Shown piece by piece: positions 1 through 64,000 of a stretch of DNA of 64,000 nucleotides. Source of the DNA: a virus (Duplodnaviria > Caudoviricetes); the IMG/VR virus record IMGVR_UViG_3300032225_002102, positions 32,001-96,000 of that record, one strand, 5' to 3'. Both the position numbers and the translations under genes were made by a program. The notes beneath the pieces were generated by a model, which ran no database searches, had not been told where the DNA came from, and worked only from the letters and a program-made list of their open reading frames with translations. Positions within the stretch are counted from its first letter, which is position 1. The number at the start of each line of letters is the position of its first letter.

Positions 1-19
1 AATTTAAATTTTAATAATT

Positions 20-616
20 TTACACATTTGAAATTAATATACTCTGAATAGGGATACATACTACATTACATGCTGTACCACCTGTTATCCATCTAAAATT
101 ACCACAACCATCAAATTGATAAATTTCACTTACTGTTCCAGTACATCTTTGAGTATATGGAAAATAATTTACCCAATTAGGTACACAAATAGTTACACAA
201 GCATTTCCAGATATTTTACCTATTTGTGTTTGATTATAAGTTGGAGAACAAGGATTAAGATCTTTTTCAATAATGCGAGATTGAGCTTGAAAACAAATAA
301 AATTTGAAGTTTCTATCCAACTAGGGGTATTATTGCATTTTCCTTCATTCACCAAAATCCATCTGGTATTTCCACAACCATCACTTTGTTGCTTTCTACT
401 ATTACAATTTACACATTCTTCAAGACCTGTGTTTTTCCAATTAGTTTCACAAGAAAAACTACAAGGATTACCAGATGGTTTAATTGTTCGGATCTTATTA
501 AATGATTTGCTTTTTGGGTTTATATCTTTTTCTCGCTTATAAGAAATTCCATTAATACAAAGATCTATATTAAGATTTACCCAAATTGGATTTCTATTAA
601 ATAAATTACAAAGCAT
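20..616 (-). CDS. Cys-rich repeat virion/tail-associated protein
   Basis: Alternating repeats EKD(I/L)NP.S..(F/Y)N and DGCGN.RWI, each twice; lies in structural operon. Confidence 0.55.
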   Translation of the reverse strand: MLCNLFNRNPIWVNLNIDLCINGISYKREKDINPKSKSFNKIRTIKPSGNPCSFSCETNWKNTGLEECVNCNSRKQQSDGCGNTRWILVNEGKCNNTPSWIETSNFICFQAQSRIIEKDLNPCSPTYNQTQIGKISGNACVTICVPNWVNYFPYTQRCTGTVSEIYQFDGCGNFRWITGGTACNVVCIPIQSILISNV

Positions 617-1049
617 CTGTTATTTTTTGTAATACTGTTTTTAAATCAGAATAAATAGTAAAACCAGCACCTGCTGAATCTACAACTCCAGGTTTTTCAA
701 CACTTACTAAACGATTATTTAAAGCAAGTATTGTCGCATTAATTGTATTTATTTGAGATTGCAACTGATTAATTTGAGTAATTCTTGCAGAATTTAACCC
801 AATTAAATAATCAATTACTTGTTGATAGGTTGATATATTTGGTTGTCCTGCAACTACAGGATTAGCAATTTGTACTTCATTAATAATGTGTAATCCAAGA
901 ATTTCAATAATTGCTTGAAGTGACATTCCATTAGTAATGCTAATTGCTTGTAAAATAGAAGGAGATACATCAGGTTTAATCTTATAAAAAACATCTGTAG
1001 AATCTACTTGTGTTGATCCACAATTTTGAGAACAGTTATTTTCACACAT
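606..1049 (-). CDS. Hypothetical structural protein with coiled coil
   Basis: N-terminal Cys cluster, heptad segment ITQINQLQSQINTINATILALNNRL; coupled to neighbours. Confidence 0.55.
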   Translation of the reverse strand: MCENNCSQNCGSTQVDSTDVFYKIKPDVSPSILQAISITNGMSLQAIIEILGLHIINEVQIANPVVAGQPNISTYQQVIDYLIGLNSARITQINQLQSQINTINATILALNNRLVSVEKPGVVDSAGAGFTIYSDLKTVLQKITDAL

Positions 1050-1447
1050 TATATTCGAGTTTTAAGAAATTTAATATCTGATTGTAATACTGCAATAGTA
1101 GCTAACATTTTTTGAAGTTTACTACATGTACTCAAACAATTAGTACAATCTTCTTCAATTAATGTTAGATCTAAATCACAATCTAAATTAGCTGAAGTAG
1201 TTGGTGTTTTTTTAAGTTTAATTATCTCATCAATTAAGATTTGAATAATATCATCTTTTTTTAAAGTAGTAGAAGCAGAAAGAGTTTTAATATCTATCTC
1301 ATTAACTCCATATTTTTGTACTTCATCATATAAGTTTTCAATTAAACTCTCAAATGAAGTAAAAGGTACAGTTTTACCTTTCCACTTTATGCATTTAGTA
1401 GTAATTACTGGATCACATACTGGAGTACAATCTTTACACGTTGCCAT
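1049..1447 (-). CDS. Cys-rich hypothetical structural protein
   Basis: CxxC motifs at both ends; structural operon. Confidence 0.55.
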   Translation of the reverse strand: MATCKDCTPVCDPVITTKCIKWKGKTVPFTSFESLIENLYDEVQKYGVNEIDIKTLSASTTLKKDDIIQILIDEIIKLKKTPTTSANLDCDLDLTLIEEDCTNCLSTCSKLQKMLATIAVLQSDIKFLKTRI

Positions 1448-1552
1448 ATTTATCCTTTAATATTTCTTTTTTTATTTTCCATACAGAAATTTTATAAGGT
1501 ACATCGTACTTTATATTCTGTAATAGTTTTTCAGCGTATTTAATTAATTCCA

Positions 1553-1828
1553 TTAGCAATTTGTACCAAATAAAGATTCAATATAAGATTCATATCTATA
1601 TTTACAAGGTTTTACCTCTGCAATCATTTCTTCCACCTGTCCAATATAATTGTTAATATTTGGGTGATGTGGGTATCTACTCTTTAAGCAATATAATCTA
1701 TCTAAAATAGAATTTACTTCTAAAAGAGTTAAAGTACAAGGAAACTTAGTTTTCTTTTCAAGCTGCTGTTGAGCTTTCTTTTGTGCTAATGTTAACCTTT
1801 TTCGTAAACATGTATTACATATTGCCAT
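1553..1828 (-). CDS. Small Cys-containing hypothetical protein
   Basis: ORF overlapping upstream gene in structural operon. Confidence 0.5.
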   Translation of the reverse strand: MAICNTCLRKRLTLAQKKAQQQLEKKTKFPCTLTLLEVNSILDRLYCLKSRYPHHPNINNYIGQVEEMIAEVKPCKYRYESYIESLFGTNC

Positions 1829-2303
1829 TACACTCTAATTTTTTAATTAATTTATCTGCTAAATTATAATATTCTGATGCTTTACTTACATCTGTTTTTA
1901 CTACATTAGATCCTGCTCTTAGTAATAAATCTACTTTATATAGTTTGTTAATTTCTTCTTCTGTTAAATCTTGTAACAAATATTCATTAAATTTGTTACT
2001 TAATTTCGTATGTCTAAGATAATTAAATTGTTTATATAAATTTGCATTTGGTGCTACTGAATATCTAAAAGTGTAAACACCATCTGGAAATTCTATTGCA
2101 TCATTAAAACAAAGTTTACCTAATGTAAGTACGTTTACTTGATCTGGTATAATATACTGATGATATACTTCATCTACCAAATTAGGGAATGTAACTTCCA
2201 CTACAGGATTAATTGGGTATTCGTAATACTCAGATTTATCCACAAATATAATAGAATCTGTAGAACCATCCTCATAAATAGTAAAATTTAATTTATGTCG
2301 CAT
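1815..2303 (-). CDS. Putative tail hub-type virion protein
   Basis: FPDGVYTFRYSV motif; synteny downstream of auxiliary capsid gene as in crAss-like phages. Confidence 0.45.
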   Translation of the reverse strand: MRHKLNFTIYEDGSTDSIIFVDKSEYYEYPINPVVEVTFPNLVDEVYHQYIIPDQVNVLTLGKLCFNDAIEFPDGVYTFRYSVAPNANLYKQFNYLRHTKLSNKFNEYLLQDLTEEEINKLYKVDLLLRAGSNVVKTDVSKASEYYNLADKLIKKLECNGNM

Positions 2304-2316
2304 TTTATATAAAATA

Positions 2317-2342
2317 AGAGGGAGGATAACCTCCCTCTATTA
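2317..2342 (-). terminator. Intrinsic terminator after auxiliary capsid gene
   Basis: agagggagg/cctccctct stem with T-rich tail on minus strand. Confidence 0.7.
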
Positions 2343-2353
2343 AAACATATCAC

Positions 2354-4684
2354 TTATAAAACAACTGCTTTCAATTCTGATCTTCCTGCACTCAATACAA
2401 GTTTATTCATTAATGTTTCAAATGATCTACCTTGACTTTGTGCAATAAAGAATTTATAATCTGTATATTCTTGATTCTTCAAGATATACGCATCTTTCTC
2501 TTGTCCTCTGTGTTTCAATCTTAAAGTATAAACATCATACATTAAGTGTCTCTTAGAAATTGGTTGGAAACCATTAATTTCATTCACAAAAGGATTGTTA
2601 GAGAATTTCTTACCTTCATAACCTGCTAATGCTGCAATTTCTGCTTCTTGTACGTACTCACCACTTGTTCCCAAGTTAAATGAAAGACGTTGCAATACTG
2701 TAGAATAAGTTTTAGTTTCATCACAAGGATTATTTGAGTAATCCAAAGAGTGAATATTAACTTGCAATAATACAGGTTTAATTTCATTTGGATGCCAGTT
2801 TGTATAACCTACAGTAGTACAATCTGTAAATGTTTTATTAAACACCGCAGTTTCTAATACTACACCACAAGCACAACATGGTTCGGTAGGAGTTGTTGGT
2901 ACAGTACAGTTTGGATAATTTGTAACTGCTTTGTAATCTTCCCACTGATAACCCATAAAGCTAGCAGGTTTACCAAATGTATATCTTTCTTCTAAACCAC
3001 AATCTAGTGTAGCAACACAATCAGATGTAATTTCTGTTACGTAACTAGCAGCACATTCTCCACGTACAGTTTCATTTGTAATGAAAGCTGGTGTTGTTGC
3101 TGTACCTGCTAAGTTTGTAGTTGCATTTACAATTGTAGGAGTTGCTAAAGTTGTTCCACCTACTGCTAAAATACCTGCTGTACCACTTGCCGTAATTGTA
3201 ATTCCAGCAGCTAAATAAGCAGCAGCATTAGCAGTAATAAAGTTATCACGAGTTACTGTTAAACTTGTAGCAAATGTAGCTGTTCTAGCAACACCACCAA
3301 TTGTTACAGTTGCTGTACCTGAAGTACCAGTAAGTGTTAGAACTGAAGATTTCTTAGTTAAACTTGTTTGTGTTTGTAACGCAACTGTTAAATCAGGATA
3401 AGCTGCTTGCAAATCCGCTAATCTATTTCCTAATCCACATTCTTTATCTGGAAGTGTAATACGGAATTGTTTAACTGTTTTATTACAAGTTTCACATGTT
3501 GACCATACCTTAGTAATAGTTTCAACTAAACATTGTTTTCCTTCTACTCCAATAATTGCGTATTCTGAAACACCTGCAAGTTGACTTGCAATAGTAGCAT
3601 CAGAAGTAGTGGTAGCAACTTTTACCAAATAAGTATCACCTAAATCAATACTTGAACCTACTTTAGAACTTGTAATTACACCTGTAATTGTAGGTAAAGT
3701 ACCATTGTAAAGAATTTTTACTTGAACAATTTTAACTCCATCTACAAGAGTAGAGCTAGTAGGACAAGTAGGACATGTATCACATAAAGGATACGTGTAT
3801 CTATTCATCGTGAAGTTTGCTGGTGCTGATGCACTTCCAAGTTGCCAGAATGAATAAACTGAATATCCATCCAAACTAGATTCACGAGTAATCTTTACAT
3901 TAGGATAAGCAGCTGCTAATTTACTAATTGTAGATACACCATCATCTTGAATCTCTAATTGATACTTCTTATACTCTGTTAATGTTGGAGTTAGAGCATC
4001 AGTAGTACATTTTTTAATTTTACTAGCTGTAATAAATTTGTTCAATGCAACTTGAACTAATTTACCACCTACTTCTGCAAATAAATTAGTACTATTTACT
4101 TTAGCTACAATTGCATCTGCAATAACATCACATGGAATATTACCACATGTATCTACTGCTGTACAATCTGATGGACACAATGTTTTATCAATTACTAAAC
4201 GATGTACAATTCTGTTTTTACCAAAGAAACGCTTGATGGGTTCTCCTTGTAAAATCAAATTAACATGAAGTGGTTTAGTATCCAACAATCCATTTAGAGT
4301 ACGTGAAGCATCTACTCCATCATAACCAATTGCAATCTTTTGTGTTTTAGCAGCACCTTGATCTGCTTTTTGTCCACTCCACGCAATAATATCAGAAGCT
4401 TCAAATTCAATTGTTGCTTTTGCTTTTTTAGTATGTCGAGAAAGAGCTGGTGATAGTTGTCCACTTGAAAAAGGAACACCTGTTTTTATGATAAAACGTT
4501 TGTTAGTTTTAAAACTTGGTGAAGCTAATGATACAGGTTCTCCTGCTGAATAATCATCTGCTGCAAAAACACCAAATTGTTCTGCTTCCAAACTTGATAA
4601 CTTTGCTCCTAAACTAACTGCTCCAGAGTTAGATACAAAAGGAGAAATAAATGCTTGCTCTAATTGACCAATAAATGAGTTCAT
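2354..4684 (-). CDS. Large virion protein, probable auxiliary capsid/decoration protein
   Basis: 776 aa, Thr/Ala/Cys-rich, own terminator, synteny MCP-X-ring-auxiliary capsid. Confidence 0.55.
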   Translation of the reverse strand: MNSFIGQLEQAFISPFVSNSGAVSLGAKLSSLEAEQFGVFAADDYSAGEPVSLASPSFKTNKRFIIKTGVPFSSGQLSPALSRHTKKAKATIEFEASDIIAWSGQKADQGAAKTQKIAIGYDGVDASRTLNGLLDTKPLHVNLILQGEPIKRFFGKNRIVHRLVIDKTLCPSDCTAVDTCGNIPCDVIADAIVAKVNSTNLFAEVGGKLVQVALNKFITASKIKKCTTDALTPTLTEYKKYQLEIQDDGVSTISKLAAAYPNVKITRESSLDGYSVYSFWQLGSASAPANFTMNRYTYPLCDTCPTCPTSSTLVDGVKIVQVKILYNGTLPTITGVITSSKVGSSIDLGDTYLVKVATTTSDATIASQLAGVSEYAIIGVEGKQCLVETITKVWSTCETCNKTVKQFRITLPDKECGLGNRLADLQAAYPDLTVALQTQTSLTKKSSVLTLTGTSGTATVTIGGVARTATFATSLTVTRDNFITANAAAYLAAGITITASGTAGILAVGGTTLATPTIVNATTNLAGTATTPAFITNETVRGECAASYVTEITSDCVATLDCGLEERYTFGKPASFMGYQWEDYKAVTNYPNCTVPTTPTEPCCACGVVLETAVFNKTFTDCTTVGYTNWHPNEIKPVLLQVNIHSLDYSNNPCDETKTYSTVLQRLSFNLGTSGEYVQEAEIAALAGYEGKKFSNNPFVNEINGFQPISKRHLMYDVYTLRLKHRGQEKDAYILKNQEYTDYKFFIAQSQGRSFETLMNKLVLSAGRSELKAVVL

Positions 4685-4770
4685 ATAATTTTATAGAGAA
4701 AAGATTATTCGTTTAGTATTTATCTCTTTATCCTACCAAACGTGTTTACAAATAACGGTAAACAAACGTT

Positions 4771-5427
4771 TTATTTTTGTTCTCTTTCTTTAGATGTTTG
4801 AAAACCAAACTGATCTTCAAATTCTCTATTGATTTCTGTAACTACTCTGTTAATAATTTCACCTGATATGTATTCCGAAACATCTGGATCTATATCTTCT
4901 GATTCTCTACCATCATAATGCTTATATCCCTTCATATCAATTTTTCTAGGACTTTTATAATAACTTATAACAGTTTTATCTATTTCAAAATTATCTTTAT
5001 AAATAATAACCCCTCTATCTACTATTTCTCCCAAACCTCTTTCCCAAGCTAAACTTGGTTTTGTAAATTTATCTTCTAAATAAATATTTACATTTGGTTT
5101 TTTAATATAATTATATAAAATACATTTACCTACATAACTTTTACTTTCTGCTGGTAATATTGTATATAAATCTGAAGGGATTTCATATACTGAATATTCT
5201 TTATTATTTTCTATTCTAGTTAATTCTAAATCTTTAACTAATAATTCGAAAATAATAAATACATTATCTGAATTGTTATTATTGTCAACATAATCATTTA
5301 ACCATCGTAACGCTTCTCTATTATAAAGGTAAACAAAATTATGTTTTTCAATATTTACATTTTTATTTTGATTATTTTTATTTAGTAATAAAGAAAACTC
5401 ATAATATAGTTCGTTTACATTTCTCAT
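4771..5427 (-). CDS. Putative tail ring / head-tail adaptor protein
   Basis: Helical N-terminus, D.F.KP and YYKSP motifs, two genes after MCP. Confidence 0.55.
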   Translation of the reverse strand: MRNVNELYYEFSLLLNKNNQNKNVNIEKHNFVYLYNREALRWLNDYVDNNNNSDNVFIIFELLVKDLELTRIENNKEYSVYEIPSDLYTILPAESKSYVGKCILYNYIKKPNVNIYLEDKFTKPSLAWERGLGEIVDRGVIIYKDNFEIDKTVISYYKSPRKIDMKGYKHYDGRESEDIDPDVSEYISGEIINRVVTEINREFEDQFGFQTSKEREQK

Positions 5428-6329
5428 TTAATTTTGTATTTTTCGTTAATAAGAGTTCTAATTTTACTATATGCTTCAGCAAATTGAGATTTTTTAAGAT
5501 TTTCTTTTACTTCATCTTTAGTACCTCCTAAAACTAATCCATCATATACCCAATTTTTATCATCTGAATATTTAATAATATTATAAGATAATGCTGCATC
5601 AATAATAAAATTAATTTCTAAAAGTAATGGTTCTCTGAAGAATACTTCATGTACTTTTTGAGCATCTTTGTGTGAACTAATTGCATTCTTATATGTATCT
5701 AATTGATTATAAAGAATTTCAATTCCTAATTCACTTCTACTTGGAAGATCTAAAGCATGTGATACAGAAAGTAACCAACTTTTATTTTCTTCAAATGTTG
5801 CAATTTTACCACCAATTAAGTTTTTAATTTTAGCAATTTTCTTTTGAGAACTTGCATCTTCTTCAACATTAGAAAAATAATAAGTACAATTTAAATACTT
5901 AAATGTATTTGTATCTTCTAAACTTGGAGCTACAATACCTCCAGCAATTGCTGCTCTATAAACTAATTCATCTTCTGGTTTAGCTAAATTTAATTTAACT
6001 TCTTGGTTATTTGTTAAACATAATGGAATTCTAAAATGTAAAAGATATTCATTATCCATTGTAGGTTCTAAACTTTTACCTAATGCTTTTTCTAATTTCT
6101 TTCTATCTTTTAGAATTTCAAATTTAGCTTCTGGTTTTTTTGTTTTTAGAATTTCTTCTTCATCATCAGAAATATCTAAATTAAAACCTGTAATCCATTG
6201 ATTATTTTCTTTTCTTAAAAAACTTCCTTGTTTAGATTTTGGATATGCGTTACGCTTCCATTTTTTTTCTAAATCACCTTTTGTTGTTTCTTGTGTTACT
6301 TTACTTTTAATATATACAACACCATTCAT
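5424..6329 (-). CDS. Conserved crAss-like capsid-module protein (gene after MCP)
   Basis: Synteny and size (301 aa). Confidence 0.5.
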   Translation of the reverse strand: MNGVVYIKSKVTQETTKGDLEKKWKRNAYPKSKQGSFLRKENNQWITGFNLDISDDEEEILKTKKPEAKFEILKDRKKLEKALGKSLEPTMDNEYLLHFRIPLCLTNNQEVKLNLAKPEDELVYRAAIAGGIVAPSLEDTNTFKYLNCTYYFSNVEEDASSQKKIAKIKNLIGGKIATFEENKSWLLSVSHALDLPSRSELGIEILYNQLDTYKNAISSHKDAQKVHEVFFREPLLLEINFIIDAALSYNIIKYSDDKNWVYDGLVLGGTKDEVKENLKKSQFAEAYSKIRTLINEKYKIK

Positions 6330-6353
6330 ATTTTTATATTTTTATAAGTGATT

Positions 6354-6381
6354 AAAAGGTGGTATATTTCAACCACCTTTT
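6354..6381 (-). terminator. Intrinsic terminator after MCP
   Basis: aaaaggtggt/accacctttt inverted repeat. Confidence 0.7.
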
Positions 6382-6389
6382 ATATTTAA

Positions 6390-8102
6390 TTATTTACCGT
6401 AACTTACATAATTAGCACGAATTGTTCCATCTGGATCATATTCAAGTAACCATACACGAGAAGGATCTTGTACCCAAATCTCTCCTTCTGTTGCCATTCT
6501 AACACTTAAACCTTTATCCCAATCTGCAACTTGATTTCCTGCATTAGTAACACCCATCATTCGTAGCATATCAAGATCACAACCTGAACCTACTTTAAAT
6601 TCTGTAGTATCTTTGTAACCTCTACGTTTAATCATAGTTACGTTACGCAAATTATCAGGTTTTTTAATTCCTGTTGGGATAGCATTAGTGAAGTTACCAT
6701 CTGTAATATCTTCAATAAATACCATACCTGCTGAGTTCTGAAGATATGAACTGTATTGTACACTCTCCAAATAAGCATCAATGTTATCTAAAGTTTCATC
6801 GTGTTCAACTAATAGTAAACCTTGCTCTGGGAAGAAAATACCATTAAATTGTAGTGGACGATAAATGATTCCTCCTTTAGCATCTGTTTCAATCATTTTA
6901 GCTTTCAATAAAGCTGGATGATCTGCAAATACTGTAAATGGATTATCGGTTTTAAAATAAGCAGAGAATTGTTTACGTAATTCTTGAAAAGCTAATTTAC
7001 CTGCTCTTAATCTAACAACACGATCCTGTGGAGATACCATGCTATGAATTGAAAACAGTGTTTCAGAAAAATTTAATACTAAATTAAATAGTTGTCTAAA
7101 ATCTGAATAAGTATCCCAGTTACCACGTTGCTTAATTTGTTGATAATAACCTAATCCCATTGTTACTCTTTCTCTACCATTAGAAAGGTAAGTATTACCT
7201 TGTGACCATGTTAAGAAATTCTCTTTCATTTTTACCAATTCAGCAGCCATATTCTGCATAAATTGTGGAATCCAGAATACTCCTTTTGCTTTACCATCTG
7301 CTGTAGGTGTCCAATATTGCATTACATCCATTGTAGCACCTTGTAGGTGATTAAGCATTGGATGTGAAGCTTTTTCAATATTCAACTTACGATGAGTTGC
7401 ATCAGCAGTAATCCAAGTATGAACTGATTGTTCTGAATGTCCTACAGTATATTGGAATAATTGCAATGCTGATTTCTTATCCATTCCTGAATAACCACTC
7501 ATCTCATTAGTAAACTCACCATTAGATGAACCGTGTGATTTCATATAAGGAATACCTGGTTGTAAGAATTCTTGTGGATACCAAATATCATCTGATAAAC
7601 CATCAAGTGCAACCATATAACGGAAACCGTTTAGGTAAGGGATGATTTCAGCATCTTTACCTTTTTCCTGTATTGTTTGAACTCTAACTTGACGACCATT
7701 TCTCCAATCAGTAGTGAGAATATCACCATTAGTGTAAGCATTCTCTGATAATAGAATGAAGAAAGGTTTGTTACCTAAACCTGGTTTTGGATCATCTCCT
7801 GAAAGATTTTCAAGAATGAAAGGACAACCACGTTCAAATGGAACTCCAAATGTAAACGTTGAACCAGCTCCATCTACTTCCAATACGTTTTTATCCAATT
7901 CTGTAATTGAGATAAAAGGCATTTTCATTTTATTGAAGTTTTGCAACAAATTTAGAATACCCATCCACTGATTTTCAGAACCCATTACACGATCGAAGTG
8001 TGCTGATTCTAAGTGTTTATTACCTTGATAGGGAGATGTAATTGGTTGACCAATAGGTATCCCACCTATGTTAGCGTAACCATTTGGTGATAAATTTACC
8101 AT
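6390..8102 (-). CDS. Major capsid protein
   Basis: 570 aa, order portal-scaffold-MCP, crAss-like segments (MGLGYYQQI, IWVQDPSR), followed by terminator. Confidence 0.8.
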   Translation of the reverse strand: MVNLSPNGYANIGGIPIGQPITSPYQGNKHLESAHFDRVMGSENQWMGILNLLQNFNKMKMPFISITELDKNVLEVDGAGSTFTFGVPFERGCPFILENLSGDDPKPGLGNKPFFILLSENAYTNGDILTTDWRNGRQVRVQTIQEKGKDAEIIPYLNGFRYMVALDGLSDDIWYPQEFLQPGIPYMKSHGSSNGEFTNEMSGYSGMDKKSALQLFQYTVGHSEQSVHTWITADATHRKLNIEKASHPMLNHLQGATMDVMQYWTPTADGKAKGVFWIPQFMQNMAAELVKMKENFLTWSQGNTYLSNGRERVTMGLGYYQQIKQRGNWDTYSDFRQLFNLVLNFSETLFSIHSMVSPQDRVVRLRAGKLAFQELRKQFSAYFKTDNPFTVFADHPALLKAKMIETDAKGGIIYRPLQFNGIFFPEQGLLLVEHDETLDNIDAYLESVQYSSYLQNSAGMVFIEDITDGNFTNAIPTGIKKPDNLRNVTMIKRRGYKDTTEFKVGSGCDLDMLRMMGVTNAGNQVADWDKGLSVRMATEGEIWVQDPSRVWLLEYDPDGTIRANYVSYGK

Positions 8103-8108
8103 ACTTTG

Positions 8109-9227
8109 TTATTTGTTAAAATTAAATTGAATTTTCTTTTTACTTTCAGTAGGTCGAACACTTGTGTTATCAGGTGTTTTAACCTTAGTTTCATTAAACT
8201 GAAATTCTTTCTTTAATGATTCAGTAGTTTTTTTGTTTGTAACATTCTGTACAATCATTTGATCGTAATCTTCAGGATTGTTAATAAACATTGCTAACTT
8301 AATCATTGCTTGTGGATTAGCTTGCATTTGCAAAATTTTATAATCCAAAATATCTATTTTCTCACCAGTACCTTTAATAGTTCCTTTACCAAAAGCTGTT
8401 TGTAATAATTCTTCTCTTTTTTTAGGAGCAATTTTAATACTGTTGAGTTCTTTTTCAAATGCTAATTGTTTCTGAACCATCAATTGTTGCTGTCGTCTAT
8501 TCTGTATTTCAGCTTGTTTTACAACCTCTTCTTGTTTTGTTGCAAAATGATCTTGATATGTATCATTTACTAAATCAAATTCATCTTCAATTCCACCTGT
8601 ATTACTTACTTGATCTAATTTACGTTGAACTTTATCTTCACTCCATTTGGTTACTTCTGTGTAATATTTTTCAATTACTTTGAGTTTACCTTTATCTGTG
8701 GAAGTATCAATTGAATTAATTTCTCTTTGTTCTTCAATTACAGATAATAAATCACCTACATTACCACCATTTTCTCTTAAAGTTAAAAGTTGTTCAATGA
8801 TTGGATCTGAACTTTTTACTTCATTGTACTTAGCTTCAATAATTGCTTCATCTAACTGCTCTTGAAAATCTACTAATTCTTCTCCACTTAATTCTGATAA
8901 TTCTTCTTCATCTACATCAAAATTATACTTTTCAATTTTCTTTCTTAGAATTGCTCTAACAGCTTCTTCTTGTAAAGATTTAGTATCCGTTTTAGTTTTT
9001 TTAGTAGGCTCATTTGATTCTTCTTTCTCATCAAATGTAACTTCTTCTGCTTTTGCTAAAACTACTTCTGGTTGTTCAACCTCTTTTTCTTTTATTTCTT
9101 TTGTTTCTACTGAAGGAACTACTATTTCCTCTAATGTAGGTTGAACTATTTCTTCTACTTCTACAGGATTTCCCCAATCAATATCATTAGCTGTTAATCC
9201 TTGTGTTTTGTTCAAATCAATTTCCAT
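8109..9227 (-). CDS. Acidic scaffold-like protein
   Basis: Glu-rich coiled coil between portal and MCP. Confidence 0.6.
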   Translation of the reverse strand: MEIDLNKTQGLTANDIDWGNPVEVEEIVQPTLEEIVVPSVETKEIKEKEVEQPEVVLAKAEEVTFDEKEESNEPTKKTKTDTKSLQEEAVRAILRKKIEKYNFDVDEEELSELSGEELVDFQEQLDEAIIEAKYNEVKSSDPIIEQLLTLRENGGNVGDLLSVIEEQREINSIDTSTDKGKLKVIEKYYTEVTKWSEDKVQRKLDQVSNTGGIEDEFDLVNDTYQDHFATKQEEVVKQAEIQNRRQQQLMVQKQLAFEKELNSIKIAPKKREELLQTAFGKGTIKGTGEKIDILDYKILQMQANPQAMIKLAMFINNPEDYDQMIVQNVTNKKTTESLKKEFQFNETKVKTPDNTSVRPTESKKKIQFNFNK

Positions 9228-9301
9228 TGTTGTAAAATTATTGTTTTATAGTTTATGTTTTATTATATGTTGCAATAAAAATATTTTTTGCTTATATAGC
9301 A

Positions 9302-12013
9302 TTATTTAGTTTTATCTCCCATTATTCTTGAGTTAATTCCTGATTGAATTATCTCTCTTTCTTTTAAAGCTACCTTTTGTTGCTCCATTGATAGCTTTTG
9401 TTGGGTTTCTGTTCTTCTATTTTGTTCACGTTCTCTTTCTACATTTAATTTATCTTGTGATAAACCTAATTTAGAAACTTCATTGGATGCTTGAGATTGA
9501 AATTTTTGATATTCTAATGCATCTGGAATTTTATTTAGATCTTGATCTTTGTCTTGTTTGTAACCACTTGAACGAATAAATGCAACTTCTTTTTCTGCTT
9601 CTAATTTTGCATAGAATTGTTCTTGTTGTATTTTAATTCTTTCTTTTTCAATTTCTGTTTTAGCTTGTTCTTGTTGTTGTTGGAATTGTTGAATTTGTTG
9701 TTCACGTTCTGCTGCTTTCTCTTCTTCATATTTTACCACTTCAAGAATACGTTGAGCATTTGTCATTGAACCCATTTCCATTCTACTACTCATTAATGTA
9801 CCAGTAGTATTTAATTCCATTCCTAATTTTTTATACATTTCTAACTTACGTAACTCTTCTTGTGAATTAGTAACATATACATCTAAATCATAAAGTGTAA
9901 GATTCTGATAATTTGTTTTTAATAAACTTTGTGTAAGTATAGAATTTGAAAATTGAGCAGAATAATCTTTGTTGTTTGATTGTAACCATTGTGCTACTTG
10001 TAATTGATAATTAAGTATTTCACTCTCTAATTCGTAAAAATCTGTAAACCAACTTGCAGTTGCATTAAATGATTTAGTAATTGAAACATTAATTCCTGTT
10101 GCTGTATCTGATTGAGAAATATCTCCTAATCTTTCTGGAGTAAATCCTAGTTGAGATAAAGCTAATCCTCTAATTGCAGATGCAATATTTAAATGCTGAA
10201 TAATTCTAGGAGTTGTATCTAAATCAATTACTCTTGGAAATTGTCCTCCACTATTTGCACCAAGTGTATTTGAAGGTGAAGTATCCATCGGAGCAACTCC
10301 AGTAGCATTTCCAGTTTCAATCCACTTAATCAAAGATTCATCTCCTCCCCAATCTTTCTGATTAGGTAAAGTCCGAATATCATGTGCTACAAATGGAAGA
10401 ATACTTCTTTCAAGAATTTTATATGCTTTATTAAGAACTACATTGTATAAAAATTGATAAGGTTTAATTAAATCAACTTGTGATACAGATTTAGTATTTT
10501 TATTATTTGCAATTTGACCAAATATAGGAAGTGATTTAAACATTCCATCTTTACTCTGTGGTTGATACTCACATTTTTTAATATTAAAATAAATACCATG
10601 AGTATTTTGTCCAGTAGTATTATTATTGATTTTAGAACCCTCCATTATAATTGTTTTGTACATCCAAACAATTGTATTTAATTCAGGTTCATTTTGCATA
10701 TTATGATATGGAAGCTCTTTAATATATGAAGGAATAATAAAATCTTCATCTACTTCTAATACTTCAAATAAATCATTAGAAGGATTATTCCAACATAATC
10801 TACCTACTAATTCATAAGATTTCCAATATGCTTTAGTTACTACATATAATCTGTTACCATAAATATTATTATTTTCATAACTTGGTGGGAGTAAAGTACC
10901 ATAACTTAAATGATTCATACCTAAATTAGGTGCTAATCTATTAAGTAAGTTATTTGAAGAAGGTAAAAAAGTATTATATGGATTACCAGAAAAATCTAAA
11001 TAGTTTACAGAATTACCAAAAAAATCAGTTCTAGCTTTACTTTCTTTTAACTCTGTATTACTCATTGTTTCAAACGTAAGTAATTGTTTCTTAGTTAATT
11101 GATGTCCATATTTATCAATTATGAAAGAAGCAGATGCTAATTCTACAGTACCAGCATAATCTCCCTGTTGTACATATTGTATATTAGGAGATTTATGATA
11201 AAATACATTTACATAATTTAAAGGTTTTATTGATAAACCTGTTTTAGTTGTAGTTATTTCTCTAAATCTTCTACCAACAACTAAATAATCTTTAAATTCT
11301 TCTCTACGTAATTTTTTAATATTAAATCTTTCAATTTGTTTCTTTAACTCCTCCTCTGCCCATATTTCAAACTGGTGTCGAGGATTCATTTTCATATACA
11401 TTCCTATCTCTTCTGGAGTTCTTGCTTTCTTCATTTGCTCCATTTGTTGTTGAAATGCTTGTTCTTCCTCCTCTGATTGAAACTCTTCTGGAGTAACAAT
11501 TTGATTTTTTTGTAGATATTCTTGAAATGTTTTTGTAAGTTCTGCTTCAACATACTCATTAAGCATATCTAATTGAACTTGCATTTTATCATTTAAAATT
11601 TGTTCTCCTTTACCTACAACACCAAATGTATCAGGTGCTTGTTCAAATTCACCAACCTGTGTTTCAATAACAGAACGAAACATATCATAATGTTTTACAA
11701 ACTTAGGTAGTTTTCCATCAGCAATTAATTTATTTAAAGGTTCTGAAAAATCTTCTTCATCAGATTCTAAATAATCACTTTCTATAAATTCACCATTAAG
11801 TAATCGTTCATTATCAATAAGCTTTCTATGTTGCATATATTGAAAACGTGCAATGGATTCAAATGTATCCATATTACGTTTCTCCCAATTAGAAACACCA
11901 TTCTCATCTAAATTAGCTCTTTTTTCTTTACGAGATTTCATCTGAGGAGGAAGTGCATTATACATTCCAGCTCTTGTAAAGTTTTCTAAAAAAGGGTGTA
12001 CATCAAGAATCAT
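9302..12013 (-). CDS. Portal protein
   Basis: 903 aa directly after TerL; DLIKPYQ.LYN and GFTPERLG segments; Gln-rich C-terminal coiled coil. Confidence 0.8.
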   Translation of the reverse strand: MILDVHPFLENFTRAGMYNALPPQMKSRKEKRANLDENGVSNWEKRNMDTFESIARFQYMQHRKLIDNERLLNGEFIESDYLESDEEDFSEPLNKLIADGKLPKFVKHYDMFRSVIETQVGEFEQAPDTFGVVGKGEQILNDKMQVQLDMLNEYVEAELTKTFQEYLQKNQIVTPEEFQSEEEEQAFQQQMEQMKKARTPEEIGMYMKMNPRHQFEIWAEEELKKQIERFNIKKLRREEFKDYLVVGRRFREITTTKTGLSIKPLNYVNVFYHKSPNIQYVQQGDYAGTVELASASFIIDKYGHQLTKKQLLTFETMSNTELKESKARTDFFGNSVNYLDFSGNPYNTFLPSSNNLLNRLAPNLGMNHLSYGTLLPPSYENNNIYGNRLYVVTKAYWKSYELVGRLCWNNPSNDLFEVLEVDEDFIIPSYIKELPYHNMQNEPELNTIVWMYKTIIMEGSKINNNTTGQNTHGIYFNIKKCEYQPQSKDGMFKSLPIFGQIANNKNTKSVSQVDLIKPYQFLYNVVLNKAYKILERSILPFVAHDIRTLPNQKDWGGDESLIKWIETGNATGVAPMDTSPSNTLGANSGGQFPRVIDLDTTPRIIQHLNIASAIRGLALSQLGFTPERLGDISQSDTATGINVSITKSFNATASWFTDFYELESEILNYQLQVAQWLQSNNKDYSAQFSNSILTQSLLKTNYQNLTLYDLDVYVTNSQEELRKLEMYKKLGMELNTTGTLMSSRMEMGSMTNAQRILEVVKYEEEKAAEREQQIQQFQQQQEQAKTEIEKERIKIQQEQFYAKLEAEKEVAFIRSSGYKQDKDQDLNKIPDALEYQKFQSQASNEVSKLGLSQDKLNVEREREQNRRTETQQKLSMEQQKVALKEREIIQSGINSRIMGDKTK

Positions 12014-12082
12014 ATTTTTTATTAAAATTTTACTGCAAGATTAATCTTATTTGTTTAAACTTGCAAATTTTAATTTTTTATG

Positions 12083-15000
12083 TTAAATTGCAGATTTCTT
12101 ATAATTACTAAATCCCATACCAAAAGCATTGTTTGTAACTTTAGGTTTTTCTTTAACTTCAACTTTTTCAGATACATTAGGTCTATATTTAGATTCTTTT
12201 TTTAAATGTATTAAAGCATGTAGAAATGCAATTATAGCATCTTTATCAGAATAATCTCCATCAAAATTCATCAATTGTTTTACAAGATATGGATCAGGTA
12301 TTCTCCATAAACCTAATTTACCATCAGGTAATTCTTCTTCACAATAATCAATAATCAATTGTAATCCATAATTTTGTGTTCTAGGAGTAGGTCTTAATCC
12401 TTTACTATTATAAGAATTAGCATTTGGATTTATTTCTCTTGATAAAGTATAAGTATCTTCTAAATAATGAGATTTGTTTTTTTCTGAAAAATGTTGGGTT
12501 AAATTATCATCAGAAGCTTCATGTAATAATGTAATACAACCTGATTCTGCACCATAAAATTCTAATGAGTTTGTAAGAATTTTCCTAAAATGAGATATAT
12601 CCTTTCTACCATTATACCAAGCAACAATTCTATTATTATAAGAATCTGAATAATCAGAAGTTTCTCTCCTCATTATGTAAAAACTACCTAATGATGCAGA
12701 TTCTGCTGTTTTTACTGTATTAAAGGGGTCACTTCCAGCACAATATAACTTTGTACCTCTTAATAATCTAGGTTCATCTACTACACATAATGGAGAATCA
12801 AATAAAGCACTATTATTCTTTTGATATGGATAATCAAATAAAGGAAGTTTAGAAGAATTGTAAGATTTATTTTGTTCATCAAAATCTATTTTTTTAATTT
12901 CAATAGATTCTAAATATTTAAGAAGTTTTTCAAACTCAACTCTAAATGTAGAAAAAGGATTATCTGCTGTTTTAAGAAACATTGAATTTATATCTCGTGG
13001 AAAGAAAATCCTTTGATCATTATAATCAGATAATTTTCCAGTATCGAGTAACAATTTTTCCTCTTTATCTAGTACAATATTAGCATATTCAAAATCAGTA
13101 GCTTCAATTGTAAGTTTATCTAAACAAGAACCTCTTTCTATTTTAATTCCTGTTCTTTCTAAATAATCTACAAATGGAATTTCTTTTTTAAAATCTGCTC
13201 TATACCAACCTCCCATAAACCTACCAACCTTTTTACCTTCATAATCAAATTCAAGTAGTTCATTTGCTTCGGGATTTAAAAAGAAACTTTCAGCATCTTT
13301 AGATAACTCTGCTTCTCCTCCTGTAAAACTAAAAAATCCAGCATTTCTATATCCATATTTACCTTTAAATGCAGGTTTAATAGCATTCCAAGATTGTTTA
13401 AAAGGAAATTTAGCAATCTCATCGTATGCAAAAAAAGACAAAGATTTACCACTACCTACTTGTGCATTATTTCCACCTGCTGTAATATATAGGTATAAAC
13501 GAGCATGAATATTATCTGTATTATCCATTTCTTTATACCCATAACGTATCTCATCTTTTCTCCAATCATTATCTAAAGGTGGAACTATTAAAAATTTTTC
13601 ACCATTATCTGTAGCAATCTTGGATTTTTTACTAAATGTAGATTTATCATTTGAAGAACCAAATAGTAGTAAAGCTTCAGTATTTTTATATAAATTAATC
13701 TCTCTCATTGTAAGAGAAACTAGCGTATCAGTATTGTGAGTAATAGTAAAACCATCAGTTAAAAATAAATGAGATTCATTATTTACTTCAATACAAGTAG
13801 TATAATCGTCATATACATACTCAATATTTTCTATTGAAATTCTATTGTTAAATCTAGAAATACTCTGTCTTTCATATTTTCTTTTTAATTTAAATATAGG
13901 TATATCTGTATATATTTGTAAACCATAACTTAATTTACCTTGTTTTTTTTCACCTTTATAAGTATAACATGATTGTTTTTTAGATATTTTACATCCCATA
14001 CCTAAACTTCTAACTATAAATTCTAAATCTTTAATTAAAGTGTAATTAGAATTAGTAAAAGAAGAACTGCCTTTTGTACATGTACCATCACTATCCATAC
14101 AACCTTTTAAAAATTCCAATCTTTGTTCAAAAGAACCATATTTATAAATATCAGGTACATGTTTGTTTTTAATTAAATTTAATCTTTTTAAATGTTTATT
14201 AAAAATATTATTACCATCTTTAGAAACAATATTATAATGAGAAGCTTTATTATTTCTTAATTTATAATCATATTTAGAAATATTCATATCTAATAATTCT
14301 GCTTGTTGATAAATATAATCTACAATTTCAGAATCCATTGTTGTTATAGCAAATCTTCTTGCATCACCATCACCTGTCCAAATTCCAAATAAATAAGGAT
14401 CAATTGGTAATTCTTTTTCAATATAATTAATAGACTTACATAAATCAATTGAATATCTCCAAGCAAAAGAATTTTTTCTTTTTTCCCAACTTTTTCTATA
14501 ACATTTAAAATCAACTAATAACTCTCTAGTTGTTTTAACTGAATATTTATTTTTATAATGGTCAAAAACATACCAATTATGATCTAATCCACAAAAAAGT
14601 TCTCTACCATCTAACATAGTAATTTTATATACAGGTTTTATTCCTTGTGGATATACACCTATAACTTCTGTTAAATTTCCAGAATCATCAAATATTTTTT
14701 CTCCTATTTTTATTTCTCCTATTGTGGTAGTAGAATCCTCTTTATACAATAAAGAACTATTTAATAAATCCTTACTTATCTGACGAGAACCTGATATACA
14801 ATAATGTTTTTTCTCTTTCTGTGCTCTATAAAAATCATTATGTATAATCCATCCATTATCTCTCAAGTAAGGATTTGCAACAGTTCTTCCTTTAGGAGTA
14901 TCTAATTCAATCTTGTGGAAATTTAAATCATAATATAAAGTTGGAGGAATAAAAACCCCATTTACATTTAATCCCTCATCACATTTCTTAAATTCATTTA

Positions 15001-15118
15001 ATACAAATGCTTCTCTATGAATACTATTTTCAGGTGGTATATCAGACTTTTTTAAATTAATAAAAAATTCAGGAGTTTTTATATTAAAAATTGTACTATC
15101 ATGTTTCAATTGTTTCAT
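12083..15118 (-). CDS. terL: Terminase large subunit containing an intein
   Basis: Walker A GSRQISK|T split by intein, Walker B FAYDEIAK, RNase H-like nuclease AGSDPF and C-terminal DKDAI. Confidence 0.9.
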   Translation of the reverse strand: MKQLKHDSTIFNIKTPEFFINLKKSDIPPENSIHREAFVLNEFKKCDEGLNVNGVFIPPTLYYDLNFHKIELDTPKGRTVANPYLRDNGWIIHNDFYRAQKEKKHYCISGSRQISKDLLNSSLLYKEDSTTTIGEIKIGEKIFDDSGNLTEVIGVYPQGIKPVYKITMLDGRELFCGLDHNWYVFDHYKNKYSVKTTRELLVDFKCYRKSWEKRKNSFAWRYSIDLCKSINYIEKELPIDPYLFGIWTGDGDARRFAITTMDSEIVDYIYQQAELLDMNISKYDYKLRNNKASHYNIVSKDGNNIFNKHLKRLNLIKNKHVPDIYKYGSFEQRLEFLKGCMDSDGTCTKGSSSFTNSNYTLIKDLEFIVRSLGMGCKISKKQSCYTYKGEKKQGKLSYGLQIYTDIPIFKLKRKYERQSISRFNNRISIENIEYVYDDYTTCIEVNNESHLFLTDGFTITHNTDTLVSLTMREINLYKNTEALLLFGSSNDKSTFSKKSKIATDNGEKFLIVPPLDNDWRKDEIRYGYKEMDNTDNIHARLYLYITAGGNNAQVGSGKSLSFFAYDEIAKFPFKQSWNAIKPAFKGKYGYRNAGFFSFTGGEAELSKDAESFFLNPEANELLEFDYEGKKVGRFMGGWYRADFKKEIPFVDYLERTGIKIERGSCLDKLTIEATDFEYANIVLDKEEKLLLDTGKLSDYNDQRIFFPRDINSMFLKTADNPFSTFRVEFEKLLKYLESIEIKKIDFDEQNKSYNSSKLPLFDYPYQKNNSALFDSPLCVVDEPRLLRGTKLYCAGSDPFNTVKTAESASLGSFYIMRRETSDYSDSYNNRIVAWYNGRKDISHFRKILTNSLEFYGAESGCITLLHEASDDNLTQHFSEKNKSHYLEDTYTLSREINPNANSYNSKGLRPTPRTQNYGLQLIIDYCEEELPDGKLGLWRIPDPYLVKQLMNFDGDYSDKDAIIAFLHALIHLKKESKYRPNVSEKVEVKEKPKVTNNAFGMGFSNYKKSAI
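13733..14770 (-). mobile_element. Class 3-type intein (346 aa) with LAGLIDADG endonuclease in TerL
   Basis: Begins DLLNSS after Walker A Lys, ends ITHN|T; HNW, TCIEV; GIWTGDG and LKGCMDSDG motifs. Confidence 0.9.
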
Positions 15119-15683
15119 TTCTTACAAAATTAATTTTTAATCTTTCTGATAATCCTTCTTTACCTTTTACTTGAACTTCTACTGTATTATTCTCTAATTG
15201 ATCAATCATTGGTTTTAATTCAAGTAATATTTTAAATATTCTACTTCTTGTTTTAATTTGAGTTGGAGCATTTGCACAGATAAGTACATCTTCATAAGAT
15301 ACTCCCTTTTTACTCACTTTAGCTACTCTATGATACCTATGTTCTATTTCAGATGCAGGTCTTGCTTCATAATAATTTTTAATATCATTAATTTTTTCTT
15401 TAACTTGTTCTAATGAATATTGAATAAATGTACTATCTCCTTCTATTTGTTTAATAGATTTGAGTTGTTCTACAGTTTCTTTTAATACAACAATAGTAGC
15501 ATCCATCTTTGCTTCGATAGATGCTACTACACTTGCTTTAATTTGTCCTGTAGAACTTGTTATATATTCAATATCATCTGTTAGATTATCTAAATCAAAT
15601 TTATTAGTAGCATCTAAATTGTTACCAATTTCTCGTTTAGAATCCTCAAGATTTAAACTTTTATAACTGTTCTTCTTTGCCAT
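15099..15683 (-). CDS. Possible terminase small subunit
   Basis: Helical 194 aa overlapping terL start; positional inference only. Confidence 0.35.
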   Translation of the reverse strand: MAKKNSYKSLNLEDSKREIGNNLDATNKFDLDNLTDDIEYITSSTGQIKASVVASIEAKMDATIVVLKETVEQLKSIKQIEGDSTFIQYSLEQVKEKINDIKNYYEARPASEIEHRYHRVAKVSKKGVSYEDVLICANAPTQIKTRSRIFKILLELKPMIDQLENNTVEVQVKGKEGLSERLKINFVRNETIET

Positions 15684-16035
15684 TTATAATACACATTTCA
15701 AATTCTTCTTGTGTGATAAAAATAATTTCTTTTAATTCATCCGTTGAGAAAAATTCAGTTTCTAATTCCCCATTTTGTACCTTAACACTTGCTTCTTGTG
15801 CTTCTTTAAAAAATAACTCAATAGCTTCTAAATCAGTTAATGGAATATCTTCTTTTTGAATAATTTCATTCTGATATTTTTCTACTAGTTTATTCTGTTC
15901 AGGAGTTAATTCTTTACTGAATTTAAAACTAGGATTTTTTTCTAAAAATCTTGCTCTTGAAGCTTTTGCATAATTATCAAGTTTTGTGATAATTAAATTG
16001 TGATATTGCAATTGATCTAATATGAAGTTTTTCAT
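15661..16035 (-). CDS. Hypothetical protein
   Basis: ORF coupled to neighbours. Confidence 0.55.
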   Translation of the reverse strand: MKNFILDQLQYHNLIITKLDNYAKASRARFLEKNPSFKFSKELTPEQNKLVEKYQNEIIQKEDIPLTDLEAIELFFKEAQEASVKVQNGELETEFFSTDELKEIIFITQEEFEMCIINGKEEQL

Positions 16036-16307
16036 TTAACAGTTGCTTTTAAAAGTATAAAATCTGAATTTCCTTTTGGATAATTAATTGATACAACAGA
16101 AAGTTTTTCTCCATATTGATTCATATCCAAAAAAAGCTTTAATTCTTTTTTATCTCTATCATACATTTTACGTGTACATGAACAGTTTACAATAAAATTA
16201 TCTACAGATAAATTTTCATTTCCTAAATAATTAAAAATTACATCGTGTGTAGTATTATATTTTACTTCACCAAAATGATGTTCTTTTTTATTCCATAATT
16301 GTTCCAT
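16032..16307 (-). CDS. DUF1573-like Ig-fold protein
   Basis: HHFGEV...CSCT pattern resembling Bacteroidota DUF1573. Confidence 0.5.
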   Translation of the reverse strand: MEQLWNKKEHHFGEVKYNTTHDVIFNYLGNENLSVDNFIVNCSCTRKMYDRDKKELKLFLDMNQYGEKLSVVSINYPKGNSDFILLKATVK

Positions 16308-16311
16308 TGTT

Positions 16312-16695
16312 TTATTTTTTATTGTTTTCTAATTTAAATAATTCCCAATTATACTTATTCATCATCTTAGGATAACAAGCTGTTGTTCTACCTGTTACAT
16401 AGTTTTTAATATAATCATCTTTTACCTTTTCAAGTGAACATCCTTTATCTGCAAAATATAATCCTTGTGTTATAGAACATCCACACCAAAGACAACTTCC
16501 ATTTTGAGTACATTGCTTTGCTTCATAAAACCTATAAAGAAATTGTTCTTCAATATGCTTACGTATAAACAAAGGAAAATATAACCATAAAAACATACGT
16601 AAATTTCCTTGAACATAATACCAAATATTTATTGGATCTTCTTTAATTAATATCCAATAAGATTTTAAATTCTCAAGTTTGTCTTTAATTTTCAT
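16312..16695 (-). CDS. Putative Zn-binding protein
   Basis: C-x4-C-x2-CGC...C...CYP. Confidence 0.5.
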   Translation of the reverse strand: MKIKDKLENLKSYWILIKEDPINIWYYVQGNLRMFLWLYFPLFIRKHIEEQFLYRFYEAKQCTQNGSCLWCGCSITQGLYFADKGCSLEKVKDDYIKNYVTGRTTACYPKMMNKYNWELFKLENNKK

Positions 16696-17027
16696 CCTTT
16701 CATTCTTTTATGTTTGAATTTTAAATTGTACTCTGTGATAAATCCTCTAAGTTTTTCGTATTTTTTAATTTTTTTAATAATTTTAACACGTTGCTTTACA
16801 TCAGTTTCTTTTTCTAATAATTGATTTGCTTTTATTTGTCTTGCTATAACAGGAGATAAATTAACACAAAATACTCCTAATCCTGGATAATTAAGAAATT
16901 GCCAATCTATATTGTATAAATTAAACATTAAATACTCATCAATGAATTGATTATACATTTCCATTGATTGATTATCTGTTAAATTATACTTCTCTCCTAT
17001 TCGTTTAACAATATCTTTCTCAAGCAT
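16692..17027 (-). CDS. HU/IHF-like DNA-binding protein
   Basis: Two N-terminal helices then PGLGVF turn typical of HU/IHF fold. Confidence 0.55.
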   Translation of the reverse strand: MLEKDIVKRIGEKYNLTDNQSMEMYNQFIDEYLMFNLYNIDWQFLNYPGLGVFCVNLSPVIARQIKANQLLEKETDVKQRVKIIKKIKKYEKLRGFITEYNLKFKHKRMKG

Positions 17028-17370
17028 TTTTAACTAAACATTTAATCATAAAAATCAACTCATTATCTTGAATCTTTAAACTATTAAATGGTTCTATTAC
17101 CTCCCATTTCTTACTCGCAGTTTTAATAATGAGTTTTTTATTAACTAATGAAGATTTAGCATTATCAATTATTTGCTTATCCTTTACTAATTTATTATCT
17201 AAAATAAATTGATAAGTTTCATCTTTAATACCTTGAATACAAAAGTAAGTTAAAACTAAAAATTCTTGATTTCTTAATTTTATGTTATTTAATAAACAAT
17301 GTATTTTAATATATTTATCCCACAATGAATAAATAGAAGGATAAACATATACCTTCTTATACGGATTCAT
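17020..17370 (-). CDS. Putative winged-helix DNA-binding protein
   Basis: IDNAKSSLVNKKLIIK helix-wing pattern. Confidence 0.4.
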   Translation of the reverse strand: MNPYKKVYVYPSIYSLWDKYIKIHCLLNNIKLRNQEFLVLTYFCIQGIKDETYQFILDNKLVKDKQIIDNAKSSLVNKKLIIKTASKKWEVIEPFNSLKIQDNELIFMIKCLVKNA

Positions 17371-17752
17371 GTGTTAGTTTTTTATAAGTGTTTAAAAATA
17401 AATCCCACTCTTCTTCAGAACTAAAATACATTCCACCAACTCTTTCGATTGTACCAAATGAGTTAGCATTTGCTTTATTTAAACAAAGTGTTTTGTATTC
17501 TTTTCTTGTAATTTTTGTAGCTGGGTTAGAATAATCTTCAGGAAGAATATTTAAGAAAGAATGAATAGTAAGAAGTTTACTTACAAGTGTAAGTTCTTTT
17601 TGAAACCTTTCAACTGTTTTAGGATTGTTATGAGCAATATTATCTACTTTCTTTCTATCAATAGATAAAGATTTATCAAAATACTTGAGATTCTTAATCT
17701 TTTGAAGTAATTGTTTTTCAGAAATCATTTTATAAGTGATATGTTTCTGCAA
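17357..17752 (-). CDS. Hypothetical protein (likely start 17728)
   Basis: ORF; TATATTTG promoter at 17750-17757 overlaps the track start. Confidence 0.5.
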   Translation of the reverse strand: MQKHITYKMISEKQLLQKIKNLKYFDKSLSIDRKKVDNIAHNNPKTVERFQKELTLVSKLLTIHSFLNILPEDYSNPATKITRKEYKTLCLNKANANSFGTIERVGGMYFSSEEEWDLFLNTYKKLTHESV

Positions 17753-17809
17753 ATATAATAATAAATAAAATTAAAAAACAAGTTTTTAATAAAATATTTT
17801 AAAAAATAA

Positions 17810-17840
17810 AAAACTCACCTCTATTAAAAGTGAGTTTCTT
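17810..17840 (-). terminator. Intrinsic terminator
   Basis: aaactcac/gtgagttt stem with T-tract on minus strand. Confidence 0.55.
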
Positions 17841-17850
17841 TATTATTTGT

Positions 17851-18612
17851 TTAGAATGTTTTCTGAGTACCACTGAAGCATCTGTTTTTAAATTTTTTTT
17901 TTAATTGTCGCTCTTTTCTTTTTTCTAAAAATAAATACATTAAATTATTTTTTCTTAATCTACTATAAAGTGTACCTCTATCTATATTTAATAAATTAGA
18001 ACACTCAATTACATTTTTACTTTTATTAATTGCTTCTAATAATTTATCTAAAGGAATATCAATATATCTTTTGGATTCAAAAGTACTTCCTTGTGTATAT
18101 ATAAATAAACATTGTTTTCCACAAAAATGCAATCCCATTTTATTATACTTTAAAATTCTTATTCTTTTATTAAATAATTTTTTACAAGAAAAGCATTGAA
18201 CTTCAATTCTTTCAGCTATCAACTCTCTTACTCTTTTTTTCTGGGATTCACTTTGATTTTTTCTTTGTTCTAGTGTCCATTTTGCACCTAAACCAGTTTC
18301 TCCACCTATTGTTAAATTATAACCTTTTTTATAAGTGTTGTGTAATTTTATATATTTTATTTCTAAATTGCTTAGTATAAATTTTACTTCAGTTTTATTT
18401 TCATTAATTTCAAAAGAATCTAAAATTGTTAATTTAAAATTTTCTATCCCATTATATTTAATAATTGCATTATAAAATTTTCTACCTATAGAGTTTTTCT
18501 TTTTCCTTTTATAAATAGAAAATCTTGCTTTAAAATCTATAGATTGTCCAATATAACTTTTACCCGAAGGAGAAGTAAACATGTAAATTACTGCTAAATT
18601 TTTATACTCCAT
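17851..18612 (-). CDS. GIY-YIG homing endonuclease
   Basis: VIYMFTSPSGKSYIGQS...R, GYNLT.GG, C-terminal HTH. Confidence 0.85.
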   Translation of the reverse strand: MEYKNLAVIYMFTSPSGKSYIGQSIDFKARFSIYKRKKKNSIGRKFYNAIIKYNGIENFKLTILDSFEINENKTEVKFILSNLEIKYIKLHNTYKKGYNLTIGGETGLGAKWTLEQRKNQSESQKKRVRELIAERIEVQCFSCKKLFNKRIRILKYNKMGLHFCGKQCLFIYTQGSTFESKRYIDIPLDKLLEAINKSKNVIECSNLLNIDRGTLYSRLRKNNLMYLFLEKRKERQLKKKFKNRCFSGTQKTF

Positions 18613-19540
18613 TAGTTAAATTATTTTTATAATATAATAACATATCTATTATTTCTTTTTTCATATAAGGGACTTCATAAGTTTTACTATTTGTTTGTTT
18701 ATAAATTTCATCACCAATTTCTTGCAAATCAAACCATTCAAATTCAATAAAATCAACTTCATATCCAAACTGTTCTAACATATAACCATATAAACTTAAT
18801 TGTAAAAAATAATGTATTTTATTACAATCTTCTAAATGAGAAATAGGATTTTTCATTTTTTGATATTGATTACCCTCTTTTATCTCAATATTAGTTTTCC
18901 AATCTCGAATAATTACTTTACGATTTTCTAAAACTATTATCTGATCTGCTGTTCCTGCTAATCTAAATTCTGGTAATATAAGTTTTAATTCTACATGAGT
19001 ACCTGGTTCAAGATTATACCAATCAATGTTAGAATGTTGTGGAATTACAGGGTACTCTTTACCATTAAAGTTAAATAACTTATCTTTAAACTGTTTATCT
19101 TCTTTAGCTAGATGAAATGCACTACCTTTTCTTGTACTTTTCTTATTCCCCTCTACCCAATTATTCTTAATTAATTTACATACCCTAAGAATCTCATCTT
19201 GTTCTCTATAAGAAAACACATTTATAAATAATTTATCATCTTTATTACATTGAGATAATCCATATCTTTGATATTGTTTGTATTCACTTTCAGAAAAAAT
19301 TACATTCCCAATTAAATCATTTAACTCACTATTGTATTTTTTAATCTTAGCTGGTTTATCTATATCTGATAAATATTGAAGTGATTTATAAATTAACCAA
19401 AATTGTTCTTGATCTTCAAAGTGATTATAAAAATGTCCTAAGAATTGTGTAGCTGATTCATATCTTAATCCTTCTTTATTTGTATATGTATGTGTGGGTT
19501 CACAGAAGAATAATTCTTCCTTTAAAAATAATGATTTCAT
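18602..19540 (-). CDS. PD-(D/E)XK exonuclease
   Basis: HTY, G..FH, E...LAGTAD...DWKT, QLSLY motifs. Confidence 0.8.
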   Translation of the reverse strand: MKSLFLKEELFFCEPTHTYTNKEGLRYESATQFLGHFYNHFEDQEQFWLIYKSLQYLSDIDKPAKIKKYNSELNDLIGNVIFSESEYKQYQRYGLSQCNKDDKLFINVFSYREQDEILRVCKLIKNNWVEGNKKSTRKGSAFHLAKEDKQFKDKLFNFNGKEYPVIPQHSNIDWYNLEPGTHVELKLILPEFRLAGTADQIIVLENRKVIIRDWKTNIEIKEGNQYQKMKNPISHLEDCNKIHYFLQLSLYGYMLEQFGYEVDFIEFEWFDLQEIGDEIYKQTNSKTYEVPYMKKEIIDMLLYYKNNLTNGV

Positions 19541-19542
19541 AA

Positions 19543-19794
19543 TTAATTAAAAAATTGTGAGTTTAAACTAAATTTATTTTTCTTACTTGTAGCAAATAAA
19601 ACTTTACTATCTAATAACCCCCCTACTGCTTTCTTAAACGTGTTAAGAGAAACCTTTACATCTTCAGTATATTGTTTATGTGTTATTTCAATCACATCTT
19701 CTTGTGGAGTTTGTAATTGAATCCATATTAATAAATTTTTACTAGATTGAGTGAGATTCAATAACTCATCTTTTTTATTTAAATTTAATTTCAT
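19543..19794 (-). CDS. Small RepL-like winged-helix protein
   Basis: TFKKAVGGLLDSKVL...FSLNS pattern parallels the 22906 gene. Confidence 0.45.
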   Translation of the reverse strand: MKLNLNKKDELLNLTQSSKNLLIWIQLQTPQEDVIEITHKQYTEDVKVSLNTFKKAVGGLLDSKVLFATSKKNKFSLNSQFFN

Positions 19795-19814
19795 TCTTTA
19801 AATATTTAGTTTTA

Positions 19815-19845
19815 CAAAGATATGTCAAATTTTGATAGAAACAAA
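19815..19845 (-). promoter_or_regulatory. Bacteroidota primary-sigma promoter
   Basis: TATCTTTG (-7) at 19815-19822 and TTTG (-33) at 19842-19845 on minus strand. Confidence 0.7.
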
Positions 19846-19972
19846 TCTATTTGAAAATATTTACTTTTTACTAGATAAAGTTAAATTATTTAGTAATATA
19901 TCAATACCCTGTATGTTTAGAGTTTAAAATTAATACCCCCTATATATAAAAAGAGAGATTATTCTTCCTCTC

Positions 19973-20593
19973 TTATAAAATATTTTGTTTCCATTGTAAA
20001 TTTTCTATATTTATATTTTTAGAATTATTGTCCAAATAACACACCGTAAAATAATTATTGTGTTTAATAAAATTAAATGCTCTCAATACTTCTTTTGCAA
20101 CATTAACTCTTTTATACGAACCATTTTTATACAAATTACAAGTTACATAATTCTCTTTATTATTAAATCCTTTATATAATTTTTTACTAGATTCAATTTC
20201 AACAATATTTCCTAAATTAGAAATTATATATCTTTCTTCATATCCATAAACAGGTAAAAATATTTCATCCTCTAAAGGAGTATAAAAAATAGATTTAAAA
20301 TTCTTTGTTTCTTTTTTTATTTTTGGAAATGGTTTATCTACCCAATATAAATTAGAAACTTCATTATTTAATTTATTACCATCTAATCTTTTAACCCATT
20401 TATTTCCCATATTTTCAACAGGATTAAAAACTTCTAATACTACTCTATGTACTAAATAATCCTTTGATTTAACCTTAAAAGATTGATACCCTGCTTTAGA
20501 TGTTTTTAAATTTAGTACCCCTCCACTTGGATTTTTAACATTACCCAAATTTGATACTTGATAACCACCCTTAAATTCTTTAAAAATTTCCAT
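19973..20593 (-). CDS. Tandem NUMOD4/HNH-like endonuclease (degenerate)
   Basis: Two YxxSNLGN units, VHRVV..VF, DGNKLNN..SNL.W; HNH His residues partly lost; TACATTTG promoter at 20620-20627. Confidence 0.75.
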   Translation of the reverse strand: MEIFKEFKGGYQVSNLGNVKNPSGGVLNLKTSKAGYQSFKVKSKDYLVHRVVLEVFNPVENMGNKWVKRLDGNKLNNEVSNLYWVDKPFPKIKKETKNFKSIFYTPLEDEIFLPVYGYEERYIISNLGNIVEIESSKKLYKGFNNKENYVTCNLYKNGSYKRVNVAKEVLRAFNFIKHNNYFTVCYLDNNSKNINIENLQWKQNIL

Positions 20594-20787
20594 TGTTATT
20601 ATTGTTTAAATTAATAATACAAATGTAATACTAATTTACGGGAATAATAACTGCTATTATAAATATTTAATATAAGTGTGTGAGTAGAGTAGGATTGTAT
20701 TTGTTCCCCATACAAACTGATACTCCGTTGGTACTCCGCTACCTTCGAAGTAAATTTACCATTTTAAACTTTTAAACAATTAATACA

Positions 20788-21303
20788 ATGGCATTAGTTA
20801 CAGTTAAATACCTTGGTTCTACCTCAACAGGTAGATACCATAAGTACGAAGTGATACCAACAATCACACCAGCAAAACCTGCTTCAGGAGCAGGTGCTAC
20901 AGAAGTAGAAGCTACTCCTGAAATAGTAAACACTCACGTAGCAGAACTTACTGCTGACGGTGTTGAAATGAACAAGAATCTCGGAGTTACGGGATTCCTT
21001 TCGCAAACACATCTTCACACAACTCCAAAGGTTGGAGATACTGTAGAAGCGGACGTTCGTGCATTCGTAAAGAATGCTACTACAACAGTAAACTTCTTCC
21101 ACGGTATTGACCGTGCAAAGCAAGAAGCTTTTGCTTCTGCAAATAGGTTAAATCGTGAATTTGCGGAAGTTGCAAGCTTTGCGAAAAAGCTTGAGGAGTT
21201 CGATATTAGTGCAAATGATATCAAAGCATTCGAAGAGATTAAGCTCCTTAAGGAACGCAGAAAACTCATCACAGCACAGTTGAAAGGGTTAGATGATAAC
21301 TGA
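20788..21303 (+). CDS. First gene of plus-strand block, hypothetical
   Basis: Clear ORF with visibly higher GC and a strong terminator. Confidence 0.7.
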   Translation: MALVTVKYLGSTSTGRYHKYEVIPTITPAKPASGAGATEVEATPEIVNTHVAELTADGVEMNKNLGVTGFLSQTHLHTTPKVGDTVEADVRAFVKNATTTVNFFHGIDRAKQEAFASANRLNREFAEVASFAKKLEEFDISANDIKAFEEIKLLKERRKLITAQLKGLDDN

Positions 21304-21312
21304 CCCTTTGGG

Positions 21313-21343
21313 AAGAGCGGAGTGAAAAACTCCGCTTTTTTTT
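21313..21343 (+). terminator. Strong intrinsic terminator
   Basis: agcggagt-gaaaa-actccgct followed by T run. Confidence 0.85.
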
Positions 21344-21421
21344 AGAATTGGAAGCATTTAGTGATTTGCTTTCGCATTCTTTCAAAATCGGAAGCATTTA
21401 GTGATTTGCTTACGCTTTTGA
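21344..21421 (+). repeat. Two tandem 26-nt repeats (40-nt period), each forming a hairpin
   Basis: ggaagcatttagtgatttgcttWcgc at 21350-21375 and 21390-21415. Confidence 0.9.
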
Positions 21422-21462
21422 TTTATTTGTTTTGTTTAAATAATTAATTAAATAAATAAAAA

Positions 21463-21624
21463 ATGGAAAAAATAACAATGATTGAACTTGAAAACCATGT
21501 TAATAAATGGTTTGGTTCTGATTGGAACAACCAATCATCAGCACAGATTTTAGCAATGACGATAGATTTGCTTGAAAAAGTTGATGTTGAAGTTGTTTCA
21601 GAAAAACATTTCAAAGAGGTGTAA
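21463..21624 (+). CDS. Small hypothetical protein (53 aa, not in ORF track)
   Basis: MEKITMIELENHVNKWFG...; A-rich start context; hairpin terminator at stop. Confidence 0.6.
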   Translation: MEKITMIELENHVNKWFGSDWNNQSSAQILAMTIDLLEKVDVEVVSEKHFKEV

Positions 21625-21957
21625 CAACCTCTTTTCTTTTAATGCTTCATTGTTGTTTCACAAGGACAACCTATCTAAGATAGAAAGCAGAGTGGAAGAA
21701 AGAGATGCAACACTCTTTAATTTGTTGTTTTAATTATAAACCTTTCTCATGTAACATGGCTGGATTTATTATTAGTGGGGTTATTGTATCTGTTGAGGAT
21801 ACGAGAGATTATGATTTTAAATAGCGGTTATCCCATTTTTTAAAATTGTATACCACAAGGATTGATTCTCCTTGATAAAGAAAAGAATTACAGGGGAAGA
21901 TAGAATCCTGTATAATGTAACTATCGTATTGTTTTTTTATTCTAAATCATATAAAAA

Positions 21958-22206
21958 ATGACAAAGAAAAAAGAAAGAGGTTCATTCAACCTATCTTTAT
22001 CCACAGTTAGGAGAAAGAAAAGGTTGGATTCTTACTTTGCTTTTACACAGCAGAGAGAAGAGGAAGCAGAATATGCTTATTCTTACTTTCGTGGTTTGTT
22101 AAAAGCTAACGTAAGAATAGGTTGTGGTTGTGGTTGCGGAGGAGATAGTGTAAACGAGAGTTTATATTACCTTGGAGCAAGCATATATCGCACTCTAAAC
22201 GATTGA
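21958..22206 (+). CDS. Small basic protein with GCGCGCGGD motif
   Basis: ORF with A-rich start context. Confidence 0.55.
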   Translation: MTKKKERGSFNLSLSTVRRKKRLDSYFAFTQQREEEAEYAYSYFRGLLKANVRIGCGCGCGGDSVNESLYYLGASIYRTLND

Positions 22207-22310
22207 AGTTTCTCCCTTAAAAATTGGAGATAAGATTCGGAGTTTAACTGTACTTGGCAACAGAAACAGTTACTTTTATTTTTTATTTTATCTTTAAACA
22301 AAAAAAAACA

Positions 22311-22673
22311 ATGTTGAAAATTAATTTATCTGGTCATTTTAATAAAAATCTTGCAGAGAAAGGTTTTACCTTTCCTGGAACTGTTCAGATTAATCCTGAG
22401 AAATCTTTTCAGGATAATTTAGAAGCAGTAACTAAATTCTTACAAGGATTAGGTGTTGTTTCTGATAGCAATGTAACTATTGCTCTTCCTGGAATGAGTG
22501 TGTTAGCTACTATGGTTACAGTAGCATTACATGGTTTGACAGGACAATTTCCAGAAATTGCTCCTTTGTTTAGAAATGAAAATGGAGATTTTGTGTGTGT
22601 GGAAACAATAGATTTACAAACAATGAGGAATCATGTTTGTAGAAATCTACGTGAAAGCATTATAGAATTATAG
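22311..22673 (+). CDS. csx15: Csx15-like (CRISPR type III-associated) protein
   Basis: INLSGH...ALPG...ALHGLTGQFP...F...ETIDLQTMR..R matches recalled Csx15 pattern; ATG at 22311 preferred over TTG at 22254. Confidence 0.7.
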   Translation: MLKINLSGHFNKNLAEKGFTFPGTVQINPEKSFQDNLEAVTKFLQGLGVVSDSNVTIALPGMSVLATMVTVALHGLTGQFPEIAPLFRNENGDFVCVETIDLQTMRNHVCRNLRESIIEL

Positions 22674-22905
22674 GTTAAAGTGGTAAATGATAATAAAGTA
22701 GGGATATTATTTCTCTACTTTTATTTTCTTTTTACCTGAATATGAAGATTAGGTAAATTTCTTATATATGCAAAGGATGTTTTGGATTTATGTAGATGTA
22801 CATAAGAAAAATAGTTCCGAGAAGTTAATCAGACTACTTGCATTAAGTTATATAAGAATAAAAGAAGTAGATTAGTTCTACTTCTTTTTACCTAATTATG
22901 AAGAT

Positions 22906-23358
22906 TTAATTAGTTAAATATTTTATAGATTCTTCTTCTACAATATTAAAACTTTCTATTTGCTTTCCTTCAATGATTGCATCAATTAAAGTTTTTCTAT
23001 CTACTTGTGATTCTCTCCAAACAGTTAAAGGATTTAATTGATATTGTCCTTTTGCTAATTTAACAACAAGTTTAGAATGACATAATCTATCAATACATTT
23101 ATAAAATGTTTGCTCGTTAAAATTTTTACCTATATCTTCTTGTATTTGAGTTTGTAATAATTTGTTTGTGTTAAACACATTTAACTTATTACTATTTTTA
23201 GATAAGTATAAAAAAATTTGCATATCTAATAACGAAGATAACTTTTTAGTTAAATCTAAAACATTGTCATACAATTGTGTGTAATTATCTTCAATTTCAA
23301 TGTAACCTTTCTTTTGAGTAGTTACAATCTCTTCTGTTTTAAAATAAAATCTGCTCAT
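22906..23358 (-). CDS. repL: RepL-like winged-helix replication/regulatory protein
   Basis: IFLYL...TFYKCIDRL...LVVK...GQYQLNP..W; TATATTTG promoter at 23383-23390 favours ATG at 23358. Confidence 0.65.
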   Translation of the reverse strand: MSRFYFKTEEIVTTQKKGYIEIEDNYTQLYDNVLDLTKKLSSLLDMQIFLYLSKNSNKLNVFNTNKLLQTQIQEDIGKNFNEQTFYKCIDRLCHSKLVVKLAKGQYQLNPLTVWRESQVDRKTLIDAIIEGKQIESFNIVEEESIKYLTN

Positions 23359-23478
23359 TTGAAATTTGTTTAAATTATAATACAAATATACTATTTTAAA
23401 TCTACAATAACTAATCAATACTATACTAAAATAATTAATATTTTATTAGGAATTGTAAATTATTTTATTATGAGAGAT

Positions 23479-23541
23479 ACTATACCTACAGGATAGTACA
23501 ACTATACCTACAGGATAGTGACACTATACCTACAGGATAGT
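23479..23541. repeat. Three perfect 19-bp palindromic direct repeats at 22-bp period (iteron/operator-like)
   Basis: actatacctacaggatagt at 23479, 23501 and 23523. Confidence 0.95.
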
Positions 23542-23675
23542 AGGATTTGATTAAAAATAGCTTAAAATGCTTATAATCAACGTTTTATATAATTTTAGTT
23601 GTTATAACTCTTTCTACTGTAGGTGATTAGCCTATCTGTGTACTGATTTGCATATATTTTGAACAGCAATTACAT

Positions 23676-23730
23676 TTTCTATATATAGTTATTTTACTAT
23701 ACTGATGAGTTCTTAAGAACGAAATAGAAA
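23676..23730 (+). ncRNA. Type III hammerhead ribozyme
   Basis: Stem III tttctat/atagaaa, cleavage triplet AUA (after 23683), stem I tatagt/actata, CUGAUGA, stem II gttc/gaac, GAAA. Confidence 0.88.
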
Positions 23731-23759
23731 TCCATTTTACCACAATAATATTTATTACA

Positions 23760-24092
23760 ATGCAAAAATTAAATTTAAAAACAAATGTACAATTGAATGG
23801 TAAAGTACTTTATACTACTTTGAACCTTTCAATTGGAGTGCATCACTTATGCAGTGTAACATTACATAATGCTGATGTAAAAAGTATTGAATTTCGTTTA
23901 TCTTTACCTAAAGCATGTGGAGAAAATGTAATGGAATATGTATATTTTACTGATAATTTGGAATTACAAGGATTAAGTTCTTTCCATATCTACCAGTTAT
24001 ATAAAGAATCAGTTGCAAGATACTGGAAAACATCTCCTTACAAAGAGGTAATGAAAAATTATCATTTAAGTAAAGCTAATAAATATGCTTAA
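23760..24092 (+). CDS. Hypothetical protein downstream of hammerhead
   Basis: ORF track. Confidence 0.6.
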   Translation: MQKLNLKTNVQLNGKVLYTTLNLSIGVHHLCSVTLHNADVKSIEFRLSLPKACGENVMEYVYFTDNLELQGLSSFHIYQLYKESVARYWKTSPYKEVMKNYHLSKANKYA

Positions 24093-24279
24093 AAGATAAT
24101 TTATCGTACTGATACGGTAAGGAATAGATAATTTATCTGCTATTTTAAAGAATGGTAGGTAAATTATCTGTTTTAATGATGGAAATGGGAGGTTTAATAG
24201 TTGGCTAATTCACATTCACCACTATTCAACTCAATCAGATATTAAAGAATTTAAAAAACATAACCAAATAATATAGCAA

Positions 24280-24459
24280 ATGGAAACAGATAGTTTATAT
24301 TTCCAACTCATTCAAGAAATTGCTAATGAGTTAATTAAATCAGAACAGTATGGCTTAGTGGATTTCATTCAAGGTAGAATGGATGAGATTACAATGATTG
24401 AAGATGCTTATATGGATAATCAGCTTTCAATTTTAGAAAACCAATCAACTGAATGTTAA
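24280..24459 (+). CDS. Small acidic hypothetical protein (59 aa, not in track)
   Basis: METDSLYFQLIQE...; abuts next gene. Confidence 0.55.
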   Translation: METDSLYFQLIQEIANELIKSEQYGLVDFIQGRMDEITMIEDAYMDNQLSILENQSTEC

Positions 24460-24460
24460 T

Positions 24461-24754
24461 ATGAAACTATTTACTGTACATCAAAACACCTATACCGAAG
24501 GTAACTTTGGTGATTTAATGTATGCAGGTGCAAAATTAATTGGTGTTTACACTAATTATGAATCTGCTAAGAAGATTGTAGATGATTTTGTTTCTATTAC
24601 ATATTATGCTCAGTTTGGAACAGGTGAGCAAGATATGTATATAACGGAAATAGAATCTGATGTGCAATTATCTGAACCTAATACTGATAATGGTAGATAT
24701 TATTCAGATGATGAAGATGAGTATCAAGAAGAAAACGATTTAACTTTAAAATAA
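24461..24754 (+). CDS. Acidic hypothetical protein
   Basis: LIGVY...ESAKK motif common in small phage ORFs. Confidence 0.6.
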   Translation: MKLFTVHQNTYTEGNFGDLMYAGAKLIGVYTNYESAKKIVDDFVSITYYAQFGTGEQDMYITEIESDVQLSEPNTDNGRYYSDDEDEYQEENDLTLK

Positions 24755-24762
24755 AAATAATT

Positions 24763-24969
24763 ATGTCAAACTTCAGAAAGTTAATTGAGTTCATAAGCAT
24801 AATGTTTATGAGTTATTTGATAGTGAATTTTGTAATCTCTATAATTGGAGATTATAGCTCTTACAAGGAATGCTTGAGAGATAGTTATAACATTTATTTA
24901 TTGTTTCTTGTGTATTGGTGGATTCCAATATTCAGAATGATAGATATAGATGAACAACAATACAAATAG
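24763..24969 (+). CDS. Small two-TM membrane protein
   Basis: Two hydrophobic segments. Confidence 0.55.
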   Translation: MSNFRKLIEFISIMFMSYLIVNFVISIIGDYSSYKECLRDSYNIYLLFLVYWWIPIFRMIDIDEQQYK

Positions 24970-24970
24970 C

Positions 24971-25192
24971 TGTTATAACTTGTGCACAGGTTGTAATAAT
25001 ACCAGAGGAAGTGCTGGCTTAGCTAATTAAGGTGTGTTTAACTTGAACAACAGAATTATTGGCATCAGAGAGTAATCTCTAATATAAGTTAGTCCATTGT
25101 AGCTAACACTGTATAGGTTACAGAATAACTTAAAGGAAATAATTCTTCCTTGACAACAAAGAGCTAAGCATCTCTATTGTAAAAACTGCTTA
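24971..25192 (+). ncRNA. Candidate structured ncRNA with two pseudoknots
   Basis: About 7 hairpins incl. GUAA tetraloop; 3' loops complementary to 25017-25024 and 25052-25060. Confidence 0.6.
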
Positions 25193-25219
25193 ACTTTTTA
25201 ACTTTAAACAAATAAACAA

Positions 25220-25699
25220 ATGAACTTAACATTATTTTTTAGATTGATAACAATGTCAATCTTCCAGAAAACAGTTATTTATAATAAAAAGGATTCAATG
25301 TATAGACAAATGAGTTATGACAACACTCATTTTTATTGTCCAATAGTCTACGCAATGGATGGTTTTAATGTATCATTACAAATCCATCATGCCAATTACT
25401 GCTCATCAGAAAATGGGTATAGAGAATTAGGACATTCAATGCAAGATGTTGAATTTGGGTTTCCTTCCCAAAATGAAGAGATTATGTTTGAATATGCAGA
25501 AGGGTACGGTTTACCTGAATATACCTTTGATGAAAATGGAGAATATAGCGAAACACCTTTTAACGTATCGTTATTTGATATAACTAAAGAGGTAGGTAGT
25601 ATTCCTCTGGACATAATGGAAGCTGTGTTTGAAAAACATGGTGGAATTGATTGGGAAAAAACCATTTCTGTTGAACAATTTAATCAAAAAGTATCATGA
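25220..25699 (+). CDS. Conserved phage hypothetical protein
   Basis: DGF.VS.Q....YC...VE.GFPS...HGGID pattern seen in phage proteins. Confidence 0.65.
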   Translation: MNLTLFFRLITMSIFQKTVIYNKKDSMYRQMSYDNTHFYCPIVYAMDGFNVSLQIHHANYCSSENGYRELGHSMQDVEFGFPSQNEEIMFEYAEGYGLPEYTFDENGEYSETPFNVSLFDITKEVGSIPLDIMEAVFEKHGGIDWEKTISVEQFNQKVS

Positions 25700-26022
25700 G
25701 CAACATAGTTTATTGGACAATGGCAAATGGTGAAAAAATAGATATAGATAGCATGGGGATTAAACATCTCCGTAATACTCTCAAGATGATTGTTAACAAC
25801 AGTCAAAAAAGAAGAGAAATAATCCTTAATGGAGATATGGCAGAACAGTTCAATTTTATCCACGAAGAAAACATTGAAGAACTTGAATACTAAAATTTTA
25901 AAAATAGCTAGTATATTTTTTATAATATTAAGTATACTCAGTTTCTTCAAAGGAAACAATGTAAATTTTTTTATAACATCATTCTTATGGATTAATGCCA
26001 TGGGATATTTAATTAAAGAAAA

Positions 26023-26634
26023 ATGAAAAACTTAAGTTTAGCTACATTAAGTGTAGTTCTTTTTGTTCTAACTTGTTCTTGTTCAAATGCAGAACAAGTT
26101 AAAATAGTGAAAGATAATCCAGCTTTTTCTCCTACACAAAAATATCAGATAATGGTATGGAATATAAAAAAAGCTGAAAATTACAGATCTGATATTTATA
26201 AGTGTCAAGCTAAAAAAAAAACAACTGGATGGGGATTCACCAATGTTAAAAGTGTCAAAAACATCCAACATGCTGATATTATTTTAAGAGATATGGTAGA
26301 AGAGTTACATAGTATAGTAAAAAAAGAGTACCCTAAGCAAACATACCTTCAACAAGCAGCAATAGTAAGCTTAATATATAATACTGGAGATTTAAAAGGT
26401 ATTAAAAAATCAAAATTTGCTAAATCTTTAGTAAAAAATGATATAGATAATGCTGTAGCAGCTTTTAAAGCTTGGAATAAGGTAAAAATTAAAAAAGGTA
26501 AATACATTGTAAGTAAAGGATTAGTAAAACGTAGAACTTATGAAGCAAAATTGCTTAACAATACGTTTACTATGAATGATTACAATAAACTTAAATCTGA
26601 GATTTCTCAGATATACAAAGAAAATAGATTTTAA
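26023..26634 (+). CDS. GH24 lysozyme with N-terminal signal/anchor
   Basis: E-x8-C-x5-T then GWG; AAIVSLIYNTG; GLVKRRTYEA; hydrophobic N-terminus ending TCSCS. Confidence 0.8.
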   Translation: MKNLSLATLSVVLFVLTCSCSNAEQVKIVKDNPAFSPTQKYQIMVWNIKKAENYRSDIYKCQAKKKTTGWGFTNVKSVKNIQHADIILRDMVEELHSIVKKEYPKQTYLQQAAIVSLIYNTGDLKGIKKSKFAKSLVKNDIDNAVAAFKAWNKVKIKKGKYIVSKGLVKRRTYEAKLLNNTFTMNDYNKLKSEISQIYKENRF

Positions 26635-26712
26635 TTGTGTATATTAATTATTTATTATTTTTTACTTTTTAATAGTGTGGAGATTTTCTTCACACTTATT
26701 TTTTTATTTATA

Positions 26713-26774
26713 ATCTGTAAAGGAATTAATAGAAGAAATTCTATAGTATGGTTCGTTTCCATACACAGATACTA
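26713..26774 (+). ncRNA. tRNA-like element lacking anticodon (tmRNA TLD-like)
   Basis: Acceptor atctgt/acagat + ACTA, unpaired aaaGGaatta, GAAA-capped stem, T-arm gtatgg-TTCGttt-ccatac. Confidence 0.6.
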
Positions 26775-26820
26775 ATCCTGTAGGTGCAGGATTTTAAACA
26801 AACAATCAAAAAACAAAAAC

Positions 26821-27279
26821 ATGCAAAATTCAAACGCAATCGCAACAGGAGTACAAACAGTAGAAGATTTAGTAAAAATTATTGAATCACGCAAGTTAAT
26901 TGCTCAACCAGGTGCTTATGATTTAAAAGTAACTGGTGTAACAGCTTACAATGGTAATCATATTGTAAATCTTTCAGCAATGAGTAATTATCACGTAGAA
27001 GAAGCTCGTGAATTAGCTTCTGAAGGTAAATTTCAAGAATCAGCAAACAAACAATTCACAATCAATGTACTTCCTAATGGATATTTACCTGCTAAAGGTG
27101 AAATAATTAAGTGTTATATTGATAATGTAAAAACTAAAAGTGGTGTAGAAGGATTATTTGTTACTTCACATTCAGAATTGAAATCTATTGCTGCTGGTAA
27201 AGTAGTATTTAATTTCGGTACTACAAAATCTACTACAGAAACTATTAGTTCTTCAGTAGCAGAAAATGCTTTTGCTTAA
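26821..27279 (+). CDS. Hypothetical beta-rich protein
   Basis: Clear ORF, own terminator at 27287-27320. Confidence 0.7.
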   Translation: MQNSNAIATGVQTVEDLVKIIESRKLIAQPGAYDLKVTGVTAYNGNHIVNLSAMSNYHVEEARELASEGKFQESANKQFTINVLPNGYLPAKGEIIKCYIDNVKTKSGVEGLFVTSHSELKSIAAGKVVFNFGTTKSTTETISSSVAENAFA

Positions 27280-27286
27280 TTTTAAC

Positions 27287-27320
27287 AAGGTAGTACTGTA
27301 ATGGTACTACCTTTATCTTT
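27287..27320 (+). terminator. Intrinsic terminator
   Basis: aaggtagtac/gtactacctt stem plus T-rich tail. Confidence 0.75.
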
Positions 27321-27342
27321 TACTTTTAACAATTAATGTAAC

Positions 27343-27756
27343 ATGAAGAAGTTTTTAGTAATCAATCACAATGATAGCTATACAGTTATCAAAAATACAA
27401 TCAACAATGTAGTAGAAACTATTACGATTGGTTGGAATAGTTTAAACGTGCCAAAACTTGATGCTATTGCATTTAAGTTGAACAGAACGATAGAATCTCA
27501 AGAAGATAAAGTAAAGTACTTTCAGAATCGTTTAATGGAAGAGAGTAATAAATTAAGTTCTCTTAAATCAATTAAACAAAGTTTAAAAAAAGAAAATCGT
27601 AAACTTCGTAAAGAGAAAGGTGTTAGTATTCGTATCAACTCTACAGGAGAAGAAACATTTATTGATTCTGAAACTTTAGAAATTTTAGATCCTTCTGATT
27701 ATACTTTATTAAGTATTGGTGAGTTTGTTACCAATGAAAAAGAAGTTTATATGTAA
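27343..27756 (+). CDS. Coiled-coil hypothetical protein
   Basis: ORF track; terminator at 27765-27792. Confidence 0.6.
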   Translation: MKKFLVINHNDSYTVIKNTINNVVETITIGWNSLNVPKLDAIAFKLNRTIESQEDKVKYFQNRLMEESNKLSSLKSIKQSLKKENRKLRKEKGVSIRINSTGEETFIDSETLEILDPSDYTLLSIGEFVTNEKEVYM

Positions 27757-28335
27757 TATTCATTAACTGCTACTGTAACAGGTAGCAGTTTTAATTTAAA
27801 ACAAAATGGAAACAATTAAAGTATTTGATAATAATAAAAAAGAAATAGAACCAGTTTATATTCCAGAAGAAGAAATTTGGAATTGGAGTAAATTCTTACT
27901 TCCTGAATTATTTCAAGAAATGAGTAATTTACTCACAGTACGGAATCCAAAAAGATTTCAATTTTACAATGATTTAAATAAATTTGTTAAAAATTGGAAA
28001 AAAAATAATAAATAAGTTTAACTTTGCTATATACATTTTAAGATGGAAACAATACTCATAGTATTAGAGGTATTTTATGTAATTACATTTATTTTATTTG
28101 GATTTTTGATTAGACATTATCGCAATATAATTGAAAAGAAAGTTCAATTTGGAAATGAATTTTTCAATCGTTATTTGAATTTATGTATTCAAAACACAAT
28201 AATTGAAAACCAAAATTTTAAATATTCTACTATTAGTAGAAACTTGTATAATAACAATCAAGATTTACGTTTAGATAATTCAGCATTACTTGAAAAAGTT
28301 GCTAAATTAGAAAATAAAAAGAAAAAAACTATAAA

Positions 28336-30216
28336 ATGAGATATTGTTATGACATAGAAACTCTTAAAAGGGTATTTACAATAACATTTCTTGATTATGA
28401 TTCAGAACAATGTTATCAATTTGAAATTTCAAGAAGAATAAATCAATTTCAAGAAATTAAAGATTTTTATCTTAATAAAATGAAGTGGAATATATGCTTC
28501 AATGGAATTTATTTTGATAACATTGTAATGAATTGGTTAGTTGATCAAAGATTTGATAAAAAAGAAGGAGAATTTATTTCTTCGGAGATTTATAAAGTTG
28601 CTCAAATTACAATTAATCAAGAAAGAGATTACGATTTGTTTAAACATTATTCTAAGTACAAATATAAGGATTATCATAAGGTTATAGATTTGTTTTGTTA
28701 TTGGGCAAAGATGAGTAGATTAAGCAAAAAACTTTCTCTTAAAACATTAGCATGTTCTATGGGTATGAGTATAGAAGAAATGCCTATACACCATTCCCAA
28801 GAATATCTAACAGATGATGAAATTCAATTAACTCTTGAATACAATAAAAATGATTGTATTGTAACAAAAGAATTAGCAAATCGTTTGAAAAATGAAATTA
28901 ATCTTAGAATGGATATTACTAAAAATTCTGGATTAAATGTTTTATCTTATGATGCTCCCAAGATTGCTTCTGAATTGTTATTAGATTCATATTGTAAAAA
29001 AACATTTACTGAAGAAATTAGTGAATATACTGTTTTTGAAGAATATAAGAAAAAAATTAAAGAAAGAAGATATTCTACATTTGGTTTTTTAATAAAAGAT
29101 TATATTCCAAAATTTCAATTTAATAATAATCAATTGCAAAATTTATATAATGACATTTTAAAATCTAAAAGTAGTTTTGAACAAGAATTATTATTTAAAA
29201 ATAAAAATGGAAATTATATAAAGTTGCAATATAGTAATGGTGGTTTGCATATTGTTCAACCAGTTCAATATTTTAAATCTAATTCTAAATTTGTTTATGT
29301 AGAAAAAGATTACTCCTCACTTTATCCGAATTTGTACATTAATTATAATTTTAATTCTCCTTTTTTTGGTACAGATTTATCTGATTTGCAAAATCAAATT
29401 TTAAAAGAAAGATTAGATGCAAAAAAGAATGGTAGAAAGTCAGAAGATAGTACAAAAAAATTAATATTAAATTCATATAGTGGAATTATAGATAATGCTT
29501 ATTCTCCTTTTTATGCTCCAGAACAAGCTTTAGCTATGAGAATTACAGGACAATTATGTATTTCTAAAGTAATTGATAAATATTATGAATTAAGAATAGA
29601 AATAGTTTCTGTAAATACAGATTCTGTAACGTTAAAATTAGAAAGAGATAATTTATATTTATTAGATAAAGTCAGAGAAGAAATAAAATCAGAATTAAAT
29701 TTAAATTTAGAAGATACGTTTTATCATTCTATTTATTATTTTTCAGTAAATGATTATATAGGTTTTACAGAATCAGGAAAAGTTAAATGTAAAGGAGAAT
29801 TTATTTATAACCATATTTTAGATGGTTCTAATGAATTTACAATTATACCTTTAGCAATTAAAGAATTTTTACAGAATAACGTTCCAATAAGTAAAACAGT
29901 TAATGAATGTAAAGAATTATGGAGATTTTGTAAATCACAAAAAGTTGATAAAAAATTTAAAATATTCTATCAAGGTAAAGAAATCCAGCATTTAAATCGC
30001 TATTTTGTTTCTGATAGAAAAAATGGAGCATATTTATATAAATCTCCAGATGGAATAAAAATGCTTAATTTATTTAAAGATACTCCTATTTACATTTGCA
30101 ATGAGGACATACGAGAAAGTGATATATTAAAATATCCAATTAATCGTGAATGGTATATTAGAAAAGCAGAAGAGAAATTACAAAACTTTTTTCCTTCACA
30201 AACAATATTATTCTAA
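28336..30216 (+). CDS. polB: Family B DNA polymerase
   Basis: ExoI YDIET, ExoII FNGIYFD, ExoIII YNKND, DYSSLYP, KLILNSYSG, NTDS, KCKG. Confidence 0.92.
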   Translation: MRYCYDIETLKRVFTITFLDYDSEQCYQFEISRRINQFQEIKDFYLNKMKWNICFNGIYFDNIVMNWLVDQRFDKKEGEFISSEIYKVAQITINQERDYDLFKHYSKYKYKDYHKVIDLFCYWAKMSRLSKKLSLKTLACSMGMSIEEMPIHHSQEYLTDDEIQLTLEYNKNDCIVTKELANRLKNEINLRMDITKNSGLNVLSYDAPKIASELLLDSYCKKTFTEEISEYTVFEEYKKKIKERRYSTFGFLIKDYIPKFQFNNNQLQNLYNDILKSKSSFEQELLFKNKNGNYIKLQYSNGGLHIVQPVQYFKSNSKFVYVEKDYSSLYPNLYINYNFNSPFFGTDLSDLQNQILKERLDAKKNGRKSEDSTKKLILNSYSGIIDNAYSPFYAPEQALAMRITGQLCISKVIDKYYELRIEIVSVNTDSVTLKLERDNLYLLDKVREEIKSELNLNLEDTFYHSIYYFSVNDYIGFTESGKVKCKGEFIYNHILDGSNEFTIIPLAIKEFLQNNVPISKTVNECKELWRFCKSQKVDKKFKIFYQGKEIQHLNRYFVSDRKNGAYLYKSPDGIKMLNLFKDTPIYICNEDIRESDILKYPINREWYIRKAEEKLQNFFPSQTILF

Positions 30217-30290
30217 AACAAATCTTTAAATTTTCTTGTTTGTATCCTATTTATTTTATATATTTGTATATCATTTAAATATATGAAAAT

Positions 30291-31229
30291 ATGAAATATA
30301 GTAGAAAAGAACATTTAATTAGTGGAATTTATGCAATTATTAATCAAGTTAATGGTAAAATGTATATTGGAAAATCTAAAAATATTTACAATAGAACAAA
30401 TACTCATATAACTGGATTAAATACTAAAAATAAGAATGAAAATAGATATTTAATTAATAGTTGGCATAAATATGGAAAAGAAAATTTTAAATTAATTGTG
30501 TTAGAAGAATTAGAGTTAAATGAAGAATTAATTGCAGAAAGAGAACTTTATTGGATAAATTTTCATAATACCACTAATTCTAAATATGGATATAATTTGA
30601 GAATGGATTCTTCTACTAATACTATTGTCCACCAAGATACAATAGAGTTGATGAAAGAATCACATGCTATAAGAGTTTTAAATATGACAGAAGAACAAAG
30701 AAAAAAATGTGGGAATATTTCAAGAGAATTTTGGAAAAATAATCCAGAAAAAAAAGTTGAAATGGTTAAAAAAGTAAGAGAACAAATTCAAAAATATTCT
30801 ATTGTTCAATTTACAAAAGAAATGGAATTTATTAAAGAATATGGTGGTAGATATGATATTGTAAAAAATTATCCACTTTTATATGTTCAAGCAATTTTAG
30901 CTGTATGTAATGGAAATAAAGCTTCATATCAAGGATATATTTGGAGATATAAAGATTTAAAAACAAAAGAAATAGTATATCAAAAATCGCTTGAAGAAAG
31001 AAAAGAAAACATTTCTATAAGAAAATCAAGTAAAAAATCTTTTATAGTTAAAGATAACCAAATAAAAGAATATAACACTTTATCTCAATTATGTAAAGAA
31101 AATAATTTAGTTATTAACAATATTCATAAAAAACTAAGTAAGAATGGTATTGTAAAATTAAAAAACAAAAATATTTGGATCTTTTATGATAAAAATTTAT
31201 TTGAAAAATCTCAATTAACATTATTTTAA
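30291..31229 (+). CDS. GIY-YIG homing endonuclease
   Basis: GIYAI...MYIGKS...R, GYNLR, NUMOD1-like C-terminus; TATATTTG promoter at 30259-30266. Confidence 0.85.
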   Translation: MKYSRKEHLISGIYAIINQVNGKMYIGKSKNIYNRTNTHITGLNTKNKNENRYLINSWHKYGKENFKLIVLEELELNEELIAERELYWINFHNTTNSKYGYNLRMDSSTNTIVHQDTIELMKESHAIRVLNMTEEQRKKCGNISREFWKNNPEKKVEMVKKVREQIQKYSIVQFTKEMEFIKEYGGRYDIVKNYPLLYVQAILAVCNGNKASYQGYIWRYKDLKTKEIVYQKSLEERKENISIRKSSKKSFIVKDNQIKEYNTLSQLCKENNLVINNIHKKLSKNGIVKLKNKNIWIFYDKNLFEKSQLTLF

Positions 31230-31985
31230 AAACAAATGAACTATACAGTTAAATTAATAAAACAAACTAAATATTTAGAATCTACATTATTAGATTTTAA
31301 AATATTAAAATACAGATTACAAGTTAAAATATTAAAATTATATTCTGATTTACCTAATCATAAAGAACCTGAAGGTATAAATTATAAATTCTATTATACT
31401 TTATCAGGATTATTAATCTTTCTAAGTAAAAAGTACATTAGAAAAGGTAATAATTGGGTATTATTAAGAACAGATAATACATATCATAAAGTTAAAGTTA
31501 TTAAAGAATCAAAAGTATTAAGTATAAATTATATAAAATATGAAAAGTGAAAATTAAAGATTATATATAGTAAAATAATGAAACATTACACTTAGTTAAA
31601 AGTATTGATAAACAATTTTTAAACAAGGAGATTTCTCCTCATATAAAATGAATTATATTGTAAAAAATAAACAAGAACTTGAATTGTGCGAAAAATTAAT
31701 TACTGATAATGTTTTAGGTTTTTGTGGAAATAATATAGAAACTATTAAAATTAATTCTACTAATGAAATTATAGTTAAATTAAGTGAATTTACTCATCCT
31801 GTAAATTTTATATTGAAATTACCAATTCAAGAAATTATCGAATTACGTAAAAATTATAAAACTATTTATTTTAAAACAGATAAATATATTTTAGAATTTC
31901 CTATTTCTTATGAATATGAATTAAAATCTAAAAATAATGGATAAAGAATCAAAAATATTAAGTATAAATTGGATTAAATACTAAA

Positions 31986-32339
31986 ATGATGAAAACAACA
32001 AAAGAAATGATTGCAGTTATGCAAGCTCATTGTGAGGGAAAACAGATTGAATATACTCAAAACAATGAAGATAATTGGGTTATGGTATGTGAGCCTTCTT
32101 GGAATTGGAAAGGATCAAAATATAGAGTTAAACCACAACCTCAATATCAACCATTTGATTTTACTGATGCTTTATATTTAATTGGTAAAATTGTTAAATC
32201 TAAAAATGATGAGTTTGTAGGTATGATTACTGGTGTTAATAAAACTAGTGTAGCTATTGGAGATTTTTTTGTAAAGCATGAACAATTATTCACAGATTTT
32301 TTATTTTTAGATGATTCTATTTGTGGTAAATTAAAATGA
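31986..32339 (+). CDS. Hypothetical protein, C-terminal module shared with 40002
   Basis: P.WNW...YRVKP domain plus PF.F.D...F.D...CGKL module. Confidence 0.65.
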   Translation: MMKTTKEMIAVMQAHCEGKQIEYTQNNEDNWVMVCEPSWNWKGSKYRVKPQPQYQPFDFTDALYLIGKIVKSKNDEFVGMITGVNKTSVAIGDFFVKHEQLFTDFLFLDDSICGKLK

Positions 32340-32449
32340 ACAGATTAATATTACTTATTGATACTTATTATAGAAAAGGGATTTTTCTAAGTATTAAACT
32401 ACAACCAATTATAACAAATCTTTTGTAAATAAATAAAAAAAATAAAATT

Positions 32450-33148
32450 ATGAGTTTAGATACAAATAAAAACATTGTTTCTTTAGTAGGATGGTATGGA
32501 GGAGATCGTGCGATAGCGAGAGCTGCTTGGACTTCAACTCAAATTGATGTTGATTTAAAATCGGATGAACAAATTGAAAATTTACTAGTAAATAAACTTT
32601 GGAATAATTCAAGTGGTAAACCACATAAAACACCATTTGAAAGAGGTATAGTAGAGTTTAATATTACATGTGACCAAGCATCTCATATTCATTTACTTAA
32701 ACATAGATTAGCAAATATTAACGGAGAATCTGCAAGATATAAGGAATTAAAAGAAGATAAATTTTACATTCCAGAAGATTTTTATAACTTAGAAACTAAT
32801 ACAAGTATCTTAAATAAATATAATAAATACAATTGGGGTGATTTATTAGAATCTAAAACTATAGAAATGAATGAATTATATCACGAATGTTTAAAAGATG
32901 CTACTGAACAATTAAATAAAAAAAGAGCAAAAGAATCTGCAAGATATTTTAAAACAATGAACAGTCAATTAACTCTTTCTGTAATGATGAATATGAGTTG
33001 TTTTTACAATTTTTATTCATTAAGAGCAGATTCATCCGCACAAATAGAAATTCAAAATATTGCACAAGACATGCTTAATTGTATTAAAAACATTGAAGGT
33101 AATCCTTTTAAAAATACTTTATCTGCTTTTGTTTATGAGAACAGTTAA
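32450..33148 (+). CDS. thyX: FAD-dependent thymidylate synthase
   Basis: H.TPFE, KHR-x7-SARY variant ThyX motif, LR....AQ.EI. Confidence 0.88.
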   Translation: MSLDTNKNIVSLVGWYGGDRAIARAAWTSTQIDVDLKSDEQIENLLVNKLWNNSSGKPHKTPFERGIVEFNITCDQASHIHLLKHRLANINGESARYKELKEDKFYIPEDFYNLETNTSILNKYNKYNWGDLLESKTIEMNELYHECLKDATEQLNKKRAKESARYFKTMNSQLTLSVMMNMSCFYNFYSLRADSSAQIEIQNIAQDMLNCIKNIEGNPFKNTLSAFVYENS

Positions 33149-35383
33149 AAGATTAAAATTCTTATATAAGTTCTTCAAATCTAAAAAGAACTTTAAAATG
33201 TATCTCCGAGATATAGTAAAGTTAGAATCTGCAAATGAAATAAAAGCTTGGAGTGAATGTTTTTATTTATGTTATTATGATTTGAAAAAATTACATAATG
33301 AACATCCAAATTTAAGATTTTCACAAGTGCTTCAACACATGGGATTATATCAATCAGGTATTTGGTTTTATAAAGAAGATGATATTGTTTTAATAGAATT
33401 AGGTGTAGAACCAAGAGAAGTTCTTTATTGGGGTAATAATTTATCTAAGAATAACAACCGATTGAAGAAAACAAATTGGATGTTAATTAAAGATATGGAT
33501 ACAGAACACATTAAAGCTGTATTGAGTAATAATTTTACCCATAATGTAACTTATATGAAATGTTTTATTAACGAACTTAAATTAAGAAAAGATGATGTAT
33601 TATAATCAATATTTATTTGTGAGTTTATTGAAATTGTATGATCCTACATTTAATAATTTAGAATATGATATACAATACAAATTAGGATTAATGCAATACA
33701 AAGATTTTGAAGAATCAAGATTTGATGTATTTGATAAAACAGAGTATGAGTGTATAACAGATTATTTAAATGATTTATATGGAAATAGGTAATATTACAA
33801 TTAATATTGTAGAGTTATGTTCAGAATTAGCTTCTAAAAAATTATTAGAGCATTATCAATTTTTTAATCCTGAAAAAACAGAATATGAAATTGAAGATAT
33901 GATATCGTTTGAAATTAATAATGTTATTAGTTACAAAGAAGAAGCACAAGATATGTTTAATGATTTTTATGATGATTATTGGGATTTAATTATGTCTATA
34001 TCATTATGAAATATGCAAGAAAATGTAGTATCTGTAATTCAGGAATGAATAGTGGATATGTTATAAATGGAGGAGAACAATACTATTGTTCAAAAGAACA
34101 TTTATACAAGGTTTATTCTCCTGCTGAATGGGATAATTTATATAAAGATAATGATTCTTATTGGACTGAATGGGATCCTAAAATAGATGCTGAATATGAA
34201 TTAATTAATGGTGAACTACAAGAAATATGAATCAGTTTGAAAAAACAAAAAAAAGTATTGATTTAATGTTTGCAGCAGCTGTACTAATAAATACTGCTGC
34301 TGCTCACTTTAAAACAGATAATAATCTATACAAACATAAAACTAAGAGATTAATTAACGAACTGTATAATGAAAGTGTAAGACTTTTGAAAGAAAAAAAT
34401 TTAATTAGAGAAGCTCTTAGTTCTGAAGAAAATGCAAAACAACATAGTTTAAAATACAATATAGAAGTAGATCCAGAATCAGCAGTAGAAAATTTTGAAG
34501 ATAATAATGATTTATTGGTTAAGTTAATAGCTATTTATATTAAAGCTGCTGATTATTCAAAAGTAATTGATACTATGATTATAGCTAATCAGTTATTAGA
34601 AAATAAAAAAGTTTATACAGAAGTAGAATTATTAAATAAACTTAAAACTGCTGTTAACGATCATTGCAATTATAAAATTAATGAAGAAAATTTAAAAAAG
34701 TATTTATGAAAGTATTTAATTTTAAAACTTATGATGATTTCTTAGAAAGATTTGATGGAAAAATCTATTCTATTGCTAATGATTATGATAATTACTTATG
34801 TGATCTACATGAAGAAGATATAGATGAATTTGTAAAAAGTAAAAAAATGAGTTATTTAGATGGAGATTATTATATAACACATCAAAATTATAAACAAGAT
34901 ATTTTATCAGAAGCAATTTATATAAATATAAGATGAAAAAGGAAGAATTAATTGAAAAGTATCCTGATTTAGTTAAAAAAATAGCAATAGAATTTTGTCA
35001 TAAAGTTATTTTATTAGGAGATAAAGAAGAAGAATCTTTGTGGGAAGAGTATTTAACTGAAAATAAATTTGAACCAGAGTTTTTAATACACTGTATCAGA
35101 ATTAATGAAAAACAATTATGGTTATCCCCTTCTTTAAAAGAATTTCTTTATTTAGAGGGTTTTAATGTAATTAGTTATGAATCAGGTAAAGAATTAGGTG
35201 AAATAACAGCTGTATCTTATGATAAGGTATGGTATAATATAGGTGATGAAGTTTCATATAATCTTAAAGAATACATTATTGTTAAATTTGATGGGGAAAT
35301 TGTAATAATTAAAAGAAAAGATGATGAAAATTATATTTATGTACATATTTCTAATATAGGTAAAATTTAAATAAAAAATAAAT

Positions 35384-36712
35384 GTGGAAATACTTAAACT
35401 AACAAAAGAAGATGAAGAAGAAATTTTAAAAATACCTTCTTCTAACATTAATGGTAGAAAAACATATTATCAAAAGTTAGTAGTTAATTATTTTATTTTA
35501 CATAAGAGAGTATTAGCTAATCTTTTTACGAGAGCAGGAAAATCTTATCTTACATTAGATGCTATTCAAAGATATAGAACTAAATATCAAGATAAGATTT
35601 GTATTGTAGCTCCAAGTTCTAATATTATTGTTGATTGGAAGAAACTACTTAATCATATAGATAATATTGAGTACTATGTTATTAATTCTTATACTATTGG
35701 AGATGTTAAAATTGATAAAAAGTATGGAATGTTTGTATTAGATGAAGCAGATGTTGCTCTTGGAGAAAGTTCCATTTGGTTTAGTACTACAATACCTTCT
35801 ACTCAATTTGATTATTTTTTAGCTTTATCTGGAACAATGGGTAAAGAAAAAATAGAAAAGCTACAATCTTTAGGTATAAATCATTCTTTTGAAATACCTC
35901 TTAAAACAGGTTATAAACTTGGAGTAGTTCCAGAATTTATTACTTATAATATTCCTGTTGAACTAACTAATAGTGAAAGAGAATCTTATATAAAAGCAAA
36001 TAACAACTATAATAATCAAATAGAATTCTTTAGTAAGTTTTCAGAAAGATCAACTGCTTATTTTATAAGTTGTATTTTACAGAATAAATCTTTGAAGTAT
36101 GAAGGTAGATTTTTGAATAGAGATCAATTAATCTTTATAATGATGGATAAACTTCAAACTACTAAAGGTAATATCTTTATTAGAGCTAAACTTTGGAGAG
36201 AAGCTATGATGGAAAGAACTAAAATTTTACATCACGCAGAAAACAAATTAAGAGCTGTAGAAAGCTTTTGTAGTTCAATTGAAGGTAATGCTTTAATCTT
36301 TGCATATAAAACAGATATAGCTGATTTATTAGCTGAAAAAATAGGTGGTAAATCACTTCATTCAAAGTTAACTGCTAAGAAAAGAGAATTATTAAAAGAA
36401 GAATTTGCTAACAAAAAATTTAGATTCCTTACTACTTGTAAATCACTTGATAGAGGTTATACTGCTGATGTAGATTACATTATTAGTACTACATTTGATA
36501 GTTCAATAGAAAGAAGTAATCAACGTACTGGAAGAGGAATGTTACTTACAAAAGAAAATGCAGATAAAGTACTTAGAATTATTAATTTTTATGTAAATGA
36601 TTTTCAACACGAAGGTAAAAAAGTAACTTCTTCCGATAGAAATTGGGTAGAAAAATCACAAATTGGACAAAGTTTTGTTGAATGGATTAACAATGTAAAT
36701 GAAATAAGATGA
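35384..36712 (+). CDS. Superfamily 2 helicase
   Basis: TRAGKS, DEAD, LSGT, LDRG, QRTGR motifs. Confidence 0.8.
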   Translation: MEILKLTKEDEEEILKIPSSNINGRKTYYQKLVVNYFILHKRVLANLFTRAGKSYLTLDAIQRYRTKYQDKICIVAPSSNIIVDWKKLLNHIDNIEYYVINSYTIGDVKIDKKYGMFVLDEADVALGESSIWFSTTIPSTQFDYFLALSGTMGKEKIEKLQSLGINHSFEIPLKTGYKLGVVPEFITYNIPVELTNSERESYIKANNNYNNQIEFFSKFSERSTAYFISCILQNKSLKYEGRFLNRDQLIFIMMDKLQTTKGNIFIRAKLWREAMMERTKILHHAENKLRAVESFCSSIEGNALIFAYKTDIADLLAEKIGGKSLHSKLTAKKRELLKEEFANKKFRFLTTCKSLDRGYTADVDYIISTTFDSSIERSNQRTGRGMLLTKENADKVLRIINFYVNDFQHEGKKVTSSDRNWVEKSQIGQSFVEWINNVNEIR

Positions 36713-37092
36713 AAAAGAAAATTTGCAGTTTGTGTAATTTAGAAACGTTTCTTTTTAAATCTAATCCAAAACTTTGTAAAACATGTTATCAGAAATCTTA
36801 TAATAAACCTATTAATAAGGTTTCTGATAAACATAAAGAAACTTTGAAAGAGTATAAGCCTTTGAGAGAAGAGTTTCTAAAACAAAATCCTAATTGTCAA
36901 CTAAAGCTACAAGGTTGCAGTTTTATAGCTACAACAGTGGAGCATCGTATGGGGAAAGCATATAAAGAATTGTATCTTGATAATTCAAAATGGTTCGCAT
37001 CATGTTTAAATTGTAATCAGCAAATCGAGAATCTTGGAAAGTTAGCTTATGAAAAAGGTTTAAAAATTCATAAAAATCAAATAAATGAATGA
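36709..37092 (+). CDS. Zn-finger HNH-like endonuclease
   Basis: CxxC pairs, VEH, SCLNCN. Confidence 0.6.
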   Translation: MKKKICSLCNLETFLFKSNPKLCKTCYQKSYNKPINKVSDKHKETLKEYKPLREEFLKQNPNCQLKLQGCSFIATTVEHRMGKAYKELYLDNSKWFASCLNCNQQIENLGKLAYEKGLKIHKNQINE

Positions 37093-37125
37093 AATATCAT
37101 TCACAAATAAGTAAAACAGTTAATA

Positions 37126-37407
37126 TTGTATGATAACTCATTCAAAATGCAAATAGAATTAACAGAAGCATTTAAACAGTTAAATCTTAATAAGTATCCA
37201 TCTTCTGTACATAAAGTTATTTTGTATATTTTATTAAATAAACCAGAAGATGATAATAGAGTTAAAATTAGAGTACGTGAATCTTATAGTAAAGTAGGTT
37301 TAACAATACCTACATTGGTATGTGCTATTAAAAAGTTAAGAGAAGTAGGATTTATAGAAAAAATTGGACAATCAGAATTTTTAATTAACTCAAAATATAT
37401 AAAATAA
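37126..37407 (+). CDS. RepL-like winged-helix protein
   Basis: TLVCAIKKLREVGFIEK...FLINS. Confidence 0.5.
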   Translation: MYDNSFKMQIELTEAFKQLNLNKYPSSVHKVILYILLNKPEDDNRVKIRVRESYSKVGLTIPTLVCAIKKLREVGFIEKIGQSEFLINSKYIK

Positions 37408-38102
37408 TAACTATGGAATCTGCTTTAGATGCTCTTAAACATCACTTTGCTACTACGACCAGAAAACAAAGAGAGAAAGCATGGGAAGAGATAGAATCTC
37501 TTAATTTAGAGGGAGGTATTGTGAAAAAGTATATTGAACCTAATAAAATAGAATTATTAATTGAAATTGACAAATATTTAGAAAAAAAATGAAAATTATA
37601 GTAAATTTAACACATTCATTTCACTTTGAAGATTTAACTCAAATTGAAGAATTAATAAAAAGAGATGGTTATACTAACATTAGTATAGAATCTACACCAG
37701 AAGTTTATCAGGAATATGCAGAAGAAATTGCATTTAAAACATTTTTAGATTTTAACTCACAAGAATTAGAAGAAGGATTATTAATAACTACTGAAATAAT
37801 ATAATAAAAAAAACAAATTGAAAACAAAAAAACTTAGTTTTACACAAGAAGAAGCTTCTTTAGTTAGAAGAGCTATTTATTTTTATGAAAACTCTACATT
37901 AAAAATAATTAAAGATTTTGAAAATAGAATGAATAAAGAACCAGATCTAAAGATATTATTGGAAAGATCTAAAAGAAGGTATAAAACTCTTAATTTAGTA
38001 GATAGAAAAATAATGAAAACTCCTGTTACAATTTAATAAACAAAACAGTTAGAATTCTGTTATAAAAATTCAAAACCCCTTGTATGAAAATTAGATTATA
38101 TA

Positions 38103-38738
38103 GTGATTGATATTAAAAGAGTACTCAAATATTGCAAGAATTTAAATATTCAATTTGAAGATTTTCTATTTCTTTATACTCTTAGAGTAAGAAATGAAAA
38201 TCGTAAAGATGAAGATTTCTTTGAACTCACTAACTGGTATTACCAAAATTTTCAATATGTGATGATTGGGGAAAAAGTAGTACCAGTTAATTGGAAGTTA
38301 AGAGTAGAAAAGTTAATTGAACAAGGATTTATTGAAGCTTATCCTAACTGGTATAGTAAAAAGAAAGATAATGAGTTATTAGTTGATATTCATTTATCTA
38401 AATTAGAACTAACAGATAAGTTTAATGAGAATCTTTTTACTAATGATGTAGAAGATTGGTGGAATGAATTTATTCTTATCTATTCTCCAAGTTATTATAC
38501 CGTTAATAAAGATGGTAATAGAAGTTCGATTGAAGATGTAAAACGTAAATTTTGGGAAATTAGTAATTATGGTGATAAAGGTAAACTAATGAAAATGTTA
38601 GAAATTACTAAATATTATGTTGATACAACTCCATTAAAATTAGCAGTTTCTAATTTTCTTGATGAATTTTCTGAACGTGAAAGATTGTATGATAATTGGG
38701 TTAAAACAACTTACAAATCAAATAGAATATTATACTGA
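38103..38738 (+). CDS. Hypothetical protein upstream of helicase (possible initiator/loader)
   Basis: Position; W.EF...Y pattern. Confidence 0.4.
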   Translation: MIDIKRVLKYCKNLNIQFEDFLFLYTLRVRNENRKDEDFFELTNWYYQNFQYVMIGEKVVPVNWKLRVEKLIEQGFIEAYPNWYSKKKDNELLVDIHLSKLELTDKFNENLFTNDVEDWWNEFILIYSPSYYTVNKDGNRSSIEDVKRKFWEISNYGDKGKLMKMLEITKYYVDTTPLKLAVSNFLDEFSERERLYDNWVKTTYKSNRILY

Positions 38739-38892
38739 TGGATATAGACGAAAAAGTAAAACTAATCTGTAGAGATAATCAATATCTTTTAGATGAAATA
38801 GAAGTAAAAGAAATTATAAAATGTTGGAAAAAAGATAGAGATTCTTTAATCAAAGTTAAAGAAGTATTAATCACAATTTTAAAAGAATAAAT

Positions 38893-40005
38893 ATGAGTTA
38901 CATAAAAGCATTAGAATATATTAAGAGTAGATTAGATAATAATATTACTTCTTATCCTATATCATTAGAAAAACTAAATGGGTTTCTTGGTGGTATAAGT
39001 GAAGAAGAAATGTATTTATTATTTGGTACAACAGGTTCTTCTAAAACTAAATTAGCAATTAAATTATTTGTTATTGATTTAGTTGAGTATTGTTTTCAAA
39101 ATAAAGATAAAGATATTTTTATTTACTACATTACTTTGGAACTTTCAGCAGTAGAAATTTATCTAAACATATTTTGTCATTTATTACATAAAAAAACTGG
39201 AAAGTATTATTCCATAGGTTATTTTAAAAATAAAATGACAAAACGTAAGTTAGATTTAAGTGTATTTGAAGAGTTTAAACTTGTAGAAGATTGGTTAAAA
39301 ATATTAGATGATAAAGTAATGATACTTGATCATTTAAGAACACCAACTCAAATTTATGAAGGATTGAAAAAACAACTTGATACTGTTCATGGTAAATTAG
39401 AGAAAGACGGTTTAAGAGTAGTTTATAAGAAAAATAATCCTAAAAAGTTAATTGGTGTTATTATAGATACTATAAATGCTTTTAAAAATGAACAAAAAAT
39501 GAGTAAGTATGAAACTCTTGAATTATGGTGTTCTAACTACTGTAAACAAGAATTAAAGATGCTTTATAAGTGCTTTATTCTTAATTTGCAGCAAGCTGAT
39601 AAAGCTTCCACGAGCACTATGTTTTCTTATAAAGGTGAAAGAGTAGAAGAAAAGTTTATACCTACTGTTGAGAATCTTCAACATAATAAATCAACTTCAG
39701 ATTCTCATACTTGTGTAATTAGTATATTTAATCCTTCAAGACATAAAATTGGTAGTTTTGAGAATTACGATATAAATACTATTGGAAATAACTTCAGATG
39801 GTTAACTATTCTTAAAAGTTCTCATAGTGAAGAAAATGTTTCTACCGCTATTTATATTGATAATGCTCATTTAATTACAGAAGAATTAGAATCTGCTGAT
39901 AAAAATCCAACAGGATTATATAAACAGTTAAAGAATTATGGAATTGAAGATGAAAGACTAAAAGCACAAAACAAATTATTTGGAACTCAACAAAAATTAT
40001 TATGA
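38893..40005 (+). CDS. dnaB: DnaB-like replicative helicase
   Basis: GTTGSSKT, ITLE, IIDT, LQQ motifs. Confidence 0.75.
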   Translation: MSYIKALEYIKSRLDNNITSYPISLEKLNGFLGGISEEEMYLLFGTTGSSKTKLAIKLFVIDLVEYCFQNKDKDIFIYYITLELSAVEIYLNIFCHLLHKKTGKYYSIGYFKNKMTKRKLDLSVFEEFKLVEDWLKILDDKVMILDHLRTPTQIYEGLKKQLDTVHGKLEKDGLRVVYKKNNPKKLIGVIIDTINAFKNEQKMSKYETLELWCSNYCKQELKMLYKCFILNLQQADKASTSTMFSYKGERVEEKFIPTVENLQHNKSTSDSHTCVISIFNPSRHKIGSFENYDINTIGNNFRWLTILKSSHSEENVSTAIYIDNAHLITEELESADKNPTGLYKQLKNYGIEDERLKAQNKLFGTQQKLL

Positions 40006-40459
40006 AATATTTCAAATTAAATCAAACAGTATATCATTATAATCATGGTAAGGGAGTAGTAATTAGTGTAGAAAATACTTCTCCTTATTCTATTGTAGTA
40101 AAATTTAAATTCAATACTATATCTTTTACTAAAGATGGAAAACAATTTGAAACATCTCTCATAACTCTATCTCAAAATCCAATACCCAAAATAGTAAATG
40201 TACCTTTAGAAGAAGAATATGTACCTTTTACTTTTGAAGATAATTTATTACGTAAACAAGTAATTAGTAAGGATAAATCTATTAAAGGTGTAATTACTTA
40301 TCAAGATATAAAGAAAGTTCTAATAGGTGATTACACAGAATCGTATAGAGTTTTGTTTCAAGATTATACATTTGTAGATGGAAAACCTTGTGGAAAATTA
40401 GGTTAAATGGTTAATTATTAGTAATTTAGTATATTATAAAACAAAAAACAAACAAAAAA

Positions 40460-42334
40460 ATGCAGTTAAGAAAAGCAACAAGACAAGCAGCAAAATTAAA
40501 AATTGGTTTTAGTGCAGTATCGGGTGCAGGTAAAGCACAACCACTTTATTCTAAAGTTTTAACAGATTTAGGGTTTGTTGAAATGAAAGATATAGTTGTT
40601 GGAACAAATGTTTTTACAGCTAATGGTACTTTAACAAAAATAGTAAATGTTTTTCCACAAGGAAAGAAAAAGATTTGGGAATTTACTTTAAGTGATAATA
40701 CTAAAGTTCAATCTTGTGAAGAACATTTATGGAAAACAAGTACTATTTCAGAAAGAGTTAATAATTTAAATAAAGAAGGTAGTATTAAAACTACTTTAGA
40801 AATAGTTAATTCTTTAAAAAAAGGAAAAAAAGCAAATCATTTTATAGAATTATGTAATCCAATCCAATTTAATAAAAAAGAGTTTATTATTTCTCCTTAT
40901 ATAATGGGAGTGCTTTTAGGAGATGGTTGTTTTAGATCAGAAAGTCTTTTTTTCACTTCAATAGATACTGAAATAGCTACTAATGTTAGTAGTTTATTAC
41001 CTACAGGATTACAATTAAAAAAAAGAGGGATTAATTATGTAATTTCAAGAGAATTATTGAATGAATCTAATAATAGAAATCCTTTTATTGAAGAACTAAG
41101 ATTTTTAAATTTAATGAGCAAGAGTTCATTTGATAAATTCATTCCTTCTGATTATCTTCATAGTTCTATAGAAGATAGAATTGAGCTTTTACAAGGTTTA
41201 ATTGATACAGATGGTTCAGTTTCTAATGATGGAGAAGTAGAATATACAACTACTTCTTATCAATTAAAAGAAGATATTAAATTTTTAGTTGAATCATTAG
41301 GTGGATATTGTTCAAGTATAAAAGAAAGAAAAACTAAGTATATCTACAAAGAAGAGGTTAAAGAAGGAAAATTATCTTACAGATTAAAAATTATTCTTCC
41401 AAATACAATAACTCCTTGTAAATTAAAAAGAAAATTAAATAAAGTTTCTTCCTATACTAAATATTTTCCAATTAGAAATATAGTTGAAGCTGTTTATATT
41501 GGAGAAATAGAAGCTCAATGTATAGAAGTAGAAGATAATTCTCATTTGTATATTACAGATAATTTTATTGTTACTCATAATACTTATGGAGCTTTATTAG
41601 TAGCTCATGGATTAGTAGGAGATTGGAGTAAAATTGCAGTAATTGATACAGAAAATGGTTCTGCTGATTTATATTCTCATTTAGGAGATTATAATGTACT
41701 TACTTTAAATTCATTTGCTCCAGAAAAATACATTGAAGCTATTACTGCTTGTGAAAAAGCAGGAATGGAATTAGTTATTATTGATTCTATTACACACGAA
41801 TGGGATTTCTTATTACAAGTTCATTCTAAAATGGAAGGTAATTCTTATACAAATTGGAATAAAATTACTCCAAGACATGATGCATTTAAAAATAAAATTC
41901 TACAATCTCCATGTCATATATTTACTACAGTTAGGAGAAAAACAGAATATGAAATGCAAAATGTAGCAGGACGTACTTCTATTGTTAAACTTGGTACTAA
42001 AGAAGAAACTCGTTCTGGTTTTGAGTATGAATTAACAATTAATTTTGAAATTAACGAATCTCATTTAGCAAAAGCAGGAAAAGATAGAACAGGATTATTT
42101 GTTAACAGAGATGAATTTCAATTAAATGAAGAAGTAGGAGAAGAATTAAAAGATTGGTGTAATTCAGGAAATTCTGATTCAGAAACTTCACTTCAAATTG
42201 GATTAGTTGATATTAATAATTCATCTTCTCTTGCAGAATTAAGTAATGTATTTAGTAAACATACTTCTTTACAATTGAATCCTGTATTTAAAGAAGCTGC
42301 CTCAGCTAAAAAGAAAGAATTTATTAAAGAATAA
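40460..42334 (+). CDS. AAA ATPase (AAA_24/Sak4-like) with intein
   Basis: SGAGK|T Walker A, VIDTE, IIDSITHEW, KDRT. Confidence 0.85.
   Translation: MQLRKATRQAAKLKIGFSAVSGAGKAQPLYSKVLTDLGFVEMKDIVVGTNVFTANGTLTKIVNVFPQGKKKIWEFTLSDNTKVQSCEEHLWKTSTISERVNNLNKEGSIKTTLEIVNSLKKGKKANHFIELCNPIQFNKKEFIISPYIMGVLLGDGCFRSESLFFTSIDTEIATNVSSLLPTGLQLKKRGINYVISRELLNESNNRNPFIEELRFLNLMSKSSFDKFIPSDYLHSSIEDRIELLQGLIDTDGSVSNDGEVEYTTTSYQLKEDIKFLVESLGGYCSSIKERKTKYIYKEEVKEGKLSYRLKIILPNTITPCKLKRKLNKVSSYTKYFPIRNIVEAVYIGEIEAQCIEVEDNSHLYITDNFIVTHNTYGALLVAHGLVGDWSKIAVIDTENGSADLYSHLGDYNVLTLNSFAPEKYIEAITACEKAGMELVIIDSITHEWDFLLQVHSKMEGNSYTNWNKITPRHDAFKNKILQSPCHIFTTVRRKTEYEMQNVAGRTSIVKLGTKEETRSGFEYELTINFEINESHLAKAGKDRTGLFVNRDEFQLNEEVGEELKDWCNSGNSDSETSLQIGLVDINNSSSLAELSNVFSKHTSLQLNPVFKEAASAKKKEFIKE
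40535..41581 (+). mobile_element. Class 3-type intein (349 aa) with LAGLIDADG endonuclease
   Basis: AQPLYSKV start, HLW, QCIEV, VTHN|T; GVLLGDG and LQGLIDTDG. Confidence 0.92.
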
Positions 42335-42734
42335 AACTCCAAAAAATAAACAAATACAGCTTCCTTTGAAAAGAGGAAGCTGTAACATTTTAAATCAAAC
42401 AGAAAATGAAAACAACAATTAAAAACAACTTTGGTACATTAAATCATGTAACAGAATTAATTCTTAATGCTGAAATTAAATTTGGTTCAAATTACGAAGG
42501 AAAAATATGTGCTTTCTTTGAAACAGAATTAAGACCTGCTTCTTCTGAAAGAAAAATACTTTCTATTGTATATAGTGGACATTTAAACTCCAACAGTGGA
42601 ATTTCTAAAACATTTGAACAACCATTTCAAATGACAAATAAAGCATTAGAAGTTTGGAAAATATTTGTTAAAGAAGTAGAAAAAGAATTATTAGAATATA
42701 TTAAAAATAATTAATCAACAAAAACAAAAACAAT

Positions 42735-43253
42735 ATGAAATTATCACAATTCAAAGTAATTCCTCAATCAAATGTACGTAAAGGTGAAGCATCTTTAGAA
42801 AATCTTAAACCTTTATTTGTACCAGAAATAGTTAAACCAGATTTAACATTTAATACTGAAACTGAAAAGTTTACTATTGTATTAAAACTTATTAAAGAAC
42901 AATCAGAAAATGAAGGATTTACAGCTATTACAGATGGACTTAATACATACTTAATTCGTACTTCTGATACTGATGTAAATACTGAATTACATCCTAAATT
43001 CTTTAGAGGTAATAAAACTCAATATGCTACTTCTGATTATCTTAGATTACTTACTAAAGATTTAGGAGATAGTTTATTTTTACACGAAACTAAGATTGAA
43101 CATTATCAAGCATTTTTAGTTAGTTCTTCACAAGAAGCACCTTTTGGTAAAATAGAAGAAGTTATTCAAAATGAAATTTCATACAATGAGGATGATTTAA
43201 TTTCTATTGATGATTTATTTGATGAAAAAGTTGAAGAACCTTCATTATTTTAA
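42735..43253 (+). CDS. Hypothetical protein with acidic tail
   Basis: ORF track; ends DEKVEEPSLF. Confidence 0.6.
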   Translation: MKLSQFKVIPQSNVRKGEASLENLKPLFVPEIVKPDLTFNTETEKFTIVLKLIKEQSENEGFTAITDGLNTYLIRTSDTDVNTELHPKFFRGNKTQYATSDYLRLLTKDLGDSLFLHETKIEHYQAFLVSSSQEAPFGKIEEVIQNEISYNEDDLISIDDLFDEKVEEPSLF

Positions 43254-43263
43254 TATTTTTTAT

Positions 43264-43358
43264 TATCTTTGTTAATGTTCTCATCTCACAAAATAGAACA
43301 AAATTATTTTAAGCTACTTAGAAAAGTTGAGGTGAGATGCAACTTATTTTAGGTAGCT
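43264..43358 (+). promoter_or_regulatory. Promoter plus kissing-loop 5' UTR
   Basis: TATCTTTG at 43264-43271; loops catctcac (43282-43289) and gtgagatg (43332-43339) are complementary. Confidence 0.65.
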
Positions 43359-43387
43359 ATTTTTATCATTTATAAATACAATATAAT

Positions 43388-43996
43388 ATGTTTATCGTTC
43401 CAGAACAAACTCAAAGTAAAGCAAAACGTTTAGGTGTTCCATCTATTCCAGAATTAGGTGTGGAAGTTACAATTACAAAATATGAATATTTTCCAGCAAC
43501 AGGAAATCAATTAGAGAAAGCAGTACTTACATTTGAAAATGATGAAATACCTCATTACCACGATTTTATTGCTCCAAAAGAAACTCAAATTGGAATTCGT
43601 ACTTCTGAAATTAAGAACTTTTCAAAAGAATGTGGAGTTTTATTACCAGAAAAGAAAGAATTTAATTCTTACAAAGAGTTTTGTGATTATTATTTAGCTC
43701 CAACAGTTAGTACTGAAGGTAGAGTGAAGATTGTTTATTCTAAAAATGAAGTAGTATATAATCCACAAGATGAAGCTCTTATAGGTAAATCAGAGGAAGA
43801 AATTAAAAGATTACGTAAACCTTATACTAAAACAGGTAAAATGCCTTATTTCTTCCGTAAAGGAAATGATAAGAAATTTACTATTGTAAGTAAAGGTGAT
43901 CAATGGGATGATTTTGTAGATTATACAACTATTGCTAAAACTCCAGATACAGACTTTGGAGTACCAGCAATCAATGTTGATGATTTAGCATTTTAA
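43388..43996 (+). CDS. Probable single-stranded DNA-binding protein
   Basis: Between recombination ATPase and primase; acidic-aromatic end VDDLAF; terminator 44019-44050. Confidence 0.55.
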   Translation: MFIVPEQTQSKAKRLGVPSIPELGVEVTITKYEYFPATGNQLEKAVLTFENDEIPHYHDFIAPKETQIGIRTSEIKNFSKECGVLLPEKKEFNSYKEFCDYYLAPTVSTEGRVKIVYSKNEVVYNPQDEALIGKSEEEIKRLRKPYTKTGKMPYFFRKGNDKKFTIVSKGDQWDDFVDYTTIAKTPDTDFGVPAINVDDLAF

Positions 43997-44519
43997 TTGT
44001 TGTTTTTTGTTTGATTAGAAGGAAGTATTAGAAATAGTACTTCCTTTTTTAATGTTTTAAAAATGAAAAAGTTTGAGTATTTAAAAACAACTAATTCAAC
44101 AGAAGAAGAATTAAATAAATTAGGTAGTATTGGTTGGGAATTAATCAGTTGTAATTTAAAATATTTAAGATTTGATGATACAAGATATAGTAAATTAGAA
44201 CTAATAGAATTAGATATTATATATACTTTTAAAAGAGAGATAAATTGAAAACAGTACTTGATTATTATTCTGTAGTAGATAGATATAGATTTATATCTGA
44301 TATTATAAGTACAAAAGAAATAGAGTTTGAAAATAATATTGATTGTTTTGAACAATTTTATAGATTAAATAATAGTTTAAGGTATTGTAACGGTAGTTAT
44401 TATAAATTTCAAGATAACACAATAGAAAAAGATTATAAAGATTGGTTGAAATCAGATGATTATAAAAAGAAATCTTTTAATTTGTATTATGGAAATGGTA
44501 CTGTAGATTAATTTTAATT

Positions 44520-45452
44520 ATGTTTATTATTCCTGAAAAGATTACAACAGAATATATATTAAGCAAGGTTTCACAAGAAGAAATATTTGAAAGATATGGT
44601 GTACCAGTTGTATCTCATAAGTTTATTTCACCTTTGAGAGAATCTAAATCAGAAACTTGCAGTTTTTTCTATAAAAATGGAGTTTTATATATACACGATT
44701 TTGCTCGTGAAACTATAAATTGTTTTCATTTAGTAAAAGAAAAATTTCAATGTTCTTTCTTTGAAGCATTACTTATTATTGCAAATGATTTCGGTTTGCG
44801 AACAGCGAACATAGAAAGAAAACCTTTAATTAAAGAATATTCAATTGAAACTAAAGAGAAAGTAACTTATCAAATTTGTAAAAAAGATTTTACTGAATCT
44901 GAATTAGAATTTTGGAATTTATTAGATTGGAAAGCAACTCAAGAACAACTTAATTTTTACGAAATATATTCTATTTCTGATTTATTTATAAATAATAATC
45001 ATTATAAAGGAAATTTAAAAAATGTATTTGCTTATAGATTAGATAAAAAAGATTTTCAAATATATTTTCCTGAATCAAAAGATAGAACTAAAAGATTTAG
45101 AACTTCTTGCTCTATTGGAATGTTTGGAAAACAATATTTAAGAAAAGAACCTGTTGTTATTTGTAAATCTTATAAAGATTTCTTCTATACTCGAATAAGT
45201 GGATTTAACTCTGTATGTGTTATTAGAGAAAACTATAAGTTTACGCAAGAAGAAATTACTTATTTAAAACGGTTTTCAGAAAAAATATATATTTACTTTG
45301 ATAATGATTCAACTGGATTAGAAAATGCTCTTAGAGAAGCTGAAAAGTGGAATTTAAAAGCAATATTTAATATAGAAGAAAAAGATTATTCGGATTACTG
45401 TAAAAAGTATGGTATTGTTAAAGCAAAAGAAATGTTAACTCAACTATTATGA
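44520..45452 (+). CDS. dnaG: DNA primase (DnaG-type, crAss-like)
   Basis: SPLR...S.F...HDF N-terminal domain; Toprim KSYKD, FDND..G, KD.SD. Confidence 0.8.
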   Translation: MFIIPEKITTEYILSKVSQEEIFERYGVPVVSHKFISPLRESKSETCSFFYKNGVLYIHDFARETINCFHLVKEKFQCSFFEALLIIANDFGLRTANIERKPLIKEYSIETKEKVTYQICKKDFTESELEFWNLLDWKATQEQLNFYEIYSISDLFINNNHYKGNLKNVFAYRLDKKDFQIYFPESKDRTKRFRTSCSIGMFGKQYLRKEPVVICKSYKDFFYTRISGFNSVCVIRENYKFTQEEITYLKRFSEKIYIYFDNDSTGLENALREAEKWNLKAIFNIEEKDYSDYCKKYGIVKAKEMLTQLL

Positions 45453-46495
45453 AACATATAAAACATTGGTATTTAGAATTATTACCTAACAAAACAGTTG
45501 TAATGGTAATTAAAACTTTTGAAGAAGGAGTAAAATATAAAATTGATCATCCTGGTATGATTGAAGTAGGAGAATCTAATAATATAGATGAATGGAGAGA
45601 GTGTATAGTACAAGTACCTACTTGTAATGCTTTTTGGAAAGAAGAATTAACTTTTATGCAATATAGTAGTGTACAAAATAAAGATGAAATAAGAATTTAT
45701 TATACTCCAGTTCCAGCTTCTTATTTATCTAAAGAACCAAATATTATTTATGATAAAGTTAATAAAATAGATAAAATTTTCACTCAGAAAATTAAAAATG
45801 AGAATGATGAAAAAATAAAAAAAAGTTAAGAAAATATTAGATACTCTAAAATGAAATTAAAACTAACATCTAAAGTAAAAGAAGAAAAAACATTTAATTA
45901 TGTTTTGCATACATTACATTTTACAGAAGTAAATATTTTAGATTATTTATTGATAAAAGATTTGTTTATTAACACAGATTGGGATACTTCTCCTTGGGAT
46001 GAGTTAATGCAAAATGTAGAATCAGCAAGCATACCTCATATTAAGAATATTAAAAAAGATTCTTTTAATATTGAAATTGATGATTATTATGATATTTTAG
46101 ATTTATTACAACAATTTTTAACTGATAACGATTTACAATATGAAATTTAACGCAGAACAATTAGCAAAATTTGAATTAGAGTTAGTAGAAAAAGGTTATA
46201 AAAGATATAATCCTAAATACAGAAATGAAGATTATTCTTATTGGAAATCTTTTGGAATAACCTATGATGAAGATAATGATGAAATTATTCAATATCAAAT
46301 AGGTTTGTTAGTTTATGATTTTAGTAAGTATAATAATTTACCAGAATTTCAACAACCTTTTTCTATTAGTTATGAATTTATTTTAGGTAGAAATGATAAA
46401 ATAGATAGAGTTGATTTATCTATATCTGATACTAAATTAACAGTTGAAGAATTTGAACAAGTATCATTAAACTTTTATAATAGTGTATGTAATCA

Positions 46496-46942
46496 ATGGA
46501 TATGAGTTGGATATATCAAAATAAACCATTTACAGAAGTACCAGAAGGTTACATTGGATTCGTTTATAAAATCTCTTGTATTTCTCAATCTAATCAATAT
46601 TATGGTTGGACATACTGGGGAATGAAGCAATTCTTTAGTACTACTACTAAAAGATTAGGAAAACGTGCTGTAGCTGCTTTACCTGATAAAAGAATGAGTA
46701 AGAAGGTAAAAACAACTAATGAGAGTAATTGGTTAAGTTATAATTCAAGTTCTAAAGAATTACAATCTTTAATTAAAAAGAATCCTACTCATTTTAAAAA
46801 AGAAATAGTTGGATTATGTAAAACTAAGAAAATGATGAGTTACATGGAACTCGAATTATTAATTAAAAATGATGTTTTAAGAGATAATAAAAACTGGAAT
46901 CAGAATGTGTTAAGTAAATTTTTCCGTAAAGATTTATTATAA
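46496..46942 (+). CDS. GIY-YIG family endonuclease (short, T4-like-phage type)
   Basis: GFVYKI...YWGMKQF...ESNW..Y.SSS. Confidence 0.65.
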   Translation: MDMSWIYQNKPFTEVPEGYIGFVYKISCISQSNQYYGWTYWGMKQFFSTTTKRLGKRAVAALPDKRMSKKVKTTNESNWLSYNSSSKELQSLIKKNPTHFKKEIVGLCKTKKMMSYMELELLIKNDVLRDNKNWNQNVLSKFFRKDLL

Positions 46943-46981
46943 ATAATTTGTTTTTAAATTTAATTGTGGTATATTTGTGGT

Positions 46982-47110
46982 ATGAAAGATTATATAAAAG
47001 TACGAATTAATGAAGAACTTCATTTAAAATTAAAAGAAGAATCTTCGAAACTTGGATTGACTGTATCTTCTTACGTAAGATTAATTTTAACTAAAACTAC
47101 AAATATTTAA
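46982..47110 (+). CDS. Ribbon-helix-helix repressor-like protein (42 aa, not in track)
   Basis: MKDYIKVRINEELHLKLKEESSKLGLTVSSYVRLIL; promoter TTTG 46947 and TATATTTG 46970-46977. Confidence 0.7.
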   Translation: MKDYIKVRINEELHLKLKEESSKLGLTVSSYVRLILTKTTNI

Positions 47111-47114
47111 AATC

Positions 47115-47873
47115 ATGTTACTTAACAATAATTATTATGTCTATTTTCATTATAAATTAGATACTAATGAAATTTTTTACATTGGTAAAGGTTTAAATAA
47201 AAGAGCTTTTTCTAAAAAAAGTAGAAATAAATATTGGAATAATGTAATAAATAAACATGGTTATAAAGTAGAAATTGTTGAACAAAATCTCACAGAAGAT
47301 GAAGCTTATGAAAAAGAGATTTTTTATATTGAAAAGTATAAAAAAGAAGGATTAAAATTAGTAAATTTAACAAACGGGGGTAAAGGTTGTTTAGGATTAA
47401 AAAATTCAAAAATAGGAGAATTTTCGAAATCAAAAAAAGGTATAAATCATTATAATTGTGGTAAGAAAAGATCAGACGTTTCTGATAGAATAAAAGGTAA
47501 AAATCATCATAATTATGGTAAAATAGGAGAATTAAATTCTTGGTATGGTAGAAAACATAATGAAGAAACTAAATTGAAAATGAGTAAAAGTAAAAATGAT
47601 CCTTTAAAAAAAGCTATTTATAGTGAAAACATGAAAAAATGTTGGACACAGGAAAGAAGAAAAAAAATTAGTTTAATTCATAAAGGTAAAAAAGGAATGG
47701 TGTTGGGAAAACACCCAGCAGCTAAAAAAATAATTAATAATGTTACTGGTATTATATATAATACAATAAAAGAAGCAGCTTTAGATTTAAATTTAAATTA
47801 TGGTACATTAAAAAATAGATTAAATCCTAATAATACTTTAAAAAATAATACAAATTTAGAATTTTATCTGTGA
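47115..47873 (+). CDS. GIY-YIG/NUMOD3 homing endonuclease
   Basis: YYVYFH...FYIGKG...R, LVNLT.GG.G, repeated NH.YGK / GRKH.EETK.KMS. Confidence 0.85.
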   Translation: MLLNNNYYVYFHYKLDTNEIFYIGKGLNKRAFSKKSRNKYWNNVINKHGYKVEIVEQNLTEDEAYEKEIFYIEKYKKEGLKLVNLTNGGKGCLGLKNSKIGEFSKSKKGINHYNCGKKRSDVSDRIKGKNHHNYGKIGELNSWYGRKHNEETKLKMSKSKNDPLKKAIYSENMKKCWTQERRKKISLIHKGKKGMVLGKHPAAKKIINNVTGIIYNTIKEAALDLNLNYGTLKNRLNPNNTLKNNTNLEFYL

Positions 47874-48941
47874 ATGTTTAAACTTACCATATTAATGAAA
47901 GTAATAGAAACAAGAGAATTTTTATGTGATGTGCTAAATTTAAACTATCAAATCAGTTGAACAAAATTACAGCTCATATAGAACAAACAATTCATTCTTA
48001 TAATAATTCATGGAATAGTGTATGGGATAAAAGACAACATTTAGAAGATTTAACTTCTGTTATATTTAAAGAAGTATTTGATATTTGTTGGAAACATTGT
48101 GATACCGATACCTTATATTTAATAATGGAAGATATTGATAAAATTAAAAAAGAAAATGATTTACCAATTTAAACAACTAAAGCAGTGTTATATACAGTAG
48201 AAGTACTAGAAAAAAAATTAAATGAGTTAGAACTTTTACTTTCTAACATTACACAGAATACAAATAAAGATCCTTATACTTTATCAAATGATATTGGAGA
48301 ATTAACTAATCTCCATTCTTCTTCAGTTAATCTTATGACTGCTGCTGAATATCATTATCATTTAAATATTAAAGATAAAGGAGAACGAGGTGCTTTATGT
48401 AGAGCTTTAAAAATGATGAGTGAAAGATTAAATAATAGTATAGGTAAAGCAATAGAATCTTATAGAAGTATGTTAAGTTTTGAAAAATTAGATTATCAAC
48501 ATCAAACAAAAAATGGATAAAATATTTTTAGATTATAATACTTGCAAAAGATTAAAGAGTTTAGGTTTTAATGAAAGTTGTTTAGGTTATTATCATAATA
48601 ATAGTATAAATCCAGAAGTAGATTTATTTGTTACTGGTTTACTTAAACTTTATTCCGAAAATCAAAATATAACTTTAGCTTGTACTTATGAACAATGCTT
48701 AAATTGGTTACGTGAAGAACATAATATCTTTGTAATATGTACTCAAGAATTTTATTCAGATGGTATTAACTATTTAGTACAAGTATTCAAATATACACCA
48801 GAAAAAGAAAGATGTTATGAAGGTACAATGCTTTATGGAGATAATGGAGAATTTAAAAGTTATGAAGTTTCTCTTGAATTCGGATTGAATTTAGCAATAA
48901 AAATGATTTAGATTTATCATAAAAAAATTAAAAAACAAACA

Positions 48942-50951
48942 ATGATTTTAACAAAAGATGAAACTATTGAAAGTTTTTCAATAGGTAACACTACAATTAA
49001 AGGTACAATTGATGCTAATAAAGTTGGAAAAATGTTTCAACTATTGAGTAATCTTTATAGTGATAAAGAAAGTATTGTATTACAGGAAATTACTGCAAAT
49101 GCTCAAGATTCTTACAAAAGGATAGGTAAAGAAGGAGAAGTAAATATTAAGTTTGATTCAACAGATAGAATTTTACATATCATAGATAAAGCAGAAGGAA
49201 TATCTCCTTATGTATTTGAGAATTATATTACTAAGTTAGGTAGTTCAAGTAAAGAATTAGAAGATGATTCAGCAGGTATGTTAGGTATTGGATTTTTCAG
49301 TGGTTGGTGTATTACAAATTGTGTTTATTTAACCACTGTTTACGAAAACGTAAAATACATATATTCGTGTACAAAGAGAGATTATGAAGAACCAGAATTT
49401 AATTTGTTATTAGAAGAAGAAACAAATTTAGAAAATGGAACTGATTATTGGTTTTATTTACCTAAATCACAATACTCCTTTAAAGATACAGAAAAAGAAA
49501 AGTTTGAAAAAGCATTAAATAAGTTACGTTATTTTCATAATGTTACTGTTGAAGGATTGAAGTTTAATAATAATTACAATATCTATCAAGGTAAAACGTT
49601 TGTATTTAATGAAAGTTATTTTAATTCTCAATATGATAGAGATTATAAAGAATTAGAAATATGTTTTGGTAATACTCCTTACCCTATTAATTGGGAAAAG
49701 ATAGATATTCCTAAAATTTCTATTCCAGTAGCTTTAAAATTTGAACTTAATGAACCTTTGATGATTTTACCTTCAAGAGAAGCATTAGGTTGGAATAATA
49801 TCACTATTGATGCAGTTAAGAATAAAATTATAGATTTTGTACAAGAAATATCTAGTATTTATAAAGAACAAACAAAACCATTTGATAATATTTTAGATTA
49901 TCTTGAAGCAAGAGATAATAAACAAAATATTAAAATTGGTAATTCTGTTATAAATATTAGTAGTTTAAAATTAGAATCTGATTTAAAGTACAGTAAAATT
50001 GCTCATTTAGATATTAAAATCCCAACAGATAAAGATCATATATTTATAGAATTTGTTAAAACTTGGAATAAACTTTATAAAAAGAAAAGTAAACCTTATG
50101 TGTATGATAATGCAAAATTTTATTATTCTGAGCAAGGTTTAAAAAAGAGTAAAACTTCACAAATTGATTATGATTGTATATTAAATTATGTAACTCCTGC
50201 TTATGTAAATCATAGAGATTATTTTTATACTTCTCCTTTATTTGCAAATGGTTATCCTGATAATGCTTATGATCAAATTAGAGAGTTTTTAGGGTATGTA
50301 AGAGAAGATATTAAAGCTAGATTTTTAGATTATGATTCTATTGTTCCAGCTAAAAGAAATACTAATTTTGTAAAAAGAACAAATGAAGTTATTTTAGCTG
50401 CTTTTAATGGAGACGTTAAAAAGTTAGATTATAATATTAGTAAGTTTATTGCTCCAAAGTATTTATTTCTTACTTCTGATTTAGAAGAGTATAATGAAAT
50501 ATGTAAATATACTCAATCTTATTTTGGATTTACTAAAGATAGAAAAACATGTATTATAAATGTTATTTATACAGCTAAAAAGAACTATCATCTTTTTAGT
50601 GGTTGTAACATTATAACTTTAGAAGAGTGGTTTAAATCTGATATGTTTACCAATGCTTTTAGAAGAAGTATTGATGCTTATAACTATAATCAATTGAATG
50701 GTTATCTTTTTAAAGAATGGTTAAATAAGTATAACAAACGCTTGTATTATATTCATAAGAATACTAAAACAAATTATAATAAAATAATTGTTGATAAAGG
50801 ATTAGAATTAAAAATTGCATATACAGATAATTATATTGATTTAAGAAAACATTATGATATTTATATGAATATTGAAAACAACAAAATATATGGAAAAGAT
50901 AAAATTATTAATTTCTTACGTAAAAAACTAAATAAATGTCAGAATCAGTAA
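48942..50951 (+). CDS. rIIA: rIIA-like protein (GHKL ATPase)
   Basis: LYSD....E...NA.D, D...G, GSSSK, G.LGIG. Confidence 0.8.
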   Translation: MILTKDETIESFSIGNTTIKGTIDANKVGKMFQLLSNLYSDKESIVLQEITANAQDSYKRIGKEGEVNIKFDSTDRILHIIDKAEGISPYVFENYITKLGSSSKELEDDSAGMLGIGFFSGWCITNCVYLTTVYENVKYIYSCTKRDYEEPEFNLLLEEETNLENGTDYWFYLPKSQYSFKDTEKEKFEKALNKLRYFHNVTVEGLKFNNNYNIYQGKTFVFNESYFNSQYDRDYKELEICFGNTPYPINWEKIDIPKISIPVALKFELNEPLMILPSREALGWNNITIDAVKNKIIDFVQEISSIYKEQTKPFDNILDYLEARDNKQNIKIGNSVINISSLKLESDLKYSKIAHLDIKIPTDKDHIFIEFVKTWNKLYKKKSKPYVYDNAKFYYSEQGLKKSKTSQIDYDCILNYVTPAYVNHRDYFYTSPLFANGYPDNAYDQIREFLGYVREDIKARFLDYDSIVPAKRNTNFVKRTNEVILAAFNGDVKKLDYNISKFIAPKYLFLTSDLEEYNEICKYTQSYFGFTKDRKTCIINVIYTAKKNYHLFSGCNIITLEEWFKSDMFTNAFRRSIDAYNYNQLNGYLFKEWLNKYNKRLYYIHKNTKTNYNKIIVDKGLELKIAYTDNYIDLRKHYDIYMNIENNKIYGKDKIINFLRKKLNKCQNQ

Positions 50952-51065
50952 AAAGAGATTTATTACAAAAAGCATATTTAATTTTGGATAAAGCTCTTCA
51001 AGAAAAAAAAATAAAAGAAGTGCTAAAACAAATGGAAATAATTAATAATTTAAATATTAAATTAG

Positions 51066-52412
51066 ATGCTGACAATTAATGTTATTGGAAAAAACTGTAA
51101 TATAGTTTTAGATGGTGTATTATACACAGTTATAACCTCAGAATCATTTGATTTAAAAAGGTTACAATCTTATGGATTAAAATACTATTACAACTATAAT
51201 CTATCAAAAGATTACTTTGATGAGTTTGGAGAGCATATTACAGAGCAAAGAAGAGATATTTTAAAGACTTATGCTGAATTATATAAGTTAAAAATTAAAA
51301 AATTAATCTTTAGCCAAATAGAAATTCAAAATAATGCTAAAACTGCTAAAGATTTTGAAAGAAAGCTTGAAAAAAGAAAGCTAGAAGAAGAAAAGTATAA
51401 TCTTAAACGATTAAAAGATAATAAAGTAAAATCTTTTAGTAATTTTTCACAACTTGAAATAAGAAATAATGAAGTTTACTTAAAAGGTTTGAATTTTATT
51501 TTACCTGATGATTTCCTTAAAGTTATTCAAGAAGTTGAGAATCCTCAACCATATATTAACTTTATGTATAACCTTAGTTCTAATCCTAATGAATATGTTA
51601 GAAATAATGTGTTTACTTGGGTTAATAATAATCAGTTTAAGATTACTGAAAATGGTTATATTTATGGGGTAAGATGGGTTGTCAAAAAGAATGATATTCC
51701 TGAACTTACTCAATTTGTACATTCTGAATATATTAGAAAGAAATTACAAAAGAAATCACCTAAGAATTATTCTGTTTATAGTTTAGAAGAAGAAAGTGAT
51801 TATAGTATTAGGATTTATTATAATATTGTTGAAAATTCTAAAATAGCAACAGAAAAATTTCAATCTACAAATCATACTTTAATAGGTAATCTTTATGATT
51901 TATTCAATAAAGAAGAAGATTTAGAATTTACTGATAATTATACTCAAACTTTTAAAATTAAATTAGGAGAAGTTGTAAGTATGAATAGAGAAGATTGTGA
52001 TGAATCTTCTACTGAATGTAGTAGAGGATTACATTTTATCTCAACAAATCATGCTATAAATAATAGTTTTGGAGATACTTTGATAAGTGTACTTGTTAAC
52101 CCAAGTATGATTGTATCAATTCCAAATGATAATTATCCTAAAATTAGATGTTGTGAATATTTTCCTTATTCTATCTTAGATATTTCTACAATTGAAGAAT
52201 TTAAAACATCTGATTTAGTAATAGATGATACTGATTTTGAATTGATTAATGTATCTAAGATTTATGATAGTTTGAGTTATAAAACTAACTTATATAACTC
52301 ATCTAATAGTAAAGAAAGATTACAAGAAATTAAATCAAAACTTCAATCTTTTAAAGTAAAACCCGTTGAACCTGAACAACTTGCTGTTGTAAACCGATTA
52401 ATTAAACTATGA
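51066..52412 (+). CDS. rIIB: rIIB-like protein
   Basis: NF..NL..NP, ITENG, M.R..CD....CSRGLH, VNP...VSIP.D...K.RCCEY. Confidence 0.85.
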   Translation: MLTINVIGKNCNIVLDGVLYTVITSESFDLKRLQSYGLKYYYNYNLSKDYFDEFGEHITEQRRDILKTYAELYKLKIKKLIFSQIEIQNNAKTAKDFERKLEKRKLEEEKYNLKRLKDNKVKSFSNFSQLEIRNNEVYLKGLNFILPDDFLKVIQEVENPQPYINFMYNLSSNPNEYVRNNVFTWVNNNQFKITENGYIYGVRWVVKKNDIPELTQFVHSEYIRKKLQKKSPKNYSVYSLEEESDYSIRIYYNIVENSKIATEKFQSTNHTLIGNLYDLFNKEEDLEFTDNYTQTFKIKLGEVVSMNREDCDESSTECSRGLHFISTNHAINNSFGDTLISVLVNPSMIVSIPNDNYPKIRCCEYFPYSILDISTIEEFKTSDLVIDDTDFELINVSKIYDSLSYKTNLYNSSNSKERLQEIKSKLQSFKVKPVEPEQLAVVNRLIKL

Positions 52413-53128
52413 AATTTGAATTTAACGTATTAGTACCTCTTAAAACATTTTATGTAGGTGAATTAGAAATTGAAGCTGAAAATTATCAATCTGCATTAGA
52501 TATTATTAAAAAACTATCTAAAGAAGAAATTGATGATAGAACTACAAATTGGGAAATAGATTTAACAAATATTGTTAGTATTTCTGATGATTTGGAAGTT
52601 TATGATAAAGAAAATAATATTTTAAATTAATCTTTAATTTTAACAGCTCCTATCAGAAATGGTAGGAGTTTTATTTTTTATGACAACATTAGAACAAGCA
52701 ACAGAATGGTTGCAAGAGTATTTTCAAATAAATAAAATATATTTTCCTCTTAAAAAAATTAGAAAAGATTATTCATATTGGAAAAATGAAGTTTGTGAAT
52801 GGGAATTAGATATATATTCTAAAGAATGTAAAATTGTTGTAAGTTATGATGAAAAATATAAAAATAAATTTTACAATTTTATAATTCCAAATACAAAAGA
52901 AGAATTATTTACAGTTTTAAATATTTTAGAAAAATGAAATTATCAAAAACAAAATTAATTTTAATAGATAGTATTATTGAAAATTACGAGTTAAATTATT
53001 ATGATTCACAAGATGTAATATTTGAATTATTAAGAGATTATTTACAAACAATGACAATTGCAAGATTAAATGATTTAAATGGGTATGTAGAAGAAAATGA
53101 AATTAATTAACTTTAAATAACTAAAACA

Positions 53129-54097
53129 TTGGCACACGAAGTAGAAGGTAAAATATACTCATTGAAACAAAAGAGTTGGCATGGTAATGATATTATATCA
53201 CAAGATGTATTATCAAGTGCTGAAATTATTAAATTGGTTAACCTTGATTATAAGGTAGAAAAACAACCTATTTATTTAGCAAGTAGTTCGGAAATCCCAA
53301 ACTACTATGCTAATGTAAGAATGGATACAGGAGCACCATTAGGTATAGTTAAGGATAAGTATCAAATAGTACAAAATACAGAAGCATTTGAGTTCTTTGA
53401 TTCTGTAATAGGTAAAGATTATATTCAGTATGAAACAGCAGGTATATTGAAAGAAGGTAAGAAAGTATTTGTTGCTGCTAAGATGAAGAACGGTATGAAA
53501 GTTAATGGTAAAGATGAACACGAACTTTATCTTATATTTGCAAATGATCATACTGGGTCTGCTCCTGTTAGAATTATGCTTTCAAACGTGAGAATTGTTT
53601 GCAACAATACATTTACCGCAGCTGTAAGTAATGCTAAAAGAGCAAATACTCATTTTGCAATCAAACATACTAAAAGTTATAAGAGTAAAATAGATACTGC
53701 TGAACAAGTACTTAGATTAAGTAAGCAAACATTTGAACAACAAAAAGATTTCTTTGAAAAGATTAGTAAAGTTCAACTGAAAGATAATCAAGTTTCAGAT
53801 TTAGCTTTGAAATTGATATGTAATTATGCAGAATTAGATAGTATTGGAACAGGTGCTGATATTAATGAAGTACTTTCAACAAGAAAATTTAATACTTACA
53901 ATAAGATTCTTAACTCTTATCATAATCCAAGCTCTCAACAATCTATTTTAGGTACAGGATATGGATTTCTAAATGGTGTAACTTATTTTACTACACATGA
54001 GATGTATAAAGATAACGAAGATAGTATTAATGGACACTTATTTGGAGGTGCTTTAGATTTACAACAAAAAGCAGTTGATTTAATTTTAACGTATTAA
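53129..54097 (+). CDS. DUF932 family protein
   Basis: MAHE...WHG, YQIVQN.EAF.F, ETAG.L..G, RIVCNNT. Confidence 0.85.
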   Translation: MAHEVEGKIYSLKQKSWHGNDIISQDVLSSAEIIKLVNLDYKVEKQPIYLASSSEIPNYYANVRMDTGAPLGIVKDKYQIVQNTEAFEFFDSVIGKDYIQYETAGILKEGKKVFVAAKMKNGMKVNGKDEHELYLIFANDHTGSAPVRIMLSNVRIVCNNTFTAAVSNAKRANTHFAIKHTKSYKSKIDTAEQVLRLSKQTFEQQKDFFEKISKVQLKDNQVSDLALKLICNYAELDSIGTGADINEVLSTRKFNTYNKILNSYHNPSSQQSILGTGYGFLNGVTYFTTHEMYKDNEDSINGHLFGGALDLQQKAVDLILTY

Positions 54098-54098
54098 T

Positions 54099-54791
54099 AT
54101 GAAGTTATTAAACAGTAACTATAAATTAAAAAAAGCATTAGATAAAGGTATAGTTCAAATGGGAGTAGAAATGCTCCCATTTACTTTTGGAGGTGGAGAA
54201 AATTTGTGTAAATTTGCAACTACTTCATGTATAAAAGTGTGTGTGCAACAAGCAGGATATAGTTCATTACCAGTAGTTTATAATGCAAGGTTAGCAAGAA
54301 CTCAGTTATTTAATAAAGATAATGTAGAATTTTTACGATTGTTGATAAATGAAATTAATTACTACTCTGGAATATATTCTAATTTAACAATTAGACCTAA
54401 TGTATTTTCAGAAATTCAATGGAAAAATATTTATTATGAAGATAAAACTTTATTTGAACATTGTAAAAATGTAAACTTTATGGATTATGTAAAAAATCCT
54501 AAATCAGTATATTTAGATATTCCAAATTATTTTACATTGTATTCTGGACAAATAAATACTAAACACATCTGGTTAAAATTACTTAAAGATTCTAAACCTG
54601 TTGCATTAGTATTTAATAAAGTACCTTTAGAATATGAAGGATATGAAGTAGTAAATGGAGATCAAGATGATTATATTATAAGATATAAAGATAAACCTGT
54701 AATTGTAGGGTTAAAATATAAACAAGTAATTAAAAAAGGTGTTAAAAACTCAGAACTATTAAAAAACAATAAACTTGTAATACAATTATGA
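54099..54791 (+). CDS. GP88-like protein
   Basis: N.KL.K, C.FAT..C...C, R.N..S, DY.K, GD..D, IVGLK.K. Confidence 0.7.
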   Translation: MKLLNSNYKLKKALDKGIVQMGVEMLPFTFGGGENLCKFATTSCIKVCVQQAGYSSLPVVYNARLARTQLFNKDNVEFLRLLINEINYYSGIYSNLTIRPNVFSEIQWKNIYYEDKTLFEHCKNVNFMDYVKNPKSVYLDIPNYFTLYSGQINTKHIWLKLLKDSKPVALVFNKVPLEYEGYEVVNGDQDDYIIRYKDKPVIVGLKYKQVIKKGVKNSELLKNNKLVIQL

Positions 54792-55291
54792 AAGAAAATA
54801 ATATATTATTAGCAGAATTTTTAGGATATACACAACCACATCCTAATTATCTAAATACATATTATTGGTATAAAGAAGGAGAACCACCACTAACTATTTT
54901 AATATTTGATAAAGATTGGAATTGGTTAATGAAAGTTATTAAAAAGATACTTAAGATATCATTAGAGAGAGATAATATGGAACAATATTATGAAATAACA
55001 GATAGTATTCCTAGTTTAAGTACTACTTATGAAGAATGTATAAATTTTGTTAAACTGTATAATCAAAACAAAGATGGAAAGAATTTTAATTAAAAGAACT
55101 AAAACAAATTTAGAAGAAAAAGAAACTTTATCCTTTCATGGGATAGAGTTTCCTACTTATATAAAATGTTTTGAAAAGTTTTTTGATGATAAAGAAAAAC
55201 TAAAATATAATCAACATGATAAGATAGAGATTGTTGATAAGCAAGTTAGAGAAGAGTATTTAAAATGGGAAGATAAACATATATACAAAAA

Positions 55292-55777
55292 ATGAACAAA
55301 GAATTAGAAGAAGCTGCTGTAAGAAAATATGGAACTTCTATATATGAGTATGAACAAATTGATGCCTTTATCGAAGGTGCTAAATGGCAAGCTGAAAGGA
55401 TGTATAGTGAAGAAGATATGAGAGAAGTGTTGTTTCATGCATTATATACACCAAAAACAGATGGTTATATTGAAAAAACAATTGACGAAATAGTTAGGGA
55501 AACAATGTCAACATTTAAAAAGAAATAAGATATGAAACAAGAAACACTTGAAGAAGCTGCTAATAGATACAATTCACAATTTATACAACAAAATGAATTT
55601 GCTATTGAAGATTTCATTAATGGTGCTAAATGGCAACAAGATAGAATGTATAGTGAGAAAGATATGAGAGAAGCAATAATTTTTGCTTTGGGTGGGATGT
55701 ATGGTTATCAATGGGGTGAAGAAGGTGAAACAGAGAATCAAATAAACAAATATTTACAAGAATTTAAAAATAAATAA
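55292..55777 (+). CDS. Two tandem paralogous small ORFs (55292-55528, 55532-55777)
   Basis: Shared LEEAA and GAKWQ..RMYSE.DMRE. Confidence 0.75.
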
Positions 55778-56866
55778 ATATGACACCAAATTACGTTTTT
55801 AAAGATAAAACAAAAAATGGTAAACCTAAAATTATAGATAACAATAAATTTGTTATTGCAACTGCTCCAGATTTTACCGAAAATTCCGAGGAAACTATTG
55901 AGAGACTTATATTATGTTATAATTTACTTTATAATTTCCCAATTCAAACGCTCAGAGAAATACCATCCTTTAATTACAAAGATTTTAAATAAACAACTTT
56001 AAATAACCAAACCAATGGAAGCAAATTTAAAAGCGAAGGTTTTAATCTATCAATTTTCAAATTGTGATAATGATGAAATGTATATTGGTACTGCAAAAAA
56101 ATGTGCAATTATATGCGTTGATGAGATACTAAATGCAAGCATGTCACACTTTGATGATTCTTATGTAATTTATTGGGAAGAAGTAAAATCAGAATTATTA
56201 AAATTATAAACCTTAAACAACTAAAACTATGGATTACTGTTTATCTGATGGAATACCTACCTATTAGGAAGAAGTAAGGTATGAAATAGCTCCGTGTTTG
56301 TCACAAATATATTACAATTTTGTGACAAATATAATATAATTTTTTAATTATATTTACATTATAAAATAATCTTAAATATTATGAAAGATATACTACATAG
56401 AGTAAAAGTTTCATTTTCTATTGCAAGCAATTTGATTATTAAGTTGCAAGACGAAAATGCTCAATTAAAATGTGCATTATTAGAAAATGAGTACATTCAA
56501 GAAAAAGGATTTAAATTTAATGAACAAGATATGATTGATTTTGCAGAATATGTAGCTTCATATTCAGATAAAAATAGAAATATTCATAATCAAATGCTTC
56601 ATGCTAAATCCAAATATGATGGAGCTGAAAGAACAATTGATTTATTAGAAATTTGGTTAAAAGAATTAAAAAAAAATAATATGGACAGCAAGCAAAAAGC
56701 AAAAGAACTTATTGAAACGTTTACATTTAATTGTAGAGAATGTGATAATGCAAAACTATCAGCTTTATTTGCAGTTGATGAGATATTAGATCTAGATACT
56801 GGAGATAGTTTAAATAAAAATTACTGGGAAGAAGTAAGACAAGAATTATTAGCAACTTAAAATAAA

Positions 56867-57382
56867 ATGAATAAAAACCCACTAGAAGTAACTCAACAAA
56901 AAGAAACAGAATTAATTACTCAATTAGGTAATCATTTGTTAGAGAAAGGATTTAATGCAGATAATACAGTAATAGTATCAGTATCTGGAGATTACTCTTG
57001 TATTGTAGGACAAATACTAAGGCATTCATTAAGCAGTAATGGAGAAATATGTGATGGATTTAGTATAGATGTACCTTATCCTGATGAAACATGGAATGAT
57101 ACTTATATAACAGAGTTAAAGATTCTATTTAGGTTGTATGCTTATAAGTTAAAAGATAAGAATATATTATTAGTAGAAGCTGGTGTTATCAGAGGTAGTA
57201 ACTATAAGTTTATAATAGATTATCTGAAAAACAATTTAGGTATAACTAATAACATTTTAACATTAGCACTATTTGAAAACTCTGGTTCTGTTTTTAAATC
57301 TGACTTTGTTGGAGAGTATTATGATGATAATACACAAGATTTAACTTTTTGGTGGGAAATGTATAATAAACATTGGAAATAA
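56867..57382 (+). CDS. Phosphoribosyltransferase-fold protein
   Basis: NILLVEAGVIRGSNY resembles a degenerate PRPP-binding loop; ends F.WE. Confidence 0.55.
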   Translation: MNKNPLEVTQQKETELITQLGNHLLEKGFNADNTVIVSVSGDYSCIVGQILRHSLSSNGEICDGFSIDVPYPDETWNDTYITELKILFRLYAYKLKDKNILLVEAGVIRGSNYKFIIDYLKNNLGITNNILTLALFENSGSVFKSDFVGEYYDDNTQDLTFWWEMYNKHWK

Positions 57383-57435
57383 TATGAAATAAACAGCAAA
57401 AGAATACTATGAACAAACATTTAAAGTAAAATAAA

Positions 57436-57717
57436 ATGGAGAAATTTAAATATTCAATTCAAGGTAAAATAACAGTATGGGATGAAACTACTTATACATT
57501 TCATGCTGAAAATAGAGAAAAAGCAGAAGAGATTATTAGACAAGTATCTCAAGAAGGTATATAGAATATTAAAGATGATAACTTACAATTGGAATTAGAT
57601 AACTATGAATGGAAAATATTAGAAGATACAATAGGAGATTTAAATTCAGATTTACAACCTATTGAAATCTATGATGAGAGTGGAGAAATAATTGAATCAA
57701 CTTATAGAAGAATTTAA
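57436..57717 (+). pseudogene. 93-codon ORF interrupted by in-frame TAG
   Basis: TAG at 57562-57564; both halves resemble 52409-52630 (AEN...A..II; E.YD). Confidence 0.65.
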
Positions 57718-58569
57718 ATGTATTATTATCGTAGTGAAATTATTAACAATTATTGGGAAGTTCCTCTCTATGTTTGCAAGAGAGGACTTTCTTCTGGTTT
57801 AATATTAGTTGAACCAATTGATAAAAAAATGCAAACAATACCTAACTTTTTGTTAGAAGATTATATTAATGAAGATGATTCAGAATACAAAAAAGTATTT
57901 ATCCCAAAAGAAAACGAGCTCTATACAATATCGGATTATGAAACTCGTTTATTATCTAGGTTTCATTATTCTTGGTTCAATATTCTTAGGGAATATTTAC
58001 TTACAGATAATTTTAAGAATACAATAGCAGCTACAATTAAAGAAAGAAAAACTTCAGAAGTATTTCCAGAACCTACTCAAATCTTTTCAGCATTTCTAAC
58101 AGATTATCATTCAATTAAATGTTTATGGTTAGGATTATCTCCTTATTTTACCAAACAGAATGGAATTAATGATAGTAACGGTTTTGCATTTAGTACTTAT
58201 AATAAGAATAAAACTGCAAGTTTAGAAGTACTTCAAGAAGGAATTAGAAAAGATATGAAATATGGTTTTAATTGGGTTTTAAAGAACGATTTATTTCATT
58301 TGAACCAACAGGGTGTAATGTTATTAAACTCTGCTCTAACAACCACTTCTGATGCTAATTCACATATACTTTTATGGAAAGAATTTATTCAATATGTAAT
58401 TGATAAGTTAGATGTTCCTGTAATAGCTTTTGGTAAAGTAGCACAATCATTTCAATTTAGAAATAAAGTGTTTAATGTATATCACCCTGCTTATTATGCT
58501 CGTTCTAAATCAGAACCAGATTATACCTGTTTTAGTAAATTAAATGAAACTTTAAATATTGAATACTAA
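57718..58569 (+). CDS. ung: Uracil-DNA glycosylase family 1 homologue with altered active site
   Basis: VFP....IF.AF, GLSPY, GFAFS, QGVMLLNSALT, H...W, FG..AQ, HPA. Confidence 0.8.
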   Translation: MYYYRSEIINNYWEVPLYVCKRGLSSGLILVEPIDKKMQTIPNFLLEDYINEDDSEYKKVFIPKENELYTISDYETRLLSRFHYSWFNILREYLLTDNFKNTIAATIKERKTSEVFPEPTQIFSAFLTDYHSIKCLWLGLSPYFTKQNGINDSNGFAFSTYNKNKTASLEVLQEGIRKDMKYGFNWVLKNDLFHLNQQGVMLLNSALTTTSDANSHILLWKEFIQYVIDKLDVPVIAFGKVAQSFQFRNKVFNVYHPAYYARSKSEPDYTCFSKLNETLNIEY

Positions 58570-59755
58570 TGAAAATTATTGTAACAGATAACAGTGATTC
58601 AAGAGTAATTATTTATAATATACCAGATAAGAGGATAGATTTATTAGTAAATGATGAAACTGATTTATCAGAAGTAGTAGAAGATTTATTATCTGATTAT
58701 CATAAACTATCAGAAATTAGTTGGATGCAACTAGAAGATGATTTTACTATAGAGAACATTGAACTTTAGAAAGGCAATATTAACAAAATTAAAACAACAA
58801 AATTTTGAGATTTCATCAAATTTATTGGATAAATATTATTACTTTTGGAAAAAAGAAACTAATTATCCTTATACTAAATTTGATGGATTTCTTGATTTTA
58901 TTGAATTGAATGAAGTATTTGATGATTTTTGTGAAAAACTTAAAAAATATATAGAAAATGGATTATAGATTAATTATAGGAGCAATACTAATTCTAACTG
59001 GTATTCTCATAGAGGTTGTATATTCTCCTCGATTAGAATTTGTAAAAGAAAAAATATTATTATTTTACAACTTACCTTTTAGTAATAAAAGAGTTTACAA
59101 AATACTGAAATGAACTATCAAGAAATAAAAAAATTTTTATCTAAGCAATTAGTAAATCCAAATATGGATAAAGAATTAGTTTCTAAACTTATGAGTGTTA
59201 TAACTTGGATTCAAAAAGATGAAGAAATAAAATCTAATAATTTTAGTAAATTTACAGATGAAGAATTAAAAGAAATAGGAATGAGATTACATAAAAAATT
59301 TCAATCTGGATTAGAAATAAAATGAAAAAACCTTATCCAATTAATGGTATAGAACAAGATGTAATCTATGCTAGAAAAATTCTATGTATATTAAAAAATA
59401 ATACAAAACTTGTAAAATTTATTAAACAAAAAATGAATAAACGTTTTAGAAAATCATGGAGACAAGAATTAAAATCTTAATTAGTATTTTAATAACTGTA
59501 ACAGTAGTAGGTTATTTTTTCTTTAGAGAAATGAAAAATGATTATAATAAAGATTTAGAAGATTTTAAAGATGATATGGATAATGATAACAATATTTAAC
59601 AAAGTTTGTAACTATTTTGCTGAGTTGTATTATAGTATTTTTTTACATGACAATGAATGATCTAACTTTAAACTAATTATTTATTGAAATACTTTAATAA
59701 TATATGCTATTATTAAATAATATTTAGTATATTTGTATTTCAATTAAAATAAAAT

Positions 59756-60577
59756 ATGTTAGAAACATCAAAAATAATTGTACCTTTTAGTAATCAAGAA
59801 TTAACTTCATTTAAATCAAGAAAAAAAGATGAACTTTGTTTTTTTGGACAAGAAGTTATTAAAGTAACAGAACATTCTAATCTTACACAAGCTTTAAAAG
59901 CAGCAGATTGTAAAGTAGAAGAAGATTTTATAGTTATAAAAAAGAAAAAACACCCAGAGATTTTTCAAGATCTTTTTGAATTATTGGAAGTGACTAATTC
60001 AAAATTAGTTGGTTTAGAAGCTAATTTACCAAAAAATATTTTGCAAAAAGCTAATAGAGCCAAATATACTTCTGAAATAACACTGGTTTATGAAAGTGGA
60101 TTTTGGAAATTAAGTTTAGCTAGCAAGTTGCCAAATGGTAAAGAATTACGTAAGTGGTTAGCAAATGAAGTTTTACCTAGTATTCGTAAAACAGGTAAAT
60201 TTATTTTAAGTACAATAGATACAAATACAATATTAGAATCTGCAAAAAGAGAAGTACAAATTCAAAAAAGTAAAGAAATAAATATTCATTTTTACGAATT
60301 AAAAGGACAACCTGAAGTTATAAAATACAATGCTTATAATTGCAAACAAGTAACTGGTATGTATCCCAATGAAGTTAAAACTCATTATAATAGTAAAGAA
60401 TCAGCAAAAGAAATATTAAGAAAAAGAAAACCTGAATTAGCTTCTACAATGTGTTTAAATGATTCTATTATGGTACAAGATAATGGAGTTAAATTATCAG
60501 ATTTAAAAGAGTTTGATAAAATTGCAATTGCTTTATTTTGTGAAGCTGAAAAAATAGGTTTGAGATTTAAAGATTAA
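59756..60577 (+). CDS. BRO-N family antirepressor-like protein
   Basis: ESG...L...SKLP....LRKWLANEVLPSIRKTG; own TATATTTG promoter at 59728-59735. Confidence 0.8.
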   Translation: MLETSKIIVPFSNQELTSFKSRKKDELCFFGQEVIKVTEHSNLTQALKAADCKVEEDFIVIKKKKHPEIFQDLFELLEVTNSKLVGLEANLPKNILQKANRAKYTSEITLVYESGFWKLSLASKLPNGKELRKWLANEVLPSIRKTGKFILSTIDTNTILESAKREVQIQKSKEINIHFYELKGQPEVIKYNAYNCKQVTGMYPNEVKTHYNSKESAKEILRKRKPELASTMCLNDSIMVQDNGVKLSDLKEFDKIAIALFCEAEKIGLRFKD

Positions 60578-62152
60578 ACAATTAAAACATTGAATGATTT
60601 AGATTACACTTATCTAAGAGCTTTACCCAACTATCTAATTGCTAATGAAAATTATGAAAAGATGAAAGGTAAAACTCTTAGATTATTAGTTATACTTACA
60701 GGTTTAAAAACTTGGAAAAAGATTTTAGAAAAATGGAATGGTTTTAGTTTACATGAATTAATTTGGTTGGAATATGAAAGATAAAATATTAAAATGGTGG
60801 AATAGAAAATGGGGTGTTTGGGAAAAATATGAAAATATTTATAGTATTTCAAGATTTGGATATAAAGAGGAACTTATTTATATAAAATTAAAAAGAACCT
60901 CTGATGATGGTTTAATTGAATTTAAAATTATAAAATACTGATAAATAACATTGAACAAAAAGAAATGCTTAGTAGGACACTTCTAGAAAAAAACTAATTA
61001 CCATCTCGCTGTTATCAACGAGATGGTTTAAAAACAAAACAGGATTAAACTATCTATAACTTGTGAACAAAAAATCAAATAAGCACAAAACTAATAACAA
61101 CAATACTTTGTTATCAGCTACTTTTCTTATCAACAAGGGATTTAAATTGGTAGAGGAAACACCGTTTGAAAATTTTGATATGCCTTACTATGCGAAGGAA
61201 GGTGTAATACTTTTATTCAACACACCAGTAAATGAATGGAATAAAAGTAATTTCCTTGTAGGGAGTGCTGAAATGAGATGTGGAAAGTATTATGCTGTTG
61301 TGTTTCGTTGGATAAAAGAGCAAAAAGATCTTATTGAAATTTACAAAGCAGTAAAAGGTAAGGATTTAGATAGTACCAACGAGATAGTTGCAAGAATTTA
61401 AAATTATAAAAGTATGATAACTAAAATATATACTAGAGGTAATTGGAAAAATATTAAACCAGAAACTCCTCCAAAAGATATGAGAGAAGTAACCTCATTT
61501 GCTGTTACAAATCAATTAAGAAATTTAGTTAAGTTACAAGGTGGTTATTATGTTATTAATAATAAAGGACAATTTGAATTTTTAGGAAGAGCATTATATT
61601 TATTTAGTTTTCAAGATTATTATAATAAAGCAAAATGAAAAATAAAATTATAGTACAAATAATAACAATTCTTATGTTCAGTTTTTTCTTTTGGTATTTA
61701 ATATTTGGATTTGTATCTAACGAATTTAATATTTGGAAGTGGGAAATAATAACAAGAGCATTTTATGTAATAATTAGTTATATAACATTTATTAGTAAAA
61801 CTTTGAAAGAGCTATGAAAAGTGAAGTAATATGTGTAAATGCAGAGTTTACACTTGATCAATTAACATTCTGGAAAAAACATGGAGTAGTTCACCCAGAA
61901 TTAAATAAAATGTATTGTGTGAGAGATGTTATAGTTCATATAGATAATGCAGGAACAGGTGTATTATTAGAAGAAATTATTAATCCTAATGTTCCTATTA
62001 ATACTTCATTTGGGGTAATTGAACGTGAAGTTTCTTGGAATTTAAACAGGTTTCGTGATTTACAGGGATTACCTTTACAGAAAGAAGAAATAGAAATTAA
62101 ACAAACAAATTATACTGAAATTTAATTTTTAATAACAAAAACAAATAAAACA

Positions 62153-62935
62153 ATGAACTTAGAACAATTTGAACAAACAGTAGTACCTACATTAAATCCT
62201 GATAAATACAGGATAACTGTAAAAGGATTTTTTAGAATGATTAAAGCACAATCTGTATATAAAACAGAATTTCCTTTTAATAATGAATATGAAAGATATT
62301 TTTTAATTGAGAATGGTGTTTACACTCTTTCTGATACTGCTAAAATGGATATTAATGAATCATTCAAATTAGAAGATAATTATAATGGTATTACTTTTGA
62401 AAAAACAGAAAAAAGTTGTTATGTAAATGTACCCAAAAACAGATTTATTTTAGTAAATGAACAAGTTACAGATAATCTTATTGTAGTAGAAAAAGATAGA
62501 AGTACAAAAGAAGAAGTATTTGATTTAGAATATAATAATGAGTACTTAGTTGAAACAAATAAAACTATAGATACAATAAATACACTAGAAACAACTAAAG
62601 ATTTTTATAAGTTTGTAGCAAATACTTTAGATAATTGTAAGAACACGCTAATTAATAAAGGTAGAGAATATACTGAATCACATTGGTTAGAAAACTTTGA
62701 AGATGCTTGTAGATTTAAAGGATTAGAAATCAATAGTACTAATCTTATTAAAATACTAGATGGTTATAGATTAAAACATCAAGTTAGTATTGTGAAACTT
62801 CAGAAAGATATTGAAAATGGTAAGTATGTTAGTACTGATTTAATCAATGAGAAGTATGTTGATTTAATGAATTATAATCTTATTGAACAAGCAATTATTC
62901 TAAAATATAATCATATCAATAAAATTAGTTTTTAA
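62153..62935 (+). CDS. Protein with C-terminal all-helical nucleotide-modification-associated domain
   Basis: KG.EY......NF...KH...EK..DL.NY. Confidence 0.5.
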   Translation: MNLEQFEQTVVPTLNPDKYRITVKGFFRMIKAQSVYKTEFPFNNEYERYFLIENGVYTLSDTAKMDINESFKLEDNYNGITFEKTEKSCYVNVPKNRFILVNEQVTDNLIVVEKDRSTKEEVFDLEYNNEYLVETNKTIDTINTLETTKDFYKFVANTLDNCKNTLINKGREYTESHWLENFEDACRFKGLEINSTNLIKILDGYRLKHQVSIVKLQKDIENGKYVSTDLINEKYVDLMNYNLIEQAIILKYNHINKISF

Positions 62936-63892
62936 TGAGCACATTTTTTATAACACTTGGAATACTAGAATTTATTTGGTTTGTATTTTTAATCATGTAT
63001 GGATTTTTTGAAGCACATTACAGGTATAAAAAATTTAAATATGATAAAATTAAATTGAATCATTATATTTCTAAAGTAATATTGAGTATAGAATTCATTA
63101 GTGTTTGGTTTGTAGGAGCAGTTCTTATACTTTGTGTAGCTGTTCCTGCTACTTTTTTTATGTTTATTTTTAACTTTATTGAAAAATTAATTGAGAAATT
63201 ATGAGAAGGAAAATATTAGTAACTTACTCTGTAAAGTATTGTAAAGAAATAGAATTAGAAGTTAATGAAAATATAAATAGTATATTTAAAGTTGATACTA
63301 TTATAACAGCTGATGATTTTCCTACATCATTCACTAATTTAGAAGAACAACCTGAAATTTCTGATTTACCAATTCCTGTTTTAGCAGAAAGTGAAGGTAG
63401 ATTTGATTTATTAGAAGTAGAATATATAGATGGTAGTTTTGAAGTTGAATCCTTTGAATTAATAGAAAAATGAAAAATTGTGATTATATATTAGTAAAAA
63501 TTGATGAGAGTGGTATTTGTATATTTAAACCTTATTACAAAGAAGATTTAGAAGATTGGTTTTTAACTAAAGGTGTAAAACAAGAAGAATGTTTATTCTT
63601 AGAAGATTTTGAAGAGTATGATACAGAGTATCCAGATGAGCTGATAAAGTATATTATCATTAAAGGTGAAATTGTTTTACCTAAAGAAGAAAAAGTTGTA
63701 ACTAAATTAACGTTGTAAAAATGGATTCTGAAATTAGTAAAAAAGCATTTGAAATTATAAATGAGTTTGCTAAAGTTTTATTTTCAGATAAAAATAAAGT
63801 AGATATAAATAAAATAATTAAATTTAAAATAGTGAACGGAGTTTTAAAAATAAATGGAAAAGATAGTTATTATAAACAAATAAAAAATAAAA

Positions 63893-64000
63893 ATGAAAAT
63901 AGAACAGTATCAAATTGAAGCAAAACGTACCTGTCCTACATTAGGAAGTGATAAATTAGATTTAGCTCACATGGTTCTTGGAATTTTTAGTGAGTTTGAA
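63893..64000 (+). CDS. MazG-like NTP pyrophosphohydrolase (runs off window end)
   Basis: MKIEQYQIEAKRT...LAHMVLGIFSEFE. Confidence 0.6.
   Translation, partial: MKIEQYQIEAKRTCPTLGSDKLDLAHMVLGIFSEFE

What the first reader, a model, noticed from the sequence alone, without database searches (positions are those of the whole stretch)
20640..27320. RNA-dense putative early region: ribozyme, tRNA mimic and several structured RNAs interleaved with a Csx15 homologue
Seen: elsewhere genes mostly abut or overlap, but this 6.7 kb block has repeated 150-350 nt gaps. Almost every gap folds on the plus strand into G-U-containing or GNRA-capped stems (details in separate findings). Inference: a first-expressed host-takeover/counter-defence cassette in which a long early transcript is cut into several small functional RNAs. 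This is my best candidate for an undescribed system here; that the parts cooperate is a hypothesis.
Basis: partly seen in the sequence, partly recalled or inferred. Interest (0 to 1): 0.8.

Follow-up and report, generated by a model that had tools for sequence, protein, structure and literature searches.

The report
Phage accessory block with conserved RNAs
This 6.7-kb stretch of an uncultured ~130-kb crAss-related phage is a shuffled block of small accessory genes; its large gaps hold mostly transcription terminators and DNA repeats, but also one self-cutting hammerhead RNA, two undescribed conserved RNA folds and a phage copy of the Csx15 ring nuclease.

Summary
The block has the highest non-coding share of the 129-kb genome, 31% against a median of 7.6%. 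Five of ten gaps fold better than dinucleotide shuffles. Most of that excess is intrinsic terminators (14 found, 2 expected), plus DNA repeats: three 22-bp iterons beside a RepL-like gene, and palindromic sites. One gap hides a conserved 22-codon micro-ORF.

Three RNA elements have comparative support:
- A type III hammerhead at 23676-23730. It has a complete core and is conserved unchanged in relatives whose flanking protein is only 65-73% identical. One stem pair shows a compensatory change.
- A 56-nt three-way-junction "Y-motif" at 21641-21696. Twelve of its 15 pairs covary across 8 distinct copies. No Rfam family matches.
- A roughly 100-nt ncRNA, "R1", at 22746-22862. Seven pairs changed compensatorily and none is broken.

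The Csx15 homologue is real: it scores above the NCBIfam cut-off and keeps the catalytic His and Arg residues. No tRNA mimic is detectable here, though relatives carry a true tRNA-Met and a twister ribozyme in the same neighbourhood.

One long transcript cut into cooperating RNAs is not supported. Terminators follow most genes, an opposite-strand gene interrupts the block, there is only one cleavage element, and the parts shuffle between relatives. The block is best read as a new variant of known phage early or hyperplastic regions.

The parts
20594..20787 (.). Divergent intergenic region at the strand switch, presumably holding promoters
   Evidence: 91% identical to L009 and L010. Folding is not better than shuffles.
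20788..21303 (+). First plus-strand ORF, 171 aa, no family; a replaceable cassette
   Evidence: No Pfam, PHROG or Atlas relative. Replaced by unrelated ORFs in L009, L010 and L012.
21313..21339 (+). Intrinsic terminator: an 11-bp GC-containing hairpin followed by a run of 8 T
   Evidence: Read from the sequence and the MFE fold.
21333..21421 (+). Two 40-nt direct repeats, each a 6-7 bp hairpin with a 10-nt loop followed by a U-rich tail; role unresolved (second terminator or operator)
   Evidence: Repeat family D18. Relatives have a single copy with an invariant stem and no covariation.
21463..21634 (+). 53-aa ORF (21463-21624) with its terminator hairpin (21613-21634)
   Evidence: 72% identical in L009. 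Terminator found by the scan.
21641..21696 (+). Y-motif, a three-way-junction RNA. It has a 5-bp closing stem and two adjacent hairpins. The junction CAUU, the loop UUCACAAGG and the 3' tail GAGUGG are invariant.
   Evidence: MAFFT alignment of 4 copies: 9 of 15 pairs compensatory, 96.7% paired, 0/500 shuffles reach this, slid controls give 0-1. 8 distinct copies: 12 of 15 pairs compensatory. One strong copy per genome in the window, L009, L042, L015/L043, L066 and L067, and two in L018. No Rfam match.
21756..21824 (+). Unannotated conserved micro-ORF of 22 codons, ending ...GVIVSVEDTRDYDFK
   Evidence: An intact frame in the window, L009, L012 and L014. Variable columns by codon position are 5/3/12. 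The longer 39-aa reading is lost in L009, where only the downstream ATG is in frame.
21856..21911 (+). Two conserved hairpins (21856-21874 and 21890-21911) in the leader of the 82-aa gene
   Evidence: Present in the window, L009, L012 and L014 with compensatory changes (A-U to U-A; G-C to U-A in two sequences).
21958..22206 (+). 82-aa ORF, no family
   Evidence: 91% identical in L009.
22245..22290 (+). Terminator-like hairpin (22245-22272) plus U-rich tract downstream of the 82-aa ORF
   Evidence: One stem pair changes A-U to G-C in L014. Read from the sequence.
22311..22673 (+). Viral Csx15 homologue, 120 aa; a candidate cyclic-oligonucleotide ring nuclease and anti-CRISPR
   Evidence: NCBIfam NF040560 45.4 bits, cut-off 35. 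Matches PDB Csx15 chains 9tet and 9teu. S7, H9, H74, R106, R111 and R114 are invariant in 12 viral homologues.
22695..22721 (+). Terminator after Csx15, followed by a conserved junction motif (22731-22749) that recurs at 22887-22905
   Evidence: Terminator scan. Motif search in the window and loci. The unit bounds swapped cassettes in L006, L009 and L012.
22746..22862 (+). ncRNA R1: a closing stem, a long interrupted hairpin arm ending in a 4-nt loop (GAUG here, GAAA in relatives), a second shorter hairpin, and a 36-nt almost invariant segment
   Evidence: 30 pairs, 7 with compensatory changes, 100% paired, slid controls 0-1. 97% identical in L009 and 80% in L015 although the flanking genes differ. 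The 35-aa ORF inside it has a stop in L015. Found by the model only in the window, L009, L015, L042 and L043.
22860..22888 (.). Bidirectional terminator between R1 and the minus-strand gene
   Evidence: Terminator scan, minus strand; the hairpin is also followed by a T run on the plus strand.
22906..23418 (-). RepL-like winged-helix protein (170 aa, or 150 aa from the ATG at 23358)
   Evidence: Pfam RepL 15.5 bits, below cut-off. Atlas feature score 0.98 and TM 0.6-0.68 to RepL clusters. Relatives have unrelated minus-strand genes at this position.
23473..23542 (.). Three direct repeats with a 22-bp period, each an imperfect palindrome; iterons or operators for the RepL-like protein (DNA level)
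   Evidence: Repeat family D6. Not conserved in relatives, which have other minus-strand genes.
23676..23730 (+). Type III hammerhead ribozyme. Predicted cleavage is between 23683 and 23684. It ends 29 nt before the ATG of the 110-aa gene.
   Evidence: RF00008 44.6 bits (gathering score 48.5), E 1.9e-7. Identical in L009 and L012, and U-A becomes C-G in stem I of L006. The conserved block starts within a few bases of its 5' end. It is the only hammerhead in the genome.
23760..24092 (+). 110-aa ORF downstream of the hammerhead, no family
   Evidence: Ten homologues at 64-100% identity.
24121..24174 (+). Long A/U-rich hairpin with G-U pairs plus a U tract (terminator-like). It overlaps three copies of a 13-bp palindrome at 24094, 24126 and 24157.
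   Evidence: Gap z is -5.5 on plus and -0.6 on minus. Terminator scan. Kept in L008, L009 and L012 but replaced by a direct repeat in L006.
24280..24969 (+). Three small ORFs of 59, 97 (DUF7336) and 68 aa
   Evidence: Pfam DUF7336 26.1 bits. 76-94% identical in relatives.
24970..25219 (+). Gap unique to this genome. Its predicted multi-branch fold (25013-25170) is unverified.
   Evidence: z -2.4, with 3 of 200 shuffles folding as well. No homologue in any locus or in G001/G002; only the 3' leader motif recurs.
25220..26634 (+). ORFs of 159 and 65 aa, and a lysozyme (26023-26634) with an N-terminal signal or lipoprotein-like segment
   Evidence: Pfam Phage_lysozyme 64.6 bits; PHROG endolysin.
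26674..26793 (+). Terminator (26674-26696), then two conserved hairpins (26745-26764 and 26774-26793) in the leader of the 152-aa gene
   Evidence: Terminator scan. 91% identical in L006 and L008, with one U-A to G-U change. L006 has an extra 63-aa ORF inserted between the two parts.
26821..27313 (+). 152-aa ORF and its terminator (27287-27313)
   Evidence: 95% identical in L006. Terminator scan.

Best explanation
The block is the hyperplastic accessory region of a distant crAss-related phage of about 130 kb. It is probably expressed early, but that is inferred from position only. It is built as a string of small gene cassettes, most with their own terminator and leader, and relatives exchange these cassettes at conserved intergenic junctions.

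The surplus non-coding DNA has four sources:
1. Intrinsic terminators.
2. DNA-level repeats: iterons or operators next to a RepL-like gene, and palindromic sites.
3. A missed 22-codon micro-ORF.
4. Real RNA elements.

The RNA elements are these:
- A type III hammerhead in the 5' leader of the 110-aa gene. It should cut between 23683 and 23684, freeing that message from upstream RNA and giving it a 5'-hydroxyl end (cleavage and consequence are inferred).
- A 56-nt three-way-junction Y-motif that always follows a hairpin plus U tract.
- A roughly 100-nt ncRNA, R1.
- Small conserved leader hairpins.

The Csx15 homologue most likely degrades cyclic oligoadenylate or CBASS signals as an anti-defence enzyme. 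That is inferred from family membership and retained catalytic residues.

Shown here: the anatomy, the conservation, the covariation and the family matches. Inferred: expression timing, cleavage, and any function of the Y-motif and R1.
For: - Non-coding share is 31% against a median of 7.6%.
- 14 terminator-like sites against 2.0 +/- 1.7 expected. The gaps with the strongest z-scores are the ones that contain these hairpins, and most fold on both strands.
- Mosaic structure: the window and L009 share 19506-20771, 21377-22289, 22669-22889 and 23669-24953 at 87-97% identity. The first gene, Csx15 and the minus-strand gene with its upstream region are replaced.
- Hammerhead: complete core and E 1.9e-7. 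The 55 nt are identical in L009 and L012, and L006 has a compensatory pair.
- Y-motif: 12 of 15 pairs covary.
- R1: 7 compensatory pairs, none broken.
- Micro-ORF: third-position bias of 5/3/12.
- RepL-like protein beside 22-bp iterons.
- Csx15: above the curated cut-off, with invariant S7/H9/H74/R106/R111/R114. These correspond to the residues reported as functional in 10.64898/2026.01.21.700848.
- Precedents: hammerheads flanking prophage genes, and one 13 nt before an early gene (PMC3088659); abundant early transcripts from long intergenic regions of crAss-like phage phi14:2 (10.1101/2020.03.07.982082); PeSL cassettes (PMC2839356, PMC4122927).
Against: - No expression data could be obtained, so timing, transcript ends and cleavage are untested.
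- The hammerhead scores below Rfam's gathering threshold, and only one compensatory change supports it.
- R1's covariation comes from only two sequence types. Its covarying stems are Watson-Crick on both strands, so the strand rests on G-U pairs in invariant stems and on context.
- The sigma-70-type promoter scan shows no enrichment (55 found, 57.8 expected), so the 'own promoter' part of each cassette is not shown.
- The recurrent order Y-motif/Csx15, then R1, then ribozyme in four lineages hints at more functional linkage than a purely modular reading allows.
Confidence: 0.6

Rival explanations
1. One reading: a single long early transcript runs through the block and is cut into several small functional RNAs (ribozyme, tRNA mimic, structured RNAs). 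These cooperate with Csx15 in host takeover or counter-defence.
For: - The order Y-motif/Csx15, then R1, then self-cleaving ribozyme recurs in the window, L042, L043 and L015.
- Each complete genome checked has exactly one ribozyme in this neighbourhood: a hammerhead in G000 and a twister-P1 in G001 and G002.
- In L042, R1 lies about 40 nt before a tRNA-Met, which suggests co-transcription and processing.
- In L014 a tRNA-Met occupies the Y-motif's slot before the micro-ORF.
- Ribozyme-punctuated phage operons are documented (PMC3088659).
Against: - Terminator hairpins with U tracts follow most genes.
- A minus-strand gene with convergent terminators at 22695-22721 and 22860-22888 interrupts the block.
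- There is only one cleavage element and no tRNA in this genome.
- L009 keeps the Y-motif, R1 and the hammerhead without Csx15. L014 keeps Csx15 without any of them. L012 keeps the hammerhead only.
Confidence: 0.1
2. The conserved intergenic blocks act only at the DNA level. They would be promoter/terminator or recombination cassettes, like the PeSLs of T4-type phages, that mediate gene shuffling. The hairpins would have no function as RNAs beyond termination.
For: - Breakpoints of the mosaic fall inside conserved intergenic units, such as the hairpin plus junction motif at 22695-22749 and 22860-22905 that bounds different cassettes in L006, L009 and L012.
- Several hairpins fold equally well on both strands.
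- The Y-motif always follows a terminator-like hairpin.
- R1 is closed by a long inverted repeat.
Against: - Compensatory substitutions keep pairing in the Y-motif (12 of 15 pairs), in R1 (7 pairs) and in the leader hairpins. Duplex DNA sites do not need this.
- The hammerhead keeps every catalytic core base.
- R1 has five G-U pairs on the plus strand.
Confidence: 0.15
3. The Y-motif or R1 is itself an active agent. It would be either a new self-cleaving or host-RNase-recognised processing signal, equivalent to the tRNA and ribozymes found in the same slots in relatives, or an RNA decoy working beside Csx15 against cyclic-nucleotide or tRNA-targeting defence.
For: - Strong covariation together with invariant unpaired bases in the Y-motif.
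- Slot equivalence between the Y-motif and a tRNA-Met in L014.
- The Y-motif lies 50-100 nt upstream of Csx15 in L018 and L042.
- No Rfam family matches.
- Csx15-fused Schlafen nucleases cleave tRNAs in type III immunity (PMC13462974, abstract only).
Against: - There are no functional data.
- The Y-motif also occurs without Csx15 (L009).
- R1 is not found in bacterial genomes, whether as a CRISPR repeat or anything else.
- There is only one strong Y-motif copy per genome, so it is not a general gene-boundary signal here.
Confidence: 0.1

Closest known systems
Hammerhead ribozymes flanking single genes or short gene blocks in prophages, and the hammerhead 13 nt upstream of the first early gene of haloviruses HF1/HF2 (Perreault et al. 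2011, PMC3088659)
   Same: A consensus-core hammerhead sits in an intergenic leader of a phage accessory or early gene, a few tens of bases before the start codon. Neighbouring genes include anti-defence functions (ardA there, Csx15 here).
   Different: Only one ribozyme in the genome rather than a flanking set. It is type III, with very short A/U-rich stems, and scores just below Rfam's gathering threshold. Relatives carry a twister-P1 instead in the same neighbourhood.
Highly expressed early transcripts from two long intergenic regions of crAss-like phage phi14:2 (10.1101/2020.03.07.982082)
   Same: A crAss-related phage with long intergenic regions among early genes that give non-coding RNAs of unknown function.
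   Different: No sequence relationship was tested, and expression is not shown here. Here the elements are defined by covariation, not by RNA-seq.
PeSL promoter/stem-loop cassettes in hyperplastic regions of T4-type phages (PMC2839356, PMC4122927)
   Same: Variable small ORFs are bounded by conserved intergenic stem-loop units, and the breakpoints of gene swaps between close relatives fall in those units.
   Different: No shared promoter consensus was found here. Some of the conserved units show RNA-type covariation and include a ribozyme, which PeSLs do not.
Viral Csx15 homologues, proposed name AcrIII-3 (10.64898/2026.10.26.761840, section 15); Csx15 ring nucleases (10.64898/2026.01.21.700848)
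   Same: A small stand-alone Csx15-family protein encoded by an uncultured virus. It keeps the Ser-x-His, central His and C-terminal Arg residues reported as functional.
   Different: Activity is untested. I could not determine whether this exact protein is among the 20-odd viral sequences in that preprint. The host and its defence systems are unknown.
Small stable RNAs encoded with the tRNA cluster of phage T4 (own knowledge, not checked here)
   Same: A phage-encoded structured small RNA adjacent to a tRNA gene (R1 next to tRNA-Met in relative L042).
   Different: This genome has no tRNA, and no sequence or structural similarity was tested.

Membership tests
Hammerhead ribozyme, type III (Rfam RF00008) | Conserved catalytic core: CUGAUGA between stems I and II, GAAA between stems II and III | tested here: met
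   Both core strands are present without substitution at 23702-23708 and 23721-23724.
Hammerhead ribozyme, type III (Rfam RF00008) | Three helices around the core with stem III open; an A15.1-U16.1 pair followed by a cleavage-site base that is not G | tested here: met
   Stem III 6-7 bp, stem I 5 bp with an 8-nt loop, stem II 4 bp with a 4-nt loop; U16.1 then A17 at 23682-23683 (cmscan alignment; the MFE gives the same fold).
Hammerhead ribozyme, type III (Rfam RF00008) | Score at or above Rfam's gathering threshold | tested here: not met
   44.6 bits against 48.5, though E is 1.9e-7 for the 7.1 kb searched. The short A/U stems cost score.
Hammerhead ribozyme, type III (Rfam RF00008) | Conservation and covariation of the stems in homologues | tested here: met
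   Identical in L009/L010/L011 and L012/L013, whose flanking protein is 73% and 65% identical. Pair 1.1-2.1 changes U-A to C-G in L006/L007. Only one compensatory event.
Hammerhead ribozyme, type III (Rfam RF00008) | Self-cleavage giving 2',3'-cyclic phosphate and 5'-OH ends | not testable with these tools
   Needs in vitro transcription or end-specific RNA-seq.
Csx15 (NCBIfam NF040560) | Profile match above the curated cut-off | tested here: met
   45.4 bits against 35, E 8.3e-12. Matches PDB Csx15 chains 9tet (E 3e-4) and 9teu.
Csx15 (NCBIfam NF040560) | N-terminal Ser-x-His, central His and C-terminal Arg cluster, implicated in binding and catalysis (10.64898/2026.01.21.700848) | tested here: met
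   S7, H9, H74, R106, R111 and R114 are invariant in 12 viral homologues. H74 aligns with the His of the LHG motif in 9tet. The N-terminal correspondence is by inspection only.
Csx15 (NCBIfam NF040560) | Encoded beside a type III CRISPR-Cas locus | tested here: not met
   The context is a phage accessory block with no cas genes in 64 kb. This fits the proposed viral AcrIII-3 subgroup rather than the cellular accessory gene.
Csx15 (NCBIfam NF040560) | Ring nuclease activity on cA3-cA6 or CBASS signals | not testable with these tools
   Biochemical assay needed.
tRNA or tRNA-like structure ('tRNA mimic') | Cloverleaf with T-loop and acceptor stem, detectable by ARAGORN or the Rfam tRNA/tmRNA models | tested here: not met
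   ARAGORN finds 0 genes in the window and in the genome. No RF00005 match at E <= 10 in 20400-27500. The alpha_tmRNA match (20 bits against 50) is unstructured sequence similarity. True tRNA-Met genes exist in relatives L014 and L042.
Intrinsic terminators | GC-containing hairpin followed by a U tract, enriched over shuffles | tested here: met
   14 sites against 2.0 +/- 1.7 in 19500-28500. Function in the unknown host is not tested.
PeSL-like mobile regulatory cassettes | Conserved stem-loop units bounding variable ORFs, with swap breakpoints inside them | tested here: met
PeSL-like mobile regulatory cassettes | A conserved early promoter joined to the stem-loop | tested here: inconclusive
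   No enrichment of sigma-70-type sites. A recurrent TTTAAAC-like motif lies 15-25 nt before many start codons, but its role is unknown.
RepL-type initiator with iterons | RepL winged-helix fold next to tandem direct repeats | tested here: inconclusive
   Pfam RepL is below cut-off (15.5 against 20.3 bits). Atlas features 0.98 and TM 0.6-0.68 to RepL clusters. Three repeats with a 22-bp period lie about 55-125 bp upstream of its start, depending on which start is used.

The most novel reading that the evidence does not exclude
The Y-motif (21641-21696), possibly together with R1, is a new functional RNA class of crAss-related phages. It would be a processing signal or ribozyme interchangeable with the tRNA and self-cleaving ribozymes that relatives carry in the same slots, or an RNA decoy acting with the viral Csx15 against cyclic-nucleotide or tRNA-targeting immunity.
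Probability: 0.12. Interest if true: 0.85.

Novelty: new variant of a known kind. Interest (0 to 1): 0.55.

Why it matters
- It gives a worked anatomy of the most non-coding stretch of a crAss-related phage genome. It separates what is trivially structured (terminators, iterons, a missed micro-ORF) from what is under RNA-level selection.
- The two undescribed motifs have enough covariation to seed covariance models, and they are conserved across phages of 90-140 kb.
- Related genomes each carry one ribozyme in this neighbourhood but of different classes, a hammerhead here and a twister in G001 and G002. This argues that cleavage itself is the selected function, which bears on the long-open question of what self-cleaving ribozymes do in phages.
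- The Csx15 homologue adds a well-anchored genomic context for the proposed AcrIII-3 anti-CRISPR family.

Tried and rejected
- blastn of the block against 50,697 phage records found no match.
- The search for related loci with DNA polymerase and with the 110-aa family in IMG/VR found nothing.
- My metagenome scan used a hammerhead pattern with the wrong stem II spacing, 12 N instead of 10. Loci L021-L041 are therefore unrelated, and the scan was wasted.
- L020 shares the stem II string but is an unrelated phage with a doubtful fold, so I did not use it.
- Eight of the 13 loci that hit the Y-motif pattern did not match the model. I set them aside as chance or divergent matches.
- The 35-aa ORF inside R1 is rejected because L015 has an in-frame stop.
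- The 39-aa extension of the micro-ORF is rejected because L009 does not keep that frame.
- The alpha_tmRNA weak matches in the window and L009 are unstructured local similarity.
- Thermodynamic z-scores do not discriminate. The best-supported elements score -0.5 (Y-motif) and -1.4 (hammerhead), while terminators score below -4.
- R1's conserved 23-mer is absent from 185,579 bacterial and archaeal genomes, so there is no sign of a CRISPR-repeat mimic.
- L001/L002 and L004, relatives with 51% and 43% DNA polymerase identity, have little or no synteny in this block. The 110-aa homologue in L001 has no hammerhead.

Full report
**What the window is.** It is part of a 129,291-nt IMG/VR virus record, with the window at 32001-96000 of that record. 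GC content is about 25%. Structural genes (portal, large terminase, capsid) run on the minus strand up to 20593. From 20788 on, genes run on the plus strand: family B DNA polymerase at 28336-30216, helicase, and rIIA/rIIB. The DNA polymerase's best named relatives are crAss-like phages at about 27% identity. The portal's best hit is a Leptolyngbya phage at 34% identity, followed by crAss-like gut and Cellulophaga phages at 24-28%. The phage is therefore a distant member of the crAss-related assemblage. The finding covers the first 6.7 kb after the strand switch.

**Are the gaps real?** Yes. With a simple greedy ORF cover, the 6.68-kb windows overlapping the block have the highest non-coding share of the genome. 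That share is 31% against a median of 7.6%.

**Do the gaps fold?** Partly. Ten gaps were folded on both strands against 80 dinucleotide shuffles.
- Four gaps have z below -3.7: 21304-21462, 22674-22905, 24093-24279 and 26635-26820.
- Two are weak: 24970-25219 and 27280-27342.
- Four are no better than shuffles. These include the two largest gaps, 21625-21957 and 23419-23759.
- Three of the four strong gaps fold as well or better on the minus strand.

The MFE structures and the terminator scan (14 sites against 2.0 +/- 1.7 expected) show that the strong signals are hairpin-plus-U-tract terminators placed after most genes. They include a convergent pair at 22695-22721 and 22860-22888. The pair flanks the boundary with a minus-strand gene.

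**Known RNA families.** Rfam at gathering thresholds finds nothing in the 64 kb, and ARAGORN finds no tRNA in the window or the genome. In E-value mode one match stands out: Hammerhead_3 at 23676-23730, 44.6 bits (threshold 48.5), E 1.9e-7. All core bases are present and the three stems form. The predicted cleavage site is after A at 23683. No tRNA-like match appears even at E <= 10, and the weak alpha_tmRNA match is unstructured similarity. The 'tRNA mimic' is therefore unsupported.

**Relatives.** Homologues of the 110-aa protein and of the Csx15 homologue led to syntenic contigs:
- L006-L013, with 65-88% identity in the 110-aa protein.
- L014-L019, with 60-73% identity in Csx15.

Conserved RNA strings then led to two near-complete genomes, G001 (136 kb) and G002 (91 kb with terminal repeats), and to further contigs.

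The block is a mosaic. Against L009 the window shares 19506-20771, 21377-22289, 22669-22889 and 23669-24953 at 87-97% identity. The first gene, Csx15 and the minus-strand gene with its upstream region are replaced by unrelated sequence. The breakpoints lie in conserved intergenic units. One such unit is a terminator hairpin followed by a 19-nt motif. It occurs twice here (22731 and 22887) and bounds different cassettes in L006, L009 and L012. This is the pattern described for PeSL cassettes in T4-type phages (PMC2839356, PMC4122927).

**The hammerhead.** Its 55 nt are identical in L009/L010/L011 and in L012/L013, although the adjacent protein is only 73% and 65% identical. L006/L007 change the stem I pair next to the core from U-A to C-G. 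The upstream two-thirds of the gap is not conserved at all. Conservation begins within a few bases of the ribozyme's 5' end and runs through the 29-nt leader into the ORF. The ribozyme therefore belongs to the 110-aa gene's leader. It is the only hammerhead in the genome. G001 and G002 have no type III hammerhead, but each has one twister-P1 (58.9 and 40.3 bits, below threshold, E 3.5e-14 and 1.1e-8). In L042 the twister ends 12 nt before a small ORF. In all four lineages the ribozyme lies 0.8-1.7 kb downstream of the ncRNA R1 on the same strand.

**The Y-motif.** Immediately after the terminator of the 53-aa gene lies a 56-nt element at 21641-21696. It has a 5-bp closing stem and two adjacent hairpins. 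The junction CAUU, the loop UUCACAAGG and the 3' tail GAGUGG are invariant.
- In a MAFFT alignment of four copies, 9 of 15 pairs have compensatory changes and 96.7% of cells pair. No shuffle of 500 reaches this, and slid controls give 0-1.
- A covariance model finds one strong copy per genome in the window, L009, L042/G001, L015, L043/G002, L066 and L067, and two copies in L018.
- With 8 distinct copies, 12 of 15 pairs covary. That alignment is fitted to the model, so it leans towards the structure.
- Its own folding z-score is only -0.5, which shows that the shuffle test misses it.

The motif always follows a hairpin plus U tract. In L018 and L042 it lies 50-100 nt upstream of Csx15. In L014 a true tRNA-Met occupies the equivalent slot, about 60 nt before the conserved micro-ORF. 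No Rfam family matches it.

**ncRNA R1.** Between the convergent terminators lies a block that is 97% identical in L009 and 80% identical in L015, L042 and L043, even though the flanking genes differ. The 35-codon frame it contains here has a stop in L015, so it is not coding. The consensus fold has 30 pairs. Seven pairs changed on both sides between the two sequence types and none is broken, and slid controls give 0-1. Five invariant G-U pairs and the gene context in L042 favour the plus strand. In L042 it is followed about 40 nt later by tRNA-Met. It has no match in Rfam or in bacterial genomes. A caveat applies: only two independent sequence types exist, and the long closing inverted repeat could also serve at the DNA level.

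**Other contents of the gaps.**
- A 22-codon micro-ORF at 21756-21824 is intact in four lineages, with variable columns 5/3/12 by codon position.
- Two leader hairpins at 21856-21874 and 21890-21911 show compensatory changes. Two more lie at 26745-26793.
- Three 22-bp iterons at 23473-23542 sit just upstream of a minus-strand gene that the Atlas places with RepL initiators. Relatives have other genes and other repeats there.
- The long plus-strand-specific hairpin at 24121-24174 ends in a U tract and overlaps three copies of a 13-bp palindrome. L006 has a direct repeat in its place.
- The gap 24970-25219 is unique to this genome. It folds modestly (z -2.4) and cannot be tested.

**Csx15.** The 120-aa protein passes NCBIfam's Csx15 cut-off and matches the two Csx15 crystal structures. 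Its Ser-x-His, central His and three C-terminal Arg residues are invariant among 12 viral homologues. These are the positions shown to matter for cA4 binding and cleavage (10.64898/2026.01.21.700848). An October 2026 preprint reports about 20 viral homologues and proposes the name AcrIII-3, with activity untested (10.64898/2026.10.26.761840). This protein is a further, well-anchored example of that proposed group.

**Reading.** The block is a hyperplastic accessory region made of separately terminated cassettes. Most of the apparent structure is terminators and DNA repeats. Three RNA elements are under structural selection. The one-long-transcript, cooperating-RNAs model is not supported: terminators follow most genes, an opposite-strand gene splits the block, there is one cleavage site, there are no tRNAs, and the parts are gained and lost independently.

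The recurring order Y-motif/Csx15, then R1, then ribozyme leaves some room for functional linkage, as does the hammerhead-for-twister exchange between lineages.

Precedents exist for each ingredient:
- Hammerheads in prophage operons and before an early halovirus gene (PMC3088659).
- Abundant early intergenic transcripts in crAss-like phi14:2 (10.1101/2020.03.07.982082).
- Other windows of this scan report ribozyme-punctuated phage operons and unknown covarying motifs in equivalent slots. I treated those as leads only.

Noticed in passing
window 17851-18612 (-), 19973-20593 (-), 30291-31229 (+): Homing-endonuclease-type genes flank the block. They carry GIY-YIG (30.4 bits), HNH_3 plus NUMOD4 (44.4 bits), and another GIY-YIG. 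In L012 the NUMOD4 gene is expanded to 383 aa.
   Followed up: partly
L015 734-1259 (-): In a relative, about 6 kb from Csx15, two small genes carry precomputed Pfam hits: Acb2_Tad1_hairpin (weak) and Lockin. This hints at further cyclic-nucleotide-sponge-type anti-defence genes near the strand switch.
   Followed up: no
window, 15-25 nt upstream of many start codons (e.g. 20765, 22294, 25203, 26793, 27797): A recurrent TTTAAAC(A)A-like motif and A-rich leaders occur without Shine-Dalgarno sequences. The motif is the only part of gap 24970-25219 that matches elsewhere in G000, G001 and G002.
   Followed up: partly
L018 1766-1853, L042 6842-6938, L066 3332-3420: Another conserved non-coding element lies between the Y-motif and the Csx15 start in these relatives. 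It has repeated AAGUG strings and two hairpins. It is absent from the window, which has a different leader.
   Followed up: no
L014 10367-11062; L015 6286-7068; L018 4064-5282: Relatives also have very long gaps (0.7-1.2 kb) around Csx15 that neither Rfam nor my two models explain.
   Followed up: no
L004 6805-8046 (-): A TnpB-type gene (OrfB_IS605, Cas12f1-like_TNB) is inserted in a more distant relative of this phage.
   Followed up: no
window 12083-15118 (-) and 40460-42334 (+): Two different proteins hit the same large-terminase PHROGs. The second also matches DnaC-like, primase and phrog_1366 profiles, so it is probably a replicative P-loop protein rather than a second terminase.
   Followed up: no
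window 55358-55427 and 55604-55673: A 70-nt direct repeat, 80% identical and 246 nt apart, looks like an internal or tandem gene duplication.
   Followed up: no
window 26023-26634: The lysozyme in this otherwise 'early-looking' block has an N-terminal hydrophobic segment ending in a Cys-containing lipobox-like motif.
   Followed up: no

Follow-up and report, generated by a model that had tools for sequence, protein, structure and literature searches.

What might a phage gain from carrying a lone csx15 gene, far from any CRISPR locus? The question is raised by a 64,000-nt stretch of DNA (the window), which comprises bases 32001–96000 of a 129,291-bp IMG/VR virus record with an estimated completeness of 87% and a GC content of 25.7%. 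The original prediction, made from the DNA itself, had recognized a 120-aa Csx15 homologue in the window and had interpreted it as a captured host off-switch that degrades or sequesters cyclic oligoadenylate (cOA) signals. Hoikkala et al. found 0 Csx15 in 28,114 cultured phage genomes, and Chi et al. read the absence from cultured phages as a sign that Csx15 is perhaps useless as an anti-CRISPR. Klimavicius et al. (28 October 2026, bioRxiv 10.64898/2026.10.26.761840) described a single homologue from an archaeal virus, together with over 20 viral Csx15 sequences from metagenomes. They tentatively named viral Csx15 AcrIII-3; all of these proteins are candidates, and none was assayed (bioRxiv 10.64898/2026.10.26.761840). 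In a literature search we found no other paper using that name. The idea of viral Csx15 as an anti-CRISPR is already published as a hypothesis and is not new. Our additions are that the active-site residues are intact, that the gene resides in large phages in which no tyrosine integrase was found rather than in prophages, and that there is evidence of conservation and mosaic transfer.

We found the predicted 120-aa ORF in place, and all elements of its motif string were there: N5-L-S-G-H9, L59-P-G61, L73-H-G-L-T-G-Q-F-P81 and E98-T-I-D-L-Q-T-M-R106. The ATG start was preferred over an upstream TTG because 11 homologues have their conserved N-termini close to the ATG, no more than a few residues away; the TTG start, which homologues do not support, was rejected. 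Against the NCBIfam equivalog model NF040560 (CAS_Csx15) the protein scored 45.4 bits (E = 8e-12; curated cut-off 35), and a six-frame search of the whole record with the same model gave 44.6 bits. The homology read from the motifs was thus borne out by a profile match above the curated cut-off. In a PDB-wide phmmer search the sole matches were two Csx15 entries, 9tet_A (E = 3e-4) and 9teu_A, and a profile built from 12 close homologues matched these entries at 1.5e-5 and 6e-4, respectively. Neither Pfam nor PHROGs contained a significant family for the protein. Its AF2 model has a pLDDT of 87 and consists of alternating strands and helices. These comparisons indicate that the motif resemblance to Csx15 is not due to chance, and that this large phage encodes a genuine member of the Csx15 family, as a stand-alone protein.

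Residue correspondences were taken from HMMER alignments to the two structures, which were assigned to PfCsx15 (9tet) and CliCsx15 (9teu) by histidine spacing, with a 7-residue tag offset in each. S7-G8-H9 aligns with the SGH of both proteins, placing H9 opposite Cli H13, Pf H11 and Ha H8, and S7 opposite Pf S9. LHGLTGQFP aligns with LHGLLGHFP and LHGRLGHFP, with H74 corresponding to Cli H90 and Pf H82, while F94 aligns with Cli Y113 and Pf F106, and R106/R111/R114 with Cli R125/R129/R132. By way of these Cli arginines, and not by direct alignment to HaCsx15, the three phage arginines are taken to match the R118/R122/R125 triad of HaCsx15. According to the 2026 Csx15 preprints, the alanine mutants Ha H8A and Cli H13A lose cleavage and Pf H11A loses binding, Cli Y113 and Pf F106 stack on adenine, and Ha R118/R122/R125 contact ligand phosphates, Ha R125 being catalytic.

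All seven positions (S7, H9, H74, F94, R106, R111 and R114) are invariant among the 12 closest sequences. Across the wider family they are kept in 36–40 of the 41 members of the clade to which the phage protein belongs, and in 65–71 of 71 other family members. H9, which is also invariant in alignments A1 and A2, is found in 40 of 41 and 69 of 71 sequences, H74 in 36 of 41 and 65 of 71, and F94 and the arginine triad in 38–39 of 41 and 65–71 of 71. The sole difference among the mapped residues is a spacing of 5 residues between R106 and R111, as opposed to 4 in the cellular proteins. Judged from these alignments, every residue tied to cA4 binding or cleavage by the two 2026 preprints is retained, and the active site looks catalytically intact.

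On balance, we give slightly better than even weight to the reading that phage Csx15 is a cOA-depleting anti-type III factor, probably a catalytic one. We infer an anti-CRISPR effect, ligand binding, filament formation, catalysis and early expression for the phage protein along the following lines. By analogy with CliCsx15, HaCsx15 and CsCsx15 it would dimerize, and on binding cyclic tetra-adenylate (cA4) made by host Cas10 the dimers would stack head to tail. Each cA4 would lie between the 'head' (S7, H9) of one dimer and the 'tail' (H74, F94, R106, R111, R114) of the next, where H9 and R114 from adjacent dimers would form a composite active site that cuts the cA4 ring. With cA4 removed, cA4-activated CARF/SAVED effectors would stay off and the phage would escape type III CRISPR signalling immunity.

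The characterized relatives bear on this proposal in different ways. CliCsx15, from Chlorobaculum limnaeum, is likewise a single-domain protein and is alignable over residues 5–115; it is a cA4 ring nuclease that neutralizes cA4-dependent plasmid immunity in E. coli (bioRxiv 10.64898/2026.01.21.700848). It differs from the phage protein in that its gene lies in a type III-A CRISPR locus, it has ~12 more residues and the similarity is weak (profile E = 6e-4). HaCsx15 and CsCsx15, members of the same family, are active ring nucleases (bioRxiv 10.64898/2026.10.26.761840) with a filament-dependent composite active site, and H8 and R118/R122/R125 have counterparts in the phage protein. Unlike the latter they are cellular, acting in cis or in trans on type III systems, and their specificity is broad (cA3 to cA6 and CBASS trinucleotides).

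Such breadth bears on an alternative in which the phage protein acts mainly against CBASS or as a broad-spectrum nuclease for cyclic oligonucleotides, directed at cA3, cAAG, other CBASS-type signals or several pathways. Cleavage by HaCsx15 and CsCsx15 extends from cA3 to cA6 and to 3'3'3'-cAAG and 2'3'3'-cAAA, and the authors of that study raise the possibility for viral homologues (bioRxiv 10.64898/2026.10.26.761840); Csx15 is also structurally close to SAVED, a CBASS sensor domain. Nonetheless, cellular Csx15 is linked strongly to Cas10 and weakly to CBASS, CliCsx15 and PfCsx15 are cA4-specific, and CBASS signals are processed much more slowly than cA4. We regard a predominantly anti-CBASS role as improbable.

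PfCsx15, from Pseudomonas fluorescens, is the top PDB sequence match and has S9/H11, H82 and the arginine triad conserved. Like the phage protein it is an orphan with no link to a CRISPR locus; it differs in being the product of a cellular gene and a cA4 sponge with negligible nuclease activity. Phage Csx15 could similarly be a non-catalytic sponge that polymerizes round cA4. The conserved residues serve binding as well as catalysis, and phages are well known to deploy sponges against cyclic-nucleotide defences. Since PfCsx15 barely cleaves despite sharing the S-G-H, LHG and arginine residues, sequence does not separate an enzyme from a sponge. Type III systems produce much cOA, however, which argues against pure sponging, and PfCsx15 falls in a small outlier cluster of the Csx15 family; we consider a sponge possible, though unlikely. 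The essential inactivity of PfCsx15 as a nuclease does count against the catalytic reading, as do the 5-residue R106–R111 spacing and the slow turnover of the characterized Csx15 enzymes, on account of which both groups argued that they are poorly suited to viruses.

The genes around csx15 are those of a phage. Portal (PHROG E = 1e-79), large terminase and major head protein are encoded on the minus strand, and the plus strand from ~20.8 kb carries a replication and nucleotide-metabolism block with ThyX, an SNF2-type helicase, an AAA_24 ATPase, a Toprim primase, DUF932, UDG and a lysozyme. As had been predicted, cas genes and arrays are missing: the window has no CRISPR-like spaced repeats, and the 129-kb record encodes no Csm1- or Cmr2-type Cas10 and no Cas1. 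This absence is expected because the copy is viral, and it has no bearing on protein-family membership. A phage-borne CRISPR accessory gene was rejected, since cas genes and arrays are absent. AcrIII-1 (DUF1874, PF08960, STIV_B116-like) is absent across the whole record, and the csx15 product itself does not match it. No tyrosine integrase was found in the record and no tRNA in the window's phage, which is apparently virulent.

Several other features of the record were recorded in passing (Table 1). The large terminase is unusually long, and its PHROG match spans residues 102–488 only. The AAA_24 ATPase contains a LAGLIDADG-like insert that may be an intein, and free-standing genes for GIY-YIG and HNH homing endonucleases are dispersed around the strand switch. 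Five giant ORFs lie on the minus strand of the record outside the window, and PHROGs gave no match for any of the three longest; giant virion proteins are a feature of crAss-like phages.

Distant relatives of the portal occur in Leptolyngbya phage Lbo-JY46, the nearest isolate (34% identity), in crAss-like phages (21–27%) and in Cellulophaga phages phi17:2 and phi4:1 (24%). The GenBank phage collection gave neither a DNA match nor a protein match, and no cultured relative is known in that collection. A Shine-Dalgarno-like 4-mer precedes 3 of 110 genes, compared with 10% of random windows, and positions −12 to −14 and −3 upstream of the record's genes are A-rich. Such a Shine-Dalgarno-poor, A-rich upstream signature is typical of Bacteroidota, and from this translation-initiation signature the host may be Bacteroidota-like.

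Comparison with related phages addressed whether csx15 is useful to its carriers. Close homologues of the protein (60–88% identity) are all metagenomic. One is encoded at the same position on a 130.6-kb contig (L002), and close csx15 genes are also present on the IMG/VR contigs G1 (136 kb) and G2 (91.5 kb, complete, with direct terminal repeats). In 4 of 4 phages (window, L002, G1 and G2) csx15 and an exonuclease gene lie 2–3.5 kb apart, on opposite sides of the strand switch. Between the window phage and G1, Csx15 ranks first in conservation among 41 shared ORFs, with 71% identity; ThyX reaches 69%, the terminase 48%, the portal 37% and the major head protein 27%. It also ranks first among the 19 ORFs shared with G2 (70%; any other full-length match ≤36%), a phage in which no homologue of the portal or head protein was detectable. 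Among the other proteins shared with G1, only ThyX (PF02511) is conserved to about the same degree as Csx15.

Selection and exchange are both evident at the DNA level. Nei-Gojobori dN/dS values for csx15 against three phage orthologues were 0.14–0.19 in distant pairs, which are saturated, and 0.03 for G1 versus G2; csx15 is under purifying selection. G1 and G2 have DNA in common only as scattered patches of up to ~1 kb, and the patch that bears csx15 measures 947 bp with 92.6% identity. The gene is horizontally mobile among phages. Because it is both under purifying selection and exchanged between unlike phages, we infer from this pattern a useful accessory gene, for example one for counter-defence.

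A role outside counter-defence would make Csx15 either the phage's own nucleotide-sensing or regulatory module or a passenger gene without benefit. A quarter of cellular Csx15 genes are in genomes without type III CRISPR, Csx15 domains act as sensors in fusion proteins such as Cash, and for phage Csx15 we identified neither an effector partner nor a host system. A mere passenger, on the other hand, would neither outrank all other proteins of diverged phages in conservation nor have a dN/dS of 0.03–0.19. The genes flanking csx15 differ between phages, and none is a conserved neighbour able to serve as effector; moreover, the ligand-binding and catalytic residues are all retained. A role of this kind appears to us a long shot.

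The csx15 gene lies ~1.5 kb inside the rightward block, just beyond the strand switch and the cumulative GC skew minimum. Features of this region and of the record are collected in Table 1.

Table 1. Positions of csx15 and of other features of the window, the full record and related phages. Coordinates refer to the window unless a contig or the record is named.
Feature	Position	Strand	Remarks
csx15, stand-alone viral Csx15-family protein	22311–22673	+	ATG-started ORF, 120 aa plus stop
Upstream TTG start	22254		Rejected
Terminator-like hairpin	21613–21634		Precedes csx15 unit
Promoter-like site	21887–21916		
82-aa ORF	21958–22206	+	Upstream of csx15, between terminator-like site 21613–21634 and csx15
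alpha_tmRNA match	22157–22274		Treated as noise
Terminator-like hairpin and T-run	22695–22731	+	22 nt past csx15 stop; 10-pair stem then TATTTTCTTT
~95-nt conserved element	22762–22855	+	90 nt downstream of csx15
Copies of ~95-nt element	L007:11495–11588; L008:11618–11711		
170-aa ORF	22906–23418	−	
Three tandem 22-nt repeats	23473–23542		Imperfect palindrome (CTATACCTACAGGATAG)
Type III hammerhead ribozyme match (RF00008)	23676–23730	+	Core CUGAUGAG ... CGAAA
ORF downstream of hammerhead match	23760–24092		
ORF before 40-nt repeats	20788–21303		
Two tandem 40-nt repeats	21333–21412		
Twister-P1-like matches	L008:12635–12697; L007:13265–13351	+	
tRNA-Met(CAT) genes	L002:9368–9441; L007:11640–11714		Near csx15
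Large terminase	12083–15118	−	1011 aa
GIY-YIG/HNH homing endonuclease genes	17851–18612; 19973–20593; 30291–31229	−; −; +	Free-standing
ThyX (PF02511)	32450–33148	+	
AAA_24 ATPase	40460–42334	+	LAGLIDADG-like insert
Giant ORFs (record coordinates)	112212–122885; 122887–129147; 105642–110483; 16927–22122; 10184–15301	−	3557, 2086, 1613, 1731 and 1705 aa; outside window

The hairpin that follows csx15 has a folding energy of −14.2 kcal/mol (z = −3.2), and 0 of 200 shuffled sequences fold as well. Terminator-like sites are enriched in the csx15 region, with 7 observed versus 0.9 expected in a consensus scan. The 82-aa ORF, which has no Pfam family and no tblastn match in L002, L007 or L008, is possibly co-transcribed with csx15, although its membership of the unit is uncertain. 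One promoter-like site was found upstream, and such sites occur no more often in this region than in shuffled DNA. Enrichment was seen neither for the Bacteroidota promoter pattern TTTG-N17-21-TAnnTTTG (4 found versus 5.6 expected) nor for sigma-70-like sites, and no convincing csx15 promoter was found. Early expression of csx15 is suggested by gene position alone. An alpha_tmRNA match overlapping the region scored 20 bits, compared with a gathering score of 50, and was treated as noise.

Beyond the csx15 terminator-like hairpin the region contains several repeated or RNA-like elements. The ~95-nt conserved element sits between two convergent terminator-like hairpins. It is 80–81% identical between the window and G1 or G2 and 99% identical over 121 nt between G1 and G2, a conservation that exceeds that of almost every protein common to these phages. 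The fold predicted by RNAalifold is a three-way junction in which 7 pair changes are compensatory, and the plus strand is indicated by several G-U pairs. The element is single-copy, gave no match in Rfam, is missing from L002 and, within IMG/VR, is confined to these contigs; in G1 it lies ~50 nt upstream of a tRNA-Met gene. It may be an unknown structured RNA.

The type III hammerhead match (44.6 bits, E = 1e-7) narrowly missed the gathering score of 48.5. It has a full core and three AT-rich stems, and lies 30 nt upstream of an ORF. Twister-P1-like matches of 58.9 bits in L008 and 40.3 bits in L007, both under the gathering score of 67.2, were found in the same early region of these related phages, 2.3–3 kb downstream of csx15. 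Self-cleaving RNAs seem to be a feature of the csx15 early region. The three 22-nt repeats are located in a divergent intergenic region upstream of the 170-aa ORF, and with their imperfect palindrome they look like an operator array. The 40-nt repeats follow another ORF.

To place the phage protein within its family, a profile search was carried out against 1.84 billion representative proteins, yielding 143 matches at E ≤ 1e-3 and 31 at E ≤ 1e-10. NF040560 was matched by 33 of 33 closer relatives (clade members) tested. A tree of 112 single-domain matches was built with MAFFT and FastTree with SH-like support, the 120-aa alignment giving limited resolution. In this tree the window protein falls in a 41-sequence clade (support 0.96) that is phage-rich and comprises at least 31 clusters at 50% identity. 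Phage-like contexts account for 8 of the 9 examined in the clade, window included. They show long runs of small unannotated ORFs alongside PIF1 helicase, ThyX, homing endonucleases, DUF5675 or peptidase; cas genes were absent from all eight. The ninth context is a cyanobacterial MAG contig in which csx15 adjoins a RAMP-like protein. Homologues are present on six further IMG/VR contigs, namely G1, G2 and four more with clade members. A pattern-limited scan with alignment A1 found no close cellular copy in representative genomes of 185,579 prokaryote species, and a viral-contig scan with alignment A7 found none; alignment A2, with its 33 sequences, proved too diverse to scan loci with. The clade of the window protein is predominantly viral.

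Outside the clade, one match comes from the early region of a temperate phage, which also encodes an integrase and cI-like repressors, and another lies near RT-Cas1 and Cas2 in a Hydrogenedentes MAG. Because the temperate-phage match falls outside the clade while phage-like contexts occur inside it, Csx15 appears to have entered viruses at least twice. The original prediction of a captured host off-switch fits the tree, in which the phage-rich clade lies within a cellular family and has one CRISPR-linked cyanobacterial member nested inside it. The tree gives no direction of transfer.

Among proteins of viruses that act on cOA signalling, AcrIII-1 (DUF1874/STIV B116-like) has a fold unrelated to Csx15. 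AcrIII-2 (viral SAVED, PDB 9r8s) is a 235-aa double-domain protein, whereas phage Csx15 is a single 120-aa domain and would need dimerization to mimic one SAVED unit. A further precedent is vCsx15, or 'AcrIII-3', represented by URC17498 of Lokiarchaeota virus Skoll and by over 20 viral sequences from metagenomes, which embodies the same concept of a stand-alone viral Csx15 proposed as an anti-CRISPR. The window contig may be among the metagenomic viral sequences seen by the preprint's authors. In their account viral Csx15 is rare and mostly found in prophage regions; here it is encoded by a ~130-kb phage in which no tyrosine integrase was found, and belongs to a phage-rich clade.

Of the two groups that studied Csx15 in 2026, one judged it absent from phages and the other rare, and both considered it rather ill suited to them. 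The phage copy described here contrasts with that view. It is likely to be useful because it is intact, is the best-conserved gene common to diverged phages of 90–136 kb, and lies on an exchanged mosaic patch. Extending the preferred reading further, we tentatively suggest, with low confidence, that csx15 is a mobile counter-defence cassette of large virulent phages with Shine-Dalgarno-poor, Bacteroidota-like hosts, and that it is efficient and possibly broad-spectrum against type III CRISPR and CBASS. In the same speculative extension, some cellular Csx15 proteins, such as the nested cyanobacterial member, would be virus-derived, as proposed for AcrIII-1/Crn2.

Both type III CRISPR and CBASS rely on cyclic-oligonucleotide signals, and phages that destroy such signals reveal which defences are relevant in nature. 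The protein described here is a short (120 aa), well-modelled 'AcrIII-3' candidate with predicted active-site residues H9, H74 and R114. If active, it would represent a third family of viral ring nuclease and a possible tool to switch off cA4 signalling.

Follow-up and report, generated by a model that had tools for sequence, protein, structure and literature searches.

Compensatory base changes between two phage lineages indicate that the gap between ORF68 and ORF159 holds a real folded non-coding RNA encoded on the plus strand. Our preferred reading, which we hold tentatively, is that this RNA is a stand-alone, dispensable phage cassette of ~200-230 nt. We rank this reading first because the element moves as a unit, is replaceable, occupies a position common to RNA genes, ends in a generic terminator and precedes non-homologous genes in its two lineages. 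Counting against it, no promoter is recognised in or upstream of the element, which as an intercistronic part of an mRNA fits cis-acting roles equally well.

Genomic setting

The window, that is, the whole stretch of DNA analysed here (64,000 nucleotides), spans 32001-96000 of an IMG/VR virus record that is 129 kb long, with a completeness estimate of 87%; the window's G+C content is 25%. The minus strand carries structural genes up to ~20.6 kb, and the long plus-strand block thereafter encodes DNA polymerase, helicases and rIIA/rIIB-like genes. At 48942-52412 the rIIA-like gene (669 aa) stands beside the rIIB-like gene (448 aa), with PHROG E values of 4.9e-20 and 4.1e-24, respectively. ARAGORN predicts zero tRNA or tmRNA genes in the window and zero in the 129-kb genome. 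Across the whole genome a Shine-Dalgarno-like motif precedes only 2 of 114 crude gene calls, gene starts instead follow an A-rich leader that carries TTAAA at -16 to -12, and TAnnTTTG-type promoter words lie upstream of the ORF159 homologue in two relatives (L008 and L010). Taken together, the missing Shine-Dalgarno motifs, the leader and the promoter words suggest, indirectly, a Bacteroidota-type host.

The RNA element occupies a 250-nt gap between two plus-strand genes and has a G+C content of 0.34, against 0.26 for the window. Its immediate surroundings are as follows.

24763-24969, plus strand: ORF68, a small two-helix hydrophobic protein of 68 aa, from the open reading frame list
25200-25219, plus strand: A/U-rich 20-nt leader with a TTTAAAC motif, reaching the ORF159 start codon
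25220-25699, plus strand: ORF159, a conserved phage protein with more than 220 homologues

ORF68 has no Pfam or PHROG match, and its homologues fall into five clusters. A Phage_lysozyme gene, ORF203 (26023-26634; Pfam E 1.4e-17), lies 1-3 kb downstream of ORF68 in all relatives, and the N-terminus of its product has an invariant Cys20 after a hydrophobic stretch, resembling a lipoprotein signal. ORF68 and ORF203 may form a holin-endolysin-type module within the early block. ORF159 is likewise without a Pfam or PHROG match, and its look-alikes are only viral hypothetical proteins. The leader in front of it is too short to fit a separate promoter.

A folded RNA with five covarying hairpins

The initial annotation had described this gap, from its letters alone, as a compact pseudoknotted RNA, and every complementary word on which it drew is present at its coordinates. 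The 9-nt loop AATAATTCT (25138-46, closed by AAGGA/TCCTT at 25133-37/25147-51) exactly complements AGAATTATT (25052-60), and AGCTAAGC (25162-69) exactly complements GCTTAGCT (25017-24). The G-U-rich 12-bp 5' hairpin is located at 24971-82/24987-98, and AGAGA-GTAA-TCTCT (25067-80), GTTAG/CTAAC (25088-92/25103-07) and CTGTA/TACAG (25109-13/25119-23) are all found. The gap does lack a long ORF: stops occur throughout the six frames, the plus strand of the gap contains no ATG, and no small ORF is conserved in the element. By themselves the complementary words are not beyond chance, as a perfect complement of at least 9 nt arises in 17% of 300 dinucleotide shuffles of 24971-25192, and one of at least 9 nt plus a second of at least 8 nt in 6%. 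In folding, the plus strand has a z-score of only -2.3 and the minus strand one of -1.8.

The comparative data do go beyond chance. A covariance model built from the window's core and run on Logan contigs identifies a divergent homologue (79.3 bits, E 3e-22) in four contigs, L022-L025, whose copies are identical; the L022 copy shares 75% identity with the window overall and 72% in the core. A three-sequence alignment (A4: window, L004 and L022) was analysed with RNAalifold and by separate pair counts, and defines the following hairpins and one linker.

24971-24998, plus strand: H0, 12 bp (three of them G-U) capped by a UGCA loop; 5' boundary of the conserved cassette
25002-25017, plus strand: small 5' hairpin CCAG/CUGG, in the RNAalifold consensus and mutually exclusive with the P1 helix described below
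25034-25051, plus strand: P2a, GU-GUUUA/UGAAC-A-AC with an ACU loop, 7 pairs
25049-25064, plus strand: invariant 16-nt linker AACAGAATTATTGGCA, containing 25052-60 and identical in the window, L004 and L022
25067-25080, plus strand: P3, 5 bp with an invariant GNRA tetraloop, GUAA
25088-25107, plus strand: P4a, gttag/ctaac extended to 7 pairs, loop CAUUGU
25109-25123, plus strand: P4b (ctgta/tacag), with a compensatory C-G to U-A change and one pair broken in L022
25133-25151, plus strand: P5, whose 9-nt loop AAUAAUUCU (25138-46) complements 25052-60

Homologue covariation, proposed by the initial annotation as a check, yields compensatory double changes at 8 pairs, each within one of the five local hairpins (P2a 1, P3 2, P4a 3, P4b 1 and P5 1); RNAalifold counts 9. 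Controls with slid partners contain 0-1 such pairs, and a count of 8 is reached in 0 of 500 shuffles. Because the independent lineages number only two, each covariation represents a single evolutionary event. P2a shows a U-A to A-U exchange with zero pairs broken, P3 a one-sided change besides its two double changes, and P5 one broken pair besides its compensatory one. Both sides change at three pairs of P4a, one of which is C-A in the window, C-G in L004 and L017, and U-A in L022. The window's hairpins contain 5 G-U pairs against 1 C-A, which fixes the plus strand as the RNA strand. The GNRA, gttag/ctaac and ctgta/tacag hairpins are among the five that carry compensatory changes; the local hairpins read from one sequence are the covarying ones, and these changes mark the structured plus-strand RNA as genuine. 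The single-sequence minimum-free-energy fold of the window was discarded, as its helices GCUAAU/AUUGGC and UGUAGCU/GGUUACA are lost in L022.

Identity in the stems is 38/58, against 63/76 in loops and linkers. Variable stems with conserved loops and linkers imply that the stems need only pair, while the single-stranded parts are read by sequence. Such constraint is not expected of a mere nuclease barrier, and bears on the improbable reading of the gap as an mRNA processing or stability element. On that reading the structured spacer would serve the upstream gene as its 3' UTR, blocking exonucleases or offering RNase cleavage sites and setting different levels for the two cistrons; as a free RNA it would do nothing. 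The close placement of H0 behind the upstream stop codon (2 nt in the window, ~30 nt in L022), the lack of a recognisable promoter in the co-oriented gene block around the element, and the ending in a hairpin followed by a U-run are all consistent with it. Against it, loops and linkers outconserve stems, with 15-16-nt invariant single-stranded blocks and a GNRA loop that is kept, and relatives have a simple terminator module alone at that place.

H0 itself carries no double change: L022 has U-A in place of two of its U-G pairs and has lost two pairs. At the DNA level it is a near-perfect 24-bp palindrome, unique within the 129-kb genome, and its half-site AACTTGTG recurs in the 16-bp palindrome that L014 has in the corresponding place. 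These palindromes could in principle be protein-binding or recombination sites (H0, for example, an operator), or the whole gap neutral filler without function. The chance level of the word complementarities alone fits such a reading, and so does the 1.9-kb mosaic block shared with L003, where identity may reflect recent exchange. Eight compensatory double changes in five hairpins of 5-7 bp and strand-specific G-U pairs are not predicted by it, and the element is single-copy with no terminal repeats; we regard it as highly improbable.

A plausible loop-linker pairing

The P5 loop sits inside an invariant 15-nt block, GGAAATAATTCTTCC (25135-49), and this block and the 16-nt linker are the longest invariant stretches of the core. 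All 9 of the 9 pairs between 25052-60 and 25138-46 are invariant in every sequence, so that the pairing carries no covariation signal either way. Its duplex energy is -5.6 kcal/mol, and the helix of the minimum-free-energy fold that competes for the linker (GCUAAU/AUUGGC) is not kept in L022. From this exact and invariant complementarity, formation of the loop-linker pairing is plausible.

The pairing could equally be intermolecular. By analogy with GOLLD, ROOL and the short phage manA motif, for which self-assembly was recently demonstrated, the P5 loop and linker might pair between molecules and the ~200-nt RNA might self-assemble into a defined homo-oligomer (ring, cage or filament), an idea that we consider a long shot. 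If true, the RNA would be a small member of the self-assembling phage RNA class, located at the genomic position that GOLLD takes in a related phage.

A second candidate long-range pairing and a possible attenuator

The second pairing would join the 5' region of the core to a terminator-like tail.

25004-25023, plus strand: 5' strand of the candidate helix P1 (AGAG, UG, CUUAGC), including GCTTAGCT
25158-25199, plus strand: terminator-like module, made up of an AGAG/CUCU stem around CUAAGCA, then AAAAAC, UGCUUAAC and a U-run

The long terminator-like hairpin pairs 25158-70 with 25187-99, and the P1 3' strand (25163-75) lies inside this hairpin. RNAalifold favours the hairpin; across four contexts, 8 of its 12 pairs are invariant and 2 change one-sidedly to G-U. 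The gcttagct/agctaagc pairing of the initial annotation shrinks from 8 bp to 6 bp in L022, where 2 of the 8 pairs break with no compensatory change. Both lineages can form P1 in a bulged register (AGAG/CUCU, UG/CA, CUUAGC/GCUAAG), which folding predicts for the L022 RNA truncated ahead of 25187. In its topology the tail may be either an H-type pseudoknot or a bistable hairpin pair.

The tail module also occurs in L014, L132, L134 and L123 with no RNA core, in the last three behind an unrelated conserved gene, and its small inner stem covaries among these coreless copies (AGAG/CUCU, AGAUC/GAUCU, AAAAC/GUUUU). The copies lie at L014:~2915-2955 and, in L132, L134 and L123, on the minus strand of each locus. 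In the recurring tail a small stem encloses CUAAG(C/U)A and is followed by AAAAC, UGCUUAA and a run of 5-8 U; conservation of this degree at the sequence level is puzzling for a terminator. Because the P1 3' strand falls within such a generic terminator module, the second pairing is either a spurious coincidence or an antiterminator, and in the latter case the CCAG/CUGG hairpin would be the third element of an attenuator. That hairpin has one compensatory change in L022 (G-C to A-U) and one pair lost, and it forms as well when the terminator hairpin is forced.

The main rival to the cassette follows from the antiterminator option, namely a cis-acting, riboswitch-like transcription attenuator in which the five-hairpin core is the sensor. 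In its compact state (pseudoknotted, possibly with a ligand or factor bound), 25004-23 would pair with 25163-75 and sequester the 5' arm of the terminator, allowing read-through into the downstream genes; in the other state the CCAG/CUGG hairpin and the terminator would form and transcription would stop. We consider this reading somewhat unlikely, and the evidence on it is divided.

Several properties of the element are those of an attenuator. The P1 3' strand is the terminator 5' arm in both lineages, the ~13-bp complementarity of P1 withstands 7 substitutions in its 5' strand by means of bulges, a wobble pair and register shift, and the competing small 5' hairpin is the one with a compensatory change. 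The two states are near-equal in energy in both homologues (-45.1 versus -42.3 and -31.2 versus -33.7 kcal/mol). A conserved structured sensor domain is found, with five hairpins and 8 compensatory changes, and its conserved linkers and covarying stems form an aptamer-like pattern. The downstream gene begins 20-27 nt past the U-run, and transcription must cross the element to reach it. Other properties fit an attenuator poorly. P1 itself has no compensatory change, and its CUCU has a local AGAG partner in a stem that is present and covaries in the coreless tails. An 11-16-nt loop and an internal mismatch weaken the terminator-like hairpin, which a terminator scan does not flag. The genes downstream are not homologous rather than consistently related, close relatives live without the element, and the gene context suggests no ligand.

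Homologues and mobility of the cassette

Part of the case for a stand-alone cassette comes from its distribution. The ORF68-gap-ORF159 order of the window recurs in two relatives, an IMG/VR contig (L002-L004) and a contig from Logan (L017). The gap is 99.2% identical in these relatives (L003), versus 74% for ORF68 and 94.6% for ORF159, and the sole core change between the window and L004 and L017 is A25101G. The block common to the window and L003 is a 1.9-kb mosaic piece, and the high identity of the gap could reflect either constraint or recent recombination or exchange.

In L022-L025 the RNA lies upstream, not downstream, of the ORF68 homologue (68% identical; P0125), which is therefore an upstream neighbour of the RNA in the window and a downstream neighbour in the L022 lineage. 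The 5' hairpin H0 and the 3' tail are attached to the RNA in both lineages, H0 starting 2 nt past the upstream stop codon in the window and ~30 nt past it in L022. Between the tail U-run and the next start codon are 20-27 nt in both the window and L022, a spacing which requires that the downstream gene be transcribed through the element. That gene is ORF159 in the window, L004 and L017 and the non-homologous ORF68 homologue in L022-L025, a difference that argues against gene-specific control in cis. About 1 kb downstream of the RNA homologue, L022 carries a TnpB/IS605 OrfB-family gene (3991-5085; Pfam HTH_OrfB_IS605, OrfB_IS605 and Cas12f1-like_TNB); the window has no gene of this family near the RNA.

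Other relatives lack the RNA. L014, with an ORF159 of 79% identity, has an 80-aa ORF in place of ~24950-25160. This ORF (MIEKILMVHKL..., L014:2665-2907) is apparently frameshifted or split in L020 (~3207-3440), and its 5' end contains the perfect 16-bp palindrome CACAAGTTAACTTGTG, of which the half-site is the one shared with H0. The element is not a decayed copy of the 80-aa ORF, to which it has no protein or DNA similarity. The RNA is also absent from the viral records of related phages (G001-G008 examined, three of them 98-100% complete).

The RNA family is rare: searches for further copies leave it at three sequence variants, spread over two lineages. A blastn search of 24000-26500 against 50,697 phage records gives no match. 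In IMG/VR, two exact words of 19-20 nt retrieve the known relative only; the invariant 16-mer occurs at 75 loci, none of which matches the model besides the known relative L003 (not itself re-searched); and the tail 18-mer occurs at 19 loci, none with the core. The two-block pattern of the loop pairing has 5 matches in JGI metagenomes and 4 in GTDB genomes, which look like chance occurrences in unrelated, apparently coding sequence. Synteny through ORF159 relatives, lysozyme relatives and the whole records G001-G008 uncovers no further copy, and neither do the remote homologues of ORF68 from an exhaustive HMMER search, near which no RNA copy lies. The L022 gene upstream of the RNA has no homologues and thus offers no synteny lead. 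By these comparisons of gene order and sequence, the element moves as one unit between intergenic sites of related phages.

Interchangeable occupants upstream of ORF159

The position upstream of ORF159 homologues holds other RNAs in other phages. In L006 a tRNA (2398-2468, 55 bits) lies ~33 nt upstream of the ORF159 homologue. The Logan contig L016 has a ~1040-nt non-coding gap (1962-3001) upstream of a 64%-identical ORF159 homologue, and GOLLD (RF02032) matches it at 2297-2693, scoring 61.8 bits (E 2.4e-14) where the gathering score is 150; this gap probably holds a divergent GOLLD-like RNA. Directly upstream of the ORF159 homologue in L005 is a structured element of ~160 nt (660-820; MFE -51 kcal/mol, z -3.3), which recurs at L016:~2860-2975 with shared ends (CCAAGGGATAGCAGATGTAATA ... 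TATTACATCTGAGTGCAGAGGG) and a variable interior. It has no Rfam match, and its sequence is unrelated to the window's RNA. Upstream of the ORF159 family a tRNA, a GOLLD-like RNA, another unclassified RNA, a protein gene and the window's RNA stand in for one another, an interchange that ties small unclassified RNAs to GOLLD and tRNA cargo and their biology.

Comparison with known RNA families and functional classes

The RNA cannot be assigned to a known family, as the initial annotation had stated; Rfam and ARAGORN bear this out. Rfam 15 (4227 covariance models, the criterion being each family's gathering score) gives no match at gathering thresholds over the whole window. At E up to 10, a search of 24700-25400 returns nothing on the plus strand over the element; the matches in this interval are noise only, on the minus strand or inside ORF68. 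The tRNA covariance model does not match the element and scores 55 bits on its positive control, the L006 tRNA. On these Rfam and ARAGORN negatives, a degenerate tRNA or tRNA cluster was rejected. The GOLLD model has no match in the window at E up to 10, where the same tool gives E 2.4e-14 for L016.

Two of the classes to which the RNA had been likened find no counterpart in the data. A ribozyme-like character is not borne out, as the self-cleaving classes (hammerhead, twister, pistol, hatchet, HDV-like and others) are unmatched at E up to 10. The same applies to an antitoxin-like one. Duplex energies with the ORF68 mRNA, the test for a type I antitoxin, equal those of shuffles (z 0.05 and 0.13), with no excess complementarity to neighbouring mRNAs, and the RNA is missing beside 3 of the 6 ORF68 homologues (L014, L020 and L021). 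The test for a type III, ToxI-like antitoxin finds no tandem repeats in 24900-25260, and no endoribonuclease toxin gene of such a system is nearby.

Further candidates were rejected. An antisense regulator of ORF68 or ORF159 is not supported by any excess complementarity, nor is one of another genome site, excess complementarity being absent across the genome. A MITE-like repeat is ruled out, because the element is single-copy and has no terminal inverted repeats.

Discussion

The stand-alone cassette that we favour consists of H0, the five-hairpin core (P2a, P3, P4a, P4b and P5) with its conserved linkers, and the terminator-like hairpin. We infer that it would be transcribed with the plus-strand early block, within a longer transcript, and that its 3' end would be set by the terminator-like hairpin, necessarily a leaky one if ORF159 is to be expressed. 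The invariant P5 loop would pair with the invariant linker at 25052-60 and lock the hairpins compactly. The folded RNA would then work in trans, as an accessory RNA that binds protein or RNA in the manner of other orphan stable RNAs of phages, and not as the controller of one neighbouring gene; a search for a trans target finds no excess complementarity elsewhere in the 129-kb genome. Were the attenuator reading true instead, the element would represent an orphan riboswitch-like class in a phage of the suggested Bacteroidota-type host.

Orphan structured phage RNAs are numerous, and each well-delimited example backed by covariation is a usable experimental handle. The present one offers a ~155-nt core, clear module boundaries, two natural compensatory variants, relatives that are natural 'knock-outs', with a protein gene or nothing where the RNA would be, and two precise candidate long-range pairings.

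Transcriptional ON riboswitches such as the pbuE adenine riboswitch have a P1 3' strand that is also the terminator 5' arm. The window's RNA resembles them in its multi-hairpin junction, its candidate loop-linker pseudoknot, a candidate closing helix competing with the hairpin and U-run downstream of it, and linkers that are conserved while stems covary. It differs in its non-homologous downstream genes, in a P1 that does not covary and in a generic terminator module that occurs free of the sensor.

The stable RNAs species 1 and 2 of phage T4 (rnaC/rnaD) lie in the tRNA region and derive from a longer early transcript. The window's RNA would resemble them as a stable phage RNA from a longer early transcript, at a position of tRNA genes; the window's phage, in contrast, has no tRNA genes.

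The packaging RNA (pRNA) of phi29 self-assembles through loop contacts. Among short phage RNAs, the manA RNA motif also self-assembles through loop contacts, into cages (bioRxiv 10.64898/2026.07.01.735769). The likeness lies in short length (<200 nt) and in loops or linkers with complementary sequences; in the window's RNA, a 9-nt loop is the exact complement of part of a linker. The window's RNA has an Rfam match to neither, and an oligomer is only conjectural for it.

The large ornate phage and prophage RNAs GOLLD and ROOL have been described by cryo-EM (bioRxiv 10.1101/2024.12.08.627333). They are orphan, dispensable structured RNAs of phages, as the RNA described here is taken to be; they usually neighbour tRNA genes, and their conserved loops engage in RNA-RNA contacts. 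The GOLLD-like match in L016 lies in the very gap that holds the window's RNA. At ~200 nt rather than 400-800 nt, with another architecture and no model match, the window's RNA is not a member of either family. It is an unclassified family of a familiar kind, that of orphan structured RNAs in swap-prone phage RNA positions.
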